Shown: in pieces, positions 1-64,000 of the stretch
How positions within the stretch are numbered: the first letter of the stretch is position 1
Layout of the letters: every line of letters starts with the position of its first letter
Program-made: the position numbers and the translations under genes
Assembly (NCBI GenBank): GCA_964291405.2
Contig: OZ219926.1
Coordinates: 160,001-224,000 of the forward strand
Direction of reading: 5' to 3'
DNA length: 64,000 nt
Source of the DNA: Thermodesulfobacteriota bacterium
Lineage (GTDB): Bacteria; Desulfobacterota; Binatia; Bin18
The notes under the pieces: model-generated
What the model saw: the letters and a program-made list of their open reading frames with translations, nothing else
Told to the model about the DNA's origin: nothing
The model's database searches: none

Positions 1-1
1 G

Positions 2-316
2 CATCGGGGGTACCTCATTCAAGAAATCGCTGCTCATATGGCCCAAGAGACAAAAGAAACGTGGATGGAACGCCTGGAAGCGGTCGGCGTCCCGTGTGCT
101 CCGATTCTGACCATTCCTGAGGTGACTGCTCAGCCGCAAACCAAGGCGATGGATATGATTCGTGAGGTACCTGGTTCTACGCTTGAAGTCATGGGTCTCC
201 CCTTTTCGATCAACGGACAGCGACCCGATTTTCGATCTCGCGCCCCACAGTTAGGGGAGCATACGGATGAGGTGTTCAACGCACAGTCTTCAAAGAGTAA
301 ACGTGTCCTCCAATAG
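2..316 (+). CDS. CoA-transferase family III (CaiB/BaiF), C-terminal fragment truncated at window edge
   Basis: Frame is open back to the window start; WMERLEAVGVPCAPI and RAPQLGEHTDEV are typical family III CoA-transferase C-terminal motifs. Confidence 0.85.
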   Translation, partial: HRGYLIQEIAAHMAQETKETWMERLEAVGVPCAPILTIPEVTAQPQTKAMDMIREVPGSTLEVMGLPFSINGQRPDFRSRAPQLGEHTDEVFNAQSSKSKRVLQ

Positions 317-476
317 AGCTGCGATGCTGGACACGTTTACTCTTCAGGGCGTTAGCGAAACTCTAGTGACTTCTCCACTGAGATATCGTATGTAGACGTC
401 GAGTGTTTTGGGGGCTATTGCTGATTTTGTAAAAATCGGTATCTAGAGAAAAGAATAAAGAGAGAAGGAGGAGTAT

Positions 477-689
477 ATGTCAAACCCTGACAAACCCTTA
501 TCATCCGCGGGCACACAGGAAGACCCAGCCGAACGGTTAGCCCAACATCTATTGCGCCAGCCGCATGACCTTGTCGATGCACGTCGATTGTTCCAACGTT
601 TTCGGGTTACCACGCGAGAGTTCCAGCGCGCCCTTCGTCAATTTGAAGATCTCCGTCCCACAGGAGACATCCCACCCCAGCCCGCATAG
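477..689 (+). CDS. Small hypothetical protein (70 aa)
   Basis: Strong RBS (GAAGGAGGAG) just upstream of ATG and AT-rich upstream region; no family recognised. Confidence 0.6.
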   Translation: MSNPDKPLSSAGTQEDPAERLAQHLLRQPHDLVDARRLFQRFRVTTREFQRALRQFEDLRPTGDIPPQPA

Positions 690-888
690 TTGCTACGCAT
701 TCAAAAAGTAAACACGTCCAGCCTTTATATGATTTTTGTAGGACGCGTTTACTTTTTCGGCACCTGCCCTCCCCATACGACCGGGAAGTTTAGAGAAGTG
801 AGGGGAAGCCGGTGCCGAAAGAGCAGCTCGAGTCCAAACCCCAGCCTCGGATACTTGTCCTACGTGGAAAGAAAAATAGGACCTCGTC

Positions 889-1341
889 ATGATTGAAGTA
901 AACGGTATTGCGCATATTATTCTGACGGTCAGTCGGTTCAAAGAATGCCAGGCATTCTATAAAAAGCTGCTACCGTTTCTTGGCCTCCAACTGGTCTTTG
1001 ACGGCGAAGACATGTGCTACCATGTCGGTGCCCGGACAGGGGTTGGCATACAGCGCTGCGCCCCCGAGCATCAAGACGAGCATTTCGTCCAAACACGGAC
1101 CGGGTTACACCATTTCTGCTTTCGCGCCCGTTCCAGGCAAGATGTCGATCAGGTCTATGACCAGTTACACGAGCTCAACGCGACCATCGTCATGCCGCCC
1201 CAAGAAGGCCCGTGGGCACCGGGCTACTACTCGGTCTTATTCGAAGACCCGGACGGCATCCGGGTCGAGGTGAATTATGTTCCGGGTAAGGGTGTATTAG
1301 CCACGGACGCCGGGTTTAATCCGAGCGGAGACTATCAGTAA
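889..1341 (+). CDS. VOC/glyoxalase family protein
   Basis: GIAHIILTV, GLHHFCFRA, GYYSVLFEDPDGIRVEV motifs. Confidence 0.9.
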   Translation: MIEVNGIAHIILTVSRFKECQAFYKKLLPFLGLQLVFDGEDMCYHVGARTGVGIQRCAPEHQDEHFVQTRTGLHHFCFRARSRQDVDQVYDQLHELNATIVMPPQEGPWAPGYYSVLFEDPDGIRVEVNYVPGKGVLATDAGFNPSGDYQ

Positions 1342-1368
1342 GTCTGTCTGTGGGCTCTACGTAGCAGC

Positions 1369-2772
1369 CTACCGGGCGGCTTCCCGCCCCGCGATACGCC
1401 CAAACACGGCACCTCGTAAAACCGAGGTCGCGCCCATATAGTTGTAGTAATACAACTCGCCCATAGGCTCGCCAGCAACGTACAGGCCGGATATGGCGCG
1501 GCCTGTAGAGTGGATGACCTGGGCTTGCGGGTTGGATTTGAGGCCACCAAAGGTAAAAGTAATGCCCCCGGTCACGGGATAGGCCAGATAGGGCGGCGTG
1601 TCGAGCGGGCGAGCCCAGTTGGTCTTGTTGACGACCAAGCCATGTGTCGCCAGACCGTCGAGGATGAGCGGATCAAATTCCCCAGCTTGGCAGGCAGCGT
1701 TGTATTCCTCAATGGTTCGCTCCATGCAGTCGGCTGGAACCTCGATGCGTGCGGCCAACTCCCGAATGCTCGGCGCTTCAAACGCCTCCTCGTCCGTCCG
1801 AATTGCCCGTTTCCAGGCTTCTAGGTCTTCAGCGCGCGGTTTGTTGTCAAAGACATTAAAGGCCACCCCGCTTTTATGCGCCATAATGGCCTTGCTGAAT
1901 TTCACATAGGTCTGGTCGCGAAAGTCTTCACCTTCATCGAGAAAGCGCTCGCCGTCTTCGTCAATGAACAGGCCGAGTTGGAAAATGTAGATCGCCGTCA
2001 CCCCACATTCAAAGGGCGTGGAACGCGCATCAAGTACGGCAGAGTGGAAATCTCCCCATTGACCGGCCGGCAGAGCCCCAATTTCGAGGGCCATACGCAG
2101 CCCATCACCGGTATTGTACCGGCTACCGCGCAGAATGAGTCCATCCATATGCCGTCCTAAATATCGGACCCGCATTTCCGGGTTGGCCTCGAAACCGCCA
2201 CAGGCAATCACGACCCCGCCACGAGCTTTAAGATCGGTATAGCCCTCGGGTTCGAGCGCGCGTACACCAACCACGCGTCCACTCCGGCTGGTGAGGAGTG
2301 TTTCAGCCGCGGTCTCATACGCGACGTGCACCCCGCCTCGCTCCAGATGCTTGTAGAGAGTGTCGACCAGTTGCCAGCCACCGCCCACGGGCTGGCGTCG
2401 ATAGCCCGCGACATTGGGATAACCTTTTTCCCATGCAACCCCCATCTCAGTCAGCCAATCAACAACGTCAGCCGCGTTATCCACCACAACGCGCACCAGG
2501 TCTTTGTTCGCCCGCCCACGCGAAACCCGCAGAAAAGCGTCAAAGAAATCTTCTTTGGTCTGTCGGGTGGGACAGTACTCATCCGCTTCGTGAGGATAGC
2601 GGATTTGAGCATCGGCAATAGCGGAGTTCCCACCACGTTGCAGCTTGGGAGCCTTTTCGAGCAGGATGACTTCAGCACCCTCGTTCATCGCGCTAATCGC
2701 TGCGGAAAGGCCGGCAATACCGCCACCTATGACTACAACGTCGCAATCGATTTCAGGGATAGATTCGGGCAT
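1369..2772 (-). CDS. FAD-dependent oxidoreductase, TcuA / flavocytochrome c (succinate dehydrogenase flavoprotein-like) family
   Basis: VVVIGGGIAG FAD motif, GGNS, RGSRYNTGDG, GITFTFGGL; start taken at ATG 2772 (MPESIPEID). Confidence 0.8.
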   Translation of the reverse strand: MPESIPEIDCDVVVIGGGIAGLSAAISAMNEGAEVILLEKAPKLQRGGNSAIADAQIRYPHEADEYCPTRQTKEDFFDAFLRVSRGRANKDLVRVVVDNAADVVDWLTEMGVAWEKGYPNVAGYRRQPVGGGWQLVDTLYKHLERGGVHVAYETAAETLLTSRSGRVVGVRALEPEGYTDLKARGGVVIACGGFEANPEMRVRYLGRHMDGLILRGSRYNTGDGLRMALEIGALPAGQWGDFHSAVLDARSTPFECGVTAIYIFQLGLFIDEDGERFLDEGEDFRDQTYVKFSKAIMAHKSGVAFNVFDNKPRAEDLEAWKRAIRTDEEAFEAPSIRELAARIEVPADCMERTIEEYNAACQAGEFDPLILDGLATHGLVVNKTNWARPLDTPPYLAYPVTGGITFTFGGLKSNPQAQVIHSTGRAISGLYVAGEPMGELYYYNYMGATSVLRGAVFGRIAGREAAR

Positions 2773-2796
2773 ACTTTTTATTCTTCCTGACAGGTT

Positions 2797-2846
2797 GCAC
2801 AAAAACGTAGGGGCGCAGCATGCTGCGCCCCTATCTATCCTGAACC
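2797..2846. repeat. GTAG-type REP-like palindrome, copy 1
   Basis: GTAGGGGCGCAGCATGCTGCGCCCCTAT at 2807-2834; flanks resemble copy 2 at about 52124-52170. Confidence 0.7.
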
Positions 2847-2870
2847 ATGGCTCTGATCCTCAGGAATCGT

Positions 2871-3152
2871 CTAGCCTCCGGCAATGCCAACCATGAAGGA
2901 GACGGTTTCTCCGTCCGCCAAGGTATCATCGATAAAGAGCCGTCGGCCTGTGGAATCGACAAAGAGCGTACCGTTGGCATTAAGGTCCTGGGTGTTCGGG
3001 TCAATGAGCAAGGCTTCCATCCGCTCTCCATACTTGGTCGTCAGGATCTGTGCCAATTCAGCCATATTAGGCTGTTCGAGTTGGATGGTCTCACTCGTAA
3101 TTTGCGTGATTTCCTTAAAACGGGCGGTGTACTCTGCCTGGACTGTAATCAC
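2871..3152 (-). CDS. MoaD/ThiS-family sulfur carrier protein
   Basis: 93 aa, beta-grasp-like, C-terminal IAGG; directly downstream of the AOR gene. Confidence 0.85.
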   Translation of the reverse strand: MITVQAEYTARFKEITQITSETIQLEQPNMAELAQILTTKYGERMEALLIDPNTQDLNANGTLFVDSTGRRLFIDDTLADGETVSFMVGIAGG

Positions 3153-3174
3153 GTCTTAATTCCTCTCCTCTCAA

Positions 3175-5208
3175 TTAGTCAGGAATACCAGGATCATCCC
3201 CGGTGTTTACATCAACGTGGACCGCACGGCTAGAACGACTCTCACCGGCAATGGCATTGTCTGCGGCCAGTGCATCAGCAACGTCTTCCATCCCAAGCTC
3301 TTCAAGTTTCTTGCGCGTCTGGAGACCAGTTTCTTTGTCCCAACCACGCCACTCATAATATTCGTCGAGCACTTGGTCGAACATATCAGCGGCAACGCGC
3401 CCTTTATTCGGCCCTTCCGGACACGGCTCGTGCATCCAGCGCTCGCAGATTGTGTCGTGTTCACGACGCAGGCCAAGACGGGAGTTATACGCCTTTTCAA
3501 GGTTACAGATTCGCTCACCGTCGAGCATTCGCTCTTCTTTCGTCCGGTCAATCCCGGTCACTGCCGTATAAGCCTCGCCGTAGTAGCTCTCTGGCGCGTA
3601 GCTGAGTGGGTCGAGCAGCCAGTGGAAGAGGCATACGCCGTACGAGTTAATGAGCGCAACCTGATTTTCGAGCACAGCCGTACAAGCCCCTTTCAGGTCA
3701 GGAACAGTCGGGTCACCTGCAATCGGCGTCCCAAAATAGGCTTTCGAGAGGTCTTTGCGCTGAAATTTCTCGATCAGGCCGATACCCTTCAAATGGTCTG
3801 AACCACGCGAGGCCACAGCCATATTGTTCATCCAGGTGGGGAAAGGCCGCATCTCTTCCGTAAAGCTAGCACCACCTTTACCGTAGATGGCATACTTCAT
3901 GAAATTCTGGCCCTTTTGTTCTGAGTAGCGGAGCGCTCCCCAATAGGCCCCGTCACGAAACAGCCAACCAAACGGATTGGTTTGATACGATACGTTTTTT
4001 ACCAGCTCTTCGATATCTTCAATATTGCCCCATTCGAGACTCTGGGGCTTACCGAATAATTCTTCCACATCACGATCAGAAATCAGCTCGCGCTGCTTGA
4101 GCTCCATGATGAACCCAATTGAGCAACTGAGATCTTGGTTGTCGATGCCATAGTCGTTGGTGATCTTGCCCCAATGGGCCACTTCAGCCCAGTCACGAAT
4201 ATCCATCGCGCCTGCACCGCTGGCCGTTGTGAGATATTCGGGATGACGGAACGTTTCGCCAACAAAGTTTTTTGCCCGGTCTGATTCGTGGCCCTCAATC
4301 TTATAGCGGCCATCACACGCAATATAGCAGTCAGACGAGCACACTTCCGAGTATTTGTGGTATTTTTTGACCCAATTATCCGACCGCACTTCCTCGCCAC
4401 GGAACAACACACCTTGGTTGTTACGCCAGAAGTTTCCGCCGATCCTTTGGTACATCTCGACCGCACCCAAAGTGCCGCGTCGTTTGAAACCGTACGCCGC
4501 TTCGTTCCCATCCAGCTTTTGGCGGAAGTCGTCCGACCATTCCAGGAGTCCATTCGGATTATCTATTTTCACGCCGCCGTTGCCCTGCACGGCAATGGCT
4601 TTCAGGTTCTTAGAACCCATGACCCCACCGCCACCAGACCGAGCATGAATGCGCCAGCCGTCTGATACCACACCGGCGATGCCAACCTGATTTTCCCCGG
4701 CCTGGCCGATGGACAAGGTATGCGTGGTGGAGGGATAGTCGCCTAATTCCTGCTTGAGGATTTCATGCGTTTCTTCGCAGCCTTTTCCCCACAGGTGGGT
4801 CGCGTCGCAGATAGTGACTTCCTCGTTGCAAATATACAGATAGACCGGCTTGGGAGCCTTGCCGGTGACAACGATATAGTCAAAGCCGCTAAAGCGGACC
4901 ATATAGGGAAACTTGCCTCCCCCGGCCGAGTCCCCAAAAATCCCATAGCACGGGCTCTTGAACGTCAGCCGGCCTTTGACTCCAATCCCTGATCCCACAC
5001 CGGCGAGTGGCCCGACGCCGAAGATAAAGACATTATCCGGGCTGCGTGGGTCACACATTGGGTCATGCTTGAGAAAATGCTCCCACATGAGCCAATCATT
5101 AATGCCCGAGCCGCCCACCCAACGTTCAAACAGCTCGTGCGGGATACGTTCTTTTTTGATTATCCCTGTCGTCAGATCAACTCTCAGCAGTCCACCTTCC
5201 ATAATCAA
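3175..5208 (-). CDS. Aldehyde:ferredoxin oxidoreductase (tungstopterin AOR/WOR family) catalytic subunit
   Basis: LLRVDLTTG, ARSGGGGVMGSKNLKAIAV, CxxxCxxxC, RGSDHL, LDEYYEWRGWDKETG motifs. Confidence 0.92.
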   Translation of the reverse strand: MIMEGGLLRVDLTTGIIKKERIPHELFERWVGGSGINDWLMWEHFLKHDPMCDPRSPDNVFIFGVGPLAGVGSGIGVKGRLTFKSPCYGIFGDSAGGGKFPYMVRFSGFDYIVVTGKAPKPVYLYICNEEVTICDATHLWGKGCEETHEILKQELGDYPSTTHTLSIGQAGENQVGIAGVVSDGWRIHARSGGGGVMGSKNLKAIAVQGNGGVKIDNPNGLLEWSDDFRQKLDGNEAAYGFKRRGTLGAVEMYQRIGGNFWRNNQGVLFRGEEVRSDNWVKKYHKYSEVCSSDCYIACDGRYKIEGHESDRAKNFVGETFRHPEYLTTASGAGAMDIRDWAEVAHWGKITNDYGIDNQDLSCSIGFIMELKQRELISDRDVEELFGKPQSLEWGNIEDIEELVKNVSYQTNPFGWLFRDGAYWGALRYSEQKGQNFMKYAIYGKGGASFTEEMRPFPTWMNNMAVASRGSDHLKGIGLIEKFQRKDLSKAYFGTPIAGDPTVPDLKGACTAVLENQVALINSYGVCLFHWLLDPLSYAPESYYGEAYTAVTGIDRTKEERMLDGERICNLEKAYNSRLGLRREHDTICERWMHEPCPEGPNKGRVAADMFDQVLDEYYEWRGWDKETGLQTRKKLEELGMEDVADALAADNAIAGESRSSRAVHVDVNTGDDPGIPD

Positions 5209-5235
5209 GACCCCTTTGTGGTTGCAGTGTCGCTC

Positions 5236-5886
5236 TTACGCCGCAGAGCTTACCTTCCCTTTGGATAACATCGCCTGCATGATTCCAACTTCGTCTCGCG
5301 CTTCTGGCTTTTGACGTAAAATTTGCCCGAACGCTGCTTTTTCTTCATAAAAAAGAACGGGAAGTCGAGGATATTGTTTGCCGGCATTTAACATCTCGGG
5401 ACGTGTGGAACAGGCTTTCACACAGGCCGGGTCCCCGCCGCACAAATCGCACTTAAGCAACTCACCGGTTGGCGCAACAAAGACCGTGTCAAACGGACAG
5501 CCCGGAACGCATTCCATGCACTGAATGCATTTGTCCTGGTCAATCACCGCCGCCTGAGTCTCGGGGTCATAATAGAACGCATCCGTCGGACAGACTTCAG
5601 CACAAGGAGGCGGATTGGCGCAGTGATGACAAATAGCCGGCATGAATCCGAAGCCGTCTTTTGAGACGCGCGAGACCTGGGGCGCATGATCGATCTTAAT
5701 GCGCGTCCAGACTGGGTTCAGCTCCCCTTCCGGTGAGTGGATCAGCGAGCACGCCACCTCACACATTTTGCAGTCAGTACATAGGTTTTGGAGCGCAAAG
5801 AGCTTGGTTGGGACATTCGGTACATCGTCTCCGGGCTGGTACCATACCTCGCCGTTGACGAGTTCTTTTTGTCTGGTTTCCTGCAT
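5236..5886 (-). CDS. Poly-[4Fe-4S] ferredoxin subunit (AorA/DmsB-like)
   Basis: Four Cys clusters: CTDCKMCEVAC, CHHC..PPCAEVCP, CIQCMECVPGCP, KCDLC..PACVKAC. Confidence 0.92.
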   Translation of the reverse strand: MQETRQKELVNGEVWYQPGDDVPNVPTKLFALQNLCTDCKMCEVACSLIHSPEGELNPVWTRIKIDHAPQVSRVSKDGFGFMPAICHHCANPPPCAEVCPTDAFYYDPETQAAVIDQDKCIQCMECVPGCPFDTVFVAPTGELLKCDLCGGDPACVKACSTRPEMLNAGKQYPRLPVLFYEEKAAFGQILRQKPEARDEVGIMQAMLSKGKVSSAA

Positions 5887-6004
5887 AGGAATAAGTGTCC
5901 TCCTTACTGAAACTGCATGCTATGCTGGATGACGTTTGCCTGTCAAGCGAAAACCCCGTAAATACATACAATCGACCCGAGAGGCCAGCTTGGAAGGGAA
6001 CTGC

Positions 6005-6286
6005 ATGAAAAAACGAGAAACCCTGATTCATCCCGCTCTTGGTCGCCTGCCGGCCAGAAAGGTGCTGGAGTGTATCTTCGCCCTCTCCCCCACCGGGAAA
6101 ATCGTGCATCATCATCTTGAGGAAGTCGGCACGAGTGAGAGCGGTGGCGAAACGGACGGAGAGATTGAGTATACGATGACAGACGCACAGCCGGTAGCCG
6201 GACGAGAACGCTGCCGCATCATCCCACCCTTTGTGCGTGAATTCGATCCACCCGAATTTCCGACTCCACAGGAGCCTCGTTCATGA
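6005..6286 (+). CDS. Small hypothetical protein
   Basis: ATG 6005 preceded by GGAAGGG; stop overlaps the rhodanese start (ATGA), suggesting translational coupling. Confidence 0.5.
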   Translation: MKKRETLIHPALGRLPARKVLECIFALSPTGKIVHHHLEEVGTSESGGETDGEIEYTMTDAQPVAGRERCRIIPPFVREFDPPEFPTPQEPRS

Positions 6287-6726
6287 GTATCACCCCCCTC
6301 ACCCCCCAAGAAACATTTGAGCGCATGCAGAACGACTCCGCTGCGACGTATGTCGATGTCCGGACTGTGGCCGAATTCGCCACCGGTCACCCCAAAGGAA
6401 AAGTCATTAACGTTCCGATTGTCTTCTTTCATCCAACCACGAACGAAATTTTTCAAAACGAGAGCTTTGATCTGGTCATGGCAGACGTATGCCCCAAAGA
6501 GAGTCCGTTGATCGTCGGCTGTGAGAAAGGGCCCCGGGCAAAGCAGGCGGTCGAGCGCCTTACTGCCGCAGGCTATGAAAACGTGCACTTCATGGAAGCG
6601 GGTCACGCTGGCTGGAAAGCTGCCAATCTGCCGGTCACGACCGATAACAGAGACGGGATCAGCTATGTTTCTCTCCTCACCCCGGCCAAACGGAAGCAGA
6701 AAAAGAAGAAAAAGGCGGCCCGCTAA
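6283..6726 (+). CDS. Rhodanese-like domain protein
   Basis: YVDVRTVAEFATGH, active-site loop CEKGPR, MEAGHAGW; Lys-rich C-terminal tail. Confidence 0.9.
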   Translation: MSITPLTPQETFERMQNDSAATYVDVRTVAEFATGHPKGKVINVPIVFFHPTTNEIFQNESFDLVMADVCPKESPLIVGCEKGPRAKQAVERLTAAGYENVHFMEAGHAGWKAANLPVTTDNRDGISYVSLLTPAKRKQKKKKKAAR

Positions 6727-6783
6727 CGGCCTCTGTCAGCATAACAATCAGCCGACCGGCACTCTTGGGACTGAGAGTATCCT

Positions 6784-7938
6784 ATGTCTCACGCTCGGCT
6801 GACCACCCGATTGTATTGCATTCTCGCTATTCTGTTCGTACCCCTGCTGTCCTCGCCGGCCTTGGGAGGAGACGCCTATCGGTCTGTCATCGCACGTCAG
6901 GAAGGCGAGGTGCTCCGCTTCCTGCGGGCCTTTGAGCATGTACAGGAACAGTTACACCCGGCAAAATTCAGTCAGCTCCAGGCCAACCTTAGCCAAACGG
7001 TTGGCGGTCTGTTTGTGCGCCTCCGGTCTGAATTGAATACCCTGGAGCCACCCCCGGAGCGGCAGGATTTCCACCGGACTTGGCTTGAGGCCGTTGGCCT
7101 GCTGGATACGACTTATGGGATTTTTATACGGAGCGAGCAGGCCGGTTTTATCGGAGCGTTTATGCAGAGCCGCTCGGCCTTCACTCGGGCGCGCTATCTT
7201 TTGTACGAAATCCGTCTGGACACACCCACACTGCACCCCTACTGGGTTCTGCCTGAGTCGGTTGCGCACCTCCCCAGGCTGGAAAAGCGCGCCGCTGCCC
7301 GGACGCCTCAGGTCGGCATTTCCCACCACCCACCGTCGAGCAATCACGGAGCCTATTCACTCTATGTGCCGGAGCAGTATGATCCACAACACCACTGGCC
7401 GCTGATTATCGCCCTGCACGGAGCTGGTGGGGCAAATAACGAATATCTGCTGACATGGCTGCGTCCAGCCAAAAGCAAAGGCTATATCGTCCTCGCGCCC
7501 AAATCGCTCGGTCTGACCTGGGCTGTTGAGAAGCCGGAGCCCGATGTCGTGTCCGTAACCTCCACACTCATGGCCCTGCGCGAACGTTATGCCATTGACC
7601 CCGACCGGATTCTGGTTACCGGTTTGTCGGACGGCGGCACGTTCTCGTATGCGTTAAGCGCCAGTCGTCCGAACCTCTTCGGCGCGGTTGCTCCTGTTGC
7701 CGGGGTCTTGCCGCCCTGGCTGGATATGCAGAAGGCCGTCACCTTGCCTTTTCTGATTATCCACGGCGGCCAGGATTTTATTTTCCCCGTGGCGGTCGCT
7801 CGCCTGGCCCAGGCCACGCTTATCGAAAATGGACTCAAAGAAGTGACATTTACAGAGCTGCCTGAGTGGGGCCATGCCTATACCTACTCGATTAACGAGA
7901 CATATATTCTGCCCTGGTTTGAAGGTCTGTTTGAATAA
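6784..7938 (+). CDS. Secreted alpha/beta hydrolase (phospholipase/carboxylesterase-like) with helical N-terminal domain
   Basis: Signal peptide; IIALHGAGG, GLSDGG nucleophile elbow, HGGQD, WGH. Confidence 0.8.
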   Translation: MSHARLTTRLYCILAILFVPLLSSPALGGDAYRSVIARQEGEVLRFLRAFEHVQEQLHPAKFSQLQANLSQTVGGLFVRLRSELNTLEPPPERQDFHRTWLEAVGLLDTTYGIFIRSEQAGFIGAFMQSRSAFTRARYLLYEIRLDTPTLHPYWVLPESVAHLPRLEKRAAARTPQVGISHHPPSSNHGAYSLYVPEQYDPQHHWPLIIALHGAGGANNEYLLTWLRPAKSKGYIVLAPKSLGLTWAVEKPEPDVVSVTSTLMALRERYAIDPDRILVTGLSDGGTFSYALSASRPNLFGAVAPVAGVLPPWLDMQKAVTLPFLIIHGGQDFIFPVAVARLAQATLIENGLKEVTFTELPEWGHAYTYSINETYILPWFEGLFE

Positions 7939-7960
7939 TTCTCAGATGAGGAAACTAATA

Positions 7961-8983
7961 ATGAAAACGGTCATACATTTTCATCCAGGCTCCTATTTTG
8001 TTTTGTGTTCCTTCTTGGGTCTACTCCTAAGTCTCTGGCTCAACACTGCCGAGGCAGCAAAACCTGTCGGCTCTCATGTTAGCGTTACTATACTGGCGAC
8101 AAATGTCGGAGATAGGCATACGCATGGAAATTCCGTTGCTACAACACAAGGAGAATGGAGCTTTGCAGCGTGGGTCGAAGTAGACGGGCGAGCATTTCTG
8201 TTCGATACAGGCTGGTCGCCGAGAAATGTCTTACACAACGCAACAGTGCTCGGCATCGACTTGTCGCGTGCCGAAGACCTCATCCTCAGTCATCATCATG
8301 GAGATCATACTGGTGGACTCGAAACACTGAGAAAAGAGCTGACTCAGAAGAATCCAAAGGCACTCTCCCGTATTCACGTCGCAGAAGGCATCTTTGCGTC
8401 ACGTCCGGGACCGAATAATACGGAGCGCAATCCTATGGTTGCCCGGAGGGCAGCACTAGAGGCGTTAGGATCGACCTTCCTTGTCTACTCACAAACGACG
8501 GAAATCGCGCCCAAGGTCTGGGTGACTGGTCCAGTCCCACGACCACATCCGGAAAAGAATTATCCGCTGCACGACATGTCTGTCGTACAAATAGACGGAA
8601 AGACCGTCCATGACACTATACTCGAAAGCCAGTCACTCGTCGTAGTCACGTCTAACGGACCTGTCGTTGTTTCCGGTTGTGGACATGCGGGATTAATCAA
8701 CACCTTAGAATACATCCAGACAAAGATATCTGATCAGTCGCCCCATGCCGCCATCGGTGGCTTTCATTTGTTCGCTGCATCAGATGAGACACTACAATGG
8801 ACAAGTGAAGCCTTGGGCAAGATGAAGCTTGGCCATTTTCTCGGGTCGCATTGCACAGGGTTTGAATGTGTGTATCGCGTACGCGAACACGCCGGGCTAG
8901 ACCGGAACCACGCGCGGGTGGGAGCTATTGGTACGCGCTTTGTCTCAGGGCAAGGAATTACGCCGGGGAATATTAATCGGTAG
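7961..8983 (+). CDS. MBL-fold metallo-hydrolase with signal peptide
   Basis: FLFDTG, LSHHHGDHTGG, SGCGHAG, GGFHL, HCTG; start refined to ATG 7961 behind GAGGA. Confidence 0.85.
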   Translation: MKTVIHFHPGSYFVLCSFLGLLLSLWLNTAEAAKPVGSHVSVTILATNVGDRHTHGNSVATTQGEWSFAAWVEVDGRAFLFDTGWSPRNVLHNATVLGIDLSRAEDLILSHHHGDHTGGLETLRKELTQKNPKALSRIHVAEGIFASRPGPNNTERNPMVARRAALEALGSTFLVYSQTTEIAPKVWVTGPVPRPHPEKNYPLHDMSVVQIDGKTVHDTILESQSLVVVTSNGPVVVSGCGHAGLINTLEYIQTKISDQSPHAAIGGFHLFAASDETLQWTSEALGKMKLGHFLGSHCTGFECVYRVREHAGLDRNHARVGAIGTRFVSGQGITPGNINR

Positions 8984-9079
8984 GCATGATAACAGGGTGG
9001 AAAGCCAGTTTCCCTTGCAATCCCCGAAGTCACATGAAAGATTCGATAAATAGTATTTCTGGGAAATGAGGAAAGTTGA

Positions 9080-10384
9080 ATGAGTACCCGTATGGATGCT
9101 GCCCTACCCGCCCAACCAACCGAGAGTGTACAAGTTTCGTTACAGAAAGACTTCGACGCCGACGTGCATCGCTGGCACGAGAAATACCCGAAACTCGGGA
9201 CCGGACCGGTTTCTGTCGAACCCTTGGTCTCCAAGCAGTGGTTTGAGGCTGAACGCGAATATATTTACAAAAAGTGCTGGCTGCACGTCGGAACGGTGGA
9301 CGCTATTCCCAACCCCGGCGACTACTTCGTTCATGAAATCGCCATTGCCAAGGCATCCATTGTCCTCATTCGGGGCAAGGATAATGTTGTCCGCGGTTTC
9401 TACAACGTCTGCCGCCATCGGGGTAACAAGCTGGTCTGGGACTATAAAGGCTCAAGCGCGTGCTATTTGAGCTGCAAGTTTCATGGTTGGGTCTACGACG
9501 CCGAAGGCACGTTGAGAGACGTGCCCGACGGCGAGCGCTTTTATGAGAATCTTGAGGGCAAGGCCAACCTCATTCCGGTGCATACCGCCGTGTGGGAGGG
9601 CTTTATCTTCGTCAATCTCGATCCCCATCCGACCGAGACTCTGGAAGAATATCTGGGAGAAGCCGGCCAGCGCATGAAGGACTTTCCGTTTCAGCGTGTC
9701 CCGCTCCAGTTTCATTACCAGTCCTATCAGCGCGCCAATTGGAAGCTGATGCTGGACGCGCAGTCCGAAATCTATCACGTGCGCTATCTGCATAGTTATT
9801 CCTGGCCGGATGTCTTTACCCGCCCGGACAATCCCTACGGTCATGCCTATGCACTGGACCTGTACGACCGCCACCGCGTCGGCAACTGGCCGGGCAATAA
9901 GTATTTTCAGCCCAAAGATGTTGAGGGGCTGGCCCTCGGAAAATCGGCCGCCATCACCTCCAGAGGTAACGATTTCGTTCTGCCCACCGGTCAGGGTATC
10001 AATGTCACCAACGCGGATGACTGGGGCTTTGATATTGTCCACGTTTTTCCGAATCTCAACATCCTCATTCTGCCCGGTGTGTGGCATACGCACCAGTTCT
10101 GGCCCATATCGGAGAACGAAGCGCTGTGGGAACTCAAGATTCACATGCCGAGCGCCGCAACCCCGAGCGAGCGGTTCGGGCAGGAATACAATAAAATTCT
10201 CCTGCGGGACGCCCTACTTGAAGACGGTGCCACGCATGAGCATACCCAAGACGCCCTGGAGACCGGGGCGATTGAGCAGATTTACCTGCAAGACGAAGAA
10301 CTCTTTGTCCGCCACTCATACTGGGCGGTGGAGCAGGAGATTCGTGCCAGGCGCGATGGTGCCCGCGACTCGCTGTTCGATTAG
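9080..10384 (+). CDS. Rieske non-heme iron oxygenase alpha subunit
   Basis: Rieske ligands CRHRG and CKFHGW; mononuclear Fe motif EIYHVRYLH plus distal ED. Confidence 0.93.
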   Translation: MSTRMDAALPAQPTESVQVSLQKDFDADVHRWHEKYPKLGTGPVSVEPLVSKQWFEAEREYIYKKCWLHVGTVDAIPNPGDYFVHEIAIAKASIVLIRGKDNVVRGFYNVCRHRGNKLVWDYKGSSACYLSCKFHGWVYDAEGTLRDVPDGERFYENLEGKANLIPVHTAVWEGFIFVNLDPHPTETLEEYLGEAGQRMKDFPFQRVPLQFHYQSYQRANWKLMLDAQSEIYHVRYLHSYSWPDVFTRPDNPYGHAYALDLYDRHRVGNWPGNKYFQPKDVEGLALGKSAAITSRGNDFVLPTGQGINVTNADDWGFDIVHVFPNLNILILPGVWHTHQFWPISENEALWELKIHMPSAATPSERFGQEYNKILLRDALLEDGATHEHTQDALETGAIEQIYLQDEELFVRHSYWAVEQEIRARRDGARDSLFD

Positions 10385-10392
10385 GATTGACG

Positions 10393-10776
10393 ATGGCCGA
10401 TCCTCTCCTACCCCAGGAATTCGCCGATCTGGAACCGCTAGCCCAGGCTGGCTGGTGCCTAACGACCGAACGAGAACGCACCAAAAAGCGGCGCACCAGT
10501 ACAACCGAAGAGCTGCGGGCATTTTACGCCACGGTTCGACCCCGCCTTGAAGCAGTATTGGATTATCTGGACCAGTTCGCTGTAGATAATATACCGACCA
10601 AAGAGCAAAACCTCTTCAACCTGACCCTCAGCATGACAGAAGTGGCGTTTGCCGTGGAGAAATACAAAGGCAATCCTAGCGGCTTTCAGGCTATCGAGGC
10701 CTCACGCTTTGTTCCCGTGCACGATCTGCCTTCGGGAGCGGCACCGAAACCAACGCTGTATAAAGCCCAGGATTAA
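10393..10776 (+). CDS. Small helical hypothetical protein associated with the Rieske oxygenase
   Basis: Tightly spaced in operon; LPQEFADLEP..W.LTTERER..KR..ST.EELRAFY pattern recalled from Rieske-linked hypothetical proteins. Confidence 0.7.
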   Translation: MADPLLPQEFADLEPLAQAGWCLTTERERTKKRRTSTTEELRAFYATVRPRLEAVLDYLDQFAVDNIPTKEQNLFNLTLSMTEVAFAVEKYKGNPSGFQAIEASRFVPVHDLPSGAAPKPTLYKAQD

Positions 10777-10793
10777 CTTACAGGAGCATATCA

Positions 10794-11486
10794 ATGATCA
10801 AAGGGTTTGCGCTGATACCAAAGAAACCGGACATCAGTTACGAGCAGTTTCATCGCCACTGGCGTGAAGTCCATGCTCCCCTGGCGGTTCGTATCAAAGC
10901 GCTGAGACGCTATGTGCAAAGCCATCGCATGCCACAAGACATCCCCGGAGTCCCCTCCAGTCCATATGAAGGTCTGGCCGAGATTTGGTTTGACGACCTG
11001 GAAACCGGCCGGGGACTTGGCAACAACCCCGATTATATGAATGGCGCCTACCCGGATGAACCGAATTTCATTGCTGATGAGGGTCCTTCGTTTTTGATGA
11101 CTAGGGAAAATGTTGTCGTGCCTGGGCCCGAGTTGGCCAAAGATGCACCGGGTGTCAAAGCCCTCTTCCTGCTCAAGCGCAAACCAGGGCTCAGTGTTAC
11201 GGAGTTTCAAGAGCATTGGCGCACGGTCCACGCCCCTATCGTTCCCAAAACGCCAGAGCTCAGACGCTATGTCCAATGCCACGTCGCCCCCGAAATCTAC
11301 GAAACCGAGACACCCGCTTTCGACGGTGTCGCCGAGCTGTCGTGGGCTGATATGGCCGCCTTTGAAAAAGGCTGGCAGTCGGACGAGATGCAGATTGAGC
11401 AGATTCAGGGTGATGTACCGAATTTCATTGACCTCAGGAATTCAGTTGGTCTTTTGGTCGAAGAAATCCGTATTATCTGGCCCTGA
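10794..11486 (+). CDS. Tandem EthD-domain protein
   Basis: Two repeats of F..HWR.VHAP...LRRYVQ.H...(Y/F)(E/D)G.AE.(W). Confidence 0.88.
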   Translation: MIKGFALIPKKPDISYEQFHRHWREVHAPLAVRIKALRRYVQSHRMPQDIPGVPSSPYEGLAEIWFDDLETGRGLGNNPDYMNGAYPDEPNFIADEGPSFLMTRENVVVPGPELAKDAPGVKALFLLKRKPGLSVTEFQEHWRTVHAPIVPKTPELRRYVQCHVAPEIYETETPAFDGVAELSWADMAAFEKGWQSDEMQIEQIQGDVPNFIDLRNSVGLLVEEIRIIWP

Positions 11487-11762
11487 GCTTGACGCGTCCT
11501 TGAAGGCCCGCAGCACGGCGTTCATCCGCGTCTGGTATCCTGCTCCTTGAGCTTTGAACCACTCCAACACATCGGCATCTATACGGAGGGAAATCGAAGT
11601 TTTTGGGGGAACTGGGCGCAGCCCTCGGCGAACAATTCCACGCACGATATGCTTCACCTCGCTGGCCGGATGCTCGTCGGTGAGCGTAATATCTTCCTCC
11701 TTCATCGTTTTGATACGCGACCAGTCCGTCTTAGATGTTTTGGAAGAAGATAATTTGCTCAT
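11442..11762 (-). CDS. brnA: BrnA-family antitoxin
   Basis: TDWSRI, KTSISLRIDADVLEWFKAQGAGYQTRMNAVLR; ATG 11762 overlaps the toxin 3' end. Confidence 0.9.
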   Translation of the reverse strand: MSKLSSSKTSKTDWSRIKTMKEEDITLTDEHPASEVKHIVRGIVRRGLRPVPPKTSISLRIDADVLEWFKAQGAGYQTRMNAVLRAFKDASSSGPDNTDFFDQKTN

Positions 11763-12000
11763 TTTTAGTCGCCTTTCGTAATGAGATGACACGAATACGT
11801 TCCGCTGTCTCGGTATGCACGAGTGATACGCAAACGCCTCTCAGGAGGCCAAGCGTCACAAAGCGCTGTTCTGGATAGTGAAATCGGTCATCTTCAAAGG
11901 TGAACGTCGGGCCAGTAAAGACCTCATCGACATCAGCGAAATCAAAACCATGAACGGTCAGATTTCTTCTTCGCTTGGCTTCGTCCCATGTAAATCGAAT
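11731..12000 (-). CDS. brnT: BrnT-family ribonuclease toxin (not in ORF track; first codon is ATT)
   Basis: Manual translation IRFTWDEAKRRRNLTVHGFDFAD...EQRFVTLG...IRVISLRKATKNEQ; in-frame TAG lies immediately upstream of the ATT. Confidence 0.85.
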   Translation of the reverse strand: MRFTWDEAKRRRNLTVHGFDFADVDEVFTGPTFTFEDDRFHYPEQRFVTLGLLRGVCVSLVHTETAERIRVISLRKATKNEQIIFFQNI

Positions 12001-12076
12001 CTACAAACTGTATATACGTACCCTATATTTACGAGCTAAGCAAACGGGGAAAGCCTAGAGGATGAGGTTTGTCGGT

Positions 12077-13429
12077 TCAGGCGGCCTTTTGCCGCATGGT
12101 GACAAATTCTTCGGCTGAGGTCGGATGAATGCCGATGGTGGCATCAAACTGCGCTTTGGTGGCATTACATTTTATGGCCACGGCCAGACCCTGAATAATC
12201 TCTCCCGCCTCCGGGCCGGTCATATGGCAGCCAATCACCCGGTCGGATTTTGGGTCAACAATAATCTTCATAAAGGTCTTCTCATCCCGCCTGCTGAGCG
12301 TGTGCTTCAAGGCCCGGAACGAGGACTTATAAATATCTATAGCGCCGTATTCCTGACGCGCCTCTTCTTCCGTCAGGCCGACCGTCCCAATGCTCGGATG
12401 ACTGAAGACCGCGGTTGCCACATTCATGTGGTCCGGTCGAGTGGGATTATTATTGAATAGGGTTTCCGCCACGGCATGGCCTTCGGCAATGGCCATAGGC
12501 GTTAGGTTAAGCCTGTCGGTGACATCTCCGACAGCATAGATATGAGAGATGTTGGTCCGCGAGTAGGCGTCCACACACACCGCGCCGGTCTCGTCCGTCT
12601 CAACACCGGCTGCTTCAAGACCGAGCCCCTTTGAGTTGGGTAAGCGGCCTGTGGCGTACATGATGATATCAGCCTCAAGCTCGCTCTGGTCGTTCAACGT
12701 AGCCTTGATTCCGTGCGGTGTTTTTTCAATCCGACTCACATCCGCGTTAAAGCGCAAATCTACTCCTCGTTTGCGCATTTCATCGGCCAGGACCCGCCTG
12801 ACATCGGTATCAAAGCCGCGCAGAAACAGCTCACCCCGATAGAGTTCAGTCACCTCTGAGCCAAGCCCATGAAAGATGGTCGCAAACTCGACCGCGATAT
12901 AGCCGCCACCCACAATAATCACGCGTTTGGGCAGCGCATCCAGGTAAAACGCTTCATTTGAGGTAATGGCGTGCTCAATACCCGGAGTTTGGGGAAAAGT
13001 CGGCCAGCTTCCGGTGGCAACCAGAATATATTCCGAGGTGTACTGCTTGCCGTCCACCTCTATAGTGTGGTCGTCAACCAGCCGTGCAGTACCCTCGATG
13101 ATTTCCGCACCCGCGCCTTCAAGCAGATTGCGATAAATACCGTTCAGACGGTTAATTTCTTTGTCTTTATTCTGAATCAGCTTTTGCCAATCAATCGTTC
13201 GCTCTCCGACTGTCCAGCCAAAGCCGGCGGCGTCCTCGAAATGGTCCCGAAACTCAGAGGCATATACGAGGAGTTTTTTTGGAATGCAGCCCACGTTGAC
13301 GCAGGTCCCACCCAGATAGCGTTCCTCAACAACCGCGGTCTTGGCCCCATACGAGGCCGCAATCCGACTCGCCCGCACGCCGCCGGAGCCCGCCCCCAGA
13401 ACAAAAAAATCGTAATCGTAGCGACCCAT
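12077..13429 (-). CDS. gor: Glutathione-disulfide reductase
   Basis: GGTCVNVGCIPKK redox disulfide, GGGYIA, IGIHPTSAEEFVTM. Confidence 0.95.
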   Translation of the reverse strand: MGRYDYDFFVLGAGSGGVRASRIAASYGAKTAVVEERYLGGTCVNVGCIPKKLLVYASEFRDHFEDAAGFGWTVGERTIDWQKLIQNKDKEINRLNGIYRNLLEGAGAEIIEGTARLVDDHTIEVDGKQYTSEYILVATGSWPTFPQTPGIEHAITSNEAFYLDALPKRVIIVGGGYIAVEFATIFHGLGSEVTELYRGELFLRGFDTDVRRVLADEMRKRGVDLRFNADVSRIEKTPHGIKATLNDQSELEADIIMYATGRLPNSKGLGLEAAGVETDETGAVCVDAYSRTNISHIYAVGDVTDRLNLTPMAIAEGHAVAETLFNNNPTRPDHMNVATAVFSHPSIGTVGLTEEEARQEYGAIDIYKSSFRALKHTLSRRDEKTFMKIIVDPKSDRVIGCHMTGPEAGEIIQGLAVAIKCNATKAQFDATIGIHPTSAEEFVTMRQKAA

Positions 13430-13508
13430 ACGTTCTCTTTCTCACTCCTTCACAATGTAGCGGCGCACATCACACCGGATAATGCCGGCGAATGCAAGCG
13501 AGGAGGGG

Positions 13509-13703
13509 TTAGTGTTGCGGAGTGCAGACAAAGCAGGGTGGAGTTTGACCGGCGGAGCATGGAGCTGATTGGCACACGCCGAGCGGTCCGCCCGGAAGCT
13601 GGCACTGTGCGCCGATTTGAGAGCACGCGGTTGGTGGAGTGGATTCGATCGAGTTAGGCAGATAACAGGCAGAAAGCAGAAACAGGACGATGAAGGACAG
13701 CAT
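13509..13703 (-). CDS. Small Cys-rich putative lipoprotein
   Basis: Hydrophobic leader with lipobox LSAC followed by six more Cys in about 40 aa; GGGAG upstream of ATG. Confidence 0.6.
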   Translation of the reverse strand: MLSFIVLFLLSACYLPNSIESTPPTACSQIGAQCQLPGGPLGVCQSAPCSAGQTPPCFVCTPQH

Positions 13704-13753
13704 CGACATCTCCCTGTCTTGGAGAGGAGGCATGCAGGTTGGGGTGGATTCCC

Positions 13754-14089
13754 CTACTCCCCGCCCTTTGGTCCGTAAAAAATCGCCCACAGCATCAGAC
13801 CCTCGGTAAAGTCTTCAAAGCGATGCTCGGCCTGGGCCGGGACAAACAGCATATCACCGGTCTTGAATGGGTGGCGTTCGTCATCGACGATAAGCGTCCC
13901 GCTGCCGTTCATGGGAATATACAGTTCGTCTTGGTCGTGAGGCTCCTGGTCGTCCGGGTCGGGTGGGCGGTAGACCAGCGTAAACATCGAGCCGTGCGCC
14001 AACCCGAGACCGAACGGGCGGGGTCCATGGGTGCCGATCTTGGCAATCGTCTCCTGATAGTCGGAAACGAGACCTTTGCTTTCACTCAT
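13754..14089 (-). CDS. Cupin domain protein
   Basis: QEPHDQDELY and GDMLFVPAQAEHRF cupin motifs; start refined to ATG 14089. Confidence 0.85.
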   Translation of the reverse strand: MSESKGLVSDYQETIAKIGTHGPRPFGLGLAHGSMFTLVYRPPDPDDQEPHDQDELYIPMNGSGTLIVDDERHPFKTGDMLFVPAQAEHRFEDFTEGLMLWAIFYGPKGGE

Positions 14090-14138
14090 AGTGTTCCACC
14101 GTATTCGAGGGTCTTTGAATGGATCACGATCAGGCCTC

Positions 14139-15107
14139 TTATCGTGGCCAGACCTGAGGATTCTTTGCGGTATCATGCCCGAGGGGAGTACCGTCGGGGA
14201 GTTGGCTGAGGTCTTGCGGTGGGGCATGGCGACGGAATTTATGGGTGACATCATCACCGCCGTAGCGGACCGTCACTCCACTGCGCATCCGCGTTGGGGA
14301 GAGGTTCCCGCCGGCCCCGTGTAGACTGGCTAAATGATGCACGACCACATCTCCCGGCTGAGGCGCAAAGGTGGCGATGTCGAAATCGTCTTCGTGTCCG
14401 TCGATAAGCGGAACGTCGAGTCCTGTATCATTGTCCGCATGGGCATTGCTGATGAAAAAATTGACCTTATAAATCTGACCCGACTTGTGAACGCCCTTCA
14501 GATAGCGGACTAGGCCCATGTCTGGGTTCTCGGCATACGCCGGAACGCGCACGCCGCAGACCTGGGTCCCTTGGATATTGTCATAGCCCAGGTCTTGGTG
14601 CCACGAGGTTTTCTCCAGGGTGAGGGGCGGTTTGACTAAGACCTGGTCATCGTACAGAAAAATTTTCTGCGACTGCATCAGCGTGGCCGCGACTTCTGGT
14701 AGCGGGGAATGAATAGCCACATCGCGCAGGGCATCGCTAACCTGCCATGAGCCGGTGATGGATAAGTAATGGCCCCGCTTGTCCGTTTCCGGCTGGATGC
14801 CGTTTTCGAGCAGCACCGTACCGGCTAATTGTCGGGGCGAACCCCACTCGTTCTGGCCTTCCACCCATTTGTCTCGAGCTTGAAACCCGGAGACAGCTTC
14901 GGGCGTATTGGCGGCCAGGCCAAGATTTGTAAAATCCACAGCCTGTCCCTGAGGGTTTTTGACCAGTTCATCAATGCCGCGGGCGAGGTAATCAGCCCAC
15001 TCCGGATCGAGAATACCGGGCAGCCAGACAACGCCGTCCTCTTCGTAGGTCCGCATCTCTTCGTCAGTGATAGGACGCCGCAGGTTAGGATTCATCAGCG
15101 GCCTCAT
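14139..15107 (-). CDS. Phytanoyl-CoA dioxygenase (PhyH) family Fe(II)/2-oxoglutarate oxygenase
   Basis: YEEDGVV, WHQD, PGDVVVHH..LHGAGGN..R; ATGA overlap with the upstream Mo subunit gene. Confidence 0.88.
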   Translation of the reverse strand: MRPLMNPNLRRPITDEEMRTYEEDGVVWLPGILDPEWADYLARGIDELVKNPQGQAVDFTNLGLAANTPEAVSGFQARDKWVEGQNEWGSPRQLAGTVLLENGIQPETDKRGHYLSITGSWQVSDALRDVAIHSPLPEVAATLMQSQKIFLYDDQVLVKPPLTLEKTSWHQDLGYDNIQGTQVCGVRVPAYAENPDMGLVRYLKGVHKSGQIYKVNFFISNAHADNDTGLDVPLIDGHEDDFDIATFAPQPGDVVVHHLASLHGAGGNLSPTRMRSGVTVRYGGDDVTHKFRRHAPPQDLSQLPDGTPLGHDTAKNPQVWPR

Positions 15108-17485
15108 TCAGCACCGGCGTTCGTTTGAGCCCGGTCCAAGATGCTGAGTACGCGCTCCGGAGTCAGCGGCACCTCGTTGACCCGCACGCCAAACGGTGAC
15201 AGCGCGTCGGCCACGGCATTGGCAATCGCCGCGGGCGGGGCAATCGCCCCACCTTCACCCATGCCCTTGATGCCATTGAGCGTATACGGAGACGGCGTTT
15301 CAATATGTCCTATTTCTACCTGCGGCACATCTGCGGCAGTGGGAATCAAATAGTCCATAAATGTTCCGGTCAGGAATTGACCAGCGTCATCGTATAAAGC
15401 GTGCTCGTACAGCGCGGAACCGATTCCCTGGGCCACCCCACCCTGGATCTGGCCATTCACGATAGTGGGATTGATAATCGTGCCGCAGTCTTCAACCACG
15501 ATATATCGCAAGAGTTGGACCTGACCGGTTTCAGTATCGACTTCAACCGCAGCTATATGGGTCGCGTTGGAGTGCGTGATATACGGCGGCTCGTAGGCCA
15601 CGCTGGCGTCAAGCCCAGGTTCTTCGTCGGGCGGCAGACTCGCCGGTTGGACGATAATCCGATGCGCCAGCTCGGGGATGGAAAGCAGGCGTATCCCACC
15701 GGTTTTACGTTGGACAGCGCCCTGGGCCAATTCAAGATCGTCTGCGGGCACTTCGGTCAGGCGCGCCGCAATGCGCAGCAGCTTATCCCGTAGCTTTTGC
15801 GCCGCCGAGGTCACGGCGCCCCCGCCCGTCACCGCGCTCCGGCTCGCCCAGGTTCCCCACCCGCGCGGCGTAGCCTGTGTATCGCCTTGGACAACAGCGA
15901 CGTCTTCGAGCGCGACGCCTAGGGTATCCACTATCAGTTGGGCATAGACGGTGTGGTGGCCCTGGCCATGCGAGTGCGTCCCAACGAAGACCGTCACCTT
16001 ACCCGACTCATCAATGCGCAGTGTCGCCGCCTCATAACCACCGACCTTGACGCCAAAGTCACCAAACACGGACGAGTTGTGAGCCGTGCCTTCCACATAC
16101 GAGCCTATCCCCACCCCAAGATAACGGCCGTTCTCGCGGGCTTTTTGCTGCTCAGTCCGAAAATCGTCATAGCCGAGAATATCAAGGGCCTTTTGTAATG
16201 AGGCTTGGTGGCTGCCGCTCTCAATCTCCACACCCAGAAGCGTCGTATACGGATGCTCGTCCTGCGGGATCATATTCCGCAGCCGAATCTCTGCCGGATC
16301 AAGACCGAGCTTTTGGGCGCCCATATCCAGAAGACGCTCCATCGTCAAAGCTGCAACCGGAATACCCACGCCCCGGTACACCCCAATGGAGGCTTTGTTG
16401 GTGGCGGCCGTACAGGTTTCAAATCCAAAGGCCGGAATTTTATAGGGACCTGTTATGGTTCCGGCCGCATGTTTTGGCTCAAAGGACGAACCCCAGGGAT
16501 AGGACGAATAGCCACCCGCATCGCTCAGGAAGCGCGCCTTGAGGCCCAGTACGGTTCCGTCGCTCTTAAGAGCCAATTCCGCATTGACAATCTGATGCTT
16601 GGCCTGGAGGGAGGCCGACAAATGCTCACGCCGGTCTTCGATCCATTTAACCGGTTTGCGCAATGCTTTGGCTAAATACGTTACCACCACCTCTTCAGGA
16701 AAAGGATGCGCTTTGAGACCAAAGCCCCCGCCCACGTCTGGAGAAATGACCCGGATGCGATGCTCCGCCAGGTCCAGCAGCATGGCCAGACTGGCCCGCA
16801 GGGTATGCGGCACTTGCGTGGAGGACCAGACGGTGAGCGCCTCCGTTGCCACGTCAAACTGGGCCACACAACCCCGCGTTTCCATGGGTGAAGCCATGTG
16901 ACGGCCAGTCACAAAACGTTCGGACACCACACAGTCGGCGTCCTGAAACGCCTTACCCACCTCACCGACCTGGGCTTCGAACCGTTCCATGACATTGTCA
17001 CCCCACTCTTCGTGCACCAGGGGGGCATCCGCGAGCAGTGCGCTTTCCATATCGGCCACGGCGTCAAGCGGCTCGTAGTCGACTTCGACAAGATCGGCAG
17101 CGTCCTCAGCGGTGTAGCGGTCCGTCGCCACAACGGCCGCAACCATATCACCCACAAAACGGACCTTATCAGGCGTAAGGACGTGCCAGTTACACGATTT
17201 GTGAAAAGGGACTTTCTGCGTATCAAGCTCGACCCGGAGCGGCTTGATCGTTTCCAGAATGTCCTGTCCGGTTAGAACACATGCCACACCGGGCTTGGCC
17301 AGCGCAGCCTGAACATCGATATTCGCAATTTTGGCGTGGGCGTAAGGACTGCGTACAAAGGCGACCGCCAGCATGTCGGGTAATATCAGGTCATCAACAT
17401 ATTGGGTTTTTCCCAGTAAAACGCGCGGGTCTTCGACCCGGCGTACCTGCGCCCCCAGCATTTTCCCGGTTCCCTCACGACTCAT
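15104..17485 (-). CDS. Xanthine dehydrogenase family molybdopterin-binding subunit (CoxL/CutL-like), copy 2
   Basis: RRVEDPR, STQVPH, DVGGGFG, VYRGVG, HGQGH, KGMGEGG. Confidence 0.92.
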   Translation of the reverse strand: MSREGTGKMLGAQVRRVEDPRVLLGKTQYVDDLILPDMLAVAFVRSPYAHAKIANIDVQAALAKPGVACVLTGQDILETIKPLRVELDTQKVPFHKSCNWHVLTPDKVRFVGDMVAAVVATDRYTAEDAADLVEVDYEPLDAVADMESALLADAPLVHEEWGDNVMERFEAQVGEVGKAFQDADCVVSERFVTGRHMASPMETRGCVAQFDVATEALTVWSSTQVPHTLRASLAMLLDLAEHRIRVISPDVGGGFGLKAHPFPEEVVVTYLAKALRKPVKWIEDRREHLSASLQAKHQIVNAELALKSDGTVLGLKARFLSDAGGYSSYPWGSSFEPKHAAGTITGPYKIPAFGFETCTAATNKASIGVYRGVGIPVAALTMERLLDMGAQKLGLDPAEIRLRNMIPQDEHPYTTLLGVEIESGSHQASLQKALDILGYDDFRTEQQKARENGRYLGVGIGSYVEGTAHNSSVFGDFGVKVGGYEAATLRIDESGKVTVFVGTHSHGQGHHTVYAQLIVDTLGVALEDVAVVQGDTQATPRGWGTWASRSAVTGGGAVTSAAQKLRDKLLRIAARLTEVPADDLELAQGAVQRKTGGIRLLSIPELAHRIIVQPASLPPDEEPGLDASVAYEPPYITHSNATHIAAVEVDTETGQVQLLRYIVVEDCGTIINPTIVNGQIQGGVAQGIGSALYEHALYDDAGQFLTGTFMDYLIPTAADVPQVEIGHIETPSPYTLNGIKGMGEGGAIAPPAAIANAVADALSPFGVRVNEVPLTPERVLSILDRAQTNAGAE

Positions 17486-17526
17486 GGATGGCCCTCCAGT
17501 CGAAGACATGCTGCTGTCGTTTGCTA

Positions 17527-19905
17527 TCAGGCTGCGGCTTGACGCTGTTCAATCCAGCCCAACACCCGTTCCGGAGTGAGGGGAATGGCATCCACCCGAA
17601 CCTCAAATGGCGCCAGCGCATCGGCAACCGCATTCGCGATCGCTGCCGGGGGAGCGATCGCCCCACCCTCTCCAACGCCTTTAATACCGTGGGGCGTGTG
17701 CGGAGACGGGCTTTCAATATGACCGATCTCCACCTGCGGCACATCAATGGCGGTTGGAATAAGATAATCCATCAACGTCCCCGTCAAGAACTGGCCGTTC
17801 TCATCGTAGAGAGCGTGTTCGTACAAGGCCGTGCCGATTCCCTGAGCCACGCCACCCTGAATCTGACCATCGACGACTGTGGGGTTGATAATCGTGCCGC
17901 AGTCTTCAACCACGATATAGCGCAACAGGGTCACCTGGCCGGTGTCGCTGTCCACTTCGACCAGGGCGATATGGGTCGCGTTAGCATGCGTGGACGGCGG
18001 GGGTTCGTAGTGGGCCGTAGCGTCCAACCCGGGCTCTTCATCCCGCGGGAGACTGCCAGCCTGCACCAGCACCCGATGGGCAAGCTCCTTGATAGGCATC
18101 AGCGGAGCGGTGTCCGCTCTGCGCCGGATCATCCCTTCGGCCAGCTCCAGATCGTCGTCCGGCACCTCGGTCATACGCGAGGCGATACGCAGCATCTTGT
18201 TACGCAGTTTTTCGGACGCTCTGGAGATCGCGCCCCCTCCGGTGACGGCGCTCCGACTGCCCCAGGTGCCCATGCCGTAGGGGACGGCGTTCGTATCGCC
18301 CTCGATGATTTTGACATCGGCGAGCGGAACGCCAAGCTCGTCAGCCGCGACCTGGGCCAGGGTTGTTTCGTGACTTTGACCGTGGGAGTGGGTCCCAACC
18401 AGCACGGTGACTTTACCCGCGACATCCATACGCACAGTTGCCGATTCATAGCCGCCCAGATTCAGTCCCATAGAGGCAAAGGCCGCCGAGCTCGGCGCCG
18501 TACCTTCCAGATAACAACCGATGCCGATACCCAGGTAACGGCCCTGGGCTCGAGCCCGCTGCTGTTCGGCTCTGCACTCCTGGTAGCCCAGGATGTCCAG
18601 TGCTTTCTGGAGGGATTCGCGATGGCTGCCACTCTCGACTTCCGCACCGATAATCGTGGTATACGGGTGCTCTTCTTTTCGGATCATATTTCGCAGCCGA
18701 ATCTCGGCCGGGTCGAGTCCCAGTTTGTGGGCGGCCAGGTCCATGAGCCGCTCCATGGTCAGCACTCCAATCGGCAGCCCTACCCCGCGGTACACTCCAA
18801 TAGTGGTCTTGTTGGTGGCAACCGATACGGCCTCGAAACTGAAGGCCGGGGTCTTATACGGCCCAGGCAGGCTGGAGGCGGCGTGGCCGGCTTCAAATGC
18901 AGACCCCCAGGGGTATTCGGAATACGCGCCCACATCGCCGACAAACCGGCCCCTGATGCCGAGGATGGTTCCGTCCTGCCGGACGGCAAGCTCGGCCTGG
19001 ACGGCTTGCTGTTTGGCGTGGAGCGAGGCGGATAGATTTTCACGGCGATCTTCAATCCATTTGACCGCTCGGCCAAGACGGTGTGCGAGGTAGGCGGACA
19101 CGGCCTCCTCGGGAAAGAGATGGCCCTTTTGCCCGAACCCACCGCCAACGTCCGGGGCGACCACGCGGATATGATGTTCAGGGAAATCCAACACCAGGGC
19201 GATATGTGAACGGAGCACATGCGGCACCTGCGTGGACGACCACACGGTCAGCGTGTCTGTCGCAGGCTCAAAAGACGCCACGCAGCCCCGCGTCTCCATG
19301 GGCAGGGCCATATGACGGCCGGTGGTGAGGCGCTCTGAAACAACACAATCAGCCTCCTGAAACGCTTTGGCCACGTCACCAATCTCAGCCTGGAGTGTTT
19401 GCATGACGTTATCACCCCACTCCTCATGCACGAGCGGAGCATCCGCTGCGAGTGCCTGTTCGATATCGGACACGGGCGCAAGCGGCTCGTACTCCACGTC
19501 GATCAAACCGGCGGCGTCTTCTGCCGTGTAACGGTCGACGGCTACCACAACCGCCACGGCCTCACCCACAAAACGCACTTTGTCTTGGGCCAGGACAGGC
19601 CAATCGCAGGGTTTATGCGTCGGTGCTTTGGCTGGCTCGTATTCGACTCGGAGCGGCTTAATGGCCTCGGCAATGTCGGCTCCGGTTACAACAAGCTGGA
19701 CACCGGGTTGATTCTGAGCCGTACCCACGTCAATAGACACAATCCGCGCGTGCGCATACGGACTGCGGACAAAGGCGAGCGCAAGCGAGTTGGGCAGGTC
19801 GAGATCGTCCACATACTGCGATTTGCCCAACAAGACGCGGGGGTCTTCGACCCGGCGTACCTGTGCGCCAACCATCTTGCCGGTTCCACCTTGGGAGGAT
19901 GCCAT
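17527..19905 (-). CDS. Xanthine dehydrogenase family molybdopterin-binding subunit (CoxL/CutL-like), copy 1
   Basis: Same motif set (VYRGVG, KGVGEGG); start refined to ATG 19905 (MASSQGG). Confidence 0.92.
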   Translation of the reverse strand: MASSQGGTGKMVGAQVRRVEDPRVLLGKSQYVDDLDLPNSLALAFVRSPYAHARIVSIDVGTAQNQPGVQLVVTGADIAEAIKPLRVEYEPAKAPTHKPCDWPVLAQDKVRFVGEAVAVVVAVDRYTAEDAAGLIDVEYEPLAPVSDIEQALAADAPLVHEEWGDNVMQTLQAEIGDVAKAFQEADCVVSERLTTGRHMALPMETRGCVASFEPATDTLTVWSSTQVPHVLRSHIALVLDFPEHHIRVVAPDVGGGFGQKGHLFPEEAVSAYLAHRLGRAVKWIEDRRENLSASLHAKQQAVQAELAVRQDGTILGIRGRFVGDVGAYSEYPWGSAFEAGHAASSLPGPYKTPAFSFEAVSVATNKTTIGVYRGVGLPIGVLTMERLMDLAAHKLGLDPAEIRLRNMIRKEEHPYTTIIGAEVESGSHRESLQKALDILGYQECRAEQQRARAQGRYLGIGIGCYLEGTAPSSAAFASMGLNLGGYESATVRMDVAGKVTVLVGTHSHGQSHETTLAQVAADELGVPLADVKIIEGDTNAVPYGMGTWGSRSAVTGGGAISRASEKLRNKMLRIASRMTEVPDDDLELAEGMIRRRADTAPLMPIKELAHRVLVQAGSLPRDEEPGLDATAHYEPPPSTHANATHIALVEVDSDTGQVTLLRYIVVEDCGTIINPTVVDGQIQGGVAQGIGTALYEHALYDENGQFLTGTLMDYLIPTAIDVPQVEIGHIESPSPHTPHGIKGVGEGGAIAPPAAIANAVADALAPFEVRVDAIPLTPERVLGWIEQRQAAA

Positions 19906-19916
19906 ATGCCTGTGTC

Positions 19917-20408
19917 CTAGGATTGGGACTGTTCCGCAACGGCCTGAACAGCTTTGACGATATTCGCGTAGCCGGTACAGCGGCACAGATTGCCGGACAG
20001 TCCGTGCCGAATTTCTTCTTCGCTCGGCTGCGGGTTCTTGTCGAGGAGGTCTACCGCGCTCATGAGAAACCCGGATGTGCAGAAACCGCATTGGAGTGCA
20101 TGGTTATCCCAAAAGGATTGCTGTAACGGGTGCATCTCATCTCCGTCGGCGAGTCCCTCAAGCGTCTGGAGTTCCGCCCCATCGGCTTGAACGGCAAAGA
20201 GTAAACACGACCGTACGCTTTCGCCGTCCATAATAATGGTGCACGCACCGCACACACCATGTTCGCAGCCGAGATGGGTGGCGGTCAGGCCCAAGTCGTG
20301 ACGGATGAAGTCGGCCAGGAGCCGACGCACTGGCACTTCACGTTCGTACTCGTGGCCATTGACGCGAACGCGGATGGTCTGGCGTTCGGTGAATTGTGTT
20401 TCTGCCAT
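19917..20408 (-). CDS. [2Fe-2S] subunit (CoxS/CutS-like)
   Basis: GCEHGVCGAC, QCGFCT, NLCRCTGY. Confidence 0.95.
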   Translation of the reverse strand: MAETQFTERQTIRVRVNGHEYEREVPVRRLLADFIRHDLGLTATHLGCEHGVCGACTIIMDGESVRSCLLFAVQADGAELQTLEGLADGDEMHPLQQSFWDNHALQCGFCTSGFLMSAVDLLDKNPQPSEEEIRHGLSGNLCRCTGYANIVKAVQAVAEQSQS

Positions 20409-20422
20409 ATCTCTTCCCCCTG

Positions 20423-21289
20423 TTATGCGGCCTGAGCCCAGGCTTCTTTCAATGCGCGTTGTGTCAGCACCTTGACCATTCTGCGTCGATAGTCGGCAGA
20501 ACCGTGGACGTCTCCTGAGGGCTCGACCGCAGCAGCGGCTTTTTCCGCGGCGGCGTTCAGCACCGCAGCATCACCCTGACTACCGACGACGATAGGTTCC
20601 ACATCGGCAACGTGGAGTGGCGTGGAATGCGCTCCCCCAACAGCCAGTGAGGCCGCCGAGCACGTGCCGCTGTCGTCCAGCGTCAACTGACACGCAATGG
20701 CGACGATGGCAAAATCGCCCGGTCGACGGCACAGCTCCTGGAATCCCCAGACTGCACCCGCAGGAGCAATTGGGAAGCGGACCTCACACAGGATTTCAGT
20801 CGGCTCAATCGTGGTCATGAGTGGGGCGAGAAAAAATTCACGCGCCGCAACCGTCCGGGAGTTGTCCTGAGATCGCAGCACGAGCTGGGCGTCCAAGGCC
20901 GCGGCGACCAAGGGCCATTCTGCAGCAGGGTCGGCATGGACCAGGCTACCCCCAATGGTTCCTCGGTTCCGTATCGCCAAGTGGCCGACCTCGACGGCGG
21001 CCCGACACAGCAAGGGCTGGGCGGTCCTGGCCTCATCGGACACTTCGATCTGTCTATGTCGCGTCATGGCGCCAATGCACAGGGTGTCATTGTCCCGCCT
21101 GATATAGGCGAGATCATCCAGGCGGTTCAGATCGATAATCGACTCAACCGAGGCCATGCGCAGGTTGAGCATCGGAACGAAGCTCTGTCCGCCAGCCAGG
21201 ACTTTAGCCTCATCACCACCCGCCTGCAGTAAAGCCAGGACTTCGTCAACAGAGCCGGGACGCGCATATTTAAATGGTGCTGGTTTCAT
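20423..21289 (-). CDS. FAD-binding subunit (CoxM/CutM-like)
   Basis: MKPAPFKY, LAGGQS, IRNRGTIGGSLVHADPAAE. Confidence 0.95.
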   Translation of the reverse strand: MKPAPFKYARPGSVDEVLALLQAGGDEAKVLAGGQSFVPMLNLRMASVESIIDLNRLDDLAYIRRDNDTLCIGAMTRHRQIEVSDEARTAQPLLCRAAVEVGHLAIRNRGTIGGSLVHADPAAEWPLVAAALDAQLVLRSQDNSRTVAAREFFLAPLMTTIEPTEILCEVRFPIAPAGAVWGFQELCRRPGDFAIVAIACQLTLDDSGTCSAASLAVGGAHSTPLHVADVEPIVVGSQGDAAVLNAAAEKAAAAVEPSGDVHGSADYRRRMVKVLTQRALKEAWAQAA

Positions 21290-21428
21290 ACCCTCCAGCT
21301 AGCAGGTTTCAGATTTCAGGGCAAACAAAAAGAGGGTGAGGCGAGTTTGAGTTGACATCTACAGCGCCCAACCGTAGGACGGGACACATGGCACACGCTG
21401 ACTGTCTGATGATCGTCGAGACTAAACC

Positions 21429-22493
21429 ATGACGCAGCTTGATGCACAGGCCATTCAAGATATCGCCCTGGGAGCAGCCGTTCTCGGAACCGGAGGCGGC
21501 GGCGATCCGACTTTGGGCCGGCTCATGGCGCAACAGGCCGTCGCCCAACACGGCCCGATTTCGCTGCTTTCGCTCGATGAACTCGCAGATGAGGAGTGGG
21601 CTATTCCCACCGCAATGATGGGTGCGCCCACGGTTTTAATTGAGAAGATTCCGAGCGGGAGCGAGGTGATCGAGGCGTTCCAGATGATCGAGCGTCACCT
21701 GCAATGTCAGGCAGCCGCCACCATGTCAATCGAGGCAGGTGGCGTCAACTCCATGATACCGCTCGTTGTTGCCGCGACCCTGCGTATTCCCGTGCTCGAC
21801 GCAGACGGAATGGGACGAGCGTTTCCTGAGCTTCAAATGGTTACTCCTACCTTGCACGGAGTAGCAGCGACACCGATGGTCGTAGCGGACGAAAAGGGCA
21901 ACCAGGTGTTGCTGCAAACGCCGGACAATCGTTGGACCGAACGTCTGGCCCGAACGGCGACCATAGCGATGGGCTGTTCCGCCTGCATTGCACTGTATGC
22001 CATGCAGGGCCGTGTTGCCAAACACGCCCTGATTCCGGGGACCCTTAGTCTTGCCGCCAGGATCGGTCAAACGCTCCGCACCAGCAAACAAACCAATCCT
22101 ATTCAAGCGTTGACCAACCTGCTGGCCGGCCGCCAACTGTGTCAGGGAAAAATCACGGACGTTCGGCGCCGGACCGAAGGCGGGTTTGCTCGGGGCGAGG
22201 TCGAAATCGCGGGGTCTGGTCCTGATGCCGGACAACCGTTTCGGCTGTCATTCCAAAATGAAAACCTCGTTTTCTGGCGCGGCGACCGGCCTGAGGTCAC
22301 GGTACCCGACCTGTTGAGCGTGGTTGACGAACAGACGGGGCTGCCGATTACCACCGAGGCCCTCAGATACGGCCTGCGCATCGCCGTGTTAGCCTTTCCG
22401 TGTCACGCCCAGTGGCGTACTCCTGAAGGGATTGCGCTGGTGGGTCCGCGGTATTTTGGCTACGACATAGACTATGTCCCCTTCCACAGCTGA
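21429..22493 (+). CDS. DUF917 family protein
   Basis: GAAVLGTGGGGDP, EAGGVNS, DADGMGRAFPELQM, FQNENL, VGPRYFGYD. Confidence 0.9.
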   Translation: MTQLDAQAIQDIALGAAVLGTGGGGDPTLGRLMAQQAVAQHGPISLLSLDELADEEWAIPTAMMGAPTVLIEKIPSGSEVIEAFQMIERHLQCQAAATMSIEAGGVNSMIPLVVAATLRIPVLDADGMGRAFPELQMVTPTLHGVAATPMVVADEKGNQVLLQTPDNRWTERLARTATIAMGCSACIALYAMQGRVAKHALIPGTLSLAARIGQTLRTSKQTNPIQALTNLLAGRQLCQGKITDVRRRTEGGFARGEVEIAGSGPDAGQPFRLSFQNENLVFWRGDRPEVTVPDLLSVVDEQTGLPITTEALRYGLRIAVLAFPCHAQWRTPEGIALVGPRYFGYDIDYVPFHS

Positions 22494-24084
22494 ACCCACG
22501 GACCAGGCCGAGCAGGCCCGCCTCCGAGACCATTCGTTTCGGCTCGGCATCGATGTTGGCGGTACACACACCGACGCTGTGATTCTCGATGCCACAGACC
22601 GGGTTATTGCGAGCACCAAGGCACCGACTACTTCGGATATCACCACTGGGATTGTCCAGGCTCTGCAAGACGTCCTCACAACCTCTCAGCTCCCTCCAGA
22701 CACAATCTCCTGCGCCATGCTCGGCACCACGCATTGCACCAATGCCGTAGTGACTCGCCGGGAACTGAATTCGGTCGGGATTATGCGCCTTGGGGCGCCA
22801 GCAACCCGCGCGATTGAGCCGCTCCTGACCTGGCCGCACGACCTCAAGCAGGCCGTTGGCGTCCGGCATGCCATTCTTCGCGGCGGACATGAGTATAACG
22901 GTGAGCCCTTGTCCGAGCTGGATGAGCAGGAAGTGCGGCAGACTGCCCGCGCGTTCAAGGGCCACGTTCACGCTATTGCCGTCACCGGGGTGTTTGCCTC
23001 AGTCAATGCAGCCCATGAGCTGCGCGTCCGTGAGATCGTACGGGATGAACTGGGCGCGGATATTCCTGTTAGCCTGTCAAGTGAAATCGGCAGTGTCAGC
23101 CTGCTGGAGCGCGAGAATGCTACCGTCCTGAATGCGGCCTTGATGCGTGTGGCGCAGCGGGCAATGAAGGGTTTTGAGCGGGCCGTTCGCCAGCTCAATA
23201 TCCCGGCAACCCTTTTCTTGGGACAAAATGACGGGAGCCTGATGTCTCTGGACTATGCTGTACAGTATCCCATCTTCACCATTGCCTCAGGTCCGGCCAA
23301 TAGTATCCGTGGGGCTGCGGCGTTAAGCCAGCTTCGCGACGCCATTGTCGTTGACATTGGCGGGACCACAACTGATATCGGCGTGCTGCACAAAGGCTTT
23401 CCACGAGAATCGCAATTAGCCGTCGAGATGGGCGGCGTGGCCACCAATTTTCGTATGCCGGATCTAATTTCGATCGGTTTGGGTGGCGGAAGTCGAGTGC
23501 ACCCGGAAGAGGCGGTTTGCGTTGGACCAGACAGCGTTGGCTATCGCCTCCAAACGGAAGCCAGGGTGTTTGGCGGCCCTCAGCTTACCGCGACCGATCT
23601 AGCCGTCGCAGCCGGACGAATACGGCTCGGTAATCCCGGTCGAGTCCAAGCACTCCCCAAGACGACGCTCGATCAGGGTCTGAACTATATTCGGCACACC
23701 CTTGAAGATTACATTGATCGCGTAAAACTGTCGGCTGACCCGGTTCCGGTCGTTGCTGTTGGCGGTGGTAACATTTTGTTTCCTGACGCGCTTCAGGGCG
23801 TGTCTGACATCATTCGGCCAGAACAGGCTGGAGTTGCCAATGCTATTGGCGTGGCGATTGCGCAAGTCAGCGGGACGGTGGACAGCGTATTTTCTCTGGA
23901 AAAGCTGAGCCGGACCGAGGCCCTGGACCAAGCAACAGCCCTGGCCTATGAGCGTGCCATCGCAGCCGGGGCCGCACCAGATGAGGTCGAGGTACTCGAC
24001 CTCGAAGAAGTCCCCCTCGCCTATTTGCCGGGCAATGCGGTGCGGATCAAAGTCAAAGCGGTGGGGAGTCTGAGAACGGCATGA
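22474..24084 (+). CDS. Hydantoinase/oxoprolinase family protein (DUF917-associated type)
   Basis: GIDVGGTHTDAV, SGPANSIRGA, DIGGTTTD, GLGGGS, ANAIG. Confidence 0.9.
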   Translation: MSPSTAEPTDQAEQARLRDHSFRLGIDVGGTHTDAVILDATDRVIASTKAPTTSDITTGIVQALQDVLTTSQLPPDTISCAMLGTTHCTNAVVTRRELNSVGIMRLGAPATRAIEPLLTWPHDLKQAVGVRHAILRGGHEYNGEPLSELDEQEVRQTARAFKGHVHAIAVTGVFASVNAAHELRVREIVRDELGADIPVSLSSEIGSVSLLERENATVLNAALMRVAQRAMKGFERAVRQLNIPATLFLGQNDGSLMSLDYAVQYPIFTIASGPANSIRGAAALSQLRDAIVVDIGGTTTDIGVLHKGFPRESQLAVEMGGVATNFRMPDLISIGLGGGSRVHPEEAVCVGPDSVGYRLQTEARVFGGPQLTATDLAVAAGRIRLGNPGRVQALPKTTLDQGLNYIRHTLEDYIDRVKLSADPVPVVAVGGGNILFPDALQGVSDIIRPEQAGVANAIGVAIAQVSGTVDSVFSLEKLSRTEALDQATALAYERAIAAGAAPDEVEVLDLEEVPLAYLPGNAVRIKVKAVGSLRTA

Positions 24085-24102
24085 GGTTGAGGAAGAGTAA
24101 CG

Positions 24103-24720
24103 ATGAAAACATGTGCTGCTGTCCTGAAATCGTCCCTTCTCGCTATCTTCGTTGCTACCTTATGCATGCTTTTCCCGGCTTCTACCTATCCCTTTGGAGT
24201 TGGTACTGGAGTTGGAGGGCTGGGGACGGGGAAGCCGGGTGCAAGTGACGAGAACTCACGCTTCCCCATAAAGGTCAGACTGGAAGGATTCCTCCGGTAC
24301 ATGCCGGCAGTCAGCCAGCGACCTGAGCTCGATGTCGTTACCTTGGGGATTGCCCGCTATGGTGAGCGGTATCCGTTTGTCCTCGTCGCAATTGAAGCCG
24401 TGGACTTACCACGGCTCACTCCCCGCCGGTTACTCAAAATTGTGAAAAAATGGCAACTCAATTTCGATATCGTCGGCCCTGAGGGCTTGCTGTCTGAAGT
24501 AGCCCAGGCTCTCCCTGGAACTCCGTTAACCATTGAGGGCTTCTTAACTCCGCGCCAGCGAAAATTTCAGCTCTGGAGTGTCGAGGGGTTTGGGTTTGAT
24601 ATGCCTGGCAGCGAGACGCAAGCTGAGCTGCTACTTAAGAAGGAACCTGTGGCACCACCGGTTGAAGGCGGCACAGAAAGCGACCAGAACGACCAGGGCG
24701 ATCTTCTCCCGCTCGACTAG
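24103..24720 (+). CDS. Hypothetical exported protein
   Basis: RBS GAGGAAGAG, N-terminal hydrophobic signal, Gly-rich linker, acidic tail. Confidence 0.6.
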   Translation: MKTCAAVLKSSLLAIFVATLCMLFPASTYPFGVGTGVGGLGTGKPGASDENSRFPIKVRLEGFLRYMPAVSQRPELDVVTLGIARYGERYPFVLVAIEAVDLPRLTPRRLLKIVKKWQLNFDIVGPEGLLSEVAQALPGTPLTIEGFLTPRQRKFQLWSVEGFGFDMPGSETQAELLLKKEPVAPPVEGGTESDQNDQGDLLPLD

Positions 24721-24860
24721 GAAAACCAGTCGGTAGAAGTCCGGGCTATCTGCACGACGCCCAACATTTCCCAGACCACCCACTATCGTCCCGTGGCGAT
24801 ACAAGCCGTATATTTATACTTTTAACGAGAAACAGCCGGCTATACACCCCGTCAGAAATG

Positions 24861-24921
24861 TCCATTTTAGACAAATGGATAGCACGAAATCCTCGGAACT
24901 AAAGTTTTTGACTATAGTCAA
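24861..24921. promoter_or_regulatory. Palindromic operator candidates upstream of the hydantoinase A/B genes
   Basis: Perfect 14-bp palindrome TTGACTATAGTCAA (24908-24921) and TCCATTT-N5-AAATGGA (24861-24879) in an AT-rich 400-bp intergenic region. Confidence 0.5.
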
Positions 24922-25129
24922 TATATTTCCTTTTAAATACTCTACCGACAGACTCTCTCACCCCTCCCTGTTCACTCATCTCTCCCAATATAAGGATTCT
25001 CCAGCACAATCCGCCTCAGACCGCTTCTCAAAAGCTTTCCTCAGCACCTGATTCATCGTATAGCTAAGGCAAGCGGGAACCCTCAATAACATAAGACTCC
25101 ACGCTTAGAACAAGCAGACAAGGATTGTT

Positions 25130-27181
25130 ATGCGTATTGCCGTTGATGTTGGTGGCACGTTTACGGACGTGATCCTTCTAGATGAGAAGACCCAGGAACT
25201 GCGACTGGAGAAGGTCGAGACCACGCCGCACAATCCGGCCAGCGGTGTCCTGCAAGGATTTCATAAAGCAGACGCAACACCCAGTGCGATCGACTATTTC
25301 GTGCACGGCACAACCCTGGGACTCAATGCCTTGCTGACTCGCACGGCCGCCCGAGTCGCAATCCTGACTACTAAAGGATTCCGCGACGTATATGAACTAG
25401 GCCGCACAGCCCGTGACCCTATGTATGACCTGACCTACCGGAAACCCAGGCCCCTCGTGCCTCGCTATCTCACCTTTGAAGTGACCGAGCGCCTGGACTA
25501 TCAGGGCAATGTGCTGACCGCCTTTGACGAACAAGAAGCCAGAGCGGTGGCCCATAAACTACGCGAACACGGGGTCGAAGCGGTGGCAGTATGTTTTCTG
25601 CATAGCTACGCCAACCCCCAACACGAACTGGCCGTGCAGACAGTCTTGCAGCAGGAGTGCCCAGGCCTCTTCGTGACGCTGTCGCATCAGCTCAGCCGCG
25701 AATATCGGGAGTACGAGCGGACCAGTACGACCGTGATTGATGCCGGCATTAAACCGATCGTGCGCAGCTATTTGGAGCAACTCGCCGTCGAGTTGCGATC
25801 CGGTGGCTTTGCGGGCCACTTCCTGCTGACGCGCTCAGGCGGTGGAGCCATGACCGTGGTATCGGCAAAAGAACAGCCGGTCCATTTGGTGCTGTCCGGA
25901 CCAGCAGGCGGCGTGATCGGTGCAAGCGCGCTGAGTTCGCTCGTTGGGGCACAGAACCTGATCACGCTAGATATGGGTGGGACGAGCCTAGACGCCTCAC
26001 TCATTGTTAACGGTCACGCACAGGTTGATAACGATGCCGCGTTTGAGCATTTTCCGATTTCCCTCCCTATTCTCGACATTAAGACAATTGGGGCTGGCGG
26101 CGGGAGTATCGGCTGGATCGATGAGGGCGGACATCTGCAAATGGGACCACATAGTGCCGGGTCCGTACCGGGACCAGCCTGCTATGCCAAGGGCGGTCAG
26201 CAACCGACCTTCACCGACGCCGCCCTGCTGGCCGGCTATCTTGATCCGGCCAATTTCCTTGGGGGTGAAATCGACCTTGCTCCAGAGCCGGCCCGCCGGG
26301 TGCTCCAGGAGCGGCTTGCCACTCCGCTGGGTCTCTCCGTGCCCCAGGTAGCAACCGGCATGTTACGCATGAGTGAGGCGAAAATCACCGGCGCGATCCG
26401 TGAGATCTCAATCGAACGCGGCTTTCATCCCGGAGATTTTGCCCTGTTCGCCTTTGGCGGTGGCGGTGGTTTTGTGGCGTCCGGCGTGGCGTGGGAACTC
26501 GGGCTACCGCGCGTGATCATTCCACCCGGCCCGGCAAATTTCTCTGCCCTGGGAATGCTGATGGTCGACGTAGTCCACGATTTTTCTCAGACCTTGGTCA
26601 CCGACCTCCATACGGCGGACCTAGCAGCCATTCGCGAGGCCTATGCACTCTTAGCCCAACAGGGGACGCACGCCCTTGAACAGGATGGCTTCAGCCCCGC
26701 CGACCGACGCCTTATCCGCTCGGCAGAGCTCCGCTACCACGGCCAGGAGCATACGGTGAATATTACCCTCCCTGGGCATGAGATCACGATTGATGACCTC
26801 AGCCGAATGACCACTATGTTTAATGAATCACACCGTATTCAGTACGGTCATAGTATGGACGATCCGATTGAGCTGGTGACGCTGCGCCTGCGTGCGGTCG
26901 GACTGCTCCCGCGCCCTCGCCTACCAAAGATCGCCTCAGGGTCGGGTAGTGTCGAGGTCGCGCGAAAAGGGGAACGACCGGTCTACCGGCCAGGCCCTGA
27001 TCAAAACGAGCATCAAGTCAATTACGCCGTGTATGATCGCCTCAAGCTACGCCGAGCGGATCAGATTGCCGGCCCGGCCATCATCGAGGAGCCGACGTCA
27101 ACCACGATCCTCCATACCGGCGATGCGATGACGGTTGGGGAGTACGGAGAATTAGTGCTGACCATTGGGGAATTGTCCTAA
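25130..27181 (+). CDS. Hydantoinase A / oxoprolinase-like ATP-dependent amidohydrolase subunit
   Basis: AVDVGGTFTD, HGTT, REYERTSTT, SGPAGG, DMGGTS, GAGGGS, PGPACY. Confidence 0.93.
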   Translation: MRIAVDVGGTFTDVILLDEKTQELRLEKVETTPHNPASGVLQGFHKADATPSAIDYFVHGTTLGLNALLTRTAARVAILTTKGFRDVYELGRTARDPMYDLTYRKPRPLVPRYLTFEVTERLDYQGNVLTAFDEQEARAVAHKLREHGVEAVAVCFLHSYANPQHELAVQTVLQQECPGLFVTLSHQLSREYREYERTSTTVIDAGIKPIVRSYLEQLAVELRSGGFAGHFLLTRSGGGAMTVVSAKEQPVHLVLSGPAGGVIGASALSSLVGAQNLITLDMGGTSLDASLIVNGHAQVDNDAAFEHFPISLPILDIKTIGAGGGSIGWIDEGGHLQMGPHSAGSVPGPACYAKGGQQPTFTDAALLAGYLDPANFLGGEIDLAPEPARRVLQERLATPLGLSVPQVATGMLRMSEAKITGAIREISIERGFHPGDFALFAFGGGGGFVASGVAWELGLPRVIIPPGPANFSALGMLMVDVVHDFSQTLVTDLHTADLAAIREAYALLAQQGTHALEQDGFSPADRRLIRSAELRYHGQEHTVNITLPGHEITIDDLSRMTTMFNESHRIQYGHSMDDPIELVTLRLRAVGLLPRPRLPKIASGSGSVEVARKGERPVYRPGPDQNEHQVNYAVYDRLKLRRADQIAGPAIIEEPTSTTILHTGDAMTVGEYGELVLTIGELS

Positions 27182-27199
27182 TACGGACAGGAGAACGCT

Positions 27200-28939
27200 A
27201 TGCAGACGGTCGATACTATTACGGTTGAAGTGATCCACAATTATTTACTGTCCGCTGCCCGTGAGATGAATCGCAACCTGATGCGCACGGCGTACAACAC
27301 GATTGTGTATGAGGTACGGGATTTCGGACTGGGCCTGTATGACCGTCACTGCCGCTTATTGGCTGAAGCGCCGGGGCTGGCGATTTTTACTCGAGCGAAT
27401 GATTACGCGCTCAGAAAAATCGTTGAGTTTCTGGGTGAGGACAATATTCATCCGGGTGACGTGATTTTGCTGAATTATCCGTTCTGGAGTTCGACCCATA
27501 CTCTTGATGTAACGGCTTCATCCCCCATTTTTTATGAGGACCAGTTGGTCGGTTTTACCGCAGTTAAAATTCACTGGCTGGACCTGGACCAGAAAGATGC
27601 CGGTTATTGTCTCGACACTACGGACATGCACCAAGAAGGCTTATTTTTCCCGTGCTCCAAAATCTATAAGCGTGGAGTATTGAATAAAGAACTCGAAGAT
27701 ATCATTCGCTTTAACTGTCGCATGCCCGAGCGGGTCCTGGGCGATATGAACGCCCAGATCTCGTCGTGTCGGACAGGAGAACGACGGGTCCAGGAGCTGG
27801 TTAAGAAGTTTGGTCTTGAAACCTTTACCCAGGCAACGGCACAGATCCTTGACCACGGAGAACGGCTGGCGCGGGCACGTTTGTCTGCCCTGCCCAAAGG
27901 CAGTTGGTCTGCTGAGGACTGGGTGGATGATGACGGGATCGAGAAAGACACCATGCTCAAAATAAAGGCAACCGTGACCATCTCAGAAGACGAGTTGCTG
28001 ATTGATTTTAGTGGCTCTTCCGCCGCGGTCAAAGGTCCGGTGAATATTCCCATCGGGCTCACCATGGGTGTGGGGGCGCTCATATTCAAGGCGATTACAA
28101 CACCGGATACACCGGCCAATGACGGCAACTTCCGTCCGCTGCGAGTTGAGGCGCCGCCGGGCAGCCTGATGCATGCGGTCCCGCCTGCCGCAACGTTTAC
28201 CCTGTGGCCAGGCATCTTGGCGACTGAGGTCGTCACCAAGGCGCTCGCCCAAGGCATACCGGATATTGTGCCCGCCTGTTCGGGGGGAGACCTGTGCTCC
28301 ATGATGGGCGTTGGTACCCACCCCAGCACGGGAAAAATCTGGCTTGAAAGCACGAACGAGGGGGTCGGCTTTGGCGGCCACGTGGGCGGCGATGGTGAAC
28401 ACGGCATTATGCATTTGACAGAACCGGGCTGCCAGAACGTTCCCATTGAAGTCATGGAAACGAAAGCGCCCTTGTTGATCGAACGGTACGGTTTGCGTCA
28501 GGACTCGGGCGGCGCGGGTGAACATCCGGGTGGACTGGGTGTGAGCCGAGCGTATCGATTCCTAGCCGAGGCGTCGGCGTTGACGCTGATCAAAAAGACG
28601 AAAACCCGACCCTGGGGTATGGCGGGCGGTCATACTGGAGAAAATTGTCACGTGATTCTTCGCCCTGGAACAGACCAGGAGCAAACCACCGGGATGGTCT
28701 ATGAAGCTATGGCTCCGGGTGAGGTCCTGGTGAACTGTTCCGGCGGGGGCGGCGGCTGGGGAAATCCGCTGAATCGCGATCCGGAAAAGGTCCTCAACGA
28801 TGTGAGGAGCGAATATATCTCACTGACGAGTGCCAAGCGAGATTATGGCGTCGTTATCGATCCGGACACCTTGACGGTGGAGGCAGCGGCAACCGAGGCA
28901 TTACGGAACGAGAAGAAGACCAGAGCTGGGACGCCGTGA
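27200..28939 (+). CDS. Hydantoinase B / oxoprolinase-like subunit
   Basis: H.LD, HWLD, QEG, PIEVME, DSGGAG..PGGLG, GGGGWGNP. Confidence 0.93.
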   Translation: MQTVDTITVEVIHNYLLSAAREMNRNLMRTAYNTIVYEVRDFGLGLYDRHCRLLAEAPGLAIFTRANDYALRKIVEFLGEDNIHPGDVILLNYPFWSSTHTLDVTASSPIFYEDQLVGFTAVKIHWLDLDQKDAGYCLDTTDMHQEGLFFPCSKIYKRGVLNKELEDIIRFNCRMPERVLGDMNAQISSCRTGERRVQELVKKFGLETFTQATAQILDHGERLARARLSALPKGSWSAEDWVDDDGIEKDTMLKIKATVTISEDELLIDFSGSSAAVKGPVNIPIGLTMGVGALIFKAITTPDTPANDGNFRPLRVEAPPGSLMHAVPPAATFTLWPGILATEVVTKALAQGIPDIVPACSGGDLCSMMGVGTHPSTGKIWLESTNEGVGFGGHVGGDGEHGIMHLTEPGCQNVPIEVMETKAPLLIERYGLRQDSGGAGEHPGGLGVSRAYRFLAEASALTLIKKTKTRPWGMAGGHTGENCHVILRPGTDQEQTTGMVYEAMAPGEVLVNCSGGGGGWGNPLNRDPEKVLNDVRSEYISLTSAKRDYGVVIDPDTLTVEAAATEALRNEKKTRAGTP

Positions 28940-28968
28940 CGCGAAGACCCTCGCTGCATTCTTTCCCC

Positions 28969-29442
28969 TTAGCCGTCTTCGGACGGCTTTACCAAACGGC
29001 GTCGGCGGGCGGTCAGGAGAGACTCAAACGCCGCCCTGACCTCAGGATTATCTATAGGCGGAATAGTGGCATCACGAAACTGCGGCAGTGTCCGTTGCGG
29101 AGAGGACAGTGTCGCGGCATCCTCCTGTCGTATAGGCCCCCGCCCAAAATAGATATGCGTAATCACCTCTGCCCCAATGAGGTGATTCAGTCGGCGGCGG
29201 ATACGCTCTTTCACAAAGTGTAAATCTTGCATCAGGGCGGGATGCAAGACTGTCACAAAGAGTTTTCCATTCCGAAACCTGGTCGGTTGCGCCTTTTCTG
29301 CATTGGCCGGACCCACCACCTCAGGCCACACTTCCCAGGCCCGATACACACGCAGTTTTTCAGGGTCGGCACTGTCAGGAAAAACCGTTCGTAAGACCCC
29401 AGCAACGGAATTCCAGTACGAATTCTTGGGCTGACTTCCCAT
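28969..29442 (-). CDS. DUF721 / DciA-family protein
   Basis: W.EVVGP..AEKAQP..FRNGKLFVTV..PALMQDL; start refined to ATG 29442. Confidence 0.8.
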   Translation of the reverse strand: MGSQPKNSYWNSVAGVLRTVFPDSADPEKLRVYRAWEVWPEVVGPANAEKAQPTRFRNGKLFVTVLHPALMQDLHFVKERIRRRLNHLIGAEVITHIYFGRGPIRQEDAATLSSPQRTLPQFRDATIPPIDNPEVRAAFESLLTARRRRLVKPSEDG

Positions 29443-29523
29443 CTTGGTACCAGGATAGGACAAAATTCTCGAAAACAGAAGGGATTTTTCACCTACCAGG
29501 GCTTGGGCTGCAAGGAACTTGAC

Positions 29524-29539
29524 ACACAAGATATAGTAT
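29524..29539 (+). promoter_or_regulatory. NrdR box
   Basis: ACACAAGATATAGTAT matches the acaCwAtATaTwGtgt consensus; lies about 60 bp upstream of nrdJ next to a TTGACA hexamer (29519-29524). Confidence 0.75.
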
Positions 29540-29601
29540 GCAATTCAGTTTTCTTGTCCTTTATTCTTTAACGTTTTGTTGAGTGGGGAGAGGAGGAGGC
29601 C

Positions 29602-32457
29602 ATGGCAGCGAAGGTGCGGAGGGAAGAGCGGACGGAGGAAACAGCCAAGGCAGATGGGGGACCCGTGGCAGAACAATCCAAACGACAAGCGGTCCAGAAA
29701 AGCACAGGTCTGACGATTCAGCGGCATTTCACCAGGCCGAACGTCGATCCGTTCGATGCGGTTGAATGGGAAAAGCGGAGTGCCGTGATATCGGGTGAAA
29801 ACGGAGAGGTGGTTTTTGAACAACACGAAGTCGATATCCCGAAATCCTGGTCTCAGCTCGCGACCAATGTTGTGGTTTCAAAATATTTTCGAGGGCCGCT
29901 CGGGACCCCACAGCGAGAGTCCAGCGTTCGCCAGATGATCGGGCGCGTGGTCAACACGATTACCACCTGGGGGAAGCAGGGCAGCTATTTTGCCAGTGCA
30001 GACGACGCGCAGGCTTTTTCAGACGAATTAACCTATTTACTTGTCCAGCAAAAATTGGCCTTTAATAGCCCAGTCTGGTTCAACGTCGGCGTCGAACCCC
30101 ACCCCCAATGTTCGGCGTGTTTTATTCTTTCAGTCGACGACACAATGGACTCCATCCTGGATTGGTATCGCAGGGAAGGGGTCATTTTTAAGGGCGGCTC
30201 AGGGTCGGGTGTCAATCTGTCCGCAATCCGCTCGTCAAAAGAGCAGTTAGGTGGCGGAGGAACGGCGTCGGGGCCGGTTTCTTTTATGCGGGCCGCAGAC
30301 GCCTCTGCTGGGGTCATCAAGTCCGGCGGGAAAACGCGTAGAGCCGCGAAAATGGTGGTCCTCAATGCTGACCATCCGGACATTGTCGAGTTTATTCAGT
30401 GTAAGGCCGAGGAGGAGAAAAAAGCCTGGACCTTGATTGAGGCCGGCTATGACGGCTCCATCGACGGAGATGCGTATAGCTCTATTTTCTTCCAGAATGC
30501 CAACAACTCGGTCCGGGCCACGAATGGCTTTATGCAGGCCGTGGTGAATAATGCCGAGTGGCAAACACATTTTGTCCTGACCGGTGACCCGTGCACGTCC
30601 TATCAGGCGCGCGACCTTATGCATATGATCGCCACGGCAACGCATCACTGTGGCGATCCGGGTATGCAGTTCGATACTACCATTAATGACTGGCATACCT
30701 GTCCGAATACCGGTCGGATTAATGCCTCGAACCCGTGCTCGGAGTATATGCATCTCGACGATAGCGCCTGTAATTTAGCCTCGCTCAATCTGCTGAAATT
30801 CCTCAAAGACGACGGGAGCTTTGACACCGCTGCGTTTAAGCACGCCGTTGAGATCAGTATCACGGCACAGGACATCATCGTCGATAATTCCAGCTATCCA
30901 ACGGAGGAAATCACCGCCAATGCCAAGGCGTTTCGTGAACTCGGCCTCGGCTATGCCAACCTCGGTGCCCTCCTGATGTCCCTCGGCCTACCCTATGATT
31001 CAGAGGCCGGACGGCAGTACGCCGGCGCGCTCACTGCCCTGATGACGGGCCAAGCTTATCTGCAGTCGGCCCGTCTTGCAGAAGAGATTGGACCTTTCTC
31101 CGGGTATGCGAAAAACAGTAAGCCTATGCTGAAAGTGATCGACAAGCACCGCTCCTATGCGTATAAGCTGGACCCCGCCCTCGTTCCGCTTGATCTGCTG
31201 TCGGACGCGCGTAGGGCCTGGGACGAAGCCTTGCTGTTGGGACAAGCCGCTGGCTATCGCAACTCGCAAGCGAGCGTATTAGCCCCAACCGGTACCATCG
31301 CTTTCATGATGGACTGTGACACCACCGGCGTTGAACCTGATATCGCCCTGGTCAAATACAAACGCCTAGTCGGCGGCGGCATGCTCAAGATCGTGAACAA
31401 TACAGTTCCCCGCTCCCTCAAACGGCTCGGCTACGACAGCAAAGAGATCCAGTCCATTGTGGAATATATCGACGAGCATGAAACGATTGAGGGCTCTCCC
31501 TATTTACGTGACGAACACCTCAACGTATTTGACTGTGCATTTAAGCCGGCGAATGGGAGTCGGACGATTCATCATTTAGGCCATTTGCGCATGATGGGTG
31601 CGGTCCAGCCCTTTATTTCCGGGGCAATCTCAAAAACGATCAATATGCCCAATGATGCCACAGTCGAAGACATCACCCATGCCTATATCGAGGCCTGGAA
31701 GCTCGAACTGAAGGCCGTCGCTATTTATCGGGATGGCTGCAAGCGGGTTCAGCCCCTCGGAACACAGAAGCAGTCACCTCAATCAGGACAGCAAACCGAC
31801 CAGACCGTCGCTCCTGCTGAGCCAAAACCGACCCGCAGGCATTTACCGGAAGACCGGAGTGCAATCTGTCACAAATTCGAGATTGCTGGGCATGAAGGCT
31901 ATATTCACATCGGCTTTTATGAGGACGGGACGCCGGGTGAAATGTTCATTCGGATGGCGAAAGAAGGCAGCACGATTTCAGGCTTAATGGACACGATAGC
32001 CACTCTGACCTCGGTCTCGTTGCAGTATGGCGTGCCGCTCGAAGCCTTGGTCTCTAAATTCAGCCACGTCCGCTTTGAGCCGTCAGGCTTCACGCGGAAT
32101 CCCGATATTCCGTTTGCGAAATCCTTGACGGATTATATCTTCCGCTTTCTGGGAACCCGTTTCTTGTCTACAGAGCAAAAACAGGGAGCTGGGTTAGCCG
32201 AGACGGGGACCGACCACCTTCAGACAGAGGCTCATACGCCAGCACCTGTCGCATCAGTGGAACACGTCGAAGAGACACCACCTGCGGCTATTGATGAGCG
32301 TACACAACAACCACCAGTTGATACCTCCTCCTATACCCGCCCGACTTGGCAGACCCAAGCCGACGCGCCAAGTTGTGCGGACTGTGGCTCAATTATGATC
32401 CGAAATGGGTCGTGCTATAAGTGCTTGGATTGTGGTTCAACAAGCGGCTGTTCGTAG
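29602..32457 (+). CDS. nrdJ: Class II (adenosylcobalamin-dependent) ribonucleotide reductase
   Basis: FNSPVWFN, QCSACF, SNPCSEY, CNLASLN, APTGTI, SKTINM, C-terminal CxxC..CxxC..GCS. Confidence 0.95.
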   Translation: MAAKVRREERTEETAKADGGPVAEQSKRQAVQKSTGLTIQRHFTRPNVDPFDAVEWEKRSAVISGENGEVVFEQHEVDIPKSWSQLATNVVVSKYFRGPLGTPQRESSVRQMIGRVVNTITTWGKQGSYFASADDAQAFSDELTYLLVQQKLAFNSPVWFNVGVEPHPQCSACFILSVDDTMDSILDWYRREGVIFKGGSGSGVNLSAIRSSKEQLGGGGTASGPVSFMRAADASAGVIKSGGKTRRAAKMVVLNADHPDIVEFIQCKAEEEKKAWTLIEAGYDGSIDGDAYSSIFFQNANNSVRATNGFMQAVVNNAEWQTHFVLTGDPCTSYQARDLMHMIATATHHCGDPGMQFDTTINDWHTCPNTGRINASNPCSEYMHLDDSACNLASLNLLKFLKDDGSFDTAAFKHAVEISITAQDIIVDNSSYPTEEITANAKAFRELGLGYANLGALLMSLGLPYDSEAGRQYAGALTALMTGQAYLQSARLAEEIGPFSGYAKNSKPMLKVIDKHRSYAYKLDPALVPLDLLSDARRAWDEALLLGQAAGYRNSQASVLAPTGTIAFMMDCDTTGVEPDIALVKYKRLVGGGMLKIVNNTVPRSLKRLGYDSKEIQSIVEYIDEHETIEGSPYLRDEHLNVFDCAFKPANGSRTIHHLGHLRMMGAVQPFISGAISKTINMPNDATVEDITHAYIEAWKLELKAVAIYRDGCKRVQPLGTQKQSPQSGQQTDQTVAPAEPKPTRRHLPEDRSAICHKFEIAGHEGYIHIGFYEDGTPGEMFIRMAKEGSTISGLMDTIATLTSVSLQYGVPLEALVSKFSHVRFEPSGFTRNPDIPFAKSLTDYIFRFLGTRFLSTEQKQGAGLAETGTDHLQTEAHTPAPVASVEHVEETPPAAIDERTQQPPVDTSSYTRPTWQTQADAPSCADCGSIMIRNGSCYKCLDCGSTSGCS

Positions 32458-32564
32458 ACTTTGTCCAGCGGGGGAGAGAATCCGGTGTGGGGAAAGGGAG
32501 GCAAGGGGCAGCATAATGAGGGAAATGAGGATGCCTCTCTGTGATGGGCCGGTATCAAACCGGG

Positions 32565-32830
32565 CGGGGCGCTGTATAGCGCCCCGCGGTTGGCCTCGGT
32601 CGAGGTAAGTCGATTTTTTGAATACGACTCCACTGAGCGTAGGCCGGTTCAACCGTAGCCTATGAGGATCACAGTCTCGCTCATAGCCCGAGCCTGATCG
32701 GTTCCCGGCTACGCGTTAATTACTCAGCGTCACCGGCATCGGGATAGGATAGGCATACGAAATGCCATAAATCAGATGCGGACCTGCGGACTTTGCCATT
32801 TTCATTTCTTTTGGCTTGGTCCGCGGGGAA
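32565..32830. ncRNA. Candidate structured non-coding RNA (family not recognised)
   Basis: Dense nested stems in a 480-bp convergent intergenic region, including a 95-nt rod (32633-32727); see finding. Confidence 0.4.
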
Positions 32831-32937
32831 ATGTGTAAGACAAAGCCGTTTTTTGCTGTCAAAAGGCGCTGCTGCCTATGCGATTTCTTTCCTGAAGGCT
32901 GCATAGTGTGTAAGCGGATTCTTTTGGTATGTCTGGA

Positions 32938-33201
32938 CTAGTGGCCAACCTCTTTGGCTAATCCTGGAGAGCTGGTCTCCTCAGCCTGATCAAGTAAATA
33001 ACCGAGTTCCCGCAGCCCTTCATTCATATGGTAGGCTACGGACAAGAGGGAGCCATAGGTATCCTCATCCGGATCATACAATTTGAGGTGATCGTTGATG
33101 ACACACAGGAGCTCCCGCATCTGCTCTTCAGCATGTATGAGATGCTCACATGGAGCCAGCGCCTCCTCCGTCTCATTGAGCAGTGTTGCCATAGCTTGCA
33201 T
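32938..33201 (-). CDS. Small acidic helical hypothetical protein
   Basis: 87-aa ORF with protein-like amphipathic helices filling an otherwise empty gap. Confidence 0.55.
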   Translation of the reverse strand: MQAMATLLNETEEALAPCEHLIHAEEQMRELLCVINDHLKLYDPDEDTYGSLLSVAYHMNEGLRELGYLLDQAEETSSPGLAKEVGH

Positions 33202-33349
33202 TGTAGCCGACCTGCTACGTGTCGCCTAGTGGGAGACATATTTCCCCAACCTCTACGCAGTGGTCTTGACTCATAGGGGAAAAAAGAGCTCTGATATTAT
33301 TCATAATGGATGCTGTACTAGACTTACAGTAAGGCATATTGGAGGCATT

Positions 33350-34165
33350 GTGAGACGCATATATATGGGCCTATTGGCCCTCGTCGTAAGCTTTAGCCCT
33401 GCTGAGCCACTCGCAGCGGATCCCCAAGATTATATTGACAGCGGACGTAAATTCGAGAACGAGATGCGCTGGGGTGAGGCCATGGCCGAGTACCACTGGA
33501 TTCTCACCGAAATTGACGAGAACCATGTAGAGGCACACTATCGTCTCGGCGTTGTTCGCGAAAAAGTTGGTGCAATGGAAGACGCCATTCAATCCTACAA
33601 AACCGTCCTGCAACTCAACCCCAGCCACCCTGGGGCAAAGAGTTTTCTTGAAGGATACTATGTGAACGAAGGGATTGCGTTTCGCCGAGAACAGCAATTT
33701 GACAAGGCCAGGGCCGCATTCCAGCAGGCACTCCAGATTAATAGCTCATCGGCAGCCGCCCATTTTGAGTTAGGCCAGGAGTTCGCGCGCCAGGGACAAC
33801 TCGATCAAGCGATACAGGAATATCGGGAATCGATTCGGCTCGATCCAAGTAAGAGTACCGCCCATACTCGCCTGGCCGCGGCGTACACAGAAAAAGGGCA
33901 ATACGAACAGGCCATTCAGGCTTACCAGGAGGTCATCAAACAGCATCCCCGGGACCCTGCTGCGCACGATGGACTCGGCGTTGCGTACAGTAAAACCGGG
34001 CAGCGAGAGAGAGCCATAGAAACGCTCGGACAAGCGGTTCGGTTTTATCTCGTTCGAGGAGAACGTGAACAGGCCAGGCCAGCCTATGAGCTCCAAAAGA
34101 AACTGTTAGCGGAAAAAAATTCGGGAAAGAAGTCAGATATCGGGCAATCGCCTTCACCCCGATAG
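33350..34165 (+). CDS. Tetratricopeptide repeat protein, exported
   Basis: Repeated AH..LG..Y...G....AI..Y...L..P units; GTG start behind GGAGG; signal peptide. Confidence 0.88.
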   Translation: MRRIYMGLLALVVSFSPAEPLAADPQDYIDSGRKFENEMRWGEAMAEYHWILTEIDENHVEAHYRLGVVREKVGAMEDAIQSYKTVLQLNPSHPGAKSFLEGYYVNEGIAFRREQQFDKARAAFQQALQINSSSAAAHFELGQEFARQGQLDQAIQEYRESIRLDPSKSTAHTRLAAAYTEKGQYEQAIQAYQEVIKQHPRDPAAHDGLGVAYSKTGQRERAIETLGQAVRFYLVRGEREQARPAYELQKKLLAEKNSGKKSDIGQSPSPR

Positions 34166-34918
34166 ATCCACCGTATCCAGCCTTGGGAAGAATGTCCGGC
34201 ATACGCGCGAGATCGTTTCGGCAGCCCGCTTTCGGCATTGCTGGAGTCGGACGAAAAACGGCAGATGTTGCGGATGGGTTGCGATATGGGTCACCGCTTT
34301 GGAGAGTCGGATTTTTCCCTCCGCGGTTGTGACCCCTTTCATAGGTGGAATGGCCATATCAACCGAATCCAGAATAACGCGCAGAACTAAAAATGGCAAC
34401 GTGCGCTCGACAGCAAAGGCAGCGTGTACGCCACTCTCCATCTCAACGGCAATACAATCTGTCTCTCGTCCTCGCTTTTCTTTTTCCTGTCGAGTAAAGA
34501 GGACACGGGGACTCGTGACTATTCCCCCTTCAATCGTTTCTACGCCTGCCCGCTGGGCGGCGTCCCGAGCAGCGCCGAGTAGACGACTATCGACGCCAAA
34601 CGTATCGAGCTGTCCTTCCGGCTCTTCGGTATACATACGCAAAGCCGGAGGCAGAACAAGCTGGCCGGCGGTGAGCCCTGGAATTAACGCCCCAGCGCAA
34701 CCGATAGAGAGCACAGCCGAAAGCGGTGTATTCGTAAATTCTTTAACCGTCTGACGAGCCCGGCGCGGACCTATCCCCCCGGTAACAATAAGAATATCCC
34801 GCCGCCCACTTGAGCCGCGCCAGACTCCCTCCCTCTCTCGCCTTACTTGCCGCAACACCGAACGCACAGCTGCGCTTTCCCAGGCAAGCGCGGTAAAGAC
34901 AACGATAGGCCGTGTCAT
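34154..34918 (-). CDS. hpnG: Nucleoside phosphorylase, hopanoid-associated HpnG-like
   Basis: TGGIG, SIGCAGAL.PGL, AVEMES, LRVILD; follows hpnA and hpnB. Confidence 0.72.
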   Translation of the reverse strand: MTRPIVVFTALAWESAAVRSVLRQVRREREGVWRGSSGRRDILIVTGGIGPRRARQTVKEFTNTPLSAVLSIGCAGALIPGLTAGQLVLPPALRMYTEEPEGQLDTFGVDSRLLGAARDAAQRAGVETIEGGIVTSPRVLFTRQEKEKRGRETDCIAVEMESGVHAAFAVERTLPFLVLRVILDSVDMAIPPMKGVTTAEGKIRLSKAVTHIATHPQHLPFFVRLQQCRKRAAETISRVCRTFFPRLDTVDLSG

Positions 34919-34948
34919 GCTGACCCCTGTCCAAACGCGTTCCGTAAC

Positions 34949-36157
34949 CTAACGCCAGTCAACGCGTTTTTTCCGTAAGTGGCGAAATGCCGAATCGAGT
35001 GTCATCGCTTCATAAAGCATTGCGGCCAACGGCAGGCTGAAGCCCCAGACGCTACGTAAATCAAAAAAACGAACGGCAGGAAGATACACCATGGTCATCA
35101 GTCCCCAGGCGATTCCTCCTTCGAGCATCAAAAGGAGAGCCAGCCGCGCCGAAACCTCGACATCAACAACTGATGGAAGACCGAAAAACACGAGGCCACA
35201 AAGAAAAAAGAGAGGGGGGAGACCAAATGCAACGGCTAGACCGACAACAGTGCCAATGAGCCGGAGCCAGGAATAATTGAGCTCGGTAAAGGCAGTTCGT
35301 CGGACCATGTGCCAGATACTGTCTACTGTATCGTAGACACGCAGGCTTTTGACGGCAGTGCGACTCAGGCAGAGCCGAATCGGGAGCCCTACCTCCTTCA
35401 CCAGTTGGCCAAGGGTCACATCGTCTATGATCTGGTTCCGCAAAGTCTGAAATCCACCAATGCTGATGAGGGCCTGTGAGGAGAGCAAAGCACATCCGCC
35501 AGCCGATGCGGCAGTTGTTTTCCGGGGGTCATTTACCCAACGCAGGGGATACAACAGGATAAAAAAGAAGACAAAGGGCGGGATGAGCAGGCGTTCGGCA
35601 AAGGACGCACAACGCAGACGAGCCATCCGACTATTGAGCGCGAGTTGCTCAGCCTCACTTTCTGTCACCAAGTGCCGAAGAGAATCGGGGGCATGCCAAA
35701 TGTCGGCATCGGTCAGAAGAAGATAGTCGGGAAGGCCCTCAGTCGAGCCCGGTGCAAAGCCACACGCCACGGCTCCTTGCTGGAGCGCCCACACCTTGCC
35801 GACCCAACCGGCTGGAAGCGCTGTCCCTGAAACAACACGCAGGCGGTCTGTGGCCTGGGCGTGCTCAGCAATTGCAGCAGCAACGATCGCGGTCTGATCT
35901 TGGGAGCGATCATCAATAACGCTCACTGAAAATGGCCCTGGGTAGTCTTGATTCAACAGAGAGGGCAGCGTCTCGCGCAATATCGGTGCTTCGTTTCTGG
36001 CTGGGATTAAGACCTGAACAGATGGCCATTCATATGGCTCAAGAGGTAAAATATTGTTCTCTCCAACAGGACGAAAATCCCACGGACGGGCCGGATGTAG
36101 CGCTATGCCAACCCAAATGAGCAGAGCAAGCGCCCCGAACACGAGACAAATTGCCAC
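34949..36157 (-). CDS. hpnB: Hopene-associated glycosyltransferase
   Basis: IPARNEA, DDRSQD, GWVGKVWAL, TDADI, IIDD, MVRRTAFTEL.YS. Confidence 0.88.
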   Translation of the reverse strand: MAICLVFGALALLIWVGIALHPARPWDFRPVGENNILPLEPYEWPSVQVLIPARNEAPILRETLPSLLNQDYPGPFSVSVIDDRSQDQTAIVAAAIAEHAQATDRLRVVSGTALPAGWVGKVWALQQGAVACGFAPGSTEGLPDYLLLTDADIWHAPDSLRHLVTESEAEQLALNSRMARLRCASFAERLLIPPFVFFFILLYPLRWVNDPRKTTAASAGGCALLSSQALISIGGFQTLRNQIIDDVTLGQLVKEVGLPIRLCLSRTAVKSLRVYDTVDSIWHMVRRTAFTELNYSWLRLIGTVVGLAVAFGLPPLFFLCGLVFFGLPSVVDVEVSARLALLLMLEGGIAWGLMTMVYLPAVRFFDLRSVWGFSLPLAAMLYEAMTLDSAFRHLRKKRVDWR

Positions 36158-36187
36158 ACCTTTCTCCTAGAGGGATGGTGTCGCCCC

Positions 36188-37180
36188 CTACCCTTTCACA
36201 TAGCCGTGGGCGCGAAACCACATAATGGCCTTGCGGAAGGCTTCACGTACGGGAGTCTGCGGGAGTCCTAATTCACGGATAGCCTTGGCCGGACTGAAAA
36301 ACATTTTTTTCCTGCTCAGTCGGACTCCAACGGGAGGAGCAAAAGGTTCGCGGCCGGGAATAAGACGGGCGAGTGCAGCATCACCATAGGCAACCCCTAA
36401 GGCGAGCGTATACGGGACCTTAAAGCGAGGCGCTGGACGGCCGGTGAGTTCAGCGAGGAGTTGGAGGATCTGCCGGAGTGTCAGGTTCTCATTACCGAGA
36501 ATGTATTTTTCTCCTGTTTTTCCATGGGTTGCAGCCAAGAGATGGCCCTGAGCCACATCCTCAACGTCGACCACGTTTAACCCAGTGTCCACATAGCCCG
36601 GCATGTTTCCGTTCAGGAAATCCACAACCAGCTTACCGGTGGGAGTGGGCTTGATATCACCTCCACCAACGGGGGTACTCGGGTTCACGATAACAAGAGG
36701 CAGACCGTCTTGGGCATATTGCAGTGCGACTTGTTCGGCCAGGAATTTACTCCGTTTGTAATGCCCGACCATATCAGCGAGACGAACCGGAGTGTCTTCC
36801 GTGCCTTGATCGCCATCATTCGGAATACCGAGCGTCGCGACGGAACTCGTGTACACGATTTTTTCCACCCCGACCTCGCGCGCCGCGCGTAAAATATTCT
36901 CCGTGCCGAGGACATTACAGTCATACATGTCTTGTTTACGACGGACCCATAATTTGTACAGCGCGGCAACATGATAGACTTGGTGACAGCCGTGGGTCGC
37001 CTGAAGGACGCTCTGATAATCCCGCACATCGCCGGTAACGATATCGACCGGGAGATCTTTCACCAAATCGGTATTTGCCGTCTGGCGCATGAGGACGCGG
37101 ACGTGTGCACGGGCCTGAACGAGTGCACGGGCAACCGCTCCACCAACAAAACCGGACGCGCCAGTTACCAACACGGGCAT
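36188..37180 (-). CDS. hpnA: Hopanoid-associated sugar epimerase/dehydratase
   Basis: VTGASGFVG, HVAALY.LW, GHYKRSK, NPSTPVG..DIKPTPTG. Confidence 0.92.
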   Translation of the reverse strand: MPVLVTGASGFVGGAVARALVQARAHVRVLMRQTANTDLVKDLPVDIVTGDVRDYQSVLQATHGCHQVYHVAALYKLWVRRKQDMYDCNVLGTENILRAAREVGVEKIVYTSSVATLGIPNDGDQGTEDTPVRLADMVGHYKRSKFLAEQVALQYAQDGLPLVIVNPSTPVGGGDIKPTPTGKLVVDFLNGNMPGYVDTGLNVVDVEDVAQGHLLAATHGKTGEKYILGNENLTLRQILQLLAELTGRPAPRFKVPYTLALGVAYGDAALARLIPGREPFAPPVGVRLSRKKMFFSPAKAIRELGLPQTPVREAFRKAIMWFRAHGYVKG

Positions 37181-37281
37181 AGCCTCCTCCCGTAAATTGC
37201 TTGCCATCAGGTGTCAAGGGTATAGGTTCACCGGCTTGTGTCTGTTATGAGAAGAAAAGCTTTTTTGTGAGGAGGCAGGCT

Positions 37282-37605
37282 ATGGCTGATATTCAGCAGG
37301 TTTCAGATTCCAGTTTTGATGGTGATGTGCTGAAGGCGGACGTCCCGGTTCTGATCGATTTTTGGGCTCCGTGGTGTGGCCCCTGTCGGGCTATTGCGCC
37401 GATTGTTGAAGAACTCGCCAGCGAATATGATGGTAAGCTCAAGATTGTCAAAATGAACGTCGACGATAATCCCCAGACGCCGGCCCAGTACGGGGTCCGG
37501 GGCATTCCGAATCTGATTTTGTTCAAGGGCGGCGAAGTCAAGCAACAAATTGTAGGGGCGGTTCCGAAGGCGCATCTCGTAAAAGCTATTGACGACGTTG
37601 TCTAG
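37282..37605 (+). CDS. trxA: Thioredoxin
   Basis: WAPWCGPC; ATG 37282 behind GAGGAGG. Confidence 0.96.
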
Positions 37606-37621
37606 GGCAGTCGGCCGGTAT

Positions 37622-38722
37622 TCAAAAGAACAGGCGTCTAGTGCTCACATTGAGCGCTAGGCCGATTGCCACCATCGTCGTGAGCAAGGAAGAACCCCCG
37701 TAGCTCAAGAAAGGCAAGGGCACTCCGACGACAGGCAGCGCCCCGACATTCATCCCGGCATTGATCACGATCTGCCAGAATATGATCCCGGCGACCCCAA
37801 CGGAGAGGAGCAAACCGAACCGTTCACGCGCCCGGAGAGCAATGACGAGCAGACGTGCCAACAGGACGCCGTATACTATTAACAAGCCAAGAGCCCCGAC
37901 AAATCCCCATTCTTCAGCAAAGACGGCAAAGACAAAATCCGTATGCTTTTCAGGCAGAAAATCGAGACGATTCTGTGTTCCTAACAGGAACCCTTTGCCC
38001 CAGACCATTCCTGACCCAACCGTCACCTGTGATTGAATCATATGGTAGCCTGCGCCGAGGGGGTCGACATCCGGGTATAAGAACGACAAGACTCTTTGCT
38101 GCTGGTAGGGTTTGAGGTAAGCCCAGATGAAAGGCAGAATGCTTCCTCCGGCCAGGGCAAGAACGGATAAGGACTGTAAGCGTAGGCCCGCTGTAAAAGT
38201 CAGAGTGAGAAAGAGAAGTCCCAGCGTGATGGTAGTCCCCAGATTTGGCTGCCAGAGGACGAGGACTGCCGGGGCGGCAAAAAATACGGCTGGAGCGAGA
38301 ATATCTCTGATACCATACCCCCCCGGAGGTACGGTACGGTGGTACCATCGGGCCAGCACGAGGAGCAGCCCAATCTTCATGAATTCAGCCGGCTGGAGAG
38401 AAAACATACCAACATAGATCCAGCGGCGTGCGCCTCCACCAAAAGAGCCAATGAGGGGCACGAGGACAAGGAGACCGAGCGCCGCTCCGTATAAGAGATA
38501 GGCCCACTGTTCGAACCGGCGATAGTCAATGGCAAAGGCGAGACCCATTCCACAAAGGCCCACAGCAGCCCAGATGAGCTGTCGGATGAACTGCGGACTC
38601 GCCTGCGGTGACCCGTCATAGGTTGCGCTGTAGAGCCCAAGCAGGCCAAGACCCAGCAGCCCGACCGTCAGACAAAATAATATCCAGTCGAAATGCTCAA
38701 CCAGACGTCTGTCGAATCCCAT
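37622..38722 (-). CDS. rodA: Rod shape-determining protein RodA
   Basis: GARRWI, QPAEF.K, GAGYH..QS, LPEKHTDF, LPFLSYGGSS; follows PBP2. Confidence 0.95.
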   Translation of the reverse strand: MGFDRRLVEHFDWILFCLTVGLLGLGLLGLYSATYDGSPQASPQFIRQLIWAAVGLCGMGLAFAIDYRRFEQWAYLLYGAALGLLVLVPLIGSFGGGARRWIYVGMFSLQPAEFMKIGLLLVLARWYHRTVPPGGYGIRDILAPAVFFAAPAVLVLWQPNLGTTITLGLLFLTLTFTAGLRLQSLSVLALAGGSILPFIWAYLKPYQQQRVLSFLYPDVDPLGAGYHMIQSQVTVGSGMVWGKGFLLGTQNRLDFLPEKHTDFVFAVFAEEWGFVGALGLLIVYGVLLARLLVIALRARERFGLLLSVGVAGIIFWQIVINAGMNVGALPVVGVPLPFLSYGGSSLLTTMVAIGLALNVSTRRLFF

Positions 38723-40559
38723 TATTTTCTCGATCCCGTTGCTCAACGATGCGAAAATATGCTTCCAAAACCTGACGAACAACAGGTGCAGCAACGGCTC
38801 CACCGCCCTTACCGGCGTGCTCGATCAGACAGGCAACAGCAATTTGAGGGTTCTGGACCGGTGCAAATGCGATAAACCAGGCATGGTCGCGGTGGAGGCG
38901 GGGAACTTCCTCTTCTTCATCATGTATGCGACTCACCACCTGCGAGGTTCCCGTCTTACCCGCGACTTCAACATGGGGAAGGAGGGCTTTCTTTCCCGTT
39001 CCCCGCTCGCCATGTACCACCTCTCGCATTCCATCTCGAACGACGCGGAGATGCTCTTCATGGATGTTAATTCGCGTAATGACCTTTGGAGAATAGGTCT
39101 GGATAGGCTCTCCATCAGCGCCGTTCACTTGTGTGACAAAGAAAGGGCGATAGATGACTCCCCCGTTTGCAAGCGCCGCAGTTGCAACAGCCATCTGGAG
39201 AGGTGTTGTGAGTACATAGCTTTGTCCGATCACAACGGACAGCGTCTCACCCTTATACCATGGGGCATCGAAACGACGCCGTTTCCATTCGACGTCAGGA
39301 ATCAAGCCTGATGACGCAGCAAGGGTAAGACCGAGGTCTTGGCCTAACCAAAACCGACGAGCAGCCTGAGCAATATTCTGTATCCCGAGACGTTGTCCAA
39401 CTTTGTAGAAATAGACATCACACGACTGGGCGAGAGCTTGTTTCAAATCTATCAAGCCATGTCCAGGCCGCTTCCAACAGTGGAAGGTGCGCCCGCCAAA
39501 GGGCAGACCTCCCTGGCAGTTGAACTGCGTCTCAGGTGTAATAATCCCTTCCTCCAGTGCCGCTAGTGCTATAAAGGGCTTAAATGTAGAGCCTGGAGGA
39601 TATTGGCCCCGGAGGGCCCGATTGGTAAGCGGGCGTAGAGGATCCTCTACGAGCGTCTGCCATTCGTTGGGCTTGATACTGAGCGCAAAGAGATTCGGAT
39701 CAAAGGTGGGACGACTGGCCAGGGCCAGAACCTCCCCGGTCTCGACGGCAAGGACCACAACGGACCCCTCTGCCTCTCCTAGAGCCTGTTCGACCTGTTC
39801 TTGCAGTTCAAGATCAAGCGTTAAGTGTAGATTATATCCGGGCTGGGTCTTCACTTCGTCTAAAACACGTAATTTTCTTCCCGTTGCATCAACTTCAATC
39901 TGCTGTCCACCATTATATCCACGCAGTTCCTCTTCCCAGGCTTTCTCTAATCCGACCTTGCCAACAAGGTCACCCTGCCGGTACCTCTTATTTTCAGCGA
40001 TCTCGGTCTGATTCACTTCACCGATATAGCCTACGAGGTGGGCAGCAAGATTCCCTGCAGGATAGAAGCGCTTGAGACTCGCCTCAACGGTGACACCGGG
40101 CAGGTCTAACTGGTGAGCTTCGATCGCGACCAGCGTATCCCAAGAGATATCACGGGCTACAGAGATGCCTTCGTATGCGGGCCGACGTGGATTCCGTGGC
40201 GCCTTTCCTTCTAAAAAATCTGTGGCCTCAGGCAAATACGGTGCGAGAGTATGGAGCGTTGTCAGACGATCTTGCACATCTTCTGGGACCAGAAGGACAT
40301 CAAACGACGGGTGATTTCCTACAACGACCCGTCCGGTTCGATCAAGCATGAGGCCCCGTATAGACGGCAGCCGCTTCAGGCGAATACGATTCTTTTCCGA
40401 CAGTATTCGGAAACGATCACCCTCCACGATCTGCAGCTGCCACAACCGAAATCCCAGAGCACAAAAAACAAACAGGACGATGAGACTAATGACACCGATG
40501 CGGCGGTAGCACGCGGTGAGCGTTTCCTGAGACGCAAAGAACTCTGACTGTCCGTCCAT
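38697..40559 (-). CDS. mrdA: Penicillin-binding protein 2
   Basis: PGSTFK (SxxK), SCD, KTGT motifs; mre operon context. Confidence 0.95.
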   Translation of the reverse strand: MDGQSEFFASQETLTACYRRIGVISLIVLFVFCALGFRLWQLQIVEGDRFRILSEKNRIRLKRLPSIRGLMLDRTGRVVVGNHPSFDVLLVPEDVQDRLTTLHTLAPYLPEATDFLEGKAPRNPRRPAYEGISVARDISWDTLVAIEAHQLDLPGVTVEASLKRFYPAGNLAAHLVGYIGEVNQTEIAENKRYRQGDLVGKVGLEKAWEEELRGYNGGQQIEVDATGRKLRVLDEVKTQPGYNLHLTLDLELQEQVEQALGEAEGSVVVLAVETGEVLALASRPTFDPNLFALSIKPNEWQTLVEDPLRPLTNRALRGQYPPGSTFKPFIALAALEEGIITPETQFNCQGGLPFGGRTFHCWKRPGHGLIDLKQALAQSCDVYFYKVGQRLGIQNIAQAARRFWLGQDLGLTLAASSGLIPDVEWKRRRFDAPWYKGETLSVVIGQSYVLTTPLQMAVATAALANGGVIYRPFFVTQVNGADGEPIQTYSPKVITRINIHEEHLRVVRDGMREVVHGERGTGKKALLPHVEVAGKTGTSQVVSRIHDEEEEVPRLHRDHAWFIAFAPVQNPQIAVACLIEHAGKGGGAVAAPVVRQVLEAYFRIVEQRDRENNGIRQTSG

Positions 40560-41051
40560 TTATACTCTGGCGATAGCGCGCTCCCCCCTTGTCAGGAGGA
40601 CAAAGATGAGCGGGGTCAGGGAGAGAGCCATGAGTAAGTCCCACAGCACGTATTGTGTGAGAAAAGGCCAGATAGGAGCGACTGCCCAGTGTACTTCGAG
40701 CAGCGCGAGAAAAATGCTTGCCTTTAAGAGGACTGCGCCGGCGACGAGTCCGAGGACACAGAGAGGATTCTGAATCCACAGCCTTTGGGACAAGAGTTTT
40801 GTCACGGTAAAAACAAGACTCATAGCGAGAGTCCACATTCCCGCAGGAGCTCCTGAACAGCTATCTAGCATATACCCTAAGAAAAAAGCGCTCGCTGCCC
40901 CCGCCATAGCACCGTGGTAAATGCCAAGATAGACACAGAAGATGAGTAATAGATCAGGAACAAATGGGAAGTGAGGGAAAGCTGTTGTTTGTAAAAGAAC
41001 CGCTCCGACTCCGCAGGCTCCAAGGAGTCCAAATGTCCGGAGCCTATTCGT
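40560..41051 (-). CDS. mreD: Rod shape-determining protein MreD (start uncertain)
   Basis: Hydrophobic, PDLLL, AFFLGYMLD..SG; located between mreC and mrdA. Confidence 0.85.
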   Translation of the reverse strand, partial: TNRLRTFGLLGACGVGAVLLQTTAFPHFPFVPDLLLIFCVYLGIYHGAMAGAASAFFLGYMLDSCSGAPAGMWTLAMSLVFTVTKLLSQRLWIQNPLCVLGLVAGAVLLKASIFLALLEVHWAVAPIWPFLTQYVLWDLLMALSLTPLIFVLLTRGERAIARV

Positions 41052-41895
41052 CTCGGAAGGGCTCGGCTCCTGCTCGGACGACAGCTGGAGCAACCACCAA
41101 GACTTCTTCGATCTCTGCGAGTTCAGCACTGAGCGCAACCTCTATGTCTTGGAATATCTCGTCATCTCGTGTGGCAACTCGCGTCACGCGCCCAATCTGC
41201 TGCCCCTTCGGAAAGACCCCGTCAAGCCCAGAGGTAATGATTATATCCCCAACCACGACATCACTACCCTGCTGAACATATTTCAATTGGCAGTTCCCAG
41301 CAATGGAGCCAGACACGATACCAGAGACACGTGAACGCTGAACGAGAGCATCGACTCCACTATTGGCGGAAGAGATCAGGAGAAGGTGGGCAGCATGTGG
41401 ACTAACAGACACAATTTTCCCTACAACACCCGCTGGGGTGAGCACTGCCATTTCCTTCTGGATTCCGTGCCGTTCCCCTTTGTCTAACACCGCCGTATGC
41501 GTCCATGCCCCAGGATTTCGTCCAATTACGCGTGCGGCAATTGACGTATCTGAGCTTTGCGTCCGTAAACCCAGCAGGAGCTCTAAACGCTGATTCGCCA
41601 ACTCTAATTCGAATAACCGTTCCTGCGTCTGCTCAAGTGCCTCAAGCTGAGCGCGGAGCGCTTCGTTGTTTTGATGGACGGAGAGCAGGTCGCGATATTG
41701 ATCAAGGACTTTTCCTGTACCTTGGACCATTACCGTCGCTCCGACTTGAAGGGGTTTCATCACTTCGAGAAACAGCACGCCAACAGGGTCGATTCGGTAC
41801 GGAGACCGGGCGTTCACTGTCGCCAACAGTAACGCGACAAAAAGAAAGAATCCGCAGGATAAGAGCAGACGGTATCTGTACAGGATCTCAAGCAT
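41044..41895 (-). CDS. mreC: Rod shape-determining protein MreC
   Basis: TM plus coiled coil, ARVIG, LDKG, GD.IITSGLDGVFPKG. Confidence 0.95.
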   Translation of the reverse strand: MLEILYRYRLLLSCGFFLFVALLLATVNARSPYRIDPVGVLFLEVMKPLQVGATVMVQGTGKVLDQYRDLLSVHQNNEALRAQLEALEQTQERLFELELANQRLELLLGLRTQSSDTSIAARVIGRNPGAWTHTAVLDKGERHGIQKEMAVLTPAGVVGKIVSVSPHAAHLLLISSANSGVDALVQRSRVSGIVSGSIAGNCQLKYVQQGSDVVVGDIIITSGLDGVFPKGQQIGRVTRVATRDDEIFQDIEVALSAELAEIEEVLVVAPAVVRAGAEPFRDE

Positions 41896-41904
41896 GCTTC
41901 ACAC

Positions 41905-42945
<1,041 letters not shown>

Positions 42946-43084
42946 TTATTTCCTTCGTTCTCCAAGCGGGGTCTAATAGAACAAGGTTTCTAGCAGAATT
43001 TTGGTATTAGGGCAAGTCCTTGTAATACAGTTGCTTTTTCTTCAACTATCCACTATGGCATGATGAAATAGGAGGTCAACCCAT

Positions 43085-45001
43085 ATGCTTGACTTTATGC
43101 GCCAACGGGCTCGGTCAGTATGGACCAAAGCGCTCTTTCTGATTATTGCGCTTGTCTTCGTGTTCTTTGGTATTGGGAGCTTTGGAGACGACGCACAGGT
43201 ACAAATCATCGTAACGGTCGATGATGAGCCTATCACCCTTCAGGAATTCCAGCGCGCCTATCGGAACGTCGAGGCCAATTACCGGGAAATCTATAAAGAA
43301 CGTTTTACTCCAGAGCTCGCCCAGCAGATGAATCTGCGACAACAGACGCTTGATCAGCTCGTTGATACGAAATTGTTGGCCAAAGAAGCGCGCCGGATTG
43401 GTTTCAGAGCATCAGATGAAGACGTGCGACAAGAGATCGCCGCCTCCCCCACCTTTCACAGCTTCGGCTCTTTCAGCCCAGACCGCTACCGTCGGCTTTT
43501 ACGGTATTTACGGATGACGCCTCAGGAGTTTGAAGAGCAGCAACGGAATCAGCTCGTCATCGAGAGATTCCAAAAATTCATTGACGGATCAATCCGCGCT
43601 ACGGATTATGAGGTAGAGGCATTATTTCGTTTTGAACAAGAAAAAATGAATCTCGCTTTCCTCAAAATCGCCTCGGCAGACCTGGTCGACATGGTCACAA
43701 TCACTGAACAGCAGGTACGCGAATTCTACACCAACAACACGGAATCTTTTCGGATACCCGAGCGTGTCCGCCTGCATTATGTCTCGTATGCACCGGAAGA
43801 CTTTGAAGCAGAGGCCTCGGTCTCTGAAGATGAGGTGCTCGATTTTTACAACGCCCATAAAGGTGATCGCTTTACGGAAGAGAAGCAGGTCCAAGCCCGT
43901 CATATTCTCTTCTCTCTGGCTGACGGCGTCTCGGATGAAAGGAAAGCGGACACGCGGAGCACGGCGCAAAGGATTCTCGAACGAGCGCGTGAGGGAGAAG
44001 ATTTTGCTGTCCTCGCCGAGGAATACTCACAGGATACGGGAACGGCAAGCAACGGCGGAGATCTCGGCCTTTTTGGACGGGGCCGTATGGTCAAGCCGTT
44101 TGAAGAGGCCGCTTTCGACATGGAGGTTGGACAAGTGAGCGACCTCGTCGAAACAACCTTCGGCTTTCACATCATCAAGGTTGAGGCAATCCAGCCCGAA
44201 CGCATCAAACCGCTTGAAGAAGTCGCCGATACGGTCACCGAAGAATTGCTGGAGCGGAGAAGTCGATCCATTGCAGAGCAACGGGCACGCGAAGATCGGA
44301 AGAACATTGCCGATGGCACGACGCTCCTACAGTTTGCCGAATCCGTTGGATTAGAGGCAAAGGAAACCCCGCTTGTCAATCAGAACGAGACGATTCCAGG
44401 CCTTGGTCGTCGTCCAAAACTCGTTGAAACAGCCTTTGGACAGTCACCAGGACAAATCAGCGATCCCGTTCAAGTTGATAACACCTGGTTCCTGGTATCG
44501 CTCACGGAACGGGTACCCTCTCGGATTCCAGCATTTACGGCAGTGCAAGAAGAGGTCGAAGAACAGTACCGGAGTGAACAAGCCGAACGCCTGGCCCAGG
44601 AGAAAGCGGACAAACTCCTCACGAAACTCAAGGAGACAAAGGATTTGTCCAGTTTGGCAAAAGCAGAAGCACTCACAGTAGAAGAGACTGGGGCGTTTGC
44701 GCGTCGGGGCGGCTATATTCCAAAGATCGGTGTTGTGCCGGATCTGAAAACCGAGGCATTTCGATTAACACCAGAAGCCCCTGTCGCCTCCAAAAGCTAT
44801 ACATGGGGGGGAAATACTTTTGTTGCGGTTCTTAAAGAATATATTCCGGCCGATTCGGAGCAACTCGAAGAGCAGCGTGATGACCTTCGTCAGTCGCTCC
44901 TCCAAAGGAAAAAAACGGCAGCCTATCAGGAGCTCACGAAATATCTAAAAGAGCGGGCAAAGATTGAATATAATCAGCGGAATCTGTTAAGCGCGCTATA
45001 A
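43085..45001 (+). CDS. ppiD: PpiD-like peptidyl-prolyl isomerase (SurA N-terminal plus parvulin domain)
   Basis: N-terminal TM anchor, ARHIL, YSQD, GGDLG, MVKPFEEAAF, TFGFHIIKV. Confidence 0.88.
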   Translation: MLDFMRQRARSVWTKALFLIIALVFVFFGIGSFGDDAQVQIIVTVDDEPITLQEFQRAYRNVEANYREIYKERFTPELAQQMNLRQQTLDQLVDTKLLAKEARRIGFRASDEDVRQEIAASPTFHSFGSFSPDRYRRLLRYLRMTPQEFEEQQRNQLVIERFQKFIDGSIRATDYEVEALFRFEQEKMNLAFLKIASADLVDMVTITEQQVREFYTNNTESFRIPERVRLHYVSYAPEDFEAEASVSEDEVLDFYNAHKGDRFTEEKQVQARHILFSLADGVSDERKADTRSTAQRILERAREGEDFAVLAEEYSQDTGTASNGGDLGLFGRGRMVKPFEEAAFDMEVGQVSDLVETTFGFHIIKVEAIQPERIKPLEEVADTVTEELLERRSRSIAEQRAREDRKNIADGTTLLQFAESVGLEAKETPLVNQNETIPGLGRRPKLVETAFGQSPGQISDPVQVDNTWFLVSLTERVPSRIPAFTAVQEEVEEQYRSEQAERLAQEKADKLLTKLKETKDLSSLAKAEALTVEETGAFARRGGYIPKIGVVPDLKTEAFRLTPEAPVASKSYTWGGNTFVAVLKEYIPADSEQLEEQRDDLRQSLLQRKKTAAYQELTKYLKERAKIEYNQRNLLSAL

Positions 45002-45041
45002 CTGGGAATGGCACCGCCTGACCATAGGGAGAACAAGTATC

Positions 45042-45485
45042 ATGTTGCAAGTAGGAGACACTGCGCCAGACTTTACGGTCAAAACACACGAAGGCAACGA
45101 TCTGTCTTTATCGGCCTTATGTGGCAAAAAAGTCCTTTTATGGTTTTATCCAAAAGCCGATACCCCTGGTTGAACGATTGAGGGTCGTGGGTTCTGCGAC
45201 CAGATTGAAGACTTCAAATCGCAAAATGTTGAGGTTTTGGGAATCAGCTTTGATACGGTTGAGGAAAACGCTGCTTTTGCGAAAAAATTCAGCTTTCCGT
45301 ACGCACTCCTGTGTGACACGACGCGGAGTATAGGTCTGGCGTATGGTGTATGTAATGATGCCAGCGCGGGCTTTGCCAATCGGATCAGTTACCTGATCGA
45401 TGAGAAGGGCAAGGTGCAGCGCGTCTACGCCTCCGTCAATCCCCGCGTTCACCCCGCTGAGGTGCTGGCCGATCTTGTCTCGTAG
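45042..45485 (+). CDS. bcp: Selenocysteine-containing peroxiredoxin (BCP/PrxQ family), in-frame TGA at 45171-45173
   Basis: MLQVGDTAPDF...WFYPKADTPG-TGA-TIEG...LGISFD...RISYLID; TGA is at the peroxidatic Cys position and the frame stays open to 45485. Confidence 0.88.
45183..45201 (+). promoter_or_regulatory. Putative bacterial SECIS hairpin
   Basis: GGTCGTGG-GTT-CTGCGACC stem-loop with G-starting apical loop 17 nt after the UGA. Confidence 0.65.
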
Positions 45486-45506
45486 ATATCGCTAGCGAGA
45501 TTCGTC

Positions 45507-46673
45507 CTACCCGTACTCGCTCTCCGCATCCTGCAGAGCTGCCTCATACACCAGCCTGAGTGCAACATTTTTTTCCTGGGCGAGGCGTTTACAGTCGTCA
45601 TATTCTGGAGCACAGTTGATCTGCCCGTTGGGCCGATAGGCAACTTTGACCCTAACCGAGCCGTATTTGGTTTGCACCTCTTGCTGCTCCCGTCGGAGTG
45701 ACAGACGATCGACCGGATAGGACCGGATGCCTAATGTCGAAGTCTCGTTAAAAATTATGCCTGAAAGCTGGCCTTGGTCCTGAGGATCGCATAAAACCCA
45801 GAGAAAAATCCCCGGTCGATTTTTCTTCATTTGAATCGGGGAGAAAAAGACATCCCGGGCGCCTGCGGCAAAGAGCTGTTCCATGACATGTTCGTACCAC
45901 TCTGGATTGAGGTCATCGATATTTGTCTCCAGGACAAGCAGTTGTTCGTGTCGCACCTCAGGGACTGGGTGTCCGAGACAGACCCGGAGGACATTGGGCC
46001 GATCAGACAGGATACGTGCTCCTGCGCCATAGCCGACCTGCGCAATGGAAAACAAGGGTGGCCCCGGTTGGGCCAACGCGGCGAGAATAGCCGCTCCGGT
46101 AGGCGTGACCAGTTCAGACTGACCGTCCTCGAATCGAACGGGTAGCCCTTTTACGAGTTCCGCGGTGGCAGGGCCCGGCACGGGCAGCGTGCCGTGGCGG
46201 GAGGATACGAATCCGCTTCCCATGGGAAGCGGGCTGGTGTACATGGCCTGTATCCCCAAAGCTTCAAAGCCGATGGCCGCACCAACAATGTCAAGAACCG
46301 AATCAACCGCACCAACCTCATGAAAGTGGACGTCTGCAACTGAGGTATTATGAACGTGGGCCTCGGCTTCAGCGAGTCGGGTGAAAATCTTGAGCGCAGT
46401 TGTTTTTACCGACCCACTCAGCGGGCTTGCCTCCAGCATGTCGGCAATGGAACGAAAGCTGCGTTCATGCTGTTGCGCACTGACGTCTACATCGAACTTG
46501 ATCGCGCGAATGCCACTGTGAACCCGCTCTGATTGATGCAGTGTGTAACCCTCGAGCGGGAGCTTGGAGCATTCGGCTTTCAGCAGATCAAGCGATAGAC
46601 CTAGGTCAAGGAGCGCGCCGATGACCATATCACCGCTGATACCGGAAAACGCATCAAAGTAGGCAATTTTCAT
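45507..46673 (-). CDS. larC: Nickel pincer cofactor biosynthesis protein LarC
   Basis: FSGISGDM, VHFHEVGAVDS, PVPGPAT, TPTGAA, ETNIDD, MKKNRPG, PEYDDC. Confidence 0.93.
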   Translation of the reverse strand: MKIAYFDAFSGISGDMVIGALLDLGLSLDLLKAECSKLPLEGYTLHQSERVHSGIRAIKFDVDVSAQQHERSFRSIADMLEASPLSGSVKTTALKIFTRLAEAEAHVHNTSVADVHFHEVGAVDSVLDIVGAAIGFEALGIQAMYTSPLPMGSGFVSSRHGTLPVPGPATAELVKGLPVRFEDGQSELVTPTGAAILAALAQPGPPLFSIAQVGYGAGARILSDRPNVLRVCLGHPVPEVRHEQLLVLETNIDDLNPEWYEHVMEQLFAAGARDVFFSPIQMKKNRPGIFLWVLCDPQDQGQLSGIIFNETSTLGIRSYPVDRLSLRREQQEVQTKYGSVRVKVAYRPNGQINCAPEYDDCKRLAQEKNVALRLVYEAALQDAESEYG

Positions 46674-46772
46674 AATCTCGCTCGGAGCGTGTCAGATCCG
46701 TACTTCATTGAGGCCCTGCTCCAATTTTTCATAGCTAGACCGTCTGGATTGAGCGGACATAAGAAGAAAATG

Positions 46773-47480
46773 TCAAACCAGAGCATACGCATCGGTGACA
46801 CTCAGCTCATAAATAATCCAGATTCCTAATGCCACGCTTGTAGCACCGGCCGCAATACGGAGAGATAGGTTTGTCCCTTGGAGGTGTCTTTGCGTGAGCG
46901 AGAAGAAGAAACCAAAGGCGAGGCTCGCGGCCCCCATGCCCAGTACGGACCCACAGCCAAAAGACGCTATATAGAGCAGGCTTTCCACCGGAGACGGAGC
47001 CGTTGCCACTGTCAGCAAGAGCACGGCGGCGCTGCCGGCTAATCCGTGGACCATACCGACGAGGAGAGGCTTCCATCCTGTTTCTCCTCCATGTCGATGG
47101 GAGTGCTCCGGACCCTCCACATGTGTATGAAAGTGGAGGTGCGTGTTTCCTCCATGCGTATGTTGGTGGAGGTGAATACGCCGGCGCCGGCAGTCGAATA
47201 GAGTCATGGATCCTAAACCGACCAGCATGACCCCAACCAAGCCTTCCAGAGAAAGCTCCAGTACGGGGGGAATGCTCACCTGAAGGATGAGAACAACGCC
47301 GCCGACGGCCAGGAGCGTAGCCGAGTGACCAAGCCCCCAGATGACACCAAAACGGACACTTTTCCATAGAGAGCGCTTAGGCGTCACGAGTGTTGAGACA
47401 GCAACGAGGTGGTCTGCCTCAAAAGCATGCCTGAGTCCGAGTAAAAAACCAAAGACAAGAACCGATGCGAAACTCACCAC
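46773..47480 (-). CDS. Nickel/cobalt transporter (UreH/HoxN-like)
   Basis: LRHAFEADH, WGLGHS, His-rich loop, GMVHGLAGS. Confidence 0.88.
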   Translation of the reverse strand: MVSFASVLVFGFLLGLRHAFEADHLVAVSTLVTPKRSLWKSVRFGVIWGLGHSATLLAVGGVVLILQVSIPPVLELSLEGLVGVMLVGLGSMTLFDCRRRRIHLHQHTHGGNTHLHFHTHVEGPEHSHRHGGETGWKPLLVGMVHGLAGSAAVLLLTVATAPSPVESLLYIASFGCGSVLGMGAASLAFGFFFSLTQRHLQGTNLSLRIAAGATSVALGIWIIYELSVTDAYALV

Positions 47481-47607
47481 TCACATCCCCCTTCCGTGAC
47501 TCCCTTCGTAGCATAGGGGAGGCGGCTATGTCTCGGCCACTTACGTCTCAGCCGAGGTCCAAGTGCTTGCGTTGGCCTAGGTGGACGACTGTGGTAAAAA
47601 AATAGAG

Positions 47608-47928
47608 ATGATACGGGCTGTCTTCTTGAGCTTTGTCTGTTTCAGTCTGGCGCTCAGCGCGCCCATCCTGGCGCAGCCTTCACACTATGGCGATACGGGG
47701 GACAATATCGGGACGTGGAAGTGGGGGTCAACATCGCCGCGTCAGGCTGATGACTTTGAAGAAGAGGATGACTACTACGGGACAACCTGGGAACAGATGT
47801 ATGAGGACCGGCTGTATGAGCAGGAACTCGAGAAGGAAGACGAGCCTGATTCATTTTCGCTGTTAAGCGCTCCCGTCAAGATCTGGCGTTTCTTTTGGCC
47901 CCAAAAAGACAAAGACACGCTTGAGTAG
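47608..47928 (+). CDS. Small acidic exported hypothetical protein
   Basis: Clear signal peptide (MIRAVFLSFVCFSLALSAPILA) then an Asp/Glu/Tyr-rich segment. Confidence 0.55.
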   Translation: MIRAVFLSFVCFSLALSAPILAQPSHYGDTGDNIGTWKWGSTSPRQADDFEEEDDYYGTTWEQMYEDRLYEQELEKEDEPDSFSLLSAPVKIWRFFWPQKDKDTLE

Positions 47929-48278
47929 GACGCAAAACCCGGTTGTGTCCTAGCCGCCCCCCCCTTCCCTTCCGTGGTTGGCACCGCAATTTTTTTAACA
48001 GCAACCAGATACAAAGTCAGCTTTGTCCGCTCCAGGGTAAAGCGGATATGGTCGCCTGGCTTGAGGTTATGGAGCAGACTAGGCTTGTTCACTTCAAAGC
48101 TCATAGTCATGGCATCCATAAAGCCTGGAATGTCTTCGTGCGCGACGACAACGCGTCGATCTGGGATCACGACCTTTTCGACAATCCCTTCGCCCGTGAG
48201 AATTTCAGGAGCAGGTACAGGACCGCAACCTGCACTCATCCCAAAGAGCGTGCACAAAATAAGACTGAATGTCTTCAC
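47775..48278 (-). CDS. CusF-like copper-binding lipoprotein
   Basis: Lipobox SAGC; VAHEDIPGFMDAMTMSF and LKPGD.IRFTL. The last 50 or so codons overlap the opposite-strand ORF. Confidence 0.8.
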   Translation of the reverse strand: MKTFSLILCTLFGMSAGCGPVPAPEILTGEGIVEKVVIPDRRVVVAHEDIPGFMDAMTMSFEVNKPSLLHNLKPGDHIRFTLERTKLTLYLVAVKKIAVPTTEGKGGAARTQPGFASYSSVSLSFWGQKKRQILTGALNSENESGSSSFSSSCSYSRSSYICSQVVP

Positions 48279-48299
48279 AGTGACGAATGGGTGGGCGTT

Positions 48300-48614
48300 T
48301 TATTGCATGGGAGAAAATTCCGTTGGGCTCAGAATTTTATTGCTCTGGCTGAGGATCACCCCACGCAGACGCTTGGCTACTTCAGCCCGGCGCGGATCCT
48401 TGGCCCAGCGTGCCCACTTTTCTTGTCGCTCATTCAGGTCGTTATATGCCCAGAGGTGGACGACTTCGTTCAGCTGACCAATCTCGCTATACCAGAATCC
48501 AGCGGGCTTGATCCCGTGTTCCGCTACGCCGGGCAGGATGATCGTTTCTGCAACTTCGAGATATTCGGCCAGACCGCCAAAGGCGAGTTGGTAGGTTCGC
48601 AGCTCATAAATCAT
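48300..48614 (-). CDS. NIPSNAP family protein
   Basis: MIYELRTY, GFWYSEIGQLNEVVHLWAY, PTEFSP. Confidence 0.92.
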   Translation of the reverse strand: MIYELRTYQLAFGGLAEYLEVAETIILPGVAEHGIKPAGFWYSEIGQLNEVVHLWAYNDLNERQEKWARWAKDPRRAEVAKRLRGVILSQSNKILSPTEFSPMQ

Positions 48615-48750
48615 AAGACCTCCTCCATAAGGAATACCACTCTCCACCTATCCCACCCAAGTCAGAAGTCAAGCTTGTATATCGCTTGACTCTTCCTCCT
48701 CTCTTCCGTTACTGCTCACATGTACCGAATGAGAAAAAGAGGAGGCAAGC

Positions 48751-49323
48751 ATGGCTCTTAACCCCAAGAAAACAGCGCTGATCGTCATAGACGTTCAGAA
48801 TGACTACTTTGATGGGAAATGGCCCATCCCGGATGGCAATGCGGCACTGGACAATATCGAGACCGCGATTGAAGCCAGCCAACAAATAGGCGCCAAAGTC
48901 ATCTATGTTCAGCACGAAGTCCTGAACCCCGAGCGAGGGATTTTCATTCGAGGCACCAATGGCTTTGAACTCCACCCACGCCTTCATCCACGCCCCGAGG
49001 ACCATCGTATCGTTAAACATTATCCCGGATCGTTTTCTAAAACCGACCTGGAAGAGACCCTGCGAAAAGAGGGCATCGAGACCTTGGTCATCTCGGGTTA
49101 TATGACGCATATGTGCTGCGACACGACCGCGCGCGAGGGGTTTCAACGAGATTTTCGCGTCCTATTTCTCAATGATGCCACCGCGACGCGTGACGGTGCG
49201 CATCCGACGCTGGGGAAAATCGCGCATAGTGAATTACACCGCTCCACCCTGATTACCCAAGCGTCGATGTTTGCCGAGGTCCTCCCTACCCAGGAATTGG
49301 TCGAGCGTTTGCAAACGAGTTAG
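48751..49323 (+). CDS. Isochorismatase-family cysteine hydrolase
   Basis: ALIVIDVQNDY, K...GSF, THMCCDTTAR. Confidence 0.92.
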   Translation: MALNPKKTALIVIDVQNDYFDGKWPIPDGNAALDNIETAIEASQQIGAKVIYVQHEVLNPERGIFIRGTNGFELHPRLHPRPEDHRIVKHYPGSFSKTDLEETLRKEGIETLVISGYMTHMCCDTTAREGFQRDFRVLFLNDATATRDGAHPTLGKIAHSELHRSTLITQASMFAEVLPTQELVERLQTS

Positions 49324-49338
49324 ACACGCCGGCAAAGC

Positions 49339-49367
49339 GGAGAGACCGGGTATCACCGCGTCTCTCC
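49339..49367. terminator. Hairpin between convergent genes (possible bidirectional terminator)
   Basis: GGAGAGAC...GTCTCTCC stem; lacks a clear U-tract. Confidence 0.4.
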
Positions 49368-49369
49368 AC

Positions 49370-50380
49370 TCACTTCCTGAAATACGGGATAATGTGTTCG
49401 CCTAGCAGTTCCACTACCCGGTAGGCATGAGAGGCTTCCATACCTGGCCACCAGATTCGGAAAATAAAATGGTCGATCCCGAGTTGGTGATGATGGGCTT
49501 CGATTTGTTCAGCGACCTCTTCAATGCTGCCCAGAATAAAACGATCCCTGGCCAGTTCCTCAAATGATACGCGAAACGACTCCTCGCCGGGCAGTTCCTT
49601 GTCCTGCCCCCAGTCGGCATAGGCTTGATATTTTTTCTCCAAATACGGCTGGGCAATGGCCAGCGATTCGTCATGCGTTTTGGCGACGTGCATTTCCTTG
49701 ATGATGGGGATCTCCGGCGTATCGGTATAGCCGGCCGCAGCCAGAGTGGCTTTATACAAGCCCATCTGCCGTTTCAGGGTGTGGAGGGTGGCATGCGGAT
49801 TGACCAGCCATGAGCATCCCAGGCGGCCGGCACGCTCAATGGCACTATCATTGTTCGCAGCAATCCAGATAGGCGGATGCGGCTGCTGGACGGGCCGAAT
49901 CGTACTCGTCGCGTTTTCGATACTGAAATGGTTGCCCTGAAAGGATACGTTTTCTTCTGTCCACAGGCGGCGAATGAGTTCCAGGGACTCCTCAAAACGA
50001 GGAATGCGATCGCGGCGGCGCGTATTAAATCCCTGATACTCGATATCTCGATAGCCGAGCCCGACACCAAATACGGCGCGTCCTTCACTGATGACATCAA
50101 GCGAAGCCACATCTTCAGCCAGACCCACCGGGCTATACAATGGGAGCAGAATTACCGACAGCACGAGTGACATCGAACCACTCTCGGCCGCCAGCCGTGA
50201 CAGCAGCGGCAGGCTCTGGATATTCTGATACGGCGGAGCAAGGAAATGCTGACCGCAGGCAATCGAGTCGAGGCCAGCATCCCGCGCGAGGCGGGTCAGT
50301 TCAACGGTTTCCCTGAAGCGTTTGACGGGCGAATCCGCTCGGGGATGCTGGGGCATGGCCATGATGCCAAATTTGATCAT
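49370..50380 (-). CDS. LLM-class flavin-dependent oxidoreductase
   Basis: LAEDVASLDVISEGR..FGVGLGYR, PVQQPHPPIWIA. Confidence 0.9.
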   Translation of the reverse strand: MIKFGIMAMPQHPRADSPVKRFRETVELTRLARDAGLDSIACGQHFLAPPYQNIQSLPLLSRLAAESGSMSLVLSVILLPLYSPVGLAEDVASLDVISEGRAVFGVGLGYRDIEYQGFNTRRRDRIPRFEESLELIRRLWTEENVSFQGNHFSIENATSTIRPVQQPHPPIWIAANNDSAIERAGRLGCSWLVNPHATLHTLKRQMGLYKATLAAAGYTDTPEIPIIKEMHVAKTHDESLAIAQPYLEKKYQAYADWGQDKELPGEESFRVSFEELARDRFILGSIEEVAEQIEAHHHQLGIDHFIFRIWWPGMEASHAYRVVELLGEHIIPYFRK

Positions 50381-50454
50381 GCAGCTTCTCCTGGAGAAAA
50401 AGGGCGATCACAAGCGGACCGCCCCTTCCTTATCCCATTGATGGTCCGTTCTCT

Positions 50455-51312
50455 CTAGAGCACTTCTTTGGCCAGAGACTCCAATTCTGTGAGGACGGCG
50501 TTCTCGCCGTCCTCACTCTGTGTCAGCCATATGGTGACATGGTCCACGCCAGCAGATTGCAGCTCATTGATTTCCTCTTTGGTGCGAAATTTGCCGGGCC
50601 AGCCAAAGGCGAGGACAGAGATTTCTTTTGGATCGCGGCCAGCCTGTTCGGCCATCTCGTTGAGGCGCTGTCGCCCGGCTTGAATGTCTTCCACAGGGGA
50701 CAGAACCGGCATCCAGCCATCTCCCCATTCGACTACCCGCTTAAAGACGTATTTTGACGAGCCGCCCATATAGACCGGCGGATGAGGTTTTCGTGCAGGT
50801 TTCGGGAAGGAACGGACGGCGGGGAAATCGTAGTACTTGCCGTGATACTCGGCCTCGTCCTGCGTCCAGAGTTCCTTCATGGCCAGGACGGCGTCTTTGG
50901 TCTGTCCCCAGCGGTGATCAAAATCACCCCCCATGATCTCCGTCTCTTCTCTCAGCCAACCTGCCCCGATACCAAAAATGAAACGACCTCCTGAGAAGTG
51001 ATCTAAGGTCGCGACTTCTTTGGCTAATTCAAGCGGATTGCGCTCCGGTATCAGACAAATTCCCGTGCCGAGTTCAATCGTCTTGGTCACGGCCGAGGCC
51101 CGCGCCAACGATACAAACGGATCGGTGATGCGGCCGTACTCGTCTGGAATGATGCCGTCTTCCGAGGCTGGATAGGGCGAGCTGGTTTTGACCGGAATAA
51201 TCGCGTGTTCGGGTACCCAATAGGACCCAAAGCCCAATTCCTCTGCGCGTTTTGCAATGATGGCCGGATCAACCGAGCGATCGATGCAGAACTCGAAAAC
51301 TCCGATTTTCAT
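50455..51312 (-). CDS. LLM-class (probably F420-dependent) oxidoreductase
   Basis: AEELGF..WVPEH, DPFVSLA, LAKEVATLDHFSGGRF.FGIGAGW, GDGWMP. Confidence 0.9.
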   Translation of the reverse strand: MKIGVFEFCIDRSVDPAIIAKRAEELGFGSYWVPEHAIIPVKTSSPYPASEDGIIPDEYGRITDPFVSLARASAVTKTIELGTGICLIPERNPLELAKEVATLDHFSGGRFIFGIGAGWLREETEIMGGDFDHRWGQTKDAVLAMKELWTQDEAEYHGKYYDFPAVRSFPKPARKPHPPVYMGGSSKYVFKRVVEWGDGWMPVLSPVEDIQAGRQRLNEMAEQAGRDPKEISVLAFGWPGKFRTKEEINELQSAGVDHVTIWLTQSEDGENAVLTELESLAKEVL

Positions 51313-51482
51313 ATATCCCTCCTTGTCTTCTGTCTTGATATCACGCTGCTGACTCTATCACGGGCCCTTTGACACGCCTAGCAGAGATAGTGTCCTTGCG
51401 CGGAATTCTTCGATAGTATGCCTGGCGTCTTCATGATTTCAGGCGACAGCGAGCTGTCGTACCAGAGGGAGGATTGACATCT

Positions 51483-52109
51483 ATGCGGATGATTTTAGTC
51501 GGACCACCGGGGGCGGGCAAAGGGACGCAGGCTGTCCATCTCGTTGAACGGTTTAAGATTTCTCATATCTCAACCGGTGATATGCTCCGCGCGGCGGTCA
51601 GTGAAGGGACCGAGTTGGGCAAACAGGCCGACGGCTATATGAAGGCCGGTGGATTGGTGCCGGATGACCTCGTCATCGCGATGGTGATAGAGCGGATTGG
51701 AAAACCTGACTGTGCAGAGGGATTTATGTTGGACGGCTTTCCTCGCACCCGACCCCAGGCTGAGGCCCTGGATGTCGAACTGCAGAAGGCCGGGGTTGCC
51801 CTGGATGTTGTGCTGCAAATTGAAGTCCCGGACGATTTGATTGTCGAACGCATTACCGGTCGACGCCTGGATCCCGATACGGGCGATATTTACCATATGA
51901 AATTTAAACCGCCGCCGGCAGATATTGCCGGTCGGGTGATGCAGCGCAAAGATGACACCGAAGAAGCCTGCCGAGCCAGACTCGAAAAATACCACTCGGA
52001 AACGGCACCGATTATCCCTTTTTATGCGGCCCAAGGAAGGCTGAAACGGGTGGACGGTAACGCCGCACCGGACGAGGTCAGCCGGCGTATTATGCAGGTG
52101 TTGGGCTGA
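51483..52109 (+). CDS. adk: Adenylate kinase
   Basis: GPPGAGKGTQA, ISTGDMLR, LDGFPRT, QRKDDTEE. Confidence 0.96.
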   Translation: MRMILVGPPGAGKGTQAVHLVERFKISHISTGDMLRAAVSEGTELGKQADGYMKAGGLVPDDLVIAMVIERIGKPDCAEGFMLDGFPRTRPQAEALDVELQKAGVALDVVLQIEVPDDLIVERITGRRLDPDTGDIYHMKFKPPPADIAGRVMQRKDDTEEACRARLEKYHSETAPIIPFYAAQGRLKRVDGNAAPDEVSRRIMQVLG

Positions 52110-52123
52110 GGGGTCTCCAATCC

Positions 52124-52170
52124 GCACAAAAACTGGGGGCAATTCATGAATTGCCCCTACCTATCTGACC
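52124..52170. repeat. GTAG-type REP-like palindrome, copy 2
   Basis: GGGGCAATTCATGAATTGCCCCTAC (52136-52160) between the convergent adk and PQQ-ADH genes. Confidence 0.7.
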
Positions 52171-52188
52171 TATTTTGGCATTGAGAAT

Positions 52189-53874
52189 TCACGGCAGGGT
52201 AAAGACCGCAACAGCGCTCCCCGGTGTGGTGTGGGGATATTTGCCCACGATGTCCACGACCAAGCCTCCGGCGCCACTGGGAACGGCAACGTACTGTTTA
52301 TCCCCAACCTTGTAGGAGACCGGTTGTCCTCGAACCGCGGATCCGGTCTGAAACTTCCACAAAACTTCGCCCGTTGCGTCATCTAAGGCTAGCGCAAATC
52401 CCTTTTGATTGCCCGTAAAGACGAGTCCGCCAGCTGTGGCGAGCGCGCCCCCCACCATCGGCCACTCGTCCTTATAGCGCCACTTCACCTCGCCGCTGGT
52501 CGGGTCTATGGCCGTGACGTGGCCGTAGGCCGTACCGAGGTCGCCCTGCGTTTGTCCGGGCCCTCCGCCCCAGAATGGGATACCCTTGATAAAAATAGAC
52601 CTAGCCTTTTCCATTTTGCCGCAGCTCTCGATCGTCGGGACAAAGATGAGGTTAGCCAGCGGACTGTAGGCCGCGGCATACGAACCGTTTTGTCCTCCTA
52701 CGTTCCCGGGACAGATGAGTTCAGGATTGCCACCTTCCATGGGCACGTACTGGGGGTCAACGATCGGACGGCCATTTTCATCTAGCCCTTTCGCCCAGTT
52801 GAGTTGCTCAACATACTGGGAGCCATGCAGAAACTTCCCATCCCCACGATTCAGGACATACATATACCCATTCCGATTGGGCTGGGCTAAGGCTTTAACA
52901 GACTCCCCACTGCGCGTGACGTCGAGCAGAAACATGCCCGTGTTGCCATCATAGTCCCAGACGTCGTGTGGGGTGAATTGGAAATACCATTTGATCTCAC
53001 CACTGTCTGGGTCAAGGGCTAACGCCGAGTTCGTGTAGAGATTATCGCCCTCACGTCCATCACCGTTCCAGTCAGGGGCCGGGTTGCCCGTTGCCCAATA
53101 CACCAAGTCAAGGTCTGCATCATACGAGCCAGTCACCCAGGCCGGACCACCGCCTTGTTTATACGAATCACCGGCCCAGGTCTCGACACCGGGCTCGCCT
53201 TCGTCAGGCACGGTATAACGACGCCACTTGCGCTCCCCAGTCTCAAGATCATAGGCATCGATATAGCCACGAATACCGTATTCACCGCCCGCAATACCAA
53301 CAATGACGTTATCTCGAACAATCAAGGGTGCTAGGGTAAAGCTAAAGCCACCCGCATAGTCGTCGGCTTTAGTATTCCACACGACAGTACCGGTTTTTCT
53401 GTCGAGCGCGACAATACGCGCATCCAGGGTAGCCATAATGACCTTATCCCCAGCCAGCGCCGCGCCCCGATTACCCGGCCCGCAGCAAATCCGCATATCA
53501 TCTGGCAATTCATGATCGTATTTCCAGAGCGGTTTACCCGTTGCGGCGTCTAAGGCAAACAGCTTATTGTAGGCCGCAGTAAGATACATGACGCCATCGG
53601 CAACCACCGGTGAGGCTTGCATTTGTGCCGGCACGCCGGTTTGGAAAATCCAGGCGGCCTGGAGTTTTTTGACGTTCCCACGGTCAATATCCTTCAGTGG
53701 GCTGAATCGCCAGCCGGCATAATTCCCGCCGTACATCAACCAGTCATTGGCCGGCTCCTGGAGTAAGCGCTCCTGCGTCACCGGCTGAAGCGCGTCGGCG
53801 TAAAGCGCGCCGGGAGAGAGAAACATGAGAGTGAATGCTATTGCTAAAAATTTCCACGACCAGGAACCTCGCAT
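52189..53874 (-). CDS. PQQ-dependent alcohol dehydrogenase, methanol/ethanol family, predicted lanthanide type (PedH/ExaF-like)
   Basis: Signal peptide, vicinal ICCG, GGEYGIRG, TGNPAPDWN, PHDVWDYDG with the extra Asp. Confidence 0.9.
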   Translation of the reverse strand: MRGSWSWKFLAIAFTLMFLSPGALYADALQPVTQERLLQEPANDWLMYGGNYAGWRFSPLKDIDRGNVKKLQAAWIFQTGVPAQMQASPVVADGVMYLTAAYNKLFALDAATGKPLWKYDHELPDDMRICCGPGNRGAALAGDKVIMATLDARIVALDRKTGTVVWNTKADDYAGGFSFTLAPLIVRDNVIVGIAGGEYGIRGYIDAYDLETGERKWRRYTVPDEGEPGVETWAGDSYKQGGGPAWVTGSYDADLDLVYWATGNPAPDWNGDGREGDNLYTNSALALDPDSGEIKWYFQFTPHDVWDYDGNTGMFLLDVTRSGESVKALAQPNRNGYMYVLNRGDGKFLHGSQYVEQLNWAKGLDENGRPIVDPQYVPMEGGNPELICPGNVGGQNGSYAAAYSPLANLIFVPTIESCGKMEKARSIFIKGIPFWGGGPGQTQGDLGTAYGHVTAIDPTSGEVKWRYKDEWPMVGGALATAGGLVFTGNQKGFALALDDATGEVLWKFQTGSAVRGQPVSYKVGDKQYVAVPSGAGGLVVDIVGKYPHTTPGSAVAVFTLP

Positions 53875-53920
53875 GAGTAATGCCTCCTCAGAGTGATTGC
53901 CAATCGAAAAATGTGGTCGA

Positions 53921-53949
53921 ACCCTACTGATTTTTATACCAGAGGTCAA
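53921..53949 (-). promoter_or_regulatory. Putative sigma70 promoter for the PQQ-ADH gene
   Basis: TTGACC-17 bp-TAGGGT on the minus strand in the AT-rich gap, about 45 bp before the ATG. Confidence 0.4.
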
Positions 53950-53979
53950 GAAAGAGGACACTGCATACGCCCCAGACTC

Positions 53980-54708
53980 TTAGGGAAAGAGGCGTAATCT
54001 TCTCCCCGCGAAGAGCACCCCGACGATACCGAATAAAACGATCGCTCCGTGCGTCCAGCCGTTCCAGACAAGTACATACGGGTCTCGCAGACGCGGTCTG
54101 GTTACGCCGGGAATGCTGGGAAGATCTCCATCTCCAGCGCCCACCTTAAGCTGCGCCTTCATTCCCTTTTCCATATGCTGAGGAACGTCACAGTGCACTA
54201 AATAGGTCTTGTCTCCGGGTGGGAGAATAAAAGTGCTTGTCCGCTGTCCTTTACCTGCCACCTCAAGCGTAAACATGCCCATGGGGTAGATATAGCGTGG
54301 CAGACCGTGCAGCATCCACTGGTGACGAACGGTGTCCGTATTGATGAGCGTTACCGTGAGTTTCGTACACGGCGCAAAACTCCATTCGTTTCGATCATAC
54401 GCAAACATCGTCCCCGGCTGGGCGAATTCTTTGCCGGCACGAACAGTGATCTCGTGTTCACCAGAGAGACGTGGACAGCCTCTGGGGAGTTGGTCCGTGT
54501 TTTCATTCATCACCATACCCGCAGTATCGAGATGCATGCCATGATGCGCATGATGATGGTGAGACTCAGGCTCTTGAGTCGAACCAACCTCACTGGAAAG
54601 CAAGACAAACAAGGTGCATACGACCAGTGTAGAGACAGTCTTCTGGAGTTGCCCTCCCCGGAACACCCCTGCCCTCTTCTGACTATTTTTCCTCAGAAAA
54701 AATCCCAT
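53980..54708 (-). CDS. Membrane-anchored cupredoxin (type-1 copper) with His-rich N-terminus
   Basis: HHHHAHHGMH; HQWM...HCDVPQHMEKGM type-1 ligand set; C-terminal TM helix. Confidence 0.82.
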   Translation of the reverse strand: MGFFLRKNSQKRAGVFRGGQLQKTVSTLVVCTLFVLLSSEVGSTQEPESHHHHAHHGMHLDTAGMVMNENTDQLPRGCPRLSGEHEITVRAGKEFAQPGTMFAYDRNEWSFAPCTKLTVTLINTDTVRHQWMLHGLPRYIYPMGMFTLEVAGKGQRTSTFILPPGDKTYLVHCDVPQHMEKGMKAQLKVGAGDGDLPSIPGVTRPRLRDPYVLVWNGWTHGAIVLFGIVGVLFAGRRLRLFP

Positions 54709-54720
54709 CAAAGATTCCTC

Positions 54721-56415
54721 TTAGCGGTATCGAACTCGTCGCTTGCTCAAGGCGAAGGCCGCACCGATAAGGAGACCGATACCTATTCCAAGTATGAGGG
54801 CATAACTCAGGGGTAGGGAACGAGCGCTGGCCTCCCCAAGCAGACCGAAGTCCTTCAGTCCGGCCCAGATGGGAAGCTTTTTTTGATAATACTCCTTGGT
54901 GAAAAACGGCGCCCAGTCCATCCCCTGTGTTTTCGGCTGACCGGATGTATCCAAATAGTCCTGGTAGACAATGGCGCTAATATTTCCACCGGGGTTGATC
55001 CCATCAGTGGTGATCGCTTTTTCCTTGTGGTCGTGGAGCAGCCAGACGCCTGGCCCATAATTGTGCAGGCCGTCATCAGTGGTGTTGAGAAGAAGGTCCA
55101 CCCGTTGGGCCGGGCTAATCCAGACCACATCACGAGTGATTTGTGCAGCCGGATTATGTTCGACACCATCATAATGCGTCAGTGTGACTTTATGCCCATG
55201 CGTATGCAGAGAAACGCCTTCTGCTCCGCCGTTGAGCACACGCAGTTTGACACGTTCATTCGGAGCAACAACAATCAGCGACTCACGGGTCGTGTAGGGA
55301 AAGGAGCGGCCGTTGAGTAGGAAATAGTCGGGGTCTTGATCTGTAATATCATAGCGGCGGTTGGTCGCCTCGGCGATCAACCGGGGATCACCTGCGGTCT
55401 GAATAATATTATTCAACGCCGGGTCAATGTCCTGGTAGTGCAAATCGAATTCCCGGTCATAGGACTCTCTGACTGCTGCGGAGACAGCGCGTACCCGGCC
55501 AGCCCCAATATTGAGCGTTTGAAGCCAGTTATTCGGACGGTTGTCCTCAACCACAAACATTCCCTGGAGCCCCATCAGAATATGGACATGCGGTTGGACG
55601 TGACAGTGATAAAACATCGTCCCCGTTTGACGCGGAGTCATTTCATAGGAGCGGCTTTCCCCTGGTGAGACTGGCATTTCGCTCGCAATCGGCACTCCAT
55701 CATTTCCCTCACCAGTGGCGTCAACAAAGGGATGGTCAACCCCGTGGAAGTGTATGGTGTGTGGCAGATAGTGCGTATTCTCCAAGGTTACCCGGAGCGT
55801 ATCACCCTGCTCTACACGAATCACCGGAGACGGGGCTCGCAAGGTCGGATGTGCCCACTCGCTCTCAAAATTTTCAGTCGCCATACCGCGTGATTTTGGT
55901 GCGAAAACCCACAGCCCTGGCTGGACACCCGGCGCAATGGCGTAGGCGGGAAACGGTGCAGGATCATCCGGCGAGTGCCCATTCAGTTCTACGACTTCAA
56001 GCCGGACATGAATCTCGTCAGGATCGCCATCCCCGTCTCTGTCGTTCTCTTTTACCACGGTATTTGGCGTCAGCCGGGTCTCCATAAGGGTGTGTAGACT
56101 AATATTATTCGTTCCTTTGACAAAGGCCGCAATTTCGGCCGGATTATCTGGGTCACACACGGGTGAGGCTTCTATGGTAACATCTTCAAGCGTCTGAGAC
56201 TCCCGCCAGTCTGCATGTCTGTCCAGACAGAATGGCTCCACACTGACAGGGCTTATTTGACGGCTGGGGGGTGGCTCCTGGTAAGACTCTTCACCAAGAT
56301 ATTGATACGCAATGTCTTGTATTGGGCGGGGGAGCCAGGTACGCGGCACGAGAAAGAGTGTACCGATAGCAAGCACACTAAGCAAAAAGAAGAAAAGCAG
56401 ACCGCGGAGCCACAT
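54721..56415 (-). CDS. Membrane-anchored two-domain multicopper oxidase
   Basis: HTIHFHG, YHCHVQPHVHILMG, LHTHGH, LLHDH; hydrophobic helices at both termini. Confidence 0.88.
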   Translation of the reverse strand: MWLRGLLFFFLLSVLAIGTLFLVPRTWLPRPIQDIAYQYLGEESYQEPPPSRQISPVSVEPFCLDRHADWRESQTLEDVTIEASPVCDPDNPAEIAAFVKGTNNISLHTLMETRLTPNTVVKENDRDGDGDPDEIHVRLEVVELNGHSPDDPAPFPAYAIAPGVQPGLWVFAPKSRGMATENFESEWAHPTLRAPSPVIRVEQGDTLRVTLENTHYLPHTIHFHGVDHPFVDATGEGNDGVPIASEMPVSPGESRSYEMTPRQTGTMFYHCHVQPHVHILMGLQGMFVVEDNRPNNWLQTLNIGAGRVRAVSAAVRESYDREFDLHYQDIDPALNNIIQTAGDPRLIAEATNRRYDITDQDPDYFLLNGRSFPYTTRESLIVVAPNERVKLRVLNGGAEGVSLHTHGHKVTLTHYDGVEHNPAAQITRDVVWISPAQRVDLLLNTTDDGLHNYGPGVWLLHDHKEKAITTDGINPGGNISAIVYQDYLDTSGQPKTQGMDWAPFFTKEYYQKKLPIWAGLKDFGLLGEASARSLPLSYALILGIGIGLLIGAAFALSKRRVRYR

Positions 56416-56498
56416 CGTTCAACATGTACTGTGAACAGGGCGTTCGGGAAAGGGGGGCTGTCCGGTTCCGCAGCTATCCCTTGAGCGGGGTCGAGACT

Positions 56499-57029
56499 TT
56501 ATTTCATAGAAAACGGTGGCCAACCGCGTTTACCACCGACAACGTAATAACCCACGCCACCGCCAATAAGCAGGCCCGCGATCAAGACCAGCATGGTATT
56601 TGAGAGAGAAGCGACGCGGATTGGAAACCGCACCGCCCCATCAACCCCGTCAACTGTCATCAGGGCCGTGTACTGTCCGGGCGTATCAAAATTGACTTCA
56701 GCGTTCACTACACCGCTAGGATATACCCGCGCCGGAATATCGAGTAACAGTCGCGGTTCAGCCGCATTGGTTTCCTCAATAATACGAACCGCGGCCGATT
56801 TCTTACGCAATTCAGGATCAATCAGATCAAAAACGAGAATCGCACTCCCAGTCTGAGGAACGCTCCGACAGAATTCCTCGGTTGCGTATTCCTGCGGTTG
56901 GTAGGCGGAAAAATGGACCAGATAGACGCCTGCCCGCTCTACGCAGGGGTCCAGGTCCATGGCGACACCCCCATGTCCCCAGGCTCCTATTGGGACAAGG
57001 AGCATGGCAACAAGAAGGAACAGTTTCAC
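56499..57029 (-). CDS. pmoD: PmoD/AmoD-family copper protein (downstream copy)
   Basis: Signal then HGG..DPC...HFSAYQP...EFC..VP.TG..ILVFDL.D.ELR; C-terminal TM helix. Confidence 0.85.
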   Translation of the reverse strand: MKLFLLVAMLLVPIGAWGHGGVAMDLDPCVERAGVYLVHFSAYQPQEYATEEFCRSVPQTGSAILVFDLIDPELRKKSAAVRIIEETNAAEPRLLLDIPARVYPSGVVNAEVNFDTPGQYTALMTVDGVDGAVRFPIRVASLSNTMLVLIAGLLIGGGVGYYVVGGKRGWPPFSMK

Positions 57030-57081
57030 AGCGCTGTCCAGTTGTGCTCCAGAGCGGGACGTGGGCTCCCCACTCTAGATC

Positions 57082-58342
57082 TTATGGCAGATAGGTTGAA
57101 CGAAACTGAGTGGGGACGACATTTGAACGGACCGTCACCAACTCATGCCCCTCATTCCCATTCTCAAAGCGTAAGACTGCGCCAATAAACTGTTGCGGCG
57201 CTTGCGTCGGGATGAGACGTTCCTCACCGAAAAGACTGCTTGAAACAGTCAGGGTCAGCTCTTTTGTTTCGTCCCGGAGTAATCGGTCCGTCCGGCTGTA
57301 CTTCGAGGCGACCCACAAAATCACGCGGACCGGCCTTGGCTTGCTCGGCTTCCGGTCCGTTCACAAAGGTCGCCATTGCTATAGTCAACTGCTTGAGTTC
57401 GATGTCGCTCTCGGCAACATTCGTCACCTGGACCTTCATCTCAAGCGTTTCACTCGCTTCGTCATATGTCGCTCCGCTGGCCTGTGCCTCGGCCATCTTT
57501 TCACCAGAAGAAATGAATTCCGGTGTAAACCAGTCCGTTTGCTGCGGCCACCGAACCGGCGCATTTGAGGTGGCGTACGTCCAACCGATAACCAGCATTA
57601 CCAGGGTTACGCCCACGATAACATTCATCCACATATGATCACGGGGCGTGATGAGACCGATATCGGGAGCATCATCGTTCACCGGAAGCTGGACAGTAAC
57701 GGCAAGATTGGTCACTGTTCTTTTGTTTGTCGTCCAGTACAGTATCCAGGCGACCCCCAGGACAAACCCGGCAAACGACCACCACCAGACGAATGCGCCG
57801 CCATACGTACTGAGCTCAATCGTCTCACCGGACAGCAGGGTGAGCGGGAAGGAGAACGGCTCCGCGCTGGGTTTGACGGTCACCCATTCACCGGGTCCAA
57901 TCAGGGTGCCGGTCCCGTATACGGCGATACCGGGATGGACATGCCAGTTCCCAGGCTCTTTGCCAACAAGCTCCATTTCAAACTCGTAAATACCCCCCTT
58001 TTGGGCAAAGAACGATCCAATCGCAGCCGTTCCGTTGACAAAACGCTCTTTGAGCACAAAGACCGGTCCGGGGACGACCGGCATAATGGAAGCGATTTCC
58101 GGCGTTTCCAGCGTATGAGGCCACGTCTCGAGAATCTTGACCGACCCCGTAACCTTGACCGGCTCTCCAACCTCAATTTCAGTCGGCGACACGCTGACAT
58201 TGAAGAAAGCCGTGGTCATGTTTTTCAAAAACGGTTCGTCGGCAGCCTCACCGTGGGCAAAAGCGTTCGGAGTATGAGTAACGACAACGGCCACTATGGC
58301 ACATAGTGCGCCAACACAGCCAATCATAAATCGCTTACCCAT
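57082..58342 (-). CDS. xmoB: Copper membrane monooxygenase subunit B (PmoB/AmoB family), split by a 1-bp frameshift at about 57271
   Basis: Signal then HGE.A.EPFL, WHVHP, GPG.WVTV, two TM helices; the C-terminus (ETKELTLTV...EERL) continues in another frame to 57082. Confidence 0.9.
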
Positions 58343-58676
58343 CGGCTGCCCTCCTGGTTTCAGGCTGCTCGTCTGGGAGTTGGAGCTTGGTTTCTATGAC
58401 ACGCAATCGGGGCTTACGCTTGATGCGAATAGCCGGACCCGTTTCCGGCGACCCGCGTCCGTCCGTCTCCACACCTTTCGATGCTGGCCACAAAACCACC
58501 AGCCAGTAACAGACAAACGCTAAGATACTCGCGGTAATGACGGGCGGGGCTATTTCAGAGATATTCATACCGTGCGCATACACGGGAGAAGGAAACAGAG
58601 ACAGGCCGGCAAGAAGAGCCATGAGCACAGAGCAGACTCTTCCGTATTGGGCGGGCTGCTGAGGTTCGAAAGACAT
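58335..58676 (-). CDS. Small membrane protein of unknown function between xmoA and xmoB
   Basis: RBS GAGGT, signal-like segment ending VYA-HGM, one TM helix, charged tail; stop overlaps the xmoB start. Confidence 0.7.
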   Translation of the reverse strand: MSFEPQQPAQYGRVCSVLMALLAGLSLFPSPVYAHGMNISEIAPPVITASILAFVCYWLVVLWPASKGVETDGRGSPETGPAIRIKRKPRLRVIETKLQLPDEQPETRRAADG

Positions 58677-58695
58677 ACCGCACCTCATATTTGTC

Positions 58696-59499
58696 TCACA
58701 CAGTTTTCAGATAGCGCCGAATCGGCCACACCGCCAGATACCGACCAATAAACTGACCGATCCAGTAGCCAGCAAAAGCCGCCGTTCCAGCAAAGGCCAG
58801 CGAAACGTATTGCGTCTCACCCAGGAAACTACGCAACGCGCCGCGTTCAATCAGCCGGAGGTATTCTGGAGTTTGAGAGCGGATATAGGCAATACCCTGA
58901 ACATCAGCAACCGTCACCACATGGTCCATAAAATAGGCCGGCTGGAGAAAGGCAGCTAGGGGGACGTAATTATAGGCCCACACCGCAATCGCCCACACGT
59001 GGGCGCCGATCAGCGAGGTGAGGATAAAACTCTTGGTCTTCATTAAGGTCCAGTCCATCAAGATCCCGGCGCAGACGACGGAGGCAGGCCACACGAAGTT
59101 CATAGGGTAGGTCGCTGCGAGGTCCCACTGAAAATACCGCCCAACCCAAGCCGCAAAAAACAAGCAACACGCAGTGTAGGTCGCACCAGTCGGAAAGCGC
59201 CAAGCCGTCCACTGGATGTATTGCAGCGTCGAGGGAATAATGATCGTGGCAAAGGCCGTGACCACAGGCCACCACTGTGGGTCTTTCCAATCTGTCCAGA
59301 AATCCCAGTCACCGGCAAATAACTGCTTGGTGATATCAGCGGCACCTGCTACCACAAAAACCGCCGTAGTCCAGAAGACAAGGTCCCACTTCCAATCAAC
59401 CCATTTATATTTCTTGTTGAGCAGTTCTTTGAGTTCGAGCCGCCGTTGCCGTTCCGCCGCATCTGCGATGTCGGTTACGGTTGTGGTTTCCGTCGCCAT
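58696..59499 (-). CDS. xmoA: Copper membrane monooxygenase subunit A (PmoA/AmoA family), divergent
   Basis: GDWDFWTDWKD, RFPTGAT, YPMNFVWP, ADVQG..YIRSQTPEYLRLIERGALRSF. Confidence 0.95.
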   Translation of the reverse strand: MATETTTVTDIADAAERQRRLELKELLNKKYKWVDWKWDLVFWTTAVFVVAGAADITKQLFAGDWDFWTDWKDPQWWPVVTAFATIIIPSTLQYIQWTAWRFPTGATYTACCLFFAAWVGRYFQWDLAATYPMNFVWPASVVCAGILMDWTLMKTKSFILTSLIGAHVWAIAVWAYNYVPLAAFLQPAYFMDHVVTVADVQGIAYIRSQTPEYLRLIERGALRSFLGETQYVSLAFAGTAAFAGYWIGQFIGRYLAVWPIRRYLKTV

Positions 59500-59563
59500 G
59501 CGCACTTCCTCTCTGCACGAGGATTTTCGATCCGTTTATCGACCAAAGCCCACACCGCCGTTA

Positions 59564-60412
59564 TTAGTCGGCGGCGATCGGCGACTCAAGCGAGGCTTCC
59601 GGGTTCGTATCCTCTTCGATCTTCTCTATCTCGAACATGCGCACCAGCGTCTCGCCCCACACGGCAAACATGCCTGCCGCAAGCCAGCCATAAATCACAA
59701 ACGGCCAGTGGAATGGAACAGAGAAAATTTCCTCGGAGATCCACAGGCTGTGGCCCCATTCATTTGCGGCAACCGCCATGCATTCGAGCACACAGGCGCT
59801 GATCAGCAGAAAGAACGACCAGGGAAATCCTTTGTCTCTTCCGTACAGCGCAGGAATATGGAACCGCCCGTAGATATAGGTCCCAACGGCCAATATGACC
59901 GAGAGGGGGAAGAAAAAGTAGAACATCGGGATATGGGTCGGGGTGAATGCCGTGTCACGAACCATGGTTTGGTGCCACGATCCATCCCAGTTCGGCCAGA
60001 AGCTGGCCATCAGATAGATAGCCAGACTCGTCGCGCCAATGAGGCTCCACAAAATCGCAATCCGGCGCGTCTCTTCGGCGGGTGAGCATTCTTGTCCTTC
60101 AATGGCCCGGCCATTCCGGATGAGCCAGCCCAACCACACACCGCTGAATATGCCTAAGACAATCAGTTCACCCCAGAACAGCGTCCAGTAATACATCGTG
60201 AATTCAGCGCTTGCTGAGTTCAGTCCGGCGGAGAACATAAAGGCGTAGTTCCAGTACCAGAAAAAAACATTGGCCAGCATGATCAGCCCGCACCCCCAGA
60301 AGAGAGGGTGCCAGCCGACTGACCAATCAGTCGGATTGGCCGGGTTGCCAGTTGTCATGGAACCATCGCCGGAACCTTTTGGTGCATTTTGTACTGCTTG
60401 CGCCTGAGCCAT
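59564..60412 (-). CDS. xmoC: Copper membrane monooxygenase subunit C (PmoC/AmoC family), divergent
   Basis: GLNS.S.EF..YW, DGSWHQTMVRDTAFTPTHI, NEWGHSLW..EE.F..PFHW.FV. Confidence 0.95.
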   Translation of the reverse strand: MAQAQAVQNAPKGSGDGSMTTGNPANPTDWSVGWHPLFWGCGLIMLANVFFWYWNYAFMFSAGLNSASAEFTMYYWTLFWGELIVLGIFSGVWLGWLIRNGRAIEGQECSPAEETRRIAILWSLIGATSLAIYLMASFWPNWDGSWHQTMVRDTAFTPTHIPMFYFFFPLSVILAVGTYIYGRFHIPALYGRDKGFPWSFFLLISACVLECMAVAANEWGHSLWISEEIFSVPFHWPFVIYGWLAAGMFAVWGETLVRMFEIEKIEEDTNPEASLESPIAAD

Positions 60413-60462
60413 GCCTATTCCTCCTCGATAGTAATAACGATGTTACTGTATACTCTCTTTCT

Positions 60463-61035
60463 TTATTTCACCAGTTCTTCTCTACCCCGAGCAGTGATCT
60501 TATAACGAATCACCGAGACCGCAAGAACGATAACCACTCCAAGGGTAATCAGCGCTGGTCCGACTAAGGCCTTATACCATGCCGCAACCTGAAAGGGAAA
60601 TGCAAATTTGCGCGGTTCACGTTCATCAGCAAGTCCGAGCATCACACGCACTTCGTAGCGTAGCCCTGCCTTGACAACGACTTCAGCGTTGGCCACGCCA
60701 CGTTCATATACTTGGAAAGGCAGGGACAGGACCGTATTCGACTGTCCGGGCTCATCTGAGGCAACGAGTTCAACACCGAACGGCATTTCCCACAGGTCGG
60801 GCGTCACGTCCACGACCAGGAAGGCATTCCCCACACGCGGGATTTCCTCACAATACTCCGTAACCGGGTCGAATTGAGTCTGATAAAACGTAATATGCAA
60901 GAGCGAAGCACCGACCTCCCGTCGGCATGGGTCTCCAGGCCCCCTGTCTCGATGCGCCCAGGATGACGCGGGAAGCACCAGGCAAAGCGTCACTACTACA
61001 GCGAGAAGAGAGGAGATTCGGCGAGTTCGTCTCAT
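60463..61035 (-). CDS. PmoD/AmoD/AmoE-family protein (upstream copy)
   Basis: Signal then HRD..DPC...HITFYQ...EYCEEIP..G...LVVD; C-terminal TM helix. Confidence 0.78.
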   Translation of the reverse strand: MRRTRRISSLLAVVVTLCLVLPASSWAHRDRGPGDPCRREVGASLLHITFYQTQFDPVTEYCEEIPRVGNAFLVVDVTPDLWEMPFGVELVASDEPGQSNTVLSLPFQVYERGVANAEVVVKAGLRYEVRVMLGLADEREPRKFAFPFQVAAWYKALVGPALITLGVVIVLAVSVIRYKITARGREELVK

Positions 61036-61124
61036 CGGTCGGTTCTTACAGAATTTCGGCATTGACCAAAGGCCCTGAGATAGCAGGATGAAAGAGTAGG
61101 GACAACTCCAGAACATAGCATTAT

Positions 61125-61970
61125 CTAAGGAAGGGAACGATCAATATCCATAAAGAACGAGAGGAGGACCGTATTGAGCGGGGGCCACTGCCGATGGGTA
61201 CCAGTTCCTTCACAGTATATGGTTTTGCTATTTGTCCTACATCCTGAGTAAGCCACACAGCCATTTTCATCCTTCTCAACCGAACCGGACTGACACTCGT
61301 TACACGCAGCCAGCCAGGAAGCCGCCTCAGCCCCGTAGCCGGGGAAAAGATGGTCGTTAGCACTGTGCATAATCAGAACAGACAATGCTTCGGGACACGA
61401 GAAGGTTTCGAGGTCGGTCCGTCTGAACCCGGCGGCGCTCGGCGCCACCGCTGTCGGGATATGGCGTGTCTCGTCTAAAAGCGCGAGGGCCAGGGCAACC
61501 GTGCCACCATCAGAGTGACCGGTCAGATAGACCCGCCCTTCATCAACACACCACTTTTTGGCGATAAGTCGCGGGATCGTACCGAGTTCGGGAATAACTT
61601 CAAGCGAAAGGCGGCGTGAGTCGGCATAGACGACAACGAAGCCCGCCGTCGTTGCCGCAAAAGTCAGGTCTGTCAGGCGCTCGGAGCGAAAACGACTTGA
61701 GCCTGCCGGGGCATAGACCATGATGAGGGGGTGGAGAATGCCTGGGTTGTAGTTGGCGGGCGTCCGAACCATATATTTAATCCCGTGTTCGGTCTGCTCG
61801 TCGTTACTCAGCCCACCCGAGCCGCTCCGCTCGCCGAGCGGACACGGCCCAGTGCTGAGGGCATGGTCATATTCGTACCGGCCTAACTTCGGGGGTTCGC
61901 TTGGCAGTCCAGAACACCCCCAGAGGACGAGCACAACGAGACAGAGCGTCCGGCACTGGGGCCTACTCAT
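61125..61970 (-). CDS. Alpha/beta hydrolase lipoprotein (PHB depolymerase/esterase-like)
   Basis: Lipobox LWGC, VRTPANY, YLTGHSDGG, HSAND, H.QWP. Confidence 0.8.
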   Translation of the reverse strand: MSRPQCRTLCLVVLVLWGCSGLPSEPPKLGRYEYDHALSTGPCPLGERSGSGGLSNDEQTEHGIKYMVRTPANYNPGILHPLIMVYAPAGSSRFRSERLTDLTFAATTAGFVVVYADSRRLSLEVIPELGTIPRLIAKKWCVDEGRVYLTGHSDGGTVALALALLDETRHIPTAVAPSAAGFRRTDLETFSCPEALSVLIMHSANDHLFPGYGAEAASWLAACNECQSGSVEKDENGCVAYSGCRTNSKTIYCEGTGTHRQWPPLNTVLLSFFMDIDRSLP

Positions 61971-62109
61971 CAATATAGGGCGACAGCCGCGTCTCTCCGC
62001 TTGTCCCACTGGCCCTCTCCTGCTTGCCGCGTCAATACGTCTCAGTTTATACTGCAAAAGTTCTCATCCTGCTCTATCTGAGGGAACAGCACTTGGTAAG
62101 GAGGGATAT

Positions 62110-63225
62110 ATGCTCTCAGTTTTTTCAGCCCCAAGCCACTACGTACAGGGGAGGAACGCCACCGCGGCCCTAGGAACGGAAATGCAGCGCATCGGCCTAC
62201 GGGGGCCAGCGTGTATTGTTGCCGGGAAAAGTGCCATTCGGCTGCTTTCAGAAGTCTGGCAGAAACATTTGAACGATGCCGGCATCACCCATGTCGTCCA
62301 CCAGTTCGGGGGAGAGTGCTCCTATCCTGAAATCGAGCGTATCAAAGAAACAGCACGAGAGAATAAGGCTCAGGTCATTATTGGAGCGGGCGGTGGCAAG
62401 GTCTTGGACGCGGCCCGGGCCGCGGCAGACGACCTTGATCTTCCCGTCGTCAACTGTCCGAGCATTGCCTCAAGTGACGCACCGTGCAGCGCGCTGTCGG
62501 TGATCTATACCCCCGAGGGGGTATTCCAGGAATATCGCTTTTATCGAAAAAACCCAGACTTGGTTGTCGTGGATACCTATGTTGTCGCCCAAGCTCCAGC
62601 CAGGCTGCTTGTGGCCGGGATGGGAGATGCGCTGGCCACGTGGTTCGAGGCTAAAACCTGTGTTGCCGGCCACGTCCAGAATATGCGTGGTGGAGCCTCA
62701 ACGCGCAGCGCCGAAAAGCTGGCGGAGCTGTGTTACAACATCTTGGTTGAGGACGGCCCGGATGCCAAACGGGCCGTGGAACGGCATGTTGTCAATCCAG
62801 CCCTGGAGCGGCTGGTAGAAGCCAACACCCTGCTGTCGGGTTTGGGCTTCGAGTCCTCGGGCCTTGCCGCGGCCCATGCCATCCATAATGGTCTCACCGC
62901 AGCTCCACTCACCCATCCGTACTATCACGGGGAAAAAGTCGCCTATGGCCTGATGGCCCAGTTGGTGCTCGAAGGTCAGCCACGCTCGGTTATCGATCCG
63001 GTGCTGGAGTTTTCATCCGCGGTCGGTCTGCCCATCACTCTGGCCGAGATTGGGCTCAGCGAATTCTCAGAGGATATGCTTGAACAAGTCGCAGCGCGGG
63101 CGACCGCGGAAGGCGAAACCATCCATAACGAACCGTTTGACGTCCAGCCCGACATGGTTGCCGACGCCATTCTGGCCGCGGATTCGATGGGCCGCGCCTG
63201 GCAGGCCACGCACGAGGCACAGTAA
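62110..63225 (+). CDS. gldA: Glycerol dehydrogenase
   Basis: PSHYVQG, FGGECS, GGGKVLD, DAPCSALSVIY, GDALATWFEA, GLAAAHAIHNG, HGEKVA; start refined to ATG 62110. Confidence 0.93.
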   Translation: MLSVFSAPSHYVQGRNATAALGTEMQRIGLRGPACIVAGKSAIRLLSEVWQKHLNDAGITHVVHQFGGECSYPEIERIKETARENKAQVIIGAGGGKVLDAARAAADDLDLPVVNCPSIASSDAPCSALSVIYTPEGVFQEYRFYRKNPDLVVVDTYVVAQAPARLLVAGMGDALATWFEAKTCVAGHVQNMRGGASTRSAEKLAELCYNILVEDGPDAKRAVERHVVNPALERLVEANTLLSGLGFESSGLAAAHAIHNGLTAAPLTHPYYHGEKVAYGLMAQLVLEGQPRSVIDPVLEFSSAVGLPITLAEIGLSEFSEDMLEQVAARATAEGETIHNEPFDVQPDMVADAILAADSMGRAWQATHEAQ

Positions 63226-63283
63226 GACGCGCGAAGGGGGCAGGCAAACGCAACGCCAGAGATATTCTCTCGCGCAGACGCGC

Positions 63284-64000
63284 TTAGCTGTCGCCCCTCC
63301 CCTCCTCAAATACCAGCTTGCCCTCGCGCTCCTGGGCCTCAATCAAGGCCCGCACGTCAGGTGACAAACTGATAGTACGCGAGTCTGGGAATTTTCCTTC
63401 TTCGAGCGGGGGCCGCAGATAGAATTCGTCCGGTGAGTTGAGACTCATCAGACCCTTGGGCGGTACAAGGAACCATTCGCGGCGCATAAATCCGGAGCTG
63501 AAGAAGATATTTTTGTCTTCCTCTGACCACGTCTGTGGGACAAATCCGTGGATCGAAGCGGACAGGAAGTCAATAGACACATCCCACCACAAGTCAAACT
63601 GGACCGCATAGCCATGTTCTTTCAGAGTTGGATTGGCCAGGGTCGCAATCCGGGTATTCACAAAACTCAGCTGCCCCTGTCGGTCATATTCTTCCATCCG
63701 CAAAGGAAAGAACGCATATTGATCAACCCAGTAAATCAGCTTATGGGCGTAGTAGTCACGCAGCCATTCGGCCTTTGGTATGGCTTCGAGCACATAACAT
63801 TTGACCCCACCGTCTGCGGTATAAAGCGGGTATTCTTTGCCCATGAGAGAGAGGTCCTGGGCGGCAACTTCAATATACTGCCCTTTCTCGTCGGTCAGCA
63901 CGGCTGTTTGGCGCGTCTTGGGAAAACGCACCGTCTGATACAGAATATCCGTCCCGAGGATGCGCCACGAGAATTCCCAGGCATCCCGTCCGATCAAATT
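63284..64000 (-). CDS. DUF1329-like protein, C-terminal part truncated at window edge
   Basis: GRDAWEFSWRILG, CYVLEAIP, K.IYWVD...FFPLR.EEYDRQG.L resemble the DUF1329/LolA-like fold. Confidence 0.6.
   Translation of the reverse strand, partial: NLIGRDAWEFSWRILGTDILYQTVRFPKTRQTAVLTDEKGQYIEVAAQDLSLMGKEYPLYTADGGVKCYVLEAIPKAEWLRDYYAHKLIYWVDQYAFFPLRMEEYDRQGQLSFVNTRIATLANPTLKEHGYAVQFDLWWDVSIDFLSASIHGFVPQTWSEEDKNIFFSSGFMRREWFLVPPKGLMSLNSPDEFYLRPPLEEGKFPDSRTISLSPDVRALIEAQEREGKLVFEEGRGDS

Follow-up and report, generated by a model that had tools for sequence, protein, structure and literature searches.

A copper membrane monooxygenase operon with an expanded periplasm-facing accessory set in a sponge-associated Binatia genome

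Copper membrane monooxygenases (CuMMOs) of the Binatota are the subject of earlier work by Murphy et al. 2021 (PMC8262859). As far as the available text of that paper goes, their genes run in the order CAxB or CAxxB, with a hypothetical gene or genes between A and B, pmoD is present in 5 of 11 genomes, some genomes have two CuMMO copies, and the enzymes are placed as hydrocarbon monooxygenase (HMO)-like. The same text names no multicopper oxidase (MCO) or cupredoxin, brings in PQQ for XoxF only and leaves x "hypothetical". Transcription of pmoA in sponge-associated Binatota has also been published and is read there, in the part of the article available, as methane oxidation (PMC9999580). A related arrangement is found in Methylacidiphilum sp. 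IT6, in which a pmoCAB3-pmoD-GMC oxidoreductase cluster is reported, in the accessible text, to oxidise 2-propanol, acetone and acetol (PMC8630023). The nearest characterised kind by published trees is the actinobacterial HMO, a three-subunit CuMMO encoded by hmoCAB (Mycolicibacterium chubuense NBB4 and Rhodococcus sp. WAY2 plasmids) with an mdo alcohol dehydrogenase nearby. The methane and ammonia monooxygenases (pMMO/AMO) go together with PmoD/AmoD (PMC6189053). Solved pMMO and AMO structures contain small extra transmembrane helices, and archaea have AmoX/Y/Z, according to the part of PMC13058606 available. The archaeal CuMMO of Ca. Angelarchaeales shows a C-A-X-B order in genomes rich in blue copper and two-domain cupredoxin proteins; going by the figures given in that paper, as far as its text is accessible, its sequence is very distant (PMC9038741).

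The locus considered here lies in a 64,000-nt stretch of DNA (the window) from a marine, sponge-associated Candidatus Binatia metagenome-assembled genome that is 97.5% complete. The original prediction listed ten minus-strand genes and a divergent gldA at 52189-63225, and all of them are present. Pfam, NCBIfam and PDB searches bear out every listed gene, with the "hydrolase" refined to a lipoprotein carboxylesterase. The ten genes are separated by gaps of 7-105 nt or overlap, and the strongest terminator-like hairpin (52136-52157, minus strand; a stem of 9 bp, 5 of them G-C, followed by a T-rich tail; a consensus match only) lies directly after the stop of the last gene. This tight spacing, with a terminator-like hairpin only at the end, fits a single operon. 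Two studies have RNA libraries whose contigs, for which DNA carry-over is a possible source, cover xmoC, xmoA, x and xmoB completely or in part, along with portions of the alcohol dehydrogenase gene.

The monooxygenase core consists of XmoC (59564-60412, minus; PF04896, 3.6e-43), XmoA (58696-59505, minus; PF02461, 2.4e-52), x and XmoB (57082-58342, minus; PF04744, 1.6e-65). Copper ligands known from PmoB and PmoC are shared with pMMO/AMO. In XmoC, D143/H147/H160 and N217/H221/H235 are invariant in 25/25 alignment rows and align with DGxWH..TPxH and NEWGH..H of the solved PmoC 4phz/3rfr, and H29, H133 and H135 of XmoB are invariant in 25/25 rows. However, all three subunits fall below the NCBIfam equivalog cut-offs for methane and ammonia monooxygenase (for subunit A, 160 against 318 and 192 against 290). 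Copies 73-100% identical to this XmoA occur in 80 Binatia-type loci. Identity to the Mycolicibacterium and Rhodococcus enzymes, the characterised HMOs compared, is 42-45%, including 42% to NBB4 HmoA, and identity to Methylomagnum PxmA is 38%. In the tree, XmoA falls in an uncharacterised clade of Binatia, Dormibacterota and Actinomycetes sequences (starred), separate from the actinobacterial HMOs; neither the pXMO row nor the row with PDB-like PmoA lengths groups with it. Judged from its sequence, the core is a CuMMO of an uncharacterised HMO-like clade, and it retains every known copper ligand.

The identification of xmoB held up, but the original prediction overlooked a one-base insertion near 57271-57272. 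As assembled, the xmoB frame stops after 372 codons, the PF04744 match ends at profile position 328 of 380, and the last ~60 codons continue in another frame (ORF 57082-57324). Is this the sign of a decaying pseudogene cluster? The broken frame by itself would suggest so, but the extra base is absent from 9/9 aligned relatives and from all contigs covering the site in 3/3 sequencing runs (depth without the base 62.7 of 62.7 in X1, 2.6 + 5.78 of 8.39 in X2 and 7.4 of 7.4 in the RNA run X16). Therefore, the insertion is an assembly error or a minor allele. Relatives encode XmoB as one ORF of 414-424 aa, with a single frame open for 429-454 codons from stop to stop in 18/18 closest relatives, and every other gene of the operon is intact. 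Decay of the cluster is accordingly very improbable.

The gene x (58335-58688, minus; 117 codons), between xmoA and xmoB, encodes a small single-pass membrane protein and matched no Pfam or NCBIfam family; none of its 649 homologues has a Pfam domain. A38-H39, P49, Y61, W62, W67 and P68 are invariant in a 19-row alignment. Because A38-H39 corresponds to a signal-peptidase site, mature x would begin at the histidine. Among loci with room for it, x is present in 77/77, by its motif in 74 and by HMM in the other three. A complex prediction of x with XmoB scored 0.44 (runs 0.37, 0.57 and 0.44) against 0.00 for the best control, and replacing XmoB brought it down to 0.00; partner pLDDT was no lower than 53 and contact agreement no lower than 63%. 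This was rated weak support, and passes of this kind are by calibration more often wrong than right unless the contact was likely beforehand. Most likely, x is a fourth membrane-embedded subunit that touches XmoB, with its N-terminal histidine facing the periplasm. It differs from the "exogenous helix" of pMMO/AMO, a 23-residue ORF, in being a 117-codon operon gene with an invariant N-terminal histidine, and the archaeal X of Ca. Angelarchaeales is likened to it by position. The contiguous actinobacterial hmoC, hmoA and hmoB lack x (best E with the x profile 0.48-1.6). A description of x as a universal membrane protein with an invariant mature N-terminal histidine was not found in the literature searched.

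Two PmoD-family proteins flank the core. D1 (60463-61116, minus) matches PmoD 6cpd with E 5.5e-4 and has a signal peptide, and D2 (56499-57029, minus), encoded after xmoB as is a PmoD-family gene in pMMO/AMO, matches with E 7.5e-10 over residues 29-131. Both contain C-x9-H...C, with a transmembrane helix at the C terminus, and they are 28% identical to each other (E 8e-18). Relatives encode a PmoD-SCO1/SenC fusion, with whose N-terminal part D1 shares 43-50% identity, and D2 is present in 25/71 loci with room. In contrast to the CuA motif of pMMO/AMO PmoD, both have Leu where Met49 stands, and one representative of this C-x9-H/Leu class was reported to bind copper without forming CuA (PMC6189053). 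D1 and D2 are of this PmoD class without CuA, and they may load or hold copper.

The remaining copper proteins are an MCO and a cupredoxin. The two-domain MCO (54721-56415, minus; Cu-oxidase_3/2/1) has hydrophobic N- and C-terminal segments, and its H219/H222/H224, H270-C271-H272, H278, M281, H404/H406/H408 and H461/H463 are invariant in 10/10 rows. Its best PDB matches are 2zwn (6e-32) and 3g5w (3.5e-30), the latter presumably the Nitrosomonas europaea enzyme. The membrane-tethered type-1 cupredoxin (53980-54711, minus) has a weak Pfam match (8.5e-4) and a His/Met-rich N-terminal stretch. Its type-1 ligands H130/C174/H179/M184 are invariant in 10/10 orthologues, as are H57 and the GMVMNEN stretch in 10 rows. 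In an AlphaFold2 model of mediocre mean pLDDT (65.6; core 73-90), helix 218-238 is predicted to be the C-terminal anchor, and Foldseek matched auracyanins 1qhq/2aan, AcoP 7z3b, pseudoazurin and also CueO domains with TM-scores of 0.3-0.64. No PmoD, MCO or cupredoxin is annotated in the ~5-6 kb flanks of the NBB4 and WAY2 hmoCAB.

The last operon gene encodes a PQQ alcohol dehydrogenase (ADH; 52189-53874, minus; the ORF extends back to GTG 53961; PF01011, 2.7e-89; TIGR03075, 596 bits where 480 is the cut-off). It resembles the lanthanide-type PedH more than XoxF (6zcv, 3.8e-126, against XoxF 4mae, 1.3e-101; 425 against 344 bits), it retains the CC pair, and its WDYDG lines up with the WDFDG of PedH. 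A true XoxF (788 bits to 4mae) is encoded ~3 Mb away, beside a fused XoxJ-like/cytochrome c (XoxJ/G-like) gene. An ethanol-type ADH in the operon with a true XoxF elsewhere favours a product not derived from methane. A search of the 97.5%-complete genome turned up neither pqqC (best 30 bits, cut-off 240) nor pqqE (best 68 bits, cut-off 381), so the ADH would need PQQ from outside.

The first operon gene, hyd (61125-61970, minus; the ORF extends back to TTG 62057), encodes the lipoprotein carboxylesterase, with weak Pfam AXE1/Abhydrolase matches. Ten orthologues share without exception its GHSDGG (Ser153), D206, H259, the lipobox Cys19 and another 8 Cys. Its AlphaFold2 model (pLDDT 72.8) gave Foldseek matches to 8jh8, a feruloyl esterase (E 1.5e-13, TMt 0.76), to the acetyl xylan esterase 9j07 and to PHB depolymerase 8daj. 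The divergent gldA (62110-63225, plus) encodes an NAD-dependent glycerol/1,2-propanediol-type dehydrogenase (NF006941, 494 bits against a cut-off of 336) that is below cut-off in the glycolaldehyde reductase (452 bits) and propanediol/glycerol dehydrogenase (406 bits) models. Its start is most likely 62110, because in the 490-codon plus-strand ORF, which overlaps the esterase gene, the Fe-ADH match begins only at residue 127. Downstream of the operon lies an F420-dependent LLM-class oxidoreductase gene (50455-51312, minus; TIGR03619, 257 bits against a cut-off of 167), present in 24/60 loci with room; in relatives, L026 for one, it comes immediately behind the cupredoxin gene.

How well is this set preserved? 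Among loci with room, the MCO is linked in 29/67, the cupredoxin in 27/64, the ADH in 19/60 downstream and 6/60 upstream, and gldA as divergent neighbour in 25/65. The MCO-bearing loci (32/32) all fall inside one starred 42-row XmoA clade. An MCO orthologue occurs in 54 of 401 genomes of the class, 50 of which also have XmoA of the operon's type, and MCO and xmoA lie within 5 kb on one contig in 41 class genomes (counted by eye). A PQQ-ADH is present in 25/80 loci and a GMC flavoprotein, with its small subunit and cytochrome c beside xmoCAxB, in 41/80; because only L041 has both, 65/80 loci carry one or the other. In sister lineages, the place of the helper set is taken by a GMC dehydrogenase of three subunits together with a PmoD-Sco1 fusion. 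The original prediction held that scattered accessory genes would speak against it; they are kept together in relatives. Its view of the locus as a CuMMO whose accessory set is expanded and faces the periplasm is supported. The claim of an undescribed system has to be narrowed, as the enzyme core is already in print for Binatota, in the order, pmoD content and placement given above. The synteny of MCO, tethered cupredoxin, PedH-like ADH and esterase in one subclade was not found described in the literature searched, nor was the GMC dehydrogenase with PmoD-Sco1 fusion of the sister lineages. By gene content, the likeness to Methylacidiphilum IT6 lies in the genetic link of a CuMMO with PmoD and with a dehydrogenase that faces the periplasm and acts on an oxygenated product, with the GMC genes of relatives and the neighbouring gldA adding to it; the window differs in having a PQQ-ADH in place of GMC and in adding the MCO, cupredoxin, x, esterase and a second PmoD.

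What does the operon do? One possibility is that the accessories supply or detoxify copper and are no electron path: the MCO would be a cuprous oxidase, PmoD and cupredoxin would load XmoB/XmoC, and the ADH would be a passenger. The MCO, PmoD and His/Met-rich cupredoxin could indeed serve copper homeostasis alone, given that D1 is the counterpart of a fusion to SCO1, a copper chaperone family, that the D1/D2 motif class bound copper without CuA, and that the cupredoxin has an invariant His/Met-rich stretch and CueO domains among its structural matches. However, its type-1 site is invariant as in electron carriers, the ADH linkage is kept in two different arrangements (e.g. L026), and in sister lineages this place is occupied by a dehydrogenase that has a cytochrome c of its own, making the proposal unlikely. 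A particulate methane monooxygenase acting as the methane sink of sponge Binatota, with methanol passed to the distant XoxF and the operon ADH as a second methanol/formaldehyde oxidiser, is more doubtful still. It agrees with the published reading of the pmoA transcripts, the genomic XoxF and its neighbour, the report of PmoD only in methane- or ammonia-oxidiser genomes (PMC6189053) and the methanotrophic Actinomycetota reported in literature seen in part. The sub-cut-off subunit scores and the separate XmoA clade disagree with it, as do the PedH-like rather than XoxF-like operon ADH and the GMC dehydrogenase of relatives; furthermore, the accessible text of a 2026 preprint (10.64898/2026.02.02.703227) places Binatia MAGs that carry these genes with the HMOs and finds them to lack methane-processing modules.

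Copper-based ammonia oxidation as proposed for archaea, with the CuMMO forming hydroxylamine, the MCO oxidising it and the cupredoxin as carrier, has very little probability. The second-best solved relative of the MCO, 3g5w, would suit it. So would the archaeal MCO that oxidises NH2OH to HNO (PMC13058606) and the blue copper proteins that accompany archaeal CuMMOs (PMC9038741), as stated in the available parts of both papers. It is opposed by the linked alcohol and diol dehydrogenases, by GMC in relatives, by scores below the bacterial AMO cut-offs, and by the lack of any nitrification genes seen within the window.

The original prediction of a substrate that is probably neither methane nor ammonia is one that we, too, can only infer. 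Our preferred reading, held at slightly better than even confidence, is that the ten-gene operon hydroxylates a small C2-C4 compound and oxidises the product in the periplasm. The near-general linkage of a dehydrogenase and the characterised Methylacidiphilum IT6 cluster were counted for it. The modest XmoA identity to the characterised HMOs compared was counted against it, as were the published methane reading of sponge Binatota pmoA, in the part available (PMC9999580), the XoxF in the genome, the frameshift of xmoB in the assembly, the weak x-XmoB result, the mediocre cupredoxin model and the missing pqqC and pqqE. In this C2-C4 scheme, the monooxygenase would act on a short alkane, alkene or ketone such as acetone, and the soluble PedH-like enzyme would oxidise the hydroxylated product. 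Because no cytochrome c is encoded at the operon, electrons from the ADH may leave through the cupredoxin, from which they would enter the respiratory chain, return to the monooxygenase or reach the MCO. The helpers would all face the periplasm: D1, D2, the membrane-anchored MCO, the tethered cupredoxin, the soluble ADH and the lipoprotein carboxylesterase, with x, the PmoD proteins and the MCO in putative roles. Diols or hydroxy-ketones formed as products would be dealt with in the cytoplasm by GldA and the F420 enzyme. Thus, around an enzyme core that is already published, these Binatia appear to have gathered a helper set new to the literature as searched, which may carry a small organic compound from hydroxylation through to oxidation outside the cytoplasm.

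Ten tightly spaced genes run on the minus strand from position 62057 down to 52189 of the window, as assigned by family and PDB searches. In the 5' to 3' direction, they encode a lipoprotein alpha/beta hydrolase, a first PmoD-family protein (D1), the XmoC and XmoA subunits of a copper membrane monooxygenase (CuMMO), a small protein (x, 58335-58688), XmoB, a second PmoD-family protein (D2), a two-domain multicopper oxidase (MCO), a cupredoxin, and a PQQ alcohol dehydrogenase (ADH). A glycerol-dehydrogenase-type gene (gldA) is divergent on the plus strand, with a likely start at 62110. The gene list that the original prediction gave for 52189-63225 was borne out by the same searches. The strongest terminator-like hairpin of the region lies directly 3' of the ADH stop. 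A promoter scan returned 6 sites against 7.0 expected, which is no signal. D1, D2, the cupredoxin, and the MCO each carry a hydrophobic C-terminal helix (residues 218-238 in the cupredoxin model), and in x the helix is located mid-protein. Because of these helices, the five proteins appear to be membrane-tethered and periplasm-facing, in a set where the ADH is soluble and the first gene product is a lipoprotein.

Other gene groups were observed elsewhere in the window. Two adjoining CoxL-like molybdopterin hydroxylase large subunits (800 and 853 aa) and a CoxM-like FAD subunit are encoded at 15104-21286. A tungsten-type aldehyde:ferredoxin oxidoreductase with a 4Fe-4S dicluster protein, unusual near aerobic oxygenases, is found at 3175-5883. 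The alpha subunit of a Rieske ring-hydroxylating oxygenase is followed by a double EthD-domain protein at 9080-11483, and a BrnA antitoxin-like ORF is located at 11442-11789. Genes of the hydantoinase/oxoprolinase family (A-like, 536 aa; A, 683 aa; B, 579 aa) follow an S-Me-THD-like gene at 22474-28936. The A and B genes (25130-28936) were considered as an acetone carboxylase, a reading that was set aside because they are 25 kb away from the operon and their sizes fit hydantoinase/oxoprolinase.

The three subunits match the CuMMO families (A, PF02461, 2.4e-52; B, PF04744, 1.6e-65; C, PF04896, 3.6e-43). In alignments of 25 rows each, H29, H133, and H135 of XmoB (an N-terminal His and an HxH motif) are invariant, as are D143, H147, H160, N217, H221, and H235 of XmoC, whose motifs are the same in solved PmoC. 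These ligand motifs we take to be the CuB, CuC, and CuD sites. None of the three subunits reaches the NCBIfam equivalog cut-offs for pMMO and AMO: XmoA scores 192 vs 290 and 160 vs 318, XmoB, as a truncated ORF, 247 vs 336 and 178 vs 395, and XmoC 159 vs 319 and 142 vs 281. XmoA is 42% identical to HmoA, a hydrocarbon monooxygenase (HMO) subunit of Mycolicibacterium chubuense NBB4, 45% to Rhodococcus WAY2, 43% to M. dioxanotrophicus, and 38% to a pxm-type copy of Methylomagnum. Closer named relatives are found in Caldinitratiruptor (71%), Dormibacteraeota MAGs (67-69%), Carbonactinospora (65%), and Lentzea (64%). Among full-length 50% representatives of 1.8 billion proteins, none was more than 49% identical to it.

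Where does this XmoA belong? In a quick 108-row LG+G4 tree, which had few named anchors, SH-aLRT support only, and long-branch warnings, and which was built without PmoA3, Nocardioides BmoA, SAR324, and TUSC sequences, the Binatia XmoA formed one clade of 82 rows (SH-aLRT 100). This clade sits inside an 89-row clade together with Caldinitratiruptor, Dormibacteraeota, Carbonactinospora, and Lentzea, with a stem of 0.6. NBB4 and Rhodococcus formed a starred clade of their own, apart from the 89-row clade. As far as a quick tree with few anchors goes, XmoA does not nest inside a characterised clade. The gene order differs as well: hmoCAB is contiguous in the actinobacterial HMO of the NBB4 type, whereas the window has x between A and B and falls in the other clade. 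The genome of the window also carries a second CuMMO, a contiguous CAB set on the minus strand (G000:C3:2793973-2797000; L085:7973-11000) that has none of x, PmoD, MCO, and cupredoxin. The XmoA encoded there shares 35% identity with that of the window and 97% with the representative sequence of a 211-member cluster. Next to this set are genes for three LLM oxidoreductases, a Zn-ADH, and a TIR-domain protein.

The xmoB reading frame is broken in the window. Its Pfam match ends at profile position 328 of 380, and the C-terminus is readable in the frame of an ORF at 57082-57324. The window has an extra base near 57271-57272 that is absent from 9 of 9 aligned relatives, and each of the 18 closest relatives has one open frame of 429-454 codons from stop to stop. 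In three of three sequencing runs, every covering contig omits one letter at 57271 or 57273. The depth of contigs lacking the extra base was 62.7 of 62.7 in run X1, 2.6 + 5.78 of 8.39 in run X2, and 7.4 of 7.4 in the RNA library X16. The X1 contig shows eight further differences near the site, which makes a strain mixture likely there. We attribute the frameshift to an error in the consensus or to a minor allele rather than to gene decay. Frames of xmoB or x are also split in three other long-read MAGs (L042, L080, and L082), so single-base indels appear to recur in such assemblies.

The small protein x (117 codons) has no family match. A profile search returned 649 homologues, all annotated as hypothetical and 0 with a Pfam domain; those with a named source belong to Binatia and Methylomirabilota. 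Across 19 diverse orthologues, A38-H39, P49, Y61-W62, and W67-P68 are invariant. From these sequences, mature x would start with a His and continue with a single transmembrane helix and then a basic tail. Of 77 loci with enough room, 74 carry the motif, and the remaining three were found by HMM, two of them split over frames. The same HMM found nothing at the NBB4, Rhodococcus, Methylomagnum, and second-copy loci (best E 0.23). A complex prediction of XmoC, XmoA, XmoB, and x (residues 39-100) scored 0.44 (runs 0.37, 0.57, and 0.44), compared with 0.00 for the best of three controls; the control in which XmoB was replaced gave 0.00. The lower bounds were 53 for partner pLDDT and 63% for contact agreement. 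The prediction weakly supports x as a putative member of the CuMMO complex. Precedents for x, as described in the available text of PMC13058606, are AmoX/Y/Z in archaea and small extra helices in pMMO/AMO, and a C-A-X-B order also occurs in Ca. Angelarchaeales, according to an excerpt of PMC9038741.

The features of PmoD (a signal peptide, a cupredoxin-like domain with two conserved Cys, and a C-terminal TM helix, here read from hydrophobic C-termini) are present in D1 and D2. Both proteins match PmoD (6cpd; D2 7.5e-10, D1 5.5e-4) and keep both Cys and the His. The CuA-forming motif C-x7-M-x-H-xn-C (Cys41, Met49, His51) is absent from both, as Leu aligns with Met49. D1 and D2 thus fall into the C-x9-H class of PmoD, of which a tested member bound copper and formed no CuA (PMC6189053). 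In sister lineages, the counterpart of D1 is a fusion to a SCO1/SenC domain, which points to a putative role in copper delivery.

The best PDB matches of the MCO are the two-domain enzymes 2zwn and 3g5w. It has HxH and HCH motifs, and the ligand His and Cys271 are invariant in 10 rows. Judging from motif positions and the classification of two-domain enzymes, the MCO is presumably of 'Type C', with the T1 copper in domain 1. The type-1 ligands of the cupredoxin (H130, C174, H179, and M184) are invariant, as is a His/Met-rich stretch. Foldseek matched its model (mean pLDDT 65.6) with modest scores to auracyanins, AcoP, and pseudoazurin (E about 1e-6). The first gene of the operon is a predicted carboxylesterase, based on its triad and modelled fold. 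Epoxide hydrolase was considered for it and rejected, because the nucleophile is the Ser in GHSDGG and the fold matches are carboxylesterases.

The operon ADH scores 596 bits to TIGR03075 (cut-off 480). Its closest match is the lanthanide enzyme PedH (425 bits), followed by XoxF (4mae, 344 bits), and its WDYDG aligns with WDFDG of PedH, placing an extra Asp two residues past the catalytic Asp. By family score and motif, it is a methanol/ethanol-family PQQ enzyme of the lanthanide-dependent PedH/ExaF type, whose extra Asp serves in lanthanide binding. The operon ADH does not qualify as a XoxF, being closer to PedH than to 4mae and without a cytochrome c gene, none of which was found in the operon by family search. 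Five PQQ-ADH genes in the genome exceed the family cut-off. A true XoxF (788 bits to 4mae) is encoded at G000:C3:3220835-3223975 (L087:2836-5975), and the gene after it fuses an SBP_bac_3 (XoxJ-like solute-binding) domain to a cytochrome c domain. Neither pqqC (best 30 bits vs 240) nor pqqE (best 68 vs 381) was found in this 97.5%-complete genome, which suggests that the organism relies on PQQ from outside. Five tandem ORFs of 640-692 codons at G000:C3:1102335-1111816 match the PQQ-ADH profile over its first half only (88-97 bits) and represent an array of PQQ-like beta-propeller paralogues.

Homologues of XmoA at 73-100% identity were located at 80 loci in species-representative genomes, nearly all labelled Candidatus Binatia, Binataceae, or 'delta proteobacterium'. 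Four loci (L031, L039, L043, and L069) are titled Enterobacteriaceae, Klebsiella pneumoniae, or Verrucomicrobiae; they carry a Binatia-type xmoCAxB with 76-88% XmoA identity and are probably mislabelled or misbinned MAG contigs. The accessory genes that the original prediction had grouped with the enzyme are syntenic in relatives. Counting only loci with enough room, D1 is present in 55 of 72, D2 in 25 of 71, the MCO in 29 of 67, gldA in 25 of 65, the esterase in 25 of 70, and an F420 oxidoreductase in 24 of 60. The cupredoxin is present in at least 27 of 64, an undercount because the position windows miss it in L035, L038, and L039. The ADH is downstream in 19 and upstream in 6 of 60 loci; for example, it lies on the opposite side, beyond gldA, in L026, which indicates that the ADH linkage outlives rearrangement.

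All 32 MCO-bearing loci fall within one starred 42-row XmoA clade, and three state changes suffice to explain them. Within the class, 54 of 401 genomes have an MCO orthologue, among them 48 of 54 members of the family to which the window belongs, 1 of 1 in family f112, and 4 of 8 in family f113. The XmoA type of the window is present in 79 of the 401, a count that takes in the unpublished genome G595. Family f5, which has no MCO, contributes 27 of its 94 genomes to this count. Fifty of the 54 MCO genomes also have this XmoA type, and 41 have both on one contig within 5 kb, as judged by eye. A phylum-level genome sample was uninformative, with only 14 genomes of the class. The stretch is present in runs labelled sponge metagenome and partly in six RNA libraries. 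Contigs from RNA libraries leave the cupredoxin, D1, and esterase genes and most of the MCO gene uncovered, gaps that are not evidence of silence.

In lineages without the MCO, a three-gene GMC flavoprotein dehydrogenase adjoins xmoCAxB. Its genes encode a cytochrome c subunit, a gluconate-2-dehydrogenase-type small subunit, and the GMC large subunit (71-100% identical), and they are located upstream or downstream in 41 of 80 loci; the window has no GMC genes. At L047:4890-9081 and 40 other loci, xmoCAxB is flanked by the GMC dehydrogenase and a PmoD-SCO1/SenC fusion. Six of these loci (L047, L052, L055, L056, L058, and one more of their group) have a YtcA-HlyD-FUSC-OEP efflux set behind xmoB. 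Taken together, a periplasm-facing dehydrogenase is tied to the CuMMO in 65 of 80 loci, 25 with PQQ-ADH and 41 with GMC, both occurring only in L041. Judging from the available text of PMC8630023, Methylacidiphilum IT6 is the sole characterised system with CuMMO, pmoD, and GMC content; there, pmoD lies alongside, PMO3 turns acetone into acetol, and the proposed role of a GMC oxidoreductase is the oxidation of 2-propanol and acetol. Of the genes of such a PMO3-type cluster, pmoD is present in the window, and the GMC subunits are found in its relatives and not in the window itself.

In the best-supported reading, the CuMMO is of the hydrocarbon or ketone type, and its hydroxylated product would be oxidised at once in the periplasm; dedicated copper proteins would supply the metal and might also return electrons. 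Methane oxidation is the foremost of the rivals that remain. PMC9999580 reports that sponge Binatota transcribe pmoA and reads this as methane oxidation. Sponge-associated Binatota have been proposed to be a methane sink because they carry this gene family. A contrary view comes from 10.64898/2026.02.02.703227, whose available text places 'putative pmoA Binatales' among hydrocarbon monooxygenases and reports that methane-processing modules are missing; brief passages of PMC11264602 and PMC12533140 agree that Binatales pmoA is HMO-like and that these modules are missing. Furthermore, the linked ADH is PedH-like and not XoxF, relatives link a GMC dehydrogenase, and a diol dehydrogenase lies alongside, which argues that at least the CuMMO copy of the window would act on a non-methane substrate. 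Pure copper housekeeping ranks next; in it, the PmoD proteins, MCO, and cupredoxin would serve copper supply alone, and the recurrent linkage of a dehydrogenase counts against it. Ammonia oxidation ranks last; all three subunits score below the AMO cut-offs.

A more far-reaching reading, which we consider unlikely as it stands, is that the operon is a self-contained, cytochrome-free copper redox circuit that supplies the CuMMO with electrons from its own product. The lanthanide PQQ dehydrogenase would oxidise the CuMMO product and reduce the membrane-tethered cupredoxin, which would return electrons to the CuMMO via PmoD and/or the XmoB-bound x with its N-terminal His, and the two-domain MCO would act as an O2-reducing overflow. 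In sister lineages, the same circuit would run from the GMC flavoprotein and its own cytochrome c. If the circuit is true, the long-open question of the CuMMO electron source would be answered, and repeated exchange of the dehydrogenase that accompanies the CuMMO would indicate that direct coupling is the trait under selection.

How much of this system was already described? The original prediction called it the best candidate for an undescribed system, which does not hold for the core enzyme: the available sections of PMC8262859 report Binatota CuMMOs whose gene order is CAB, CAxB, or CAxxB, with pmoD present in 5 of 11 genomes and two CuMMO copies in some. The Binatota sequences are placed there either with TUSC cluster 2 or with actinobacterial/SAR324 sequences. 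A full-text literature search, outside of which figures and supplements may hold gene maps, found no description of the accessory set, of the GMC linkage in Binatia, or of x beyond 'hypothetical protein'. Multicopper, cupredoxin, and pmoD have 0 mentions in the text of 10.64898/2026.02.02.703227 and PMC11264602, and multicopper and PQQ have 0 in that of PMC12533140. What appears to be new here is the extended operon, the conserved x with its N-terminal His, and the alternating dehydrogenase partners, around a core enzyme that is already known.

The locus provides a genetically defined candidate set for what brings electrons and copper to a CuMMO and for which small subunits belong to the complex, both of which are testable with purified proteins and cryo-EM. 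A non-methane substrate, if true, would alter the proposed carbon loop of sponge Binatota.

Follow-up and report, generated by a model that had tools for sequence, protein, structure and literature searches.

Organisation of the xmo locus

The window, the whole 64,000-nucleotide stretch of contig OZ219926.1 that was analysed, comes from an uncultured sponge-associated Binatia bacterium and carries a copper membrane monooxygenase (CuMMO) gene cluster. All genes described below lie on the minus strand, in the order pmoD-like gene, xmoC, xmoA, a small open reading frame x, xmoB, pmoD, and the genes for a multicopper oxidase, a cupredoxin-like protein and a PQQ alcohol dehydrogenase. The segment 58696-60412 contains xmoC (59564-60412, 282 aa) and xmoA (58696-59505, 269 aa from a GTG start). 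The database protein P0001 is identical to XmoA, with a start two residues later (267 aa). xmoB occupies 57082-58342 and is divided in the assembly into an N-terminal part of 372 aa (57224-58342) and the final 62 residues in another frame (57082-57270).

The initial oxidation of methane, ammonia and short alkanes is catalysed by CuMMOs, enzymes whose active site was for decades a matter of dispute as to its position. Membership of this superfamily is clear for XmoC, XmoA and XmoB, which score 148.1 (AmoC), 178.7 (AMO) and 222.3 bits (Monooxygenase_B) and far exceed the Pfam cut-offs of 26.7, 27.5 and 22.7. Among PDB chains, the matches reach E 9e-39 for PmoC, 3e-42 for PmoA and 1e-51 for PmoB. 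Against the Methylococcus capsulatus Bath pMMO (1yew, 3rgb, 7s4h, 7ev9), the values are 3e-42 (A), 5e-30 (C) and 1e-51 (B), indicating the same subunits and fold by sequence. The CuB ligands of XmoB are kept: H30 lies in AHGE and is predicted to become the N-terminal residue once the signal peptide is removed; H134 and H136 form WHVH. The HGE and HxH motifs claimed in the initial annotation are thus confirmed by alignment to PDB PmoB and by reading the motifs back; among related B genes, HGE is found in 77/77 and WHVH in 74/77, the other three having no coverage of the site. By homology to solved pMMO and AMO, the subunits would assemble as A3B3C3, with the XmoB histidine brace (H30, H134, H136) binding a copper, and oxygen and substrate chemistry would take place at the XmoC copper site or sites, CuC and CuD.

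The interval between xmoA and xmoB holds the open reading frame x (58335-58688, 117 aa), the 3' end of which overlaps the start of xmoB by 8 bases. Protein x has a signal peptide, a predicted His-first mature end (YA|HG) and one membrane helix, and it has no Pfam or NCBIfam match. Its motif AHG..E[IL]GPP..YW..WP is present in 73 of the 80 related loci, and its omega is 0.11-0.44. Downstream of xmoB, a PmoD-type accessory protein (56499-57029, 176 aa) consists of a signal peptide, a periplasmic domain and a C-terminal helix; a counterpart of low identity (28-35%) occurs in 55/80 related loci. A second PmoD-like paralogue (60463-61116, 217 aa) adjoins xmoC upstream, is 33% identical to the first (E 1e-17) and has a counterpart in 57/80 loci. 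Both proteins are blank in Pfam and NCBIfam, and the PmoD link of the 176-aa protein comes only from the PDB sequence search (6cpd_A, E 7.5e-10). Many of the more distant loci have a PmoD-type counterpart at the position of the upstream paralogue.

Downstream of pmoD lies the multicopper oxidase (54721-56415, 564 aa; Pfam Cu-oxidase_3, Cu-oxidase_2 and Cu-oxidase), found in 32/80 loci. It is followed by a weakly cupredoxin-like protein of 243 aa (53980-54711), with Cu-oxidase_2 at E 8.5e-4 and Copper-bind at E 7e-3, both below threshold, and by the PQQ-dependent alcohol dehydrogenase (52189-53961, 590 aa), which scores 595.8 bits against TIGR03075, over the cut-off.

Residues at the proposed tricopper positions

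In addition to residues of PmoA, we take PmoC E154 to be part of the tricopper site in Chan's model. The PmoA residues are H38, M42, D47, D49 and E100 (PMC9145241), and N103 and R104 are neighbours of the tricopper (CuE) site in 7ev9 (PMC12576850). XmoA was aligned by phmmer to the solved M. capsulatus PmoA chains (1yew_B and others, E 3e-42). The stretch AADITKQLFAGDWDFW (XmoA residues 55-70, 59296-59343) matches SYHIHAMLTMGDWDFW of PmoA without gaps: D57 stands at H38, T59 at H40, K60 at A41, Q61 at M42 and A64 at M45, and D66, W67 and D68 retain D47, W48 and D49. Further along, AAWVGRY (residues 118-124, 59134-59154) aligns with GEWINRY, with A119 at E100, G122 at N103 and R104 kept as R123.

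XmoC was aligned to Methylocystis PmoC (4phz_K), with M. capsulatus residue numbers after PMC12576850. PNWDGSWH pairs with TEQDGTWH, and within NWDGSWH (residues 141-147, 59972-59992) N141 replaces E154 and W142 replaces Q155, directly before the CuC ligands D143 and H147. The CuC triad (D143, H147, H160) and the CuD triad (N217, H221, H235) are intact. The M. capsulatus Bath enzyme and the window therefore have in common the CuB, CuC and CuD ligands and PmoA D47, W48, D49 and R104; the window differs by H38D, H40T, M42Q, M45A, E100A and N103G in A, by E154N and Q155W in C, and by the extra gene x. The changes that the initial annotation had proposed for XmoA (H38D, H40T, M42Q, E100A) and for XmoC, with both sets of C-subunit ligands kept, are all recovered in the formal alignments, and M45A and N103G are additional. 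H38, M42, D47, D49, E100 and E154 correspond to D, Q, D, D, A and N, leaving two of the six; the earlier count of four replaced residues holds on the list of five PmoA residues plus PmoC E154.

These substitutions are not confined to this operon but form an invariant signature of the whole clade. Among the 120 XmoA matches listed (58-100% identity), position 38 is never H (D 95, N 20, F 2, Y 1, gap 2) and position 100 is never E (S 56, A 38, T 18, V 6, Q 2); position 40 is T in 118 and position 103 is G in 116. Position 154 is N in all 121 XmoC rows (the 120 matches listed and the window's own), with NW at 154-155 in 117, NQ in 3 and NS in 1. PNWD and all CuC/CuD ligands occur in 75/75 related loci yielding a C gene, and the A and C motifs are both present in all 75 Binatia loci yielding both genes.

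Across the A subunits of all CuMMOs, represented by 28 clusters, H38 is found in 17, M42 in 11 and E100 in 9. The characterised hydrocarbon monooxygenase (HMO) of Mycolicibacterium chubuense NBB4 also departs from the canonical set, with E100 replaced by Q, D49 by S and H40 by N; unlike the window, which keeps D49, it retains H38, M42 and PmoC E154 (AEED). The Methylomagnum ishizawai pXMO (PxmABC) is likewise divergent, with A at M42 and T at E100, and differs from the window in its ABC order and in keeping H38, H40 and PmoC E154. In the second CuMMO of the same genome, E100 is A. The reservation in the initial annotation, that such substitutions might be common in HMO and pXMO clades, is thus justified for E100 (NBB4 HMO, pXMO) and M42 (pXMO), but not for H38D/H40T and E154N/Q155W, which were not found in the HMO, pXMO and TUSC-like sequences that could be read. 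As judged from the sequences compared, this part of the pattern is clade-specific. H38 accompanies E154 in six other readable A/C pairs: NBB4, Rhodococcus WAY2, M. dioxanotrophicus, Methylomagnum pXMO, the genome's second operon and the C-A fusion P0125. A co-variation test of A38 and C154 was rejected, since every D/N pair belongs to a single clade.

Because the tricopper residues are replaced clade-wide by an equally conserved polar set, the patch appears to be a remodelled, selected structural element beside CuC and not a universal CuMMO metal site. The XmoA set comprises D/N at 38, T at 40, K/R at 41, L/Q at 42, A at 45, S/A/T at 100 and G at 103; its XmoC counterpart is N at 154 throughout the clade, to which the Binatia branch adds W at 155. 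In a very large and widespread clade, the CuB, CuC and CuD ligands are all kept under strong purifying selection and the proposed tricopper residues are replaced, a pattern that, at the sequence level, agrees with chemistry in the C subunit. An active site in the C subunit is already favoured, and the tricopper site is without structural support (PMC12576850, PMC13058606). The initial annotation had regarded the operon as a natural test of the PmoC-centred site; the logic is sound, but little is added. What the locus contributes is support by comparison rather than a new test, because the C-subunit view already rests on structures, spectroscopy and mutagenesis. No printed statement of tricopper-residue replacement in HMO-like or Binatia CuMMOs was found in a literature search that covered few subscription papers. 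In the main texts of PMC8262859 and of preprint 10.64898/2026.02.02.703227, only the PmoB histidines are checked, and a check of the PmoA/PmoC patch was not found.

An improbable extension, proposed in the initial annotation, is that the rewritten polar cluster reshapes the substrate pocket, giving the clade a substrate different from those of pMMO and actinobacterial HMO. Across approximately 58-100% identity and several phyla the replaced residues are invariant, and such constancy points to function more than to drift. The A changes (38, 40, 41, 100, 103) co-occur with the C changes (154, 155) beside the CuC ligand D156, and the six other pairs named above keep H38 with E154. The D/N pairs, however, amount to one evolutionary event and thus to no statistical co-variation, the CuD stretch is shared with methanotroph PmoC (17/30 residues identical to that of Methylocystis), and the patch may just reflect a different way of packing or hydrogen bonding where A meets C. 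A broader proposal is similarly tentative: the coupled replacements (XmoA H38D/N, H40T, A41K/R, E100S/A/T, N103G; XmoC E154N and, in Binatia, Q155W) might constitute a second-sphere or interface module by CuC that, with x and two PmoD paralogues, marks out a functionally distinct class of CuMMOs, present in sponge holobionts and soils and with a substrate range of its own. If this were true, the clade would offer the cleanest natural setting in which to find out which residues other than ligands tune the specificity of CuMMOs.

Clade membership and likely substrate

The remodelled patch belongs to an XmoA clade that is monophyletic, with support of 100/100 and a stem of 0.54 changes per column, and that is separate from the HMO clade of NBB4, Rhodococcus and M. 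dioxanotrophicus (100/98). Tree clades, made up of 50%-identity cluster representatives, were labelled through an NCBIfam scan and named plasmid records. XmoA falls in the Binatia branch of this clade, which also holds sequences named Acidobacteria, Dormibacteraeota, Caldinitratiruptor, Carbonactinospora, Lentzea and Egibacteraceae. NBB4 HmoCAB, encoded on plasmid pMYCCH.01, oxidises ethane, propane, butane and ethylene (PMC4678205). It resembles the window in its CAB operon, its side of the tree and its conserved CuC/CuD ligands. The two nevertheless share no more than 42% identity in A and 36.5% in C, NBB4 has no gene between A and B, and its family is much smaller (50 database proteins against 242). 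XmoA is 42-45% identical to the NBB4-type HMO clade and falls outside it. The Nocardioides CF8 butane monooxygenase is not named among the 120 XmoA matches listed or the 50 NBB4 HmoA relatives.

The canonical pMMO/AMO families do not accommodate the proteins either. Against AmoA_BACT, AmoB_BACT and AmoC_BACT (TIGR03078-03080), A scores 192.3 with a cut-off of 290, B 247.2 with 336 and C 158.8 with 319. Passing scores are confined to the representatives P0160 and P0142 and to Methylomagnum PxmA; pXMO groups with canonical pMMO/AMO in the tree and exceeds the AmoA_BACT cut-off, and XmoA does neither.

The related loci number 80, with XmoA proteins 73-100% identical to that of the window. Most are titled Candidatus Binatia, Binataceae or older Deltaproteobacteria/Proteobacteria labels, and a few carry other MAG labels. 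They correspond to the Binatota 'Actinobacteria/SAR324 (bmoA-like)' CuMMO described in PMC8262859, which comes from the same organisms and shares the CAxB order, in which a hypothetical gene separates A from B. As in the window, pmoD lies nearby and the CuB histidines are conserved, and no essential difference is apparent from that account. The preprint 10.64898/2026.02.02.703227 names the lineage 'Putative pmoA Binatales'. The lineage is therefore already published, and the locus is a new member of it. DITK...GDWDFW in A together with PNWD in C provides a handy marker for this lineage.

The most likely substrates, as far as sequence indicates, are short-chain hydrocarbons, namely C2-C4 alkanes or alkenes. 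The clade lies in the hydrocarbon part of the CuMMO tree, a placement also given in the preprint (10.64898/2026.02.02.703227). The alcohol product would pass to the neighbouring PQQ dehydrogenase of ethanol type, whose best PDB matches are the quinoprotein ethanol dehydrogenases 6zcv and 6zcw (E 4e-126 and 7e-125); methanol dehydrogenase 4mae gives E 1e-101. Neither Fae nor Mch was found in the genome, which is rated 97.5% complete. The dehydrogenase is a weak hint to the substrate, because PedH/ExaF-type enzymes also oxidise methanol and the genome encodes five methanol/ethanol-family PQQ dehydrogenases over the cut-off.

That the enzyme is instead a genuine methane monooxygenase of the particulate type, with the bacterium acting as a methane sink in sponges, seems unlikely. 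Transcription of pmoA by sponge Binatota (bin18) has been interpreted as methane oxidation (PMC9999580), methane is left open for this CuMMO type by Murphy et al. 2021 (PMC8262859), every copper ligand is intact, and the five PQQ dehydrogenases over the cut-off are of the methanol/ethanol family. Against methane, XmoA reaches 192 and 160 bits, below the two NCBIfam equivalog cut-offs of 290 and 318, and groups in the tree with hydrocarbon monooxygenases, apart from the canonical P0160 and from pXMO. The genome is without detected Fae or Mch, and the adjoining dehydrogenase resembles ethanol-type enzymes more closely than XoxF or MxaF. Methanotrophy should not be the default reading of sponge and soil 'pmoA' matches of this type.

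Reading frame of xmoB, selection and RNA-library contigs

In the assembly, a single additional base at 57271-57273 (minus strand: ccgggAcgaaac) shifts the frame of xmoB and truncates the open reading frame at 372 aa, and its alignment to PmoB reaches only residue 364 of 414. The initial annotation does not mention this frameshift. The extra base is lacking in 23/23 aligned relatives, and B is in one frame in 70 of the 74 related loci with both B parts; the gene is split over frames in four other long-read relatives (L042, L059, L080, L082). A programmed frameshift is ruled out, as relatives encode B in one frame at the site.

All four public contigs over the site, from three runs, omit one base, at either 57271 or 57273. 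These contigs make up 62.7 of 62.7 in depth in X1, 2.6 + 5.78 of 8.39 in X2 and 7.4 of 7.4 in the RNA run X15; X17 has no contig covering the site. None of the listed public contigs covering the site shows the frameshifted version of the assembly. X2 carries both in-frame variants, PGE (57271 omitted) and PDE (57273 omitted), which suggests that two alleles were merged in the assembled string. Under the artefact reading, the site without the extra base would read CCGGGAGAA, CCGGGCGAA or CCGGACGAA. Given its absence from 23/23 relatives and 4/4 public contigs, the frameshift probably arose during assembly at a polymorphic codon and would at most be a minor variant. A real minority variant is conceivable, since rare variants are lost from contigs and the window may have come from sample X1 itself.

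The C, A and B genes are under strong purifying selection. In comparison with eight relatives, omega is 0-0.061 for A, 0.035-0.079 for C, 0.047-0.118 for the N-terminal part of B and 0.067-0.22 for the segment after the shift. The XmoA protein is 100% identical to that of one related locus (L003) despite a dS of 0.23. A decaying pseudogene cluster is a prospect raised in the initial annotation; such decay, with a real frameshift and a dead enzyme in this strain, is highly improbable: the assembled XmoB does end at residue 372, without the last strands of the C-terminal cupredoxin domain, and the four relatives named above have B similarly split, but the sole defect is a single-base insertion missing from all 23 relatives and all four public contigs, PGE and PDE alleles coexist in X2, the segment after the shift stays open to its natural stop at the low omega given above, and neither A nor C shows a defect, both having an omega under 0.08. 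The frameshift in the assembly should not be taken for gene decay.

In conclusion, the locus is in all probability a putatively functional Binatia CuMMO cluster of an HMO-related clade, with a remodelled patch at the proposed tricopper positions, a likely short-chain hydrocarbon substrate and a probably artefactual frameshift in xmoB. The term 'functional' rests on conservation, selection and contigs from RNA libraries. Sponge metatranscriptome contigs map to xmoC, xmoA and xmoB; RNA libraries can carry DNA, and the contigs give no transcript levels. The X17 records 17, 18 and 20 show 0-1 differences from the window over 329, 123 and 644 bases.

Copper ligands and the replaced A–C patch

XmoA and XmoC were aligned by phmmer to the sequences of solved structures, and patch positions (A 38–104, C 154–156) follow Methylococcus capsulatus numbering. 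Against M. capsulatus PmoA, the region of interest aligns without gaps: XmoA carries H38D, H40T, A41K, M42Q and M45A with D47, W48 and D49 retained, and E100A and N103G with R104 retained. In XmoC, the segment PNWDGSWH pairs with TEQDGTWH of Methylocystis PmoC, giving E154N and Q155W, with E154 of M. capsulatus PmoC assigned by literature numbering. The CuC triad (D143, H147, H160) and the CuD triad (N217, H221, H235) of XmoC are intact, and the histidine brace of XmoB is present, comprising H30 (the predicted first mature residue), H134 and H136. Both the substitutions and the kept CuB, CuC and CuD ligands described in the initial annotation are borne out by these alignments. The tricopper site, the PmoA-centred cluster proposed by Chan, presumably includes PmoC E154 as a further residue; with it counted, four of the six site residues are replaced in the window, as had been claimed. 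The other five, listed in PMC9145241, are H38, M42, D47, D49 and E100 of PmoA. In PDB 7ev9, the modelled coppers are neighboured by H38, M42, N103, E100 and R104, according to PMC12576850, and the window differs at four of these five.

Gene cluster, xmoB frame and selection

The whole xmo cluster lies on the minus strand, at 52–61 kb of the window. It comprises a PmoD-like gene of 217 aa (60463–61116), xmoC (59564–60412), xmoA (58696–59505), a small ORF x (58335–58688), xmoB (57082–58342) and a 176-aa PmoD homologue (56499–57029; PDB 6cpd match, E 7.5e-10), followed by a multicopper oxidase (54721–56415), a weakly cupredoxin-like protein (53980–54711) and a PQQ alcohol dehydrogenase (52189–53961) whose closest solved relatives are quinoprotein ethanol dehydrogenases (6zcv/6zcw). 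XmoC, XmoA and XmoB match Pfam AmoC, AMO and Monooxygenase_B far over threshold, and all three fall well under every NCBIfam equivalog cut-off for bacterial AMO/pMMO; on these profile matches, therefore, the locus is a true copper membrane monooxygenase (CuMMO), yet no canonical methane or ammonia enzyme.

A signal peptide, one membrane helix and a mature end predicted to begin with His (YA|HG) characterise the protein x, a candidate for an additional subunit or for a role in copper handling; 73 of 80 related loci encode its motif AHG..E[IL]GPP..YW..WP. The two PmoD-like paralogues, 33% identical, stand one on either side of the operon, and in both (WG|HG, WA|HR) a His directly follows the predicted signal-peptide end, as in XmoB and x. 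The downstream arrangement of multicopper oxidase, cupredoxin-like protein and PQQ dehydrogenase (52189–56415) is syntenic in closer relatives. A divergent glycerol-dehydrogenase-family gene upstream of the cluster (62119–63225, plus strand; NF006941, 492.6 bits) is present in 27 of the 80 loci and may be linked to diol or hydroxyacetone metabolism.

In the assembly, xmoB encodes 372 residues before its stop and its alignment reaches residue 364 of the 414 in M. capsulatus PmoB; its C-terminus is absent from the ORF and continues in another frame. The shift is caused by one surplus base in ccgggAcgaaac at 57271–57273, which is absent in all 23 relatives aligning across this 120-base stretch. 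Of the 74 loci with both parts, 70 encode the B subunit in one uninterrupted frame; in the remaining four related loci (L042, L059, L080, L082) it is split elsewhere than at the window's site, over two or three frames, which suggests that indel errors are common in these long-read MAG assemblies. All four public contigs covering the site omit one base at 57271 or 57273, with omitted-base depths of 62.7/62.7 in run X1, 2.6 + 5.78 of 8.39 in X2 and 7.4/7.4 in the RNA run X15, the three runs that supply the site evidence; the site is not covered by contigs of the sponge metatranscriptome X17. Two in-frame versions exist at the site, Pro-Gly-Glu and Pro-Asp-Glu, so the assembly appears to have merged two alleles into one string. 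The surplus base may instead be a real minor variant, as rare variants get dropped from contigs and X1 is possibly the source sample.

Pairwise omega (dN/dS) against eight relatives is 0.035–0.079 for xmoC, 0–0.061 for xmoA, 0.047–0.118 for the N-part of xmoB, 0.067–0.22 for xmoB after the shift and 0.11–0.44 for x. The xmo operon is under purifying selection. Sponge metatranscriptome contigs map to xmoC, xmoA and xmoB, with 0–1 differences in the best cases. These RNA-library contigs agree with the transcription of 'pmoA' by sponge Binatota reported in PMC9999580, short of proof for the window locus.

Distribution of the replacements

Of the 242 database relatives of XmoA passing E 0.001, the 120 listed (58–100% identity) were counted. 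Position 38 is D in 95, N in 20, F in 2 and Y in 1 (gap in 2), never H; position 40 is T in 118 (gap in 2); position 42 is L in 96, Q in 16, I in 3 and A, S, M or N in one each (gap in 1); position 45 is A in 117. Position 100 is S in 56, A in 38, T in 18, V in 6 and Q in 2, never E, and position 103 is G in 116 and A in 4. D47, W48 and D49 are each retained in 119 (gap in 1), and R104 in 118. Among 120 listed XmoC relatives plus the window, position 154 is N in 121/121, followed at 155 by W (117), Q (3) or S (1). All 75 Binatia loci in which both genes were recovered share the window's A and C motifs and its six C-subunit ligands. The substitutions are the signature of a whole clade.

In a maximum-likelihood tree of 34 A subunits, the window XmoA falls in a 13-row clade (support 100/100, stem length 0.54 changes per column), whose other members are named in the databases as Acidobacteria, Caldinitratiruptor, Dormibacteraeota, Carbonactinospora, Lentzea, Egibacteraceae and Actinomycetes. 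Mycolicibacterium chubuense NBB4, Rhodococcus WAY2 and Mycobacterium dioxanotrophicus form a separate clade (100/98), and neither clade is on the side of the tree that holds the canonical representative P0160 and pXMO.

Read across A38, A40, A42, A49, A100, A103 and C154, M. capsulatus pMMO has H, H, M, D, E, N and E (C154 per literature numbering), and the window has D, T, Q, D, A, G and N. NBB4 HmoA/HmoC has H, N, M, S, Q, S and E, thus sharing with the window the replacement of H40 and E100 but keeping H38, M42 and C E154, and carrying S where the window retains D49. Methylomagnum PxmA/PxmC (H, H, A, D, T, T, E) resembles the window in replacing M42 and E100, and differs in keeping H38, H40 and C E154. 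The second operon of the window's genome reads H, S, M, D, A, S and E.

A search of one protein per 50%-identity cluster, covering 1.84 billion proteins, found only 173 CuMMO A clusters. Position counts used 28 of the 36 representatives of at least 200 aa; P0140, P0157, P0174, P0185, P0191, P0201, P0215 and P0223 were dropped as poorly aligned or fragments. Among the 28, the number retaining each residue is 17 for H38, 11 for M42, 9 for E100, 18 for D49, 26 for both D47 and W48, and 21 for R104. Most of the CuMMO family has therefore lost M42 and E100, and H38 is often lost too. The window's clade is set apart by its particular replacement set, strictly conserved, together with the changed C 154 and 155. 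The possibility, raised in the initial annotation, that the substitutions are common in known HMO/pXMO clades holds in part: E100 is replaced in NBB4 HMO and in pXMO, and M42 in pXMO; H38D/H40T and E154N/Q155W were not found in the readable HMO, pXMO or TUSC-like sequences. In all six other readable A/C pairs H38 is retained together with E154; the A38/C154 pairing is one evolutionary event, hence no statistical co-variation. Among the representatives, P0125 (514 aa) is a C–A fusion carrying both motif sets, and in P0142 (985 aa) the A domain occupies residues 670–904 of a far longer protein; these may be real fusions or gene-calling artefacts.

Proposed working, substrate and host genome

What is established is the presence of three CuMMO subunits with every known copper ligand, the conservation of the patch throughout the clade, purifying selection and conserved neighbours. 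By homology to solved pMMO and AMO structures, the subunits would form an A3B3C3 complex, in which B would carry a copper in its histidine brace and oxygen and substrate would react at CuC/CuD of the C subunit. The patch comprises A 38–45 and 100–104 with C 154–155, adjacent in sequence to the CuC ligand D156. According to a quantum-refinement study (PMC12576850), the patch of pMMO is occupied by waters, hydrogen-bonded to H38, N103, R104 and E100, and not by copper. Members of the window's clade lack an acidic residue at 100 and have an acidic or amide one at 38, with R104 retained, an arrangement that may relocate the hydrogen-bond or salt-bridge partner of this conserved arginine and repack the A–C interface. 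The replacement patch is a possible specificity module.

An active site in the C subunit is already the favoured view in PMC12576850 and PMC13058606: CuB can be dispensed with and is not universal, recombinant mycobacterial HMO is still active after CuB mutation, CuD is seen in lipid nanodiscs, and a product analogue is bound by CuD. PMC12576850 also finds the modelled tricopper site without support. The initial interpretation, a different substrate pocket and a natural test favouring the PmoC-centred site if the enzyme is active, is partly right; it takes for a unique natural experiment what is the signature of a clade.

The lineage is already in print, and the operon adds one more member. 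Murphy et al. 2021 (PMC8262859) distinguish two CuMMO types in Binatota, one bmoA-like ('Actinobacteria/SAR324') and one TUSC; gene order is CAB, CAxB or CAxxB, some genomes carry pmoD, and the PmoB histidines are conserved. In a 2026 preprint (10.64898/2026.02.02.703227) the bmoA-like type is called 'Putative pmoA Binatales', and both types are grouped with hydrocarbon monooxygenases. In the part of the literature covered, no publication was found stating clade-wide replacement of the tricopper residues. Less explored are the conserved replacement patch, the His-first protein x and the two PmoD paralogues.

C2–C4 hydrocarbons are weakly hinted at as putative substrates, because the clade sits in the hydrocarbon part of the CuMMO tree, the adjacent PQQ dehydrogenase is closer to ethanol-type enzymes (6zcv and 6zcw at E about 1e-125 versus 1e-101 for methanol dehydrogenase 4mae), and a search of the whole genome (G000), rated 97.5% complete, turned up neither Fae nor Mch. 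Methane is a possible substrate.

Eighty loci with XmoA 73–100% identical to the window's emerged when one genome per species was scanned; most of their records are labelled Candidatus Binatia, Binataceae or with older names of that group. Sequencing runs containing window DNA include several sponge metagenomes. The window's genome (4.95 Mb, 3 contigs) holds a second CuMMO operon, L001 (G000:C3:2793840-2797508), of order CAB with an intact 436-aa B. Its A subunit is 39% identical to XmoA and 97% identical to cluster representative P0131, and it retains H38, M42, M45 and C E154, with A at position 100; it may be of the TUSC-like type described for Binatia. The genome also contains five PQQ methanol/ethanol-family dehydrogenases over cut-off, a sixth locus matching under cut-off, and five weaker tandem matches at C3:1.10–1.11 Mb.
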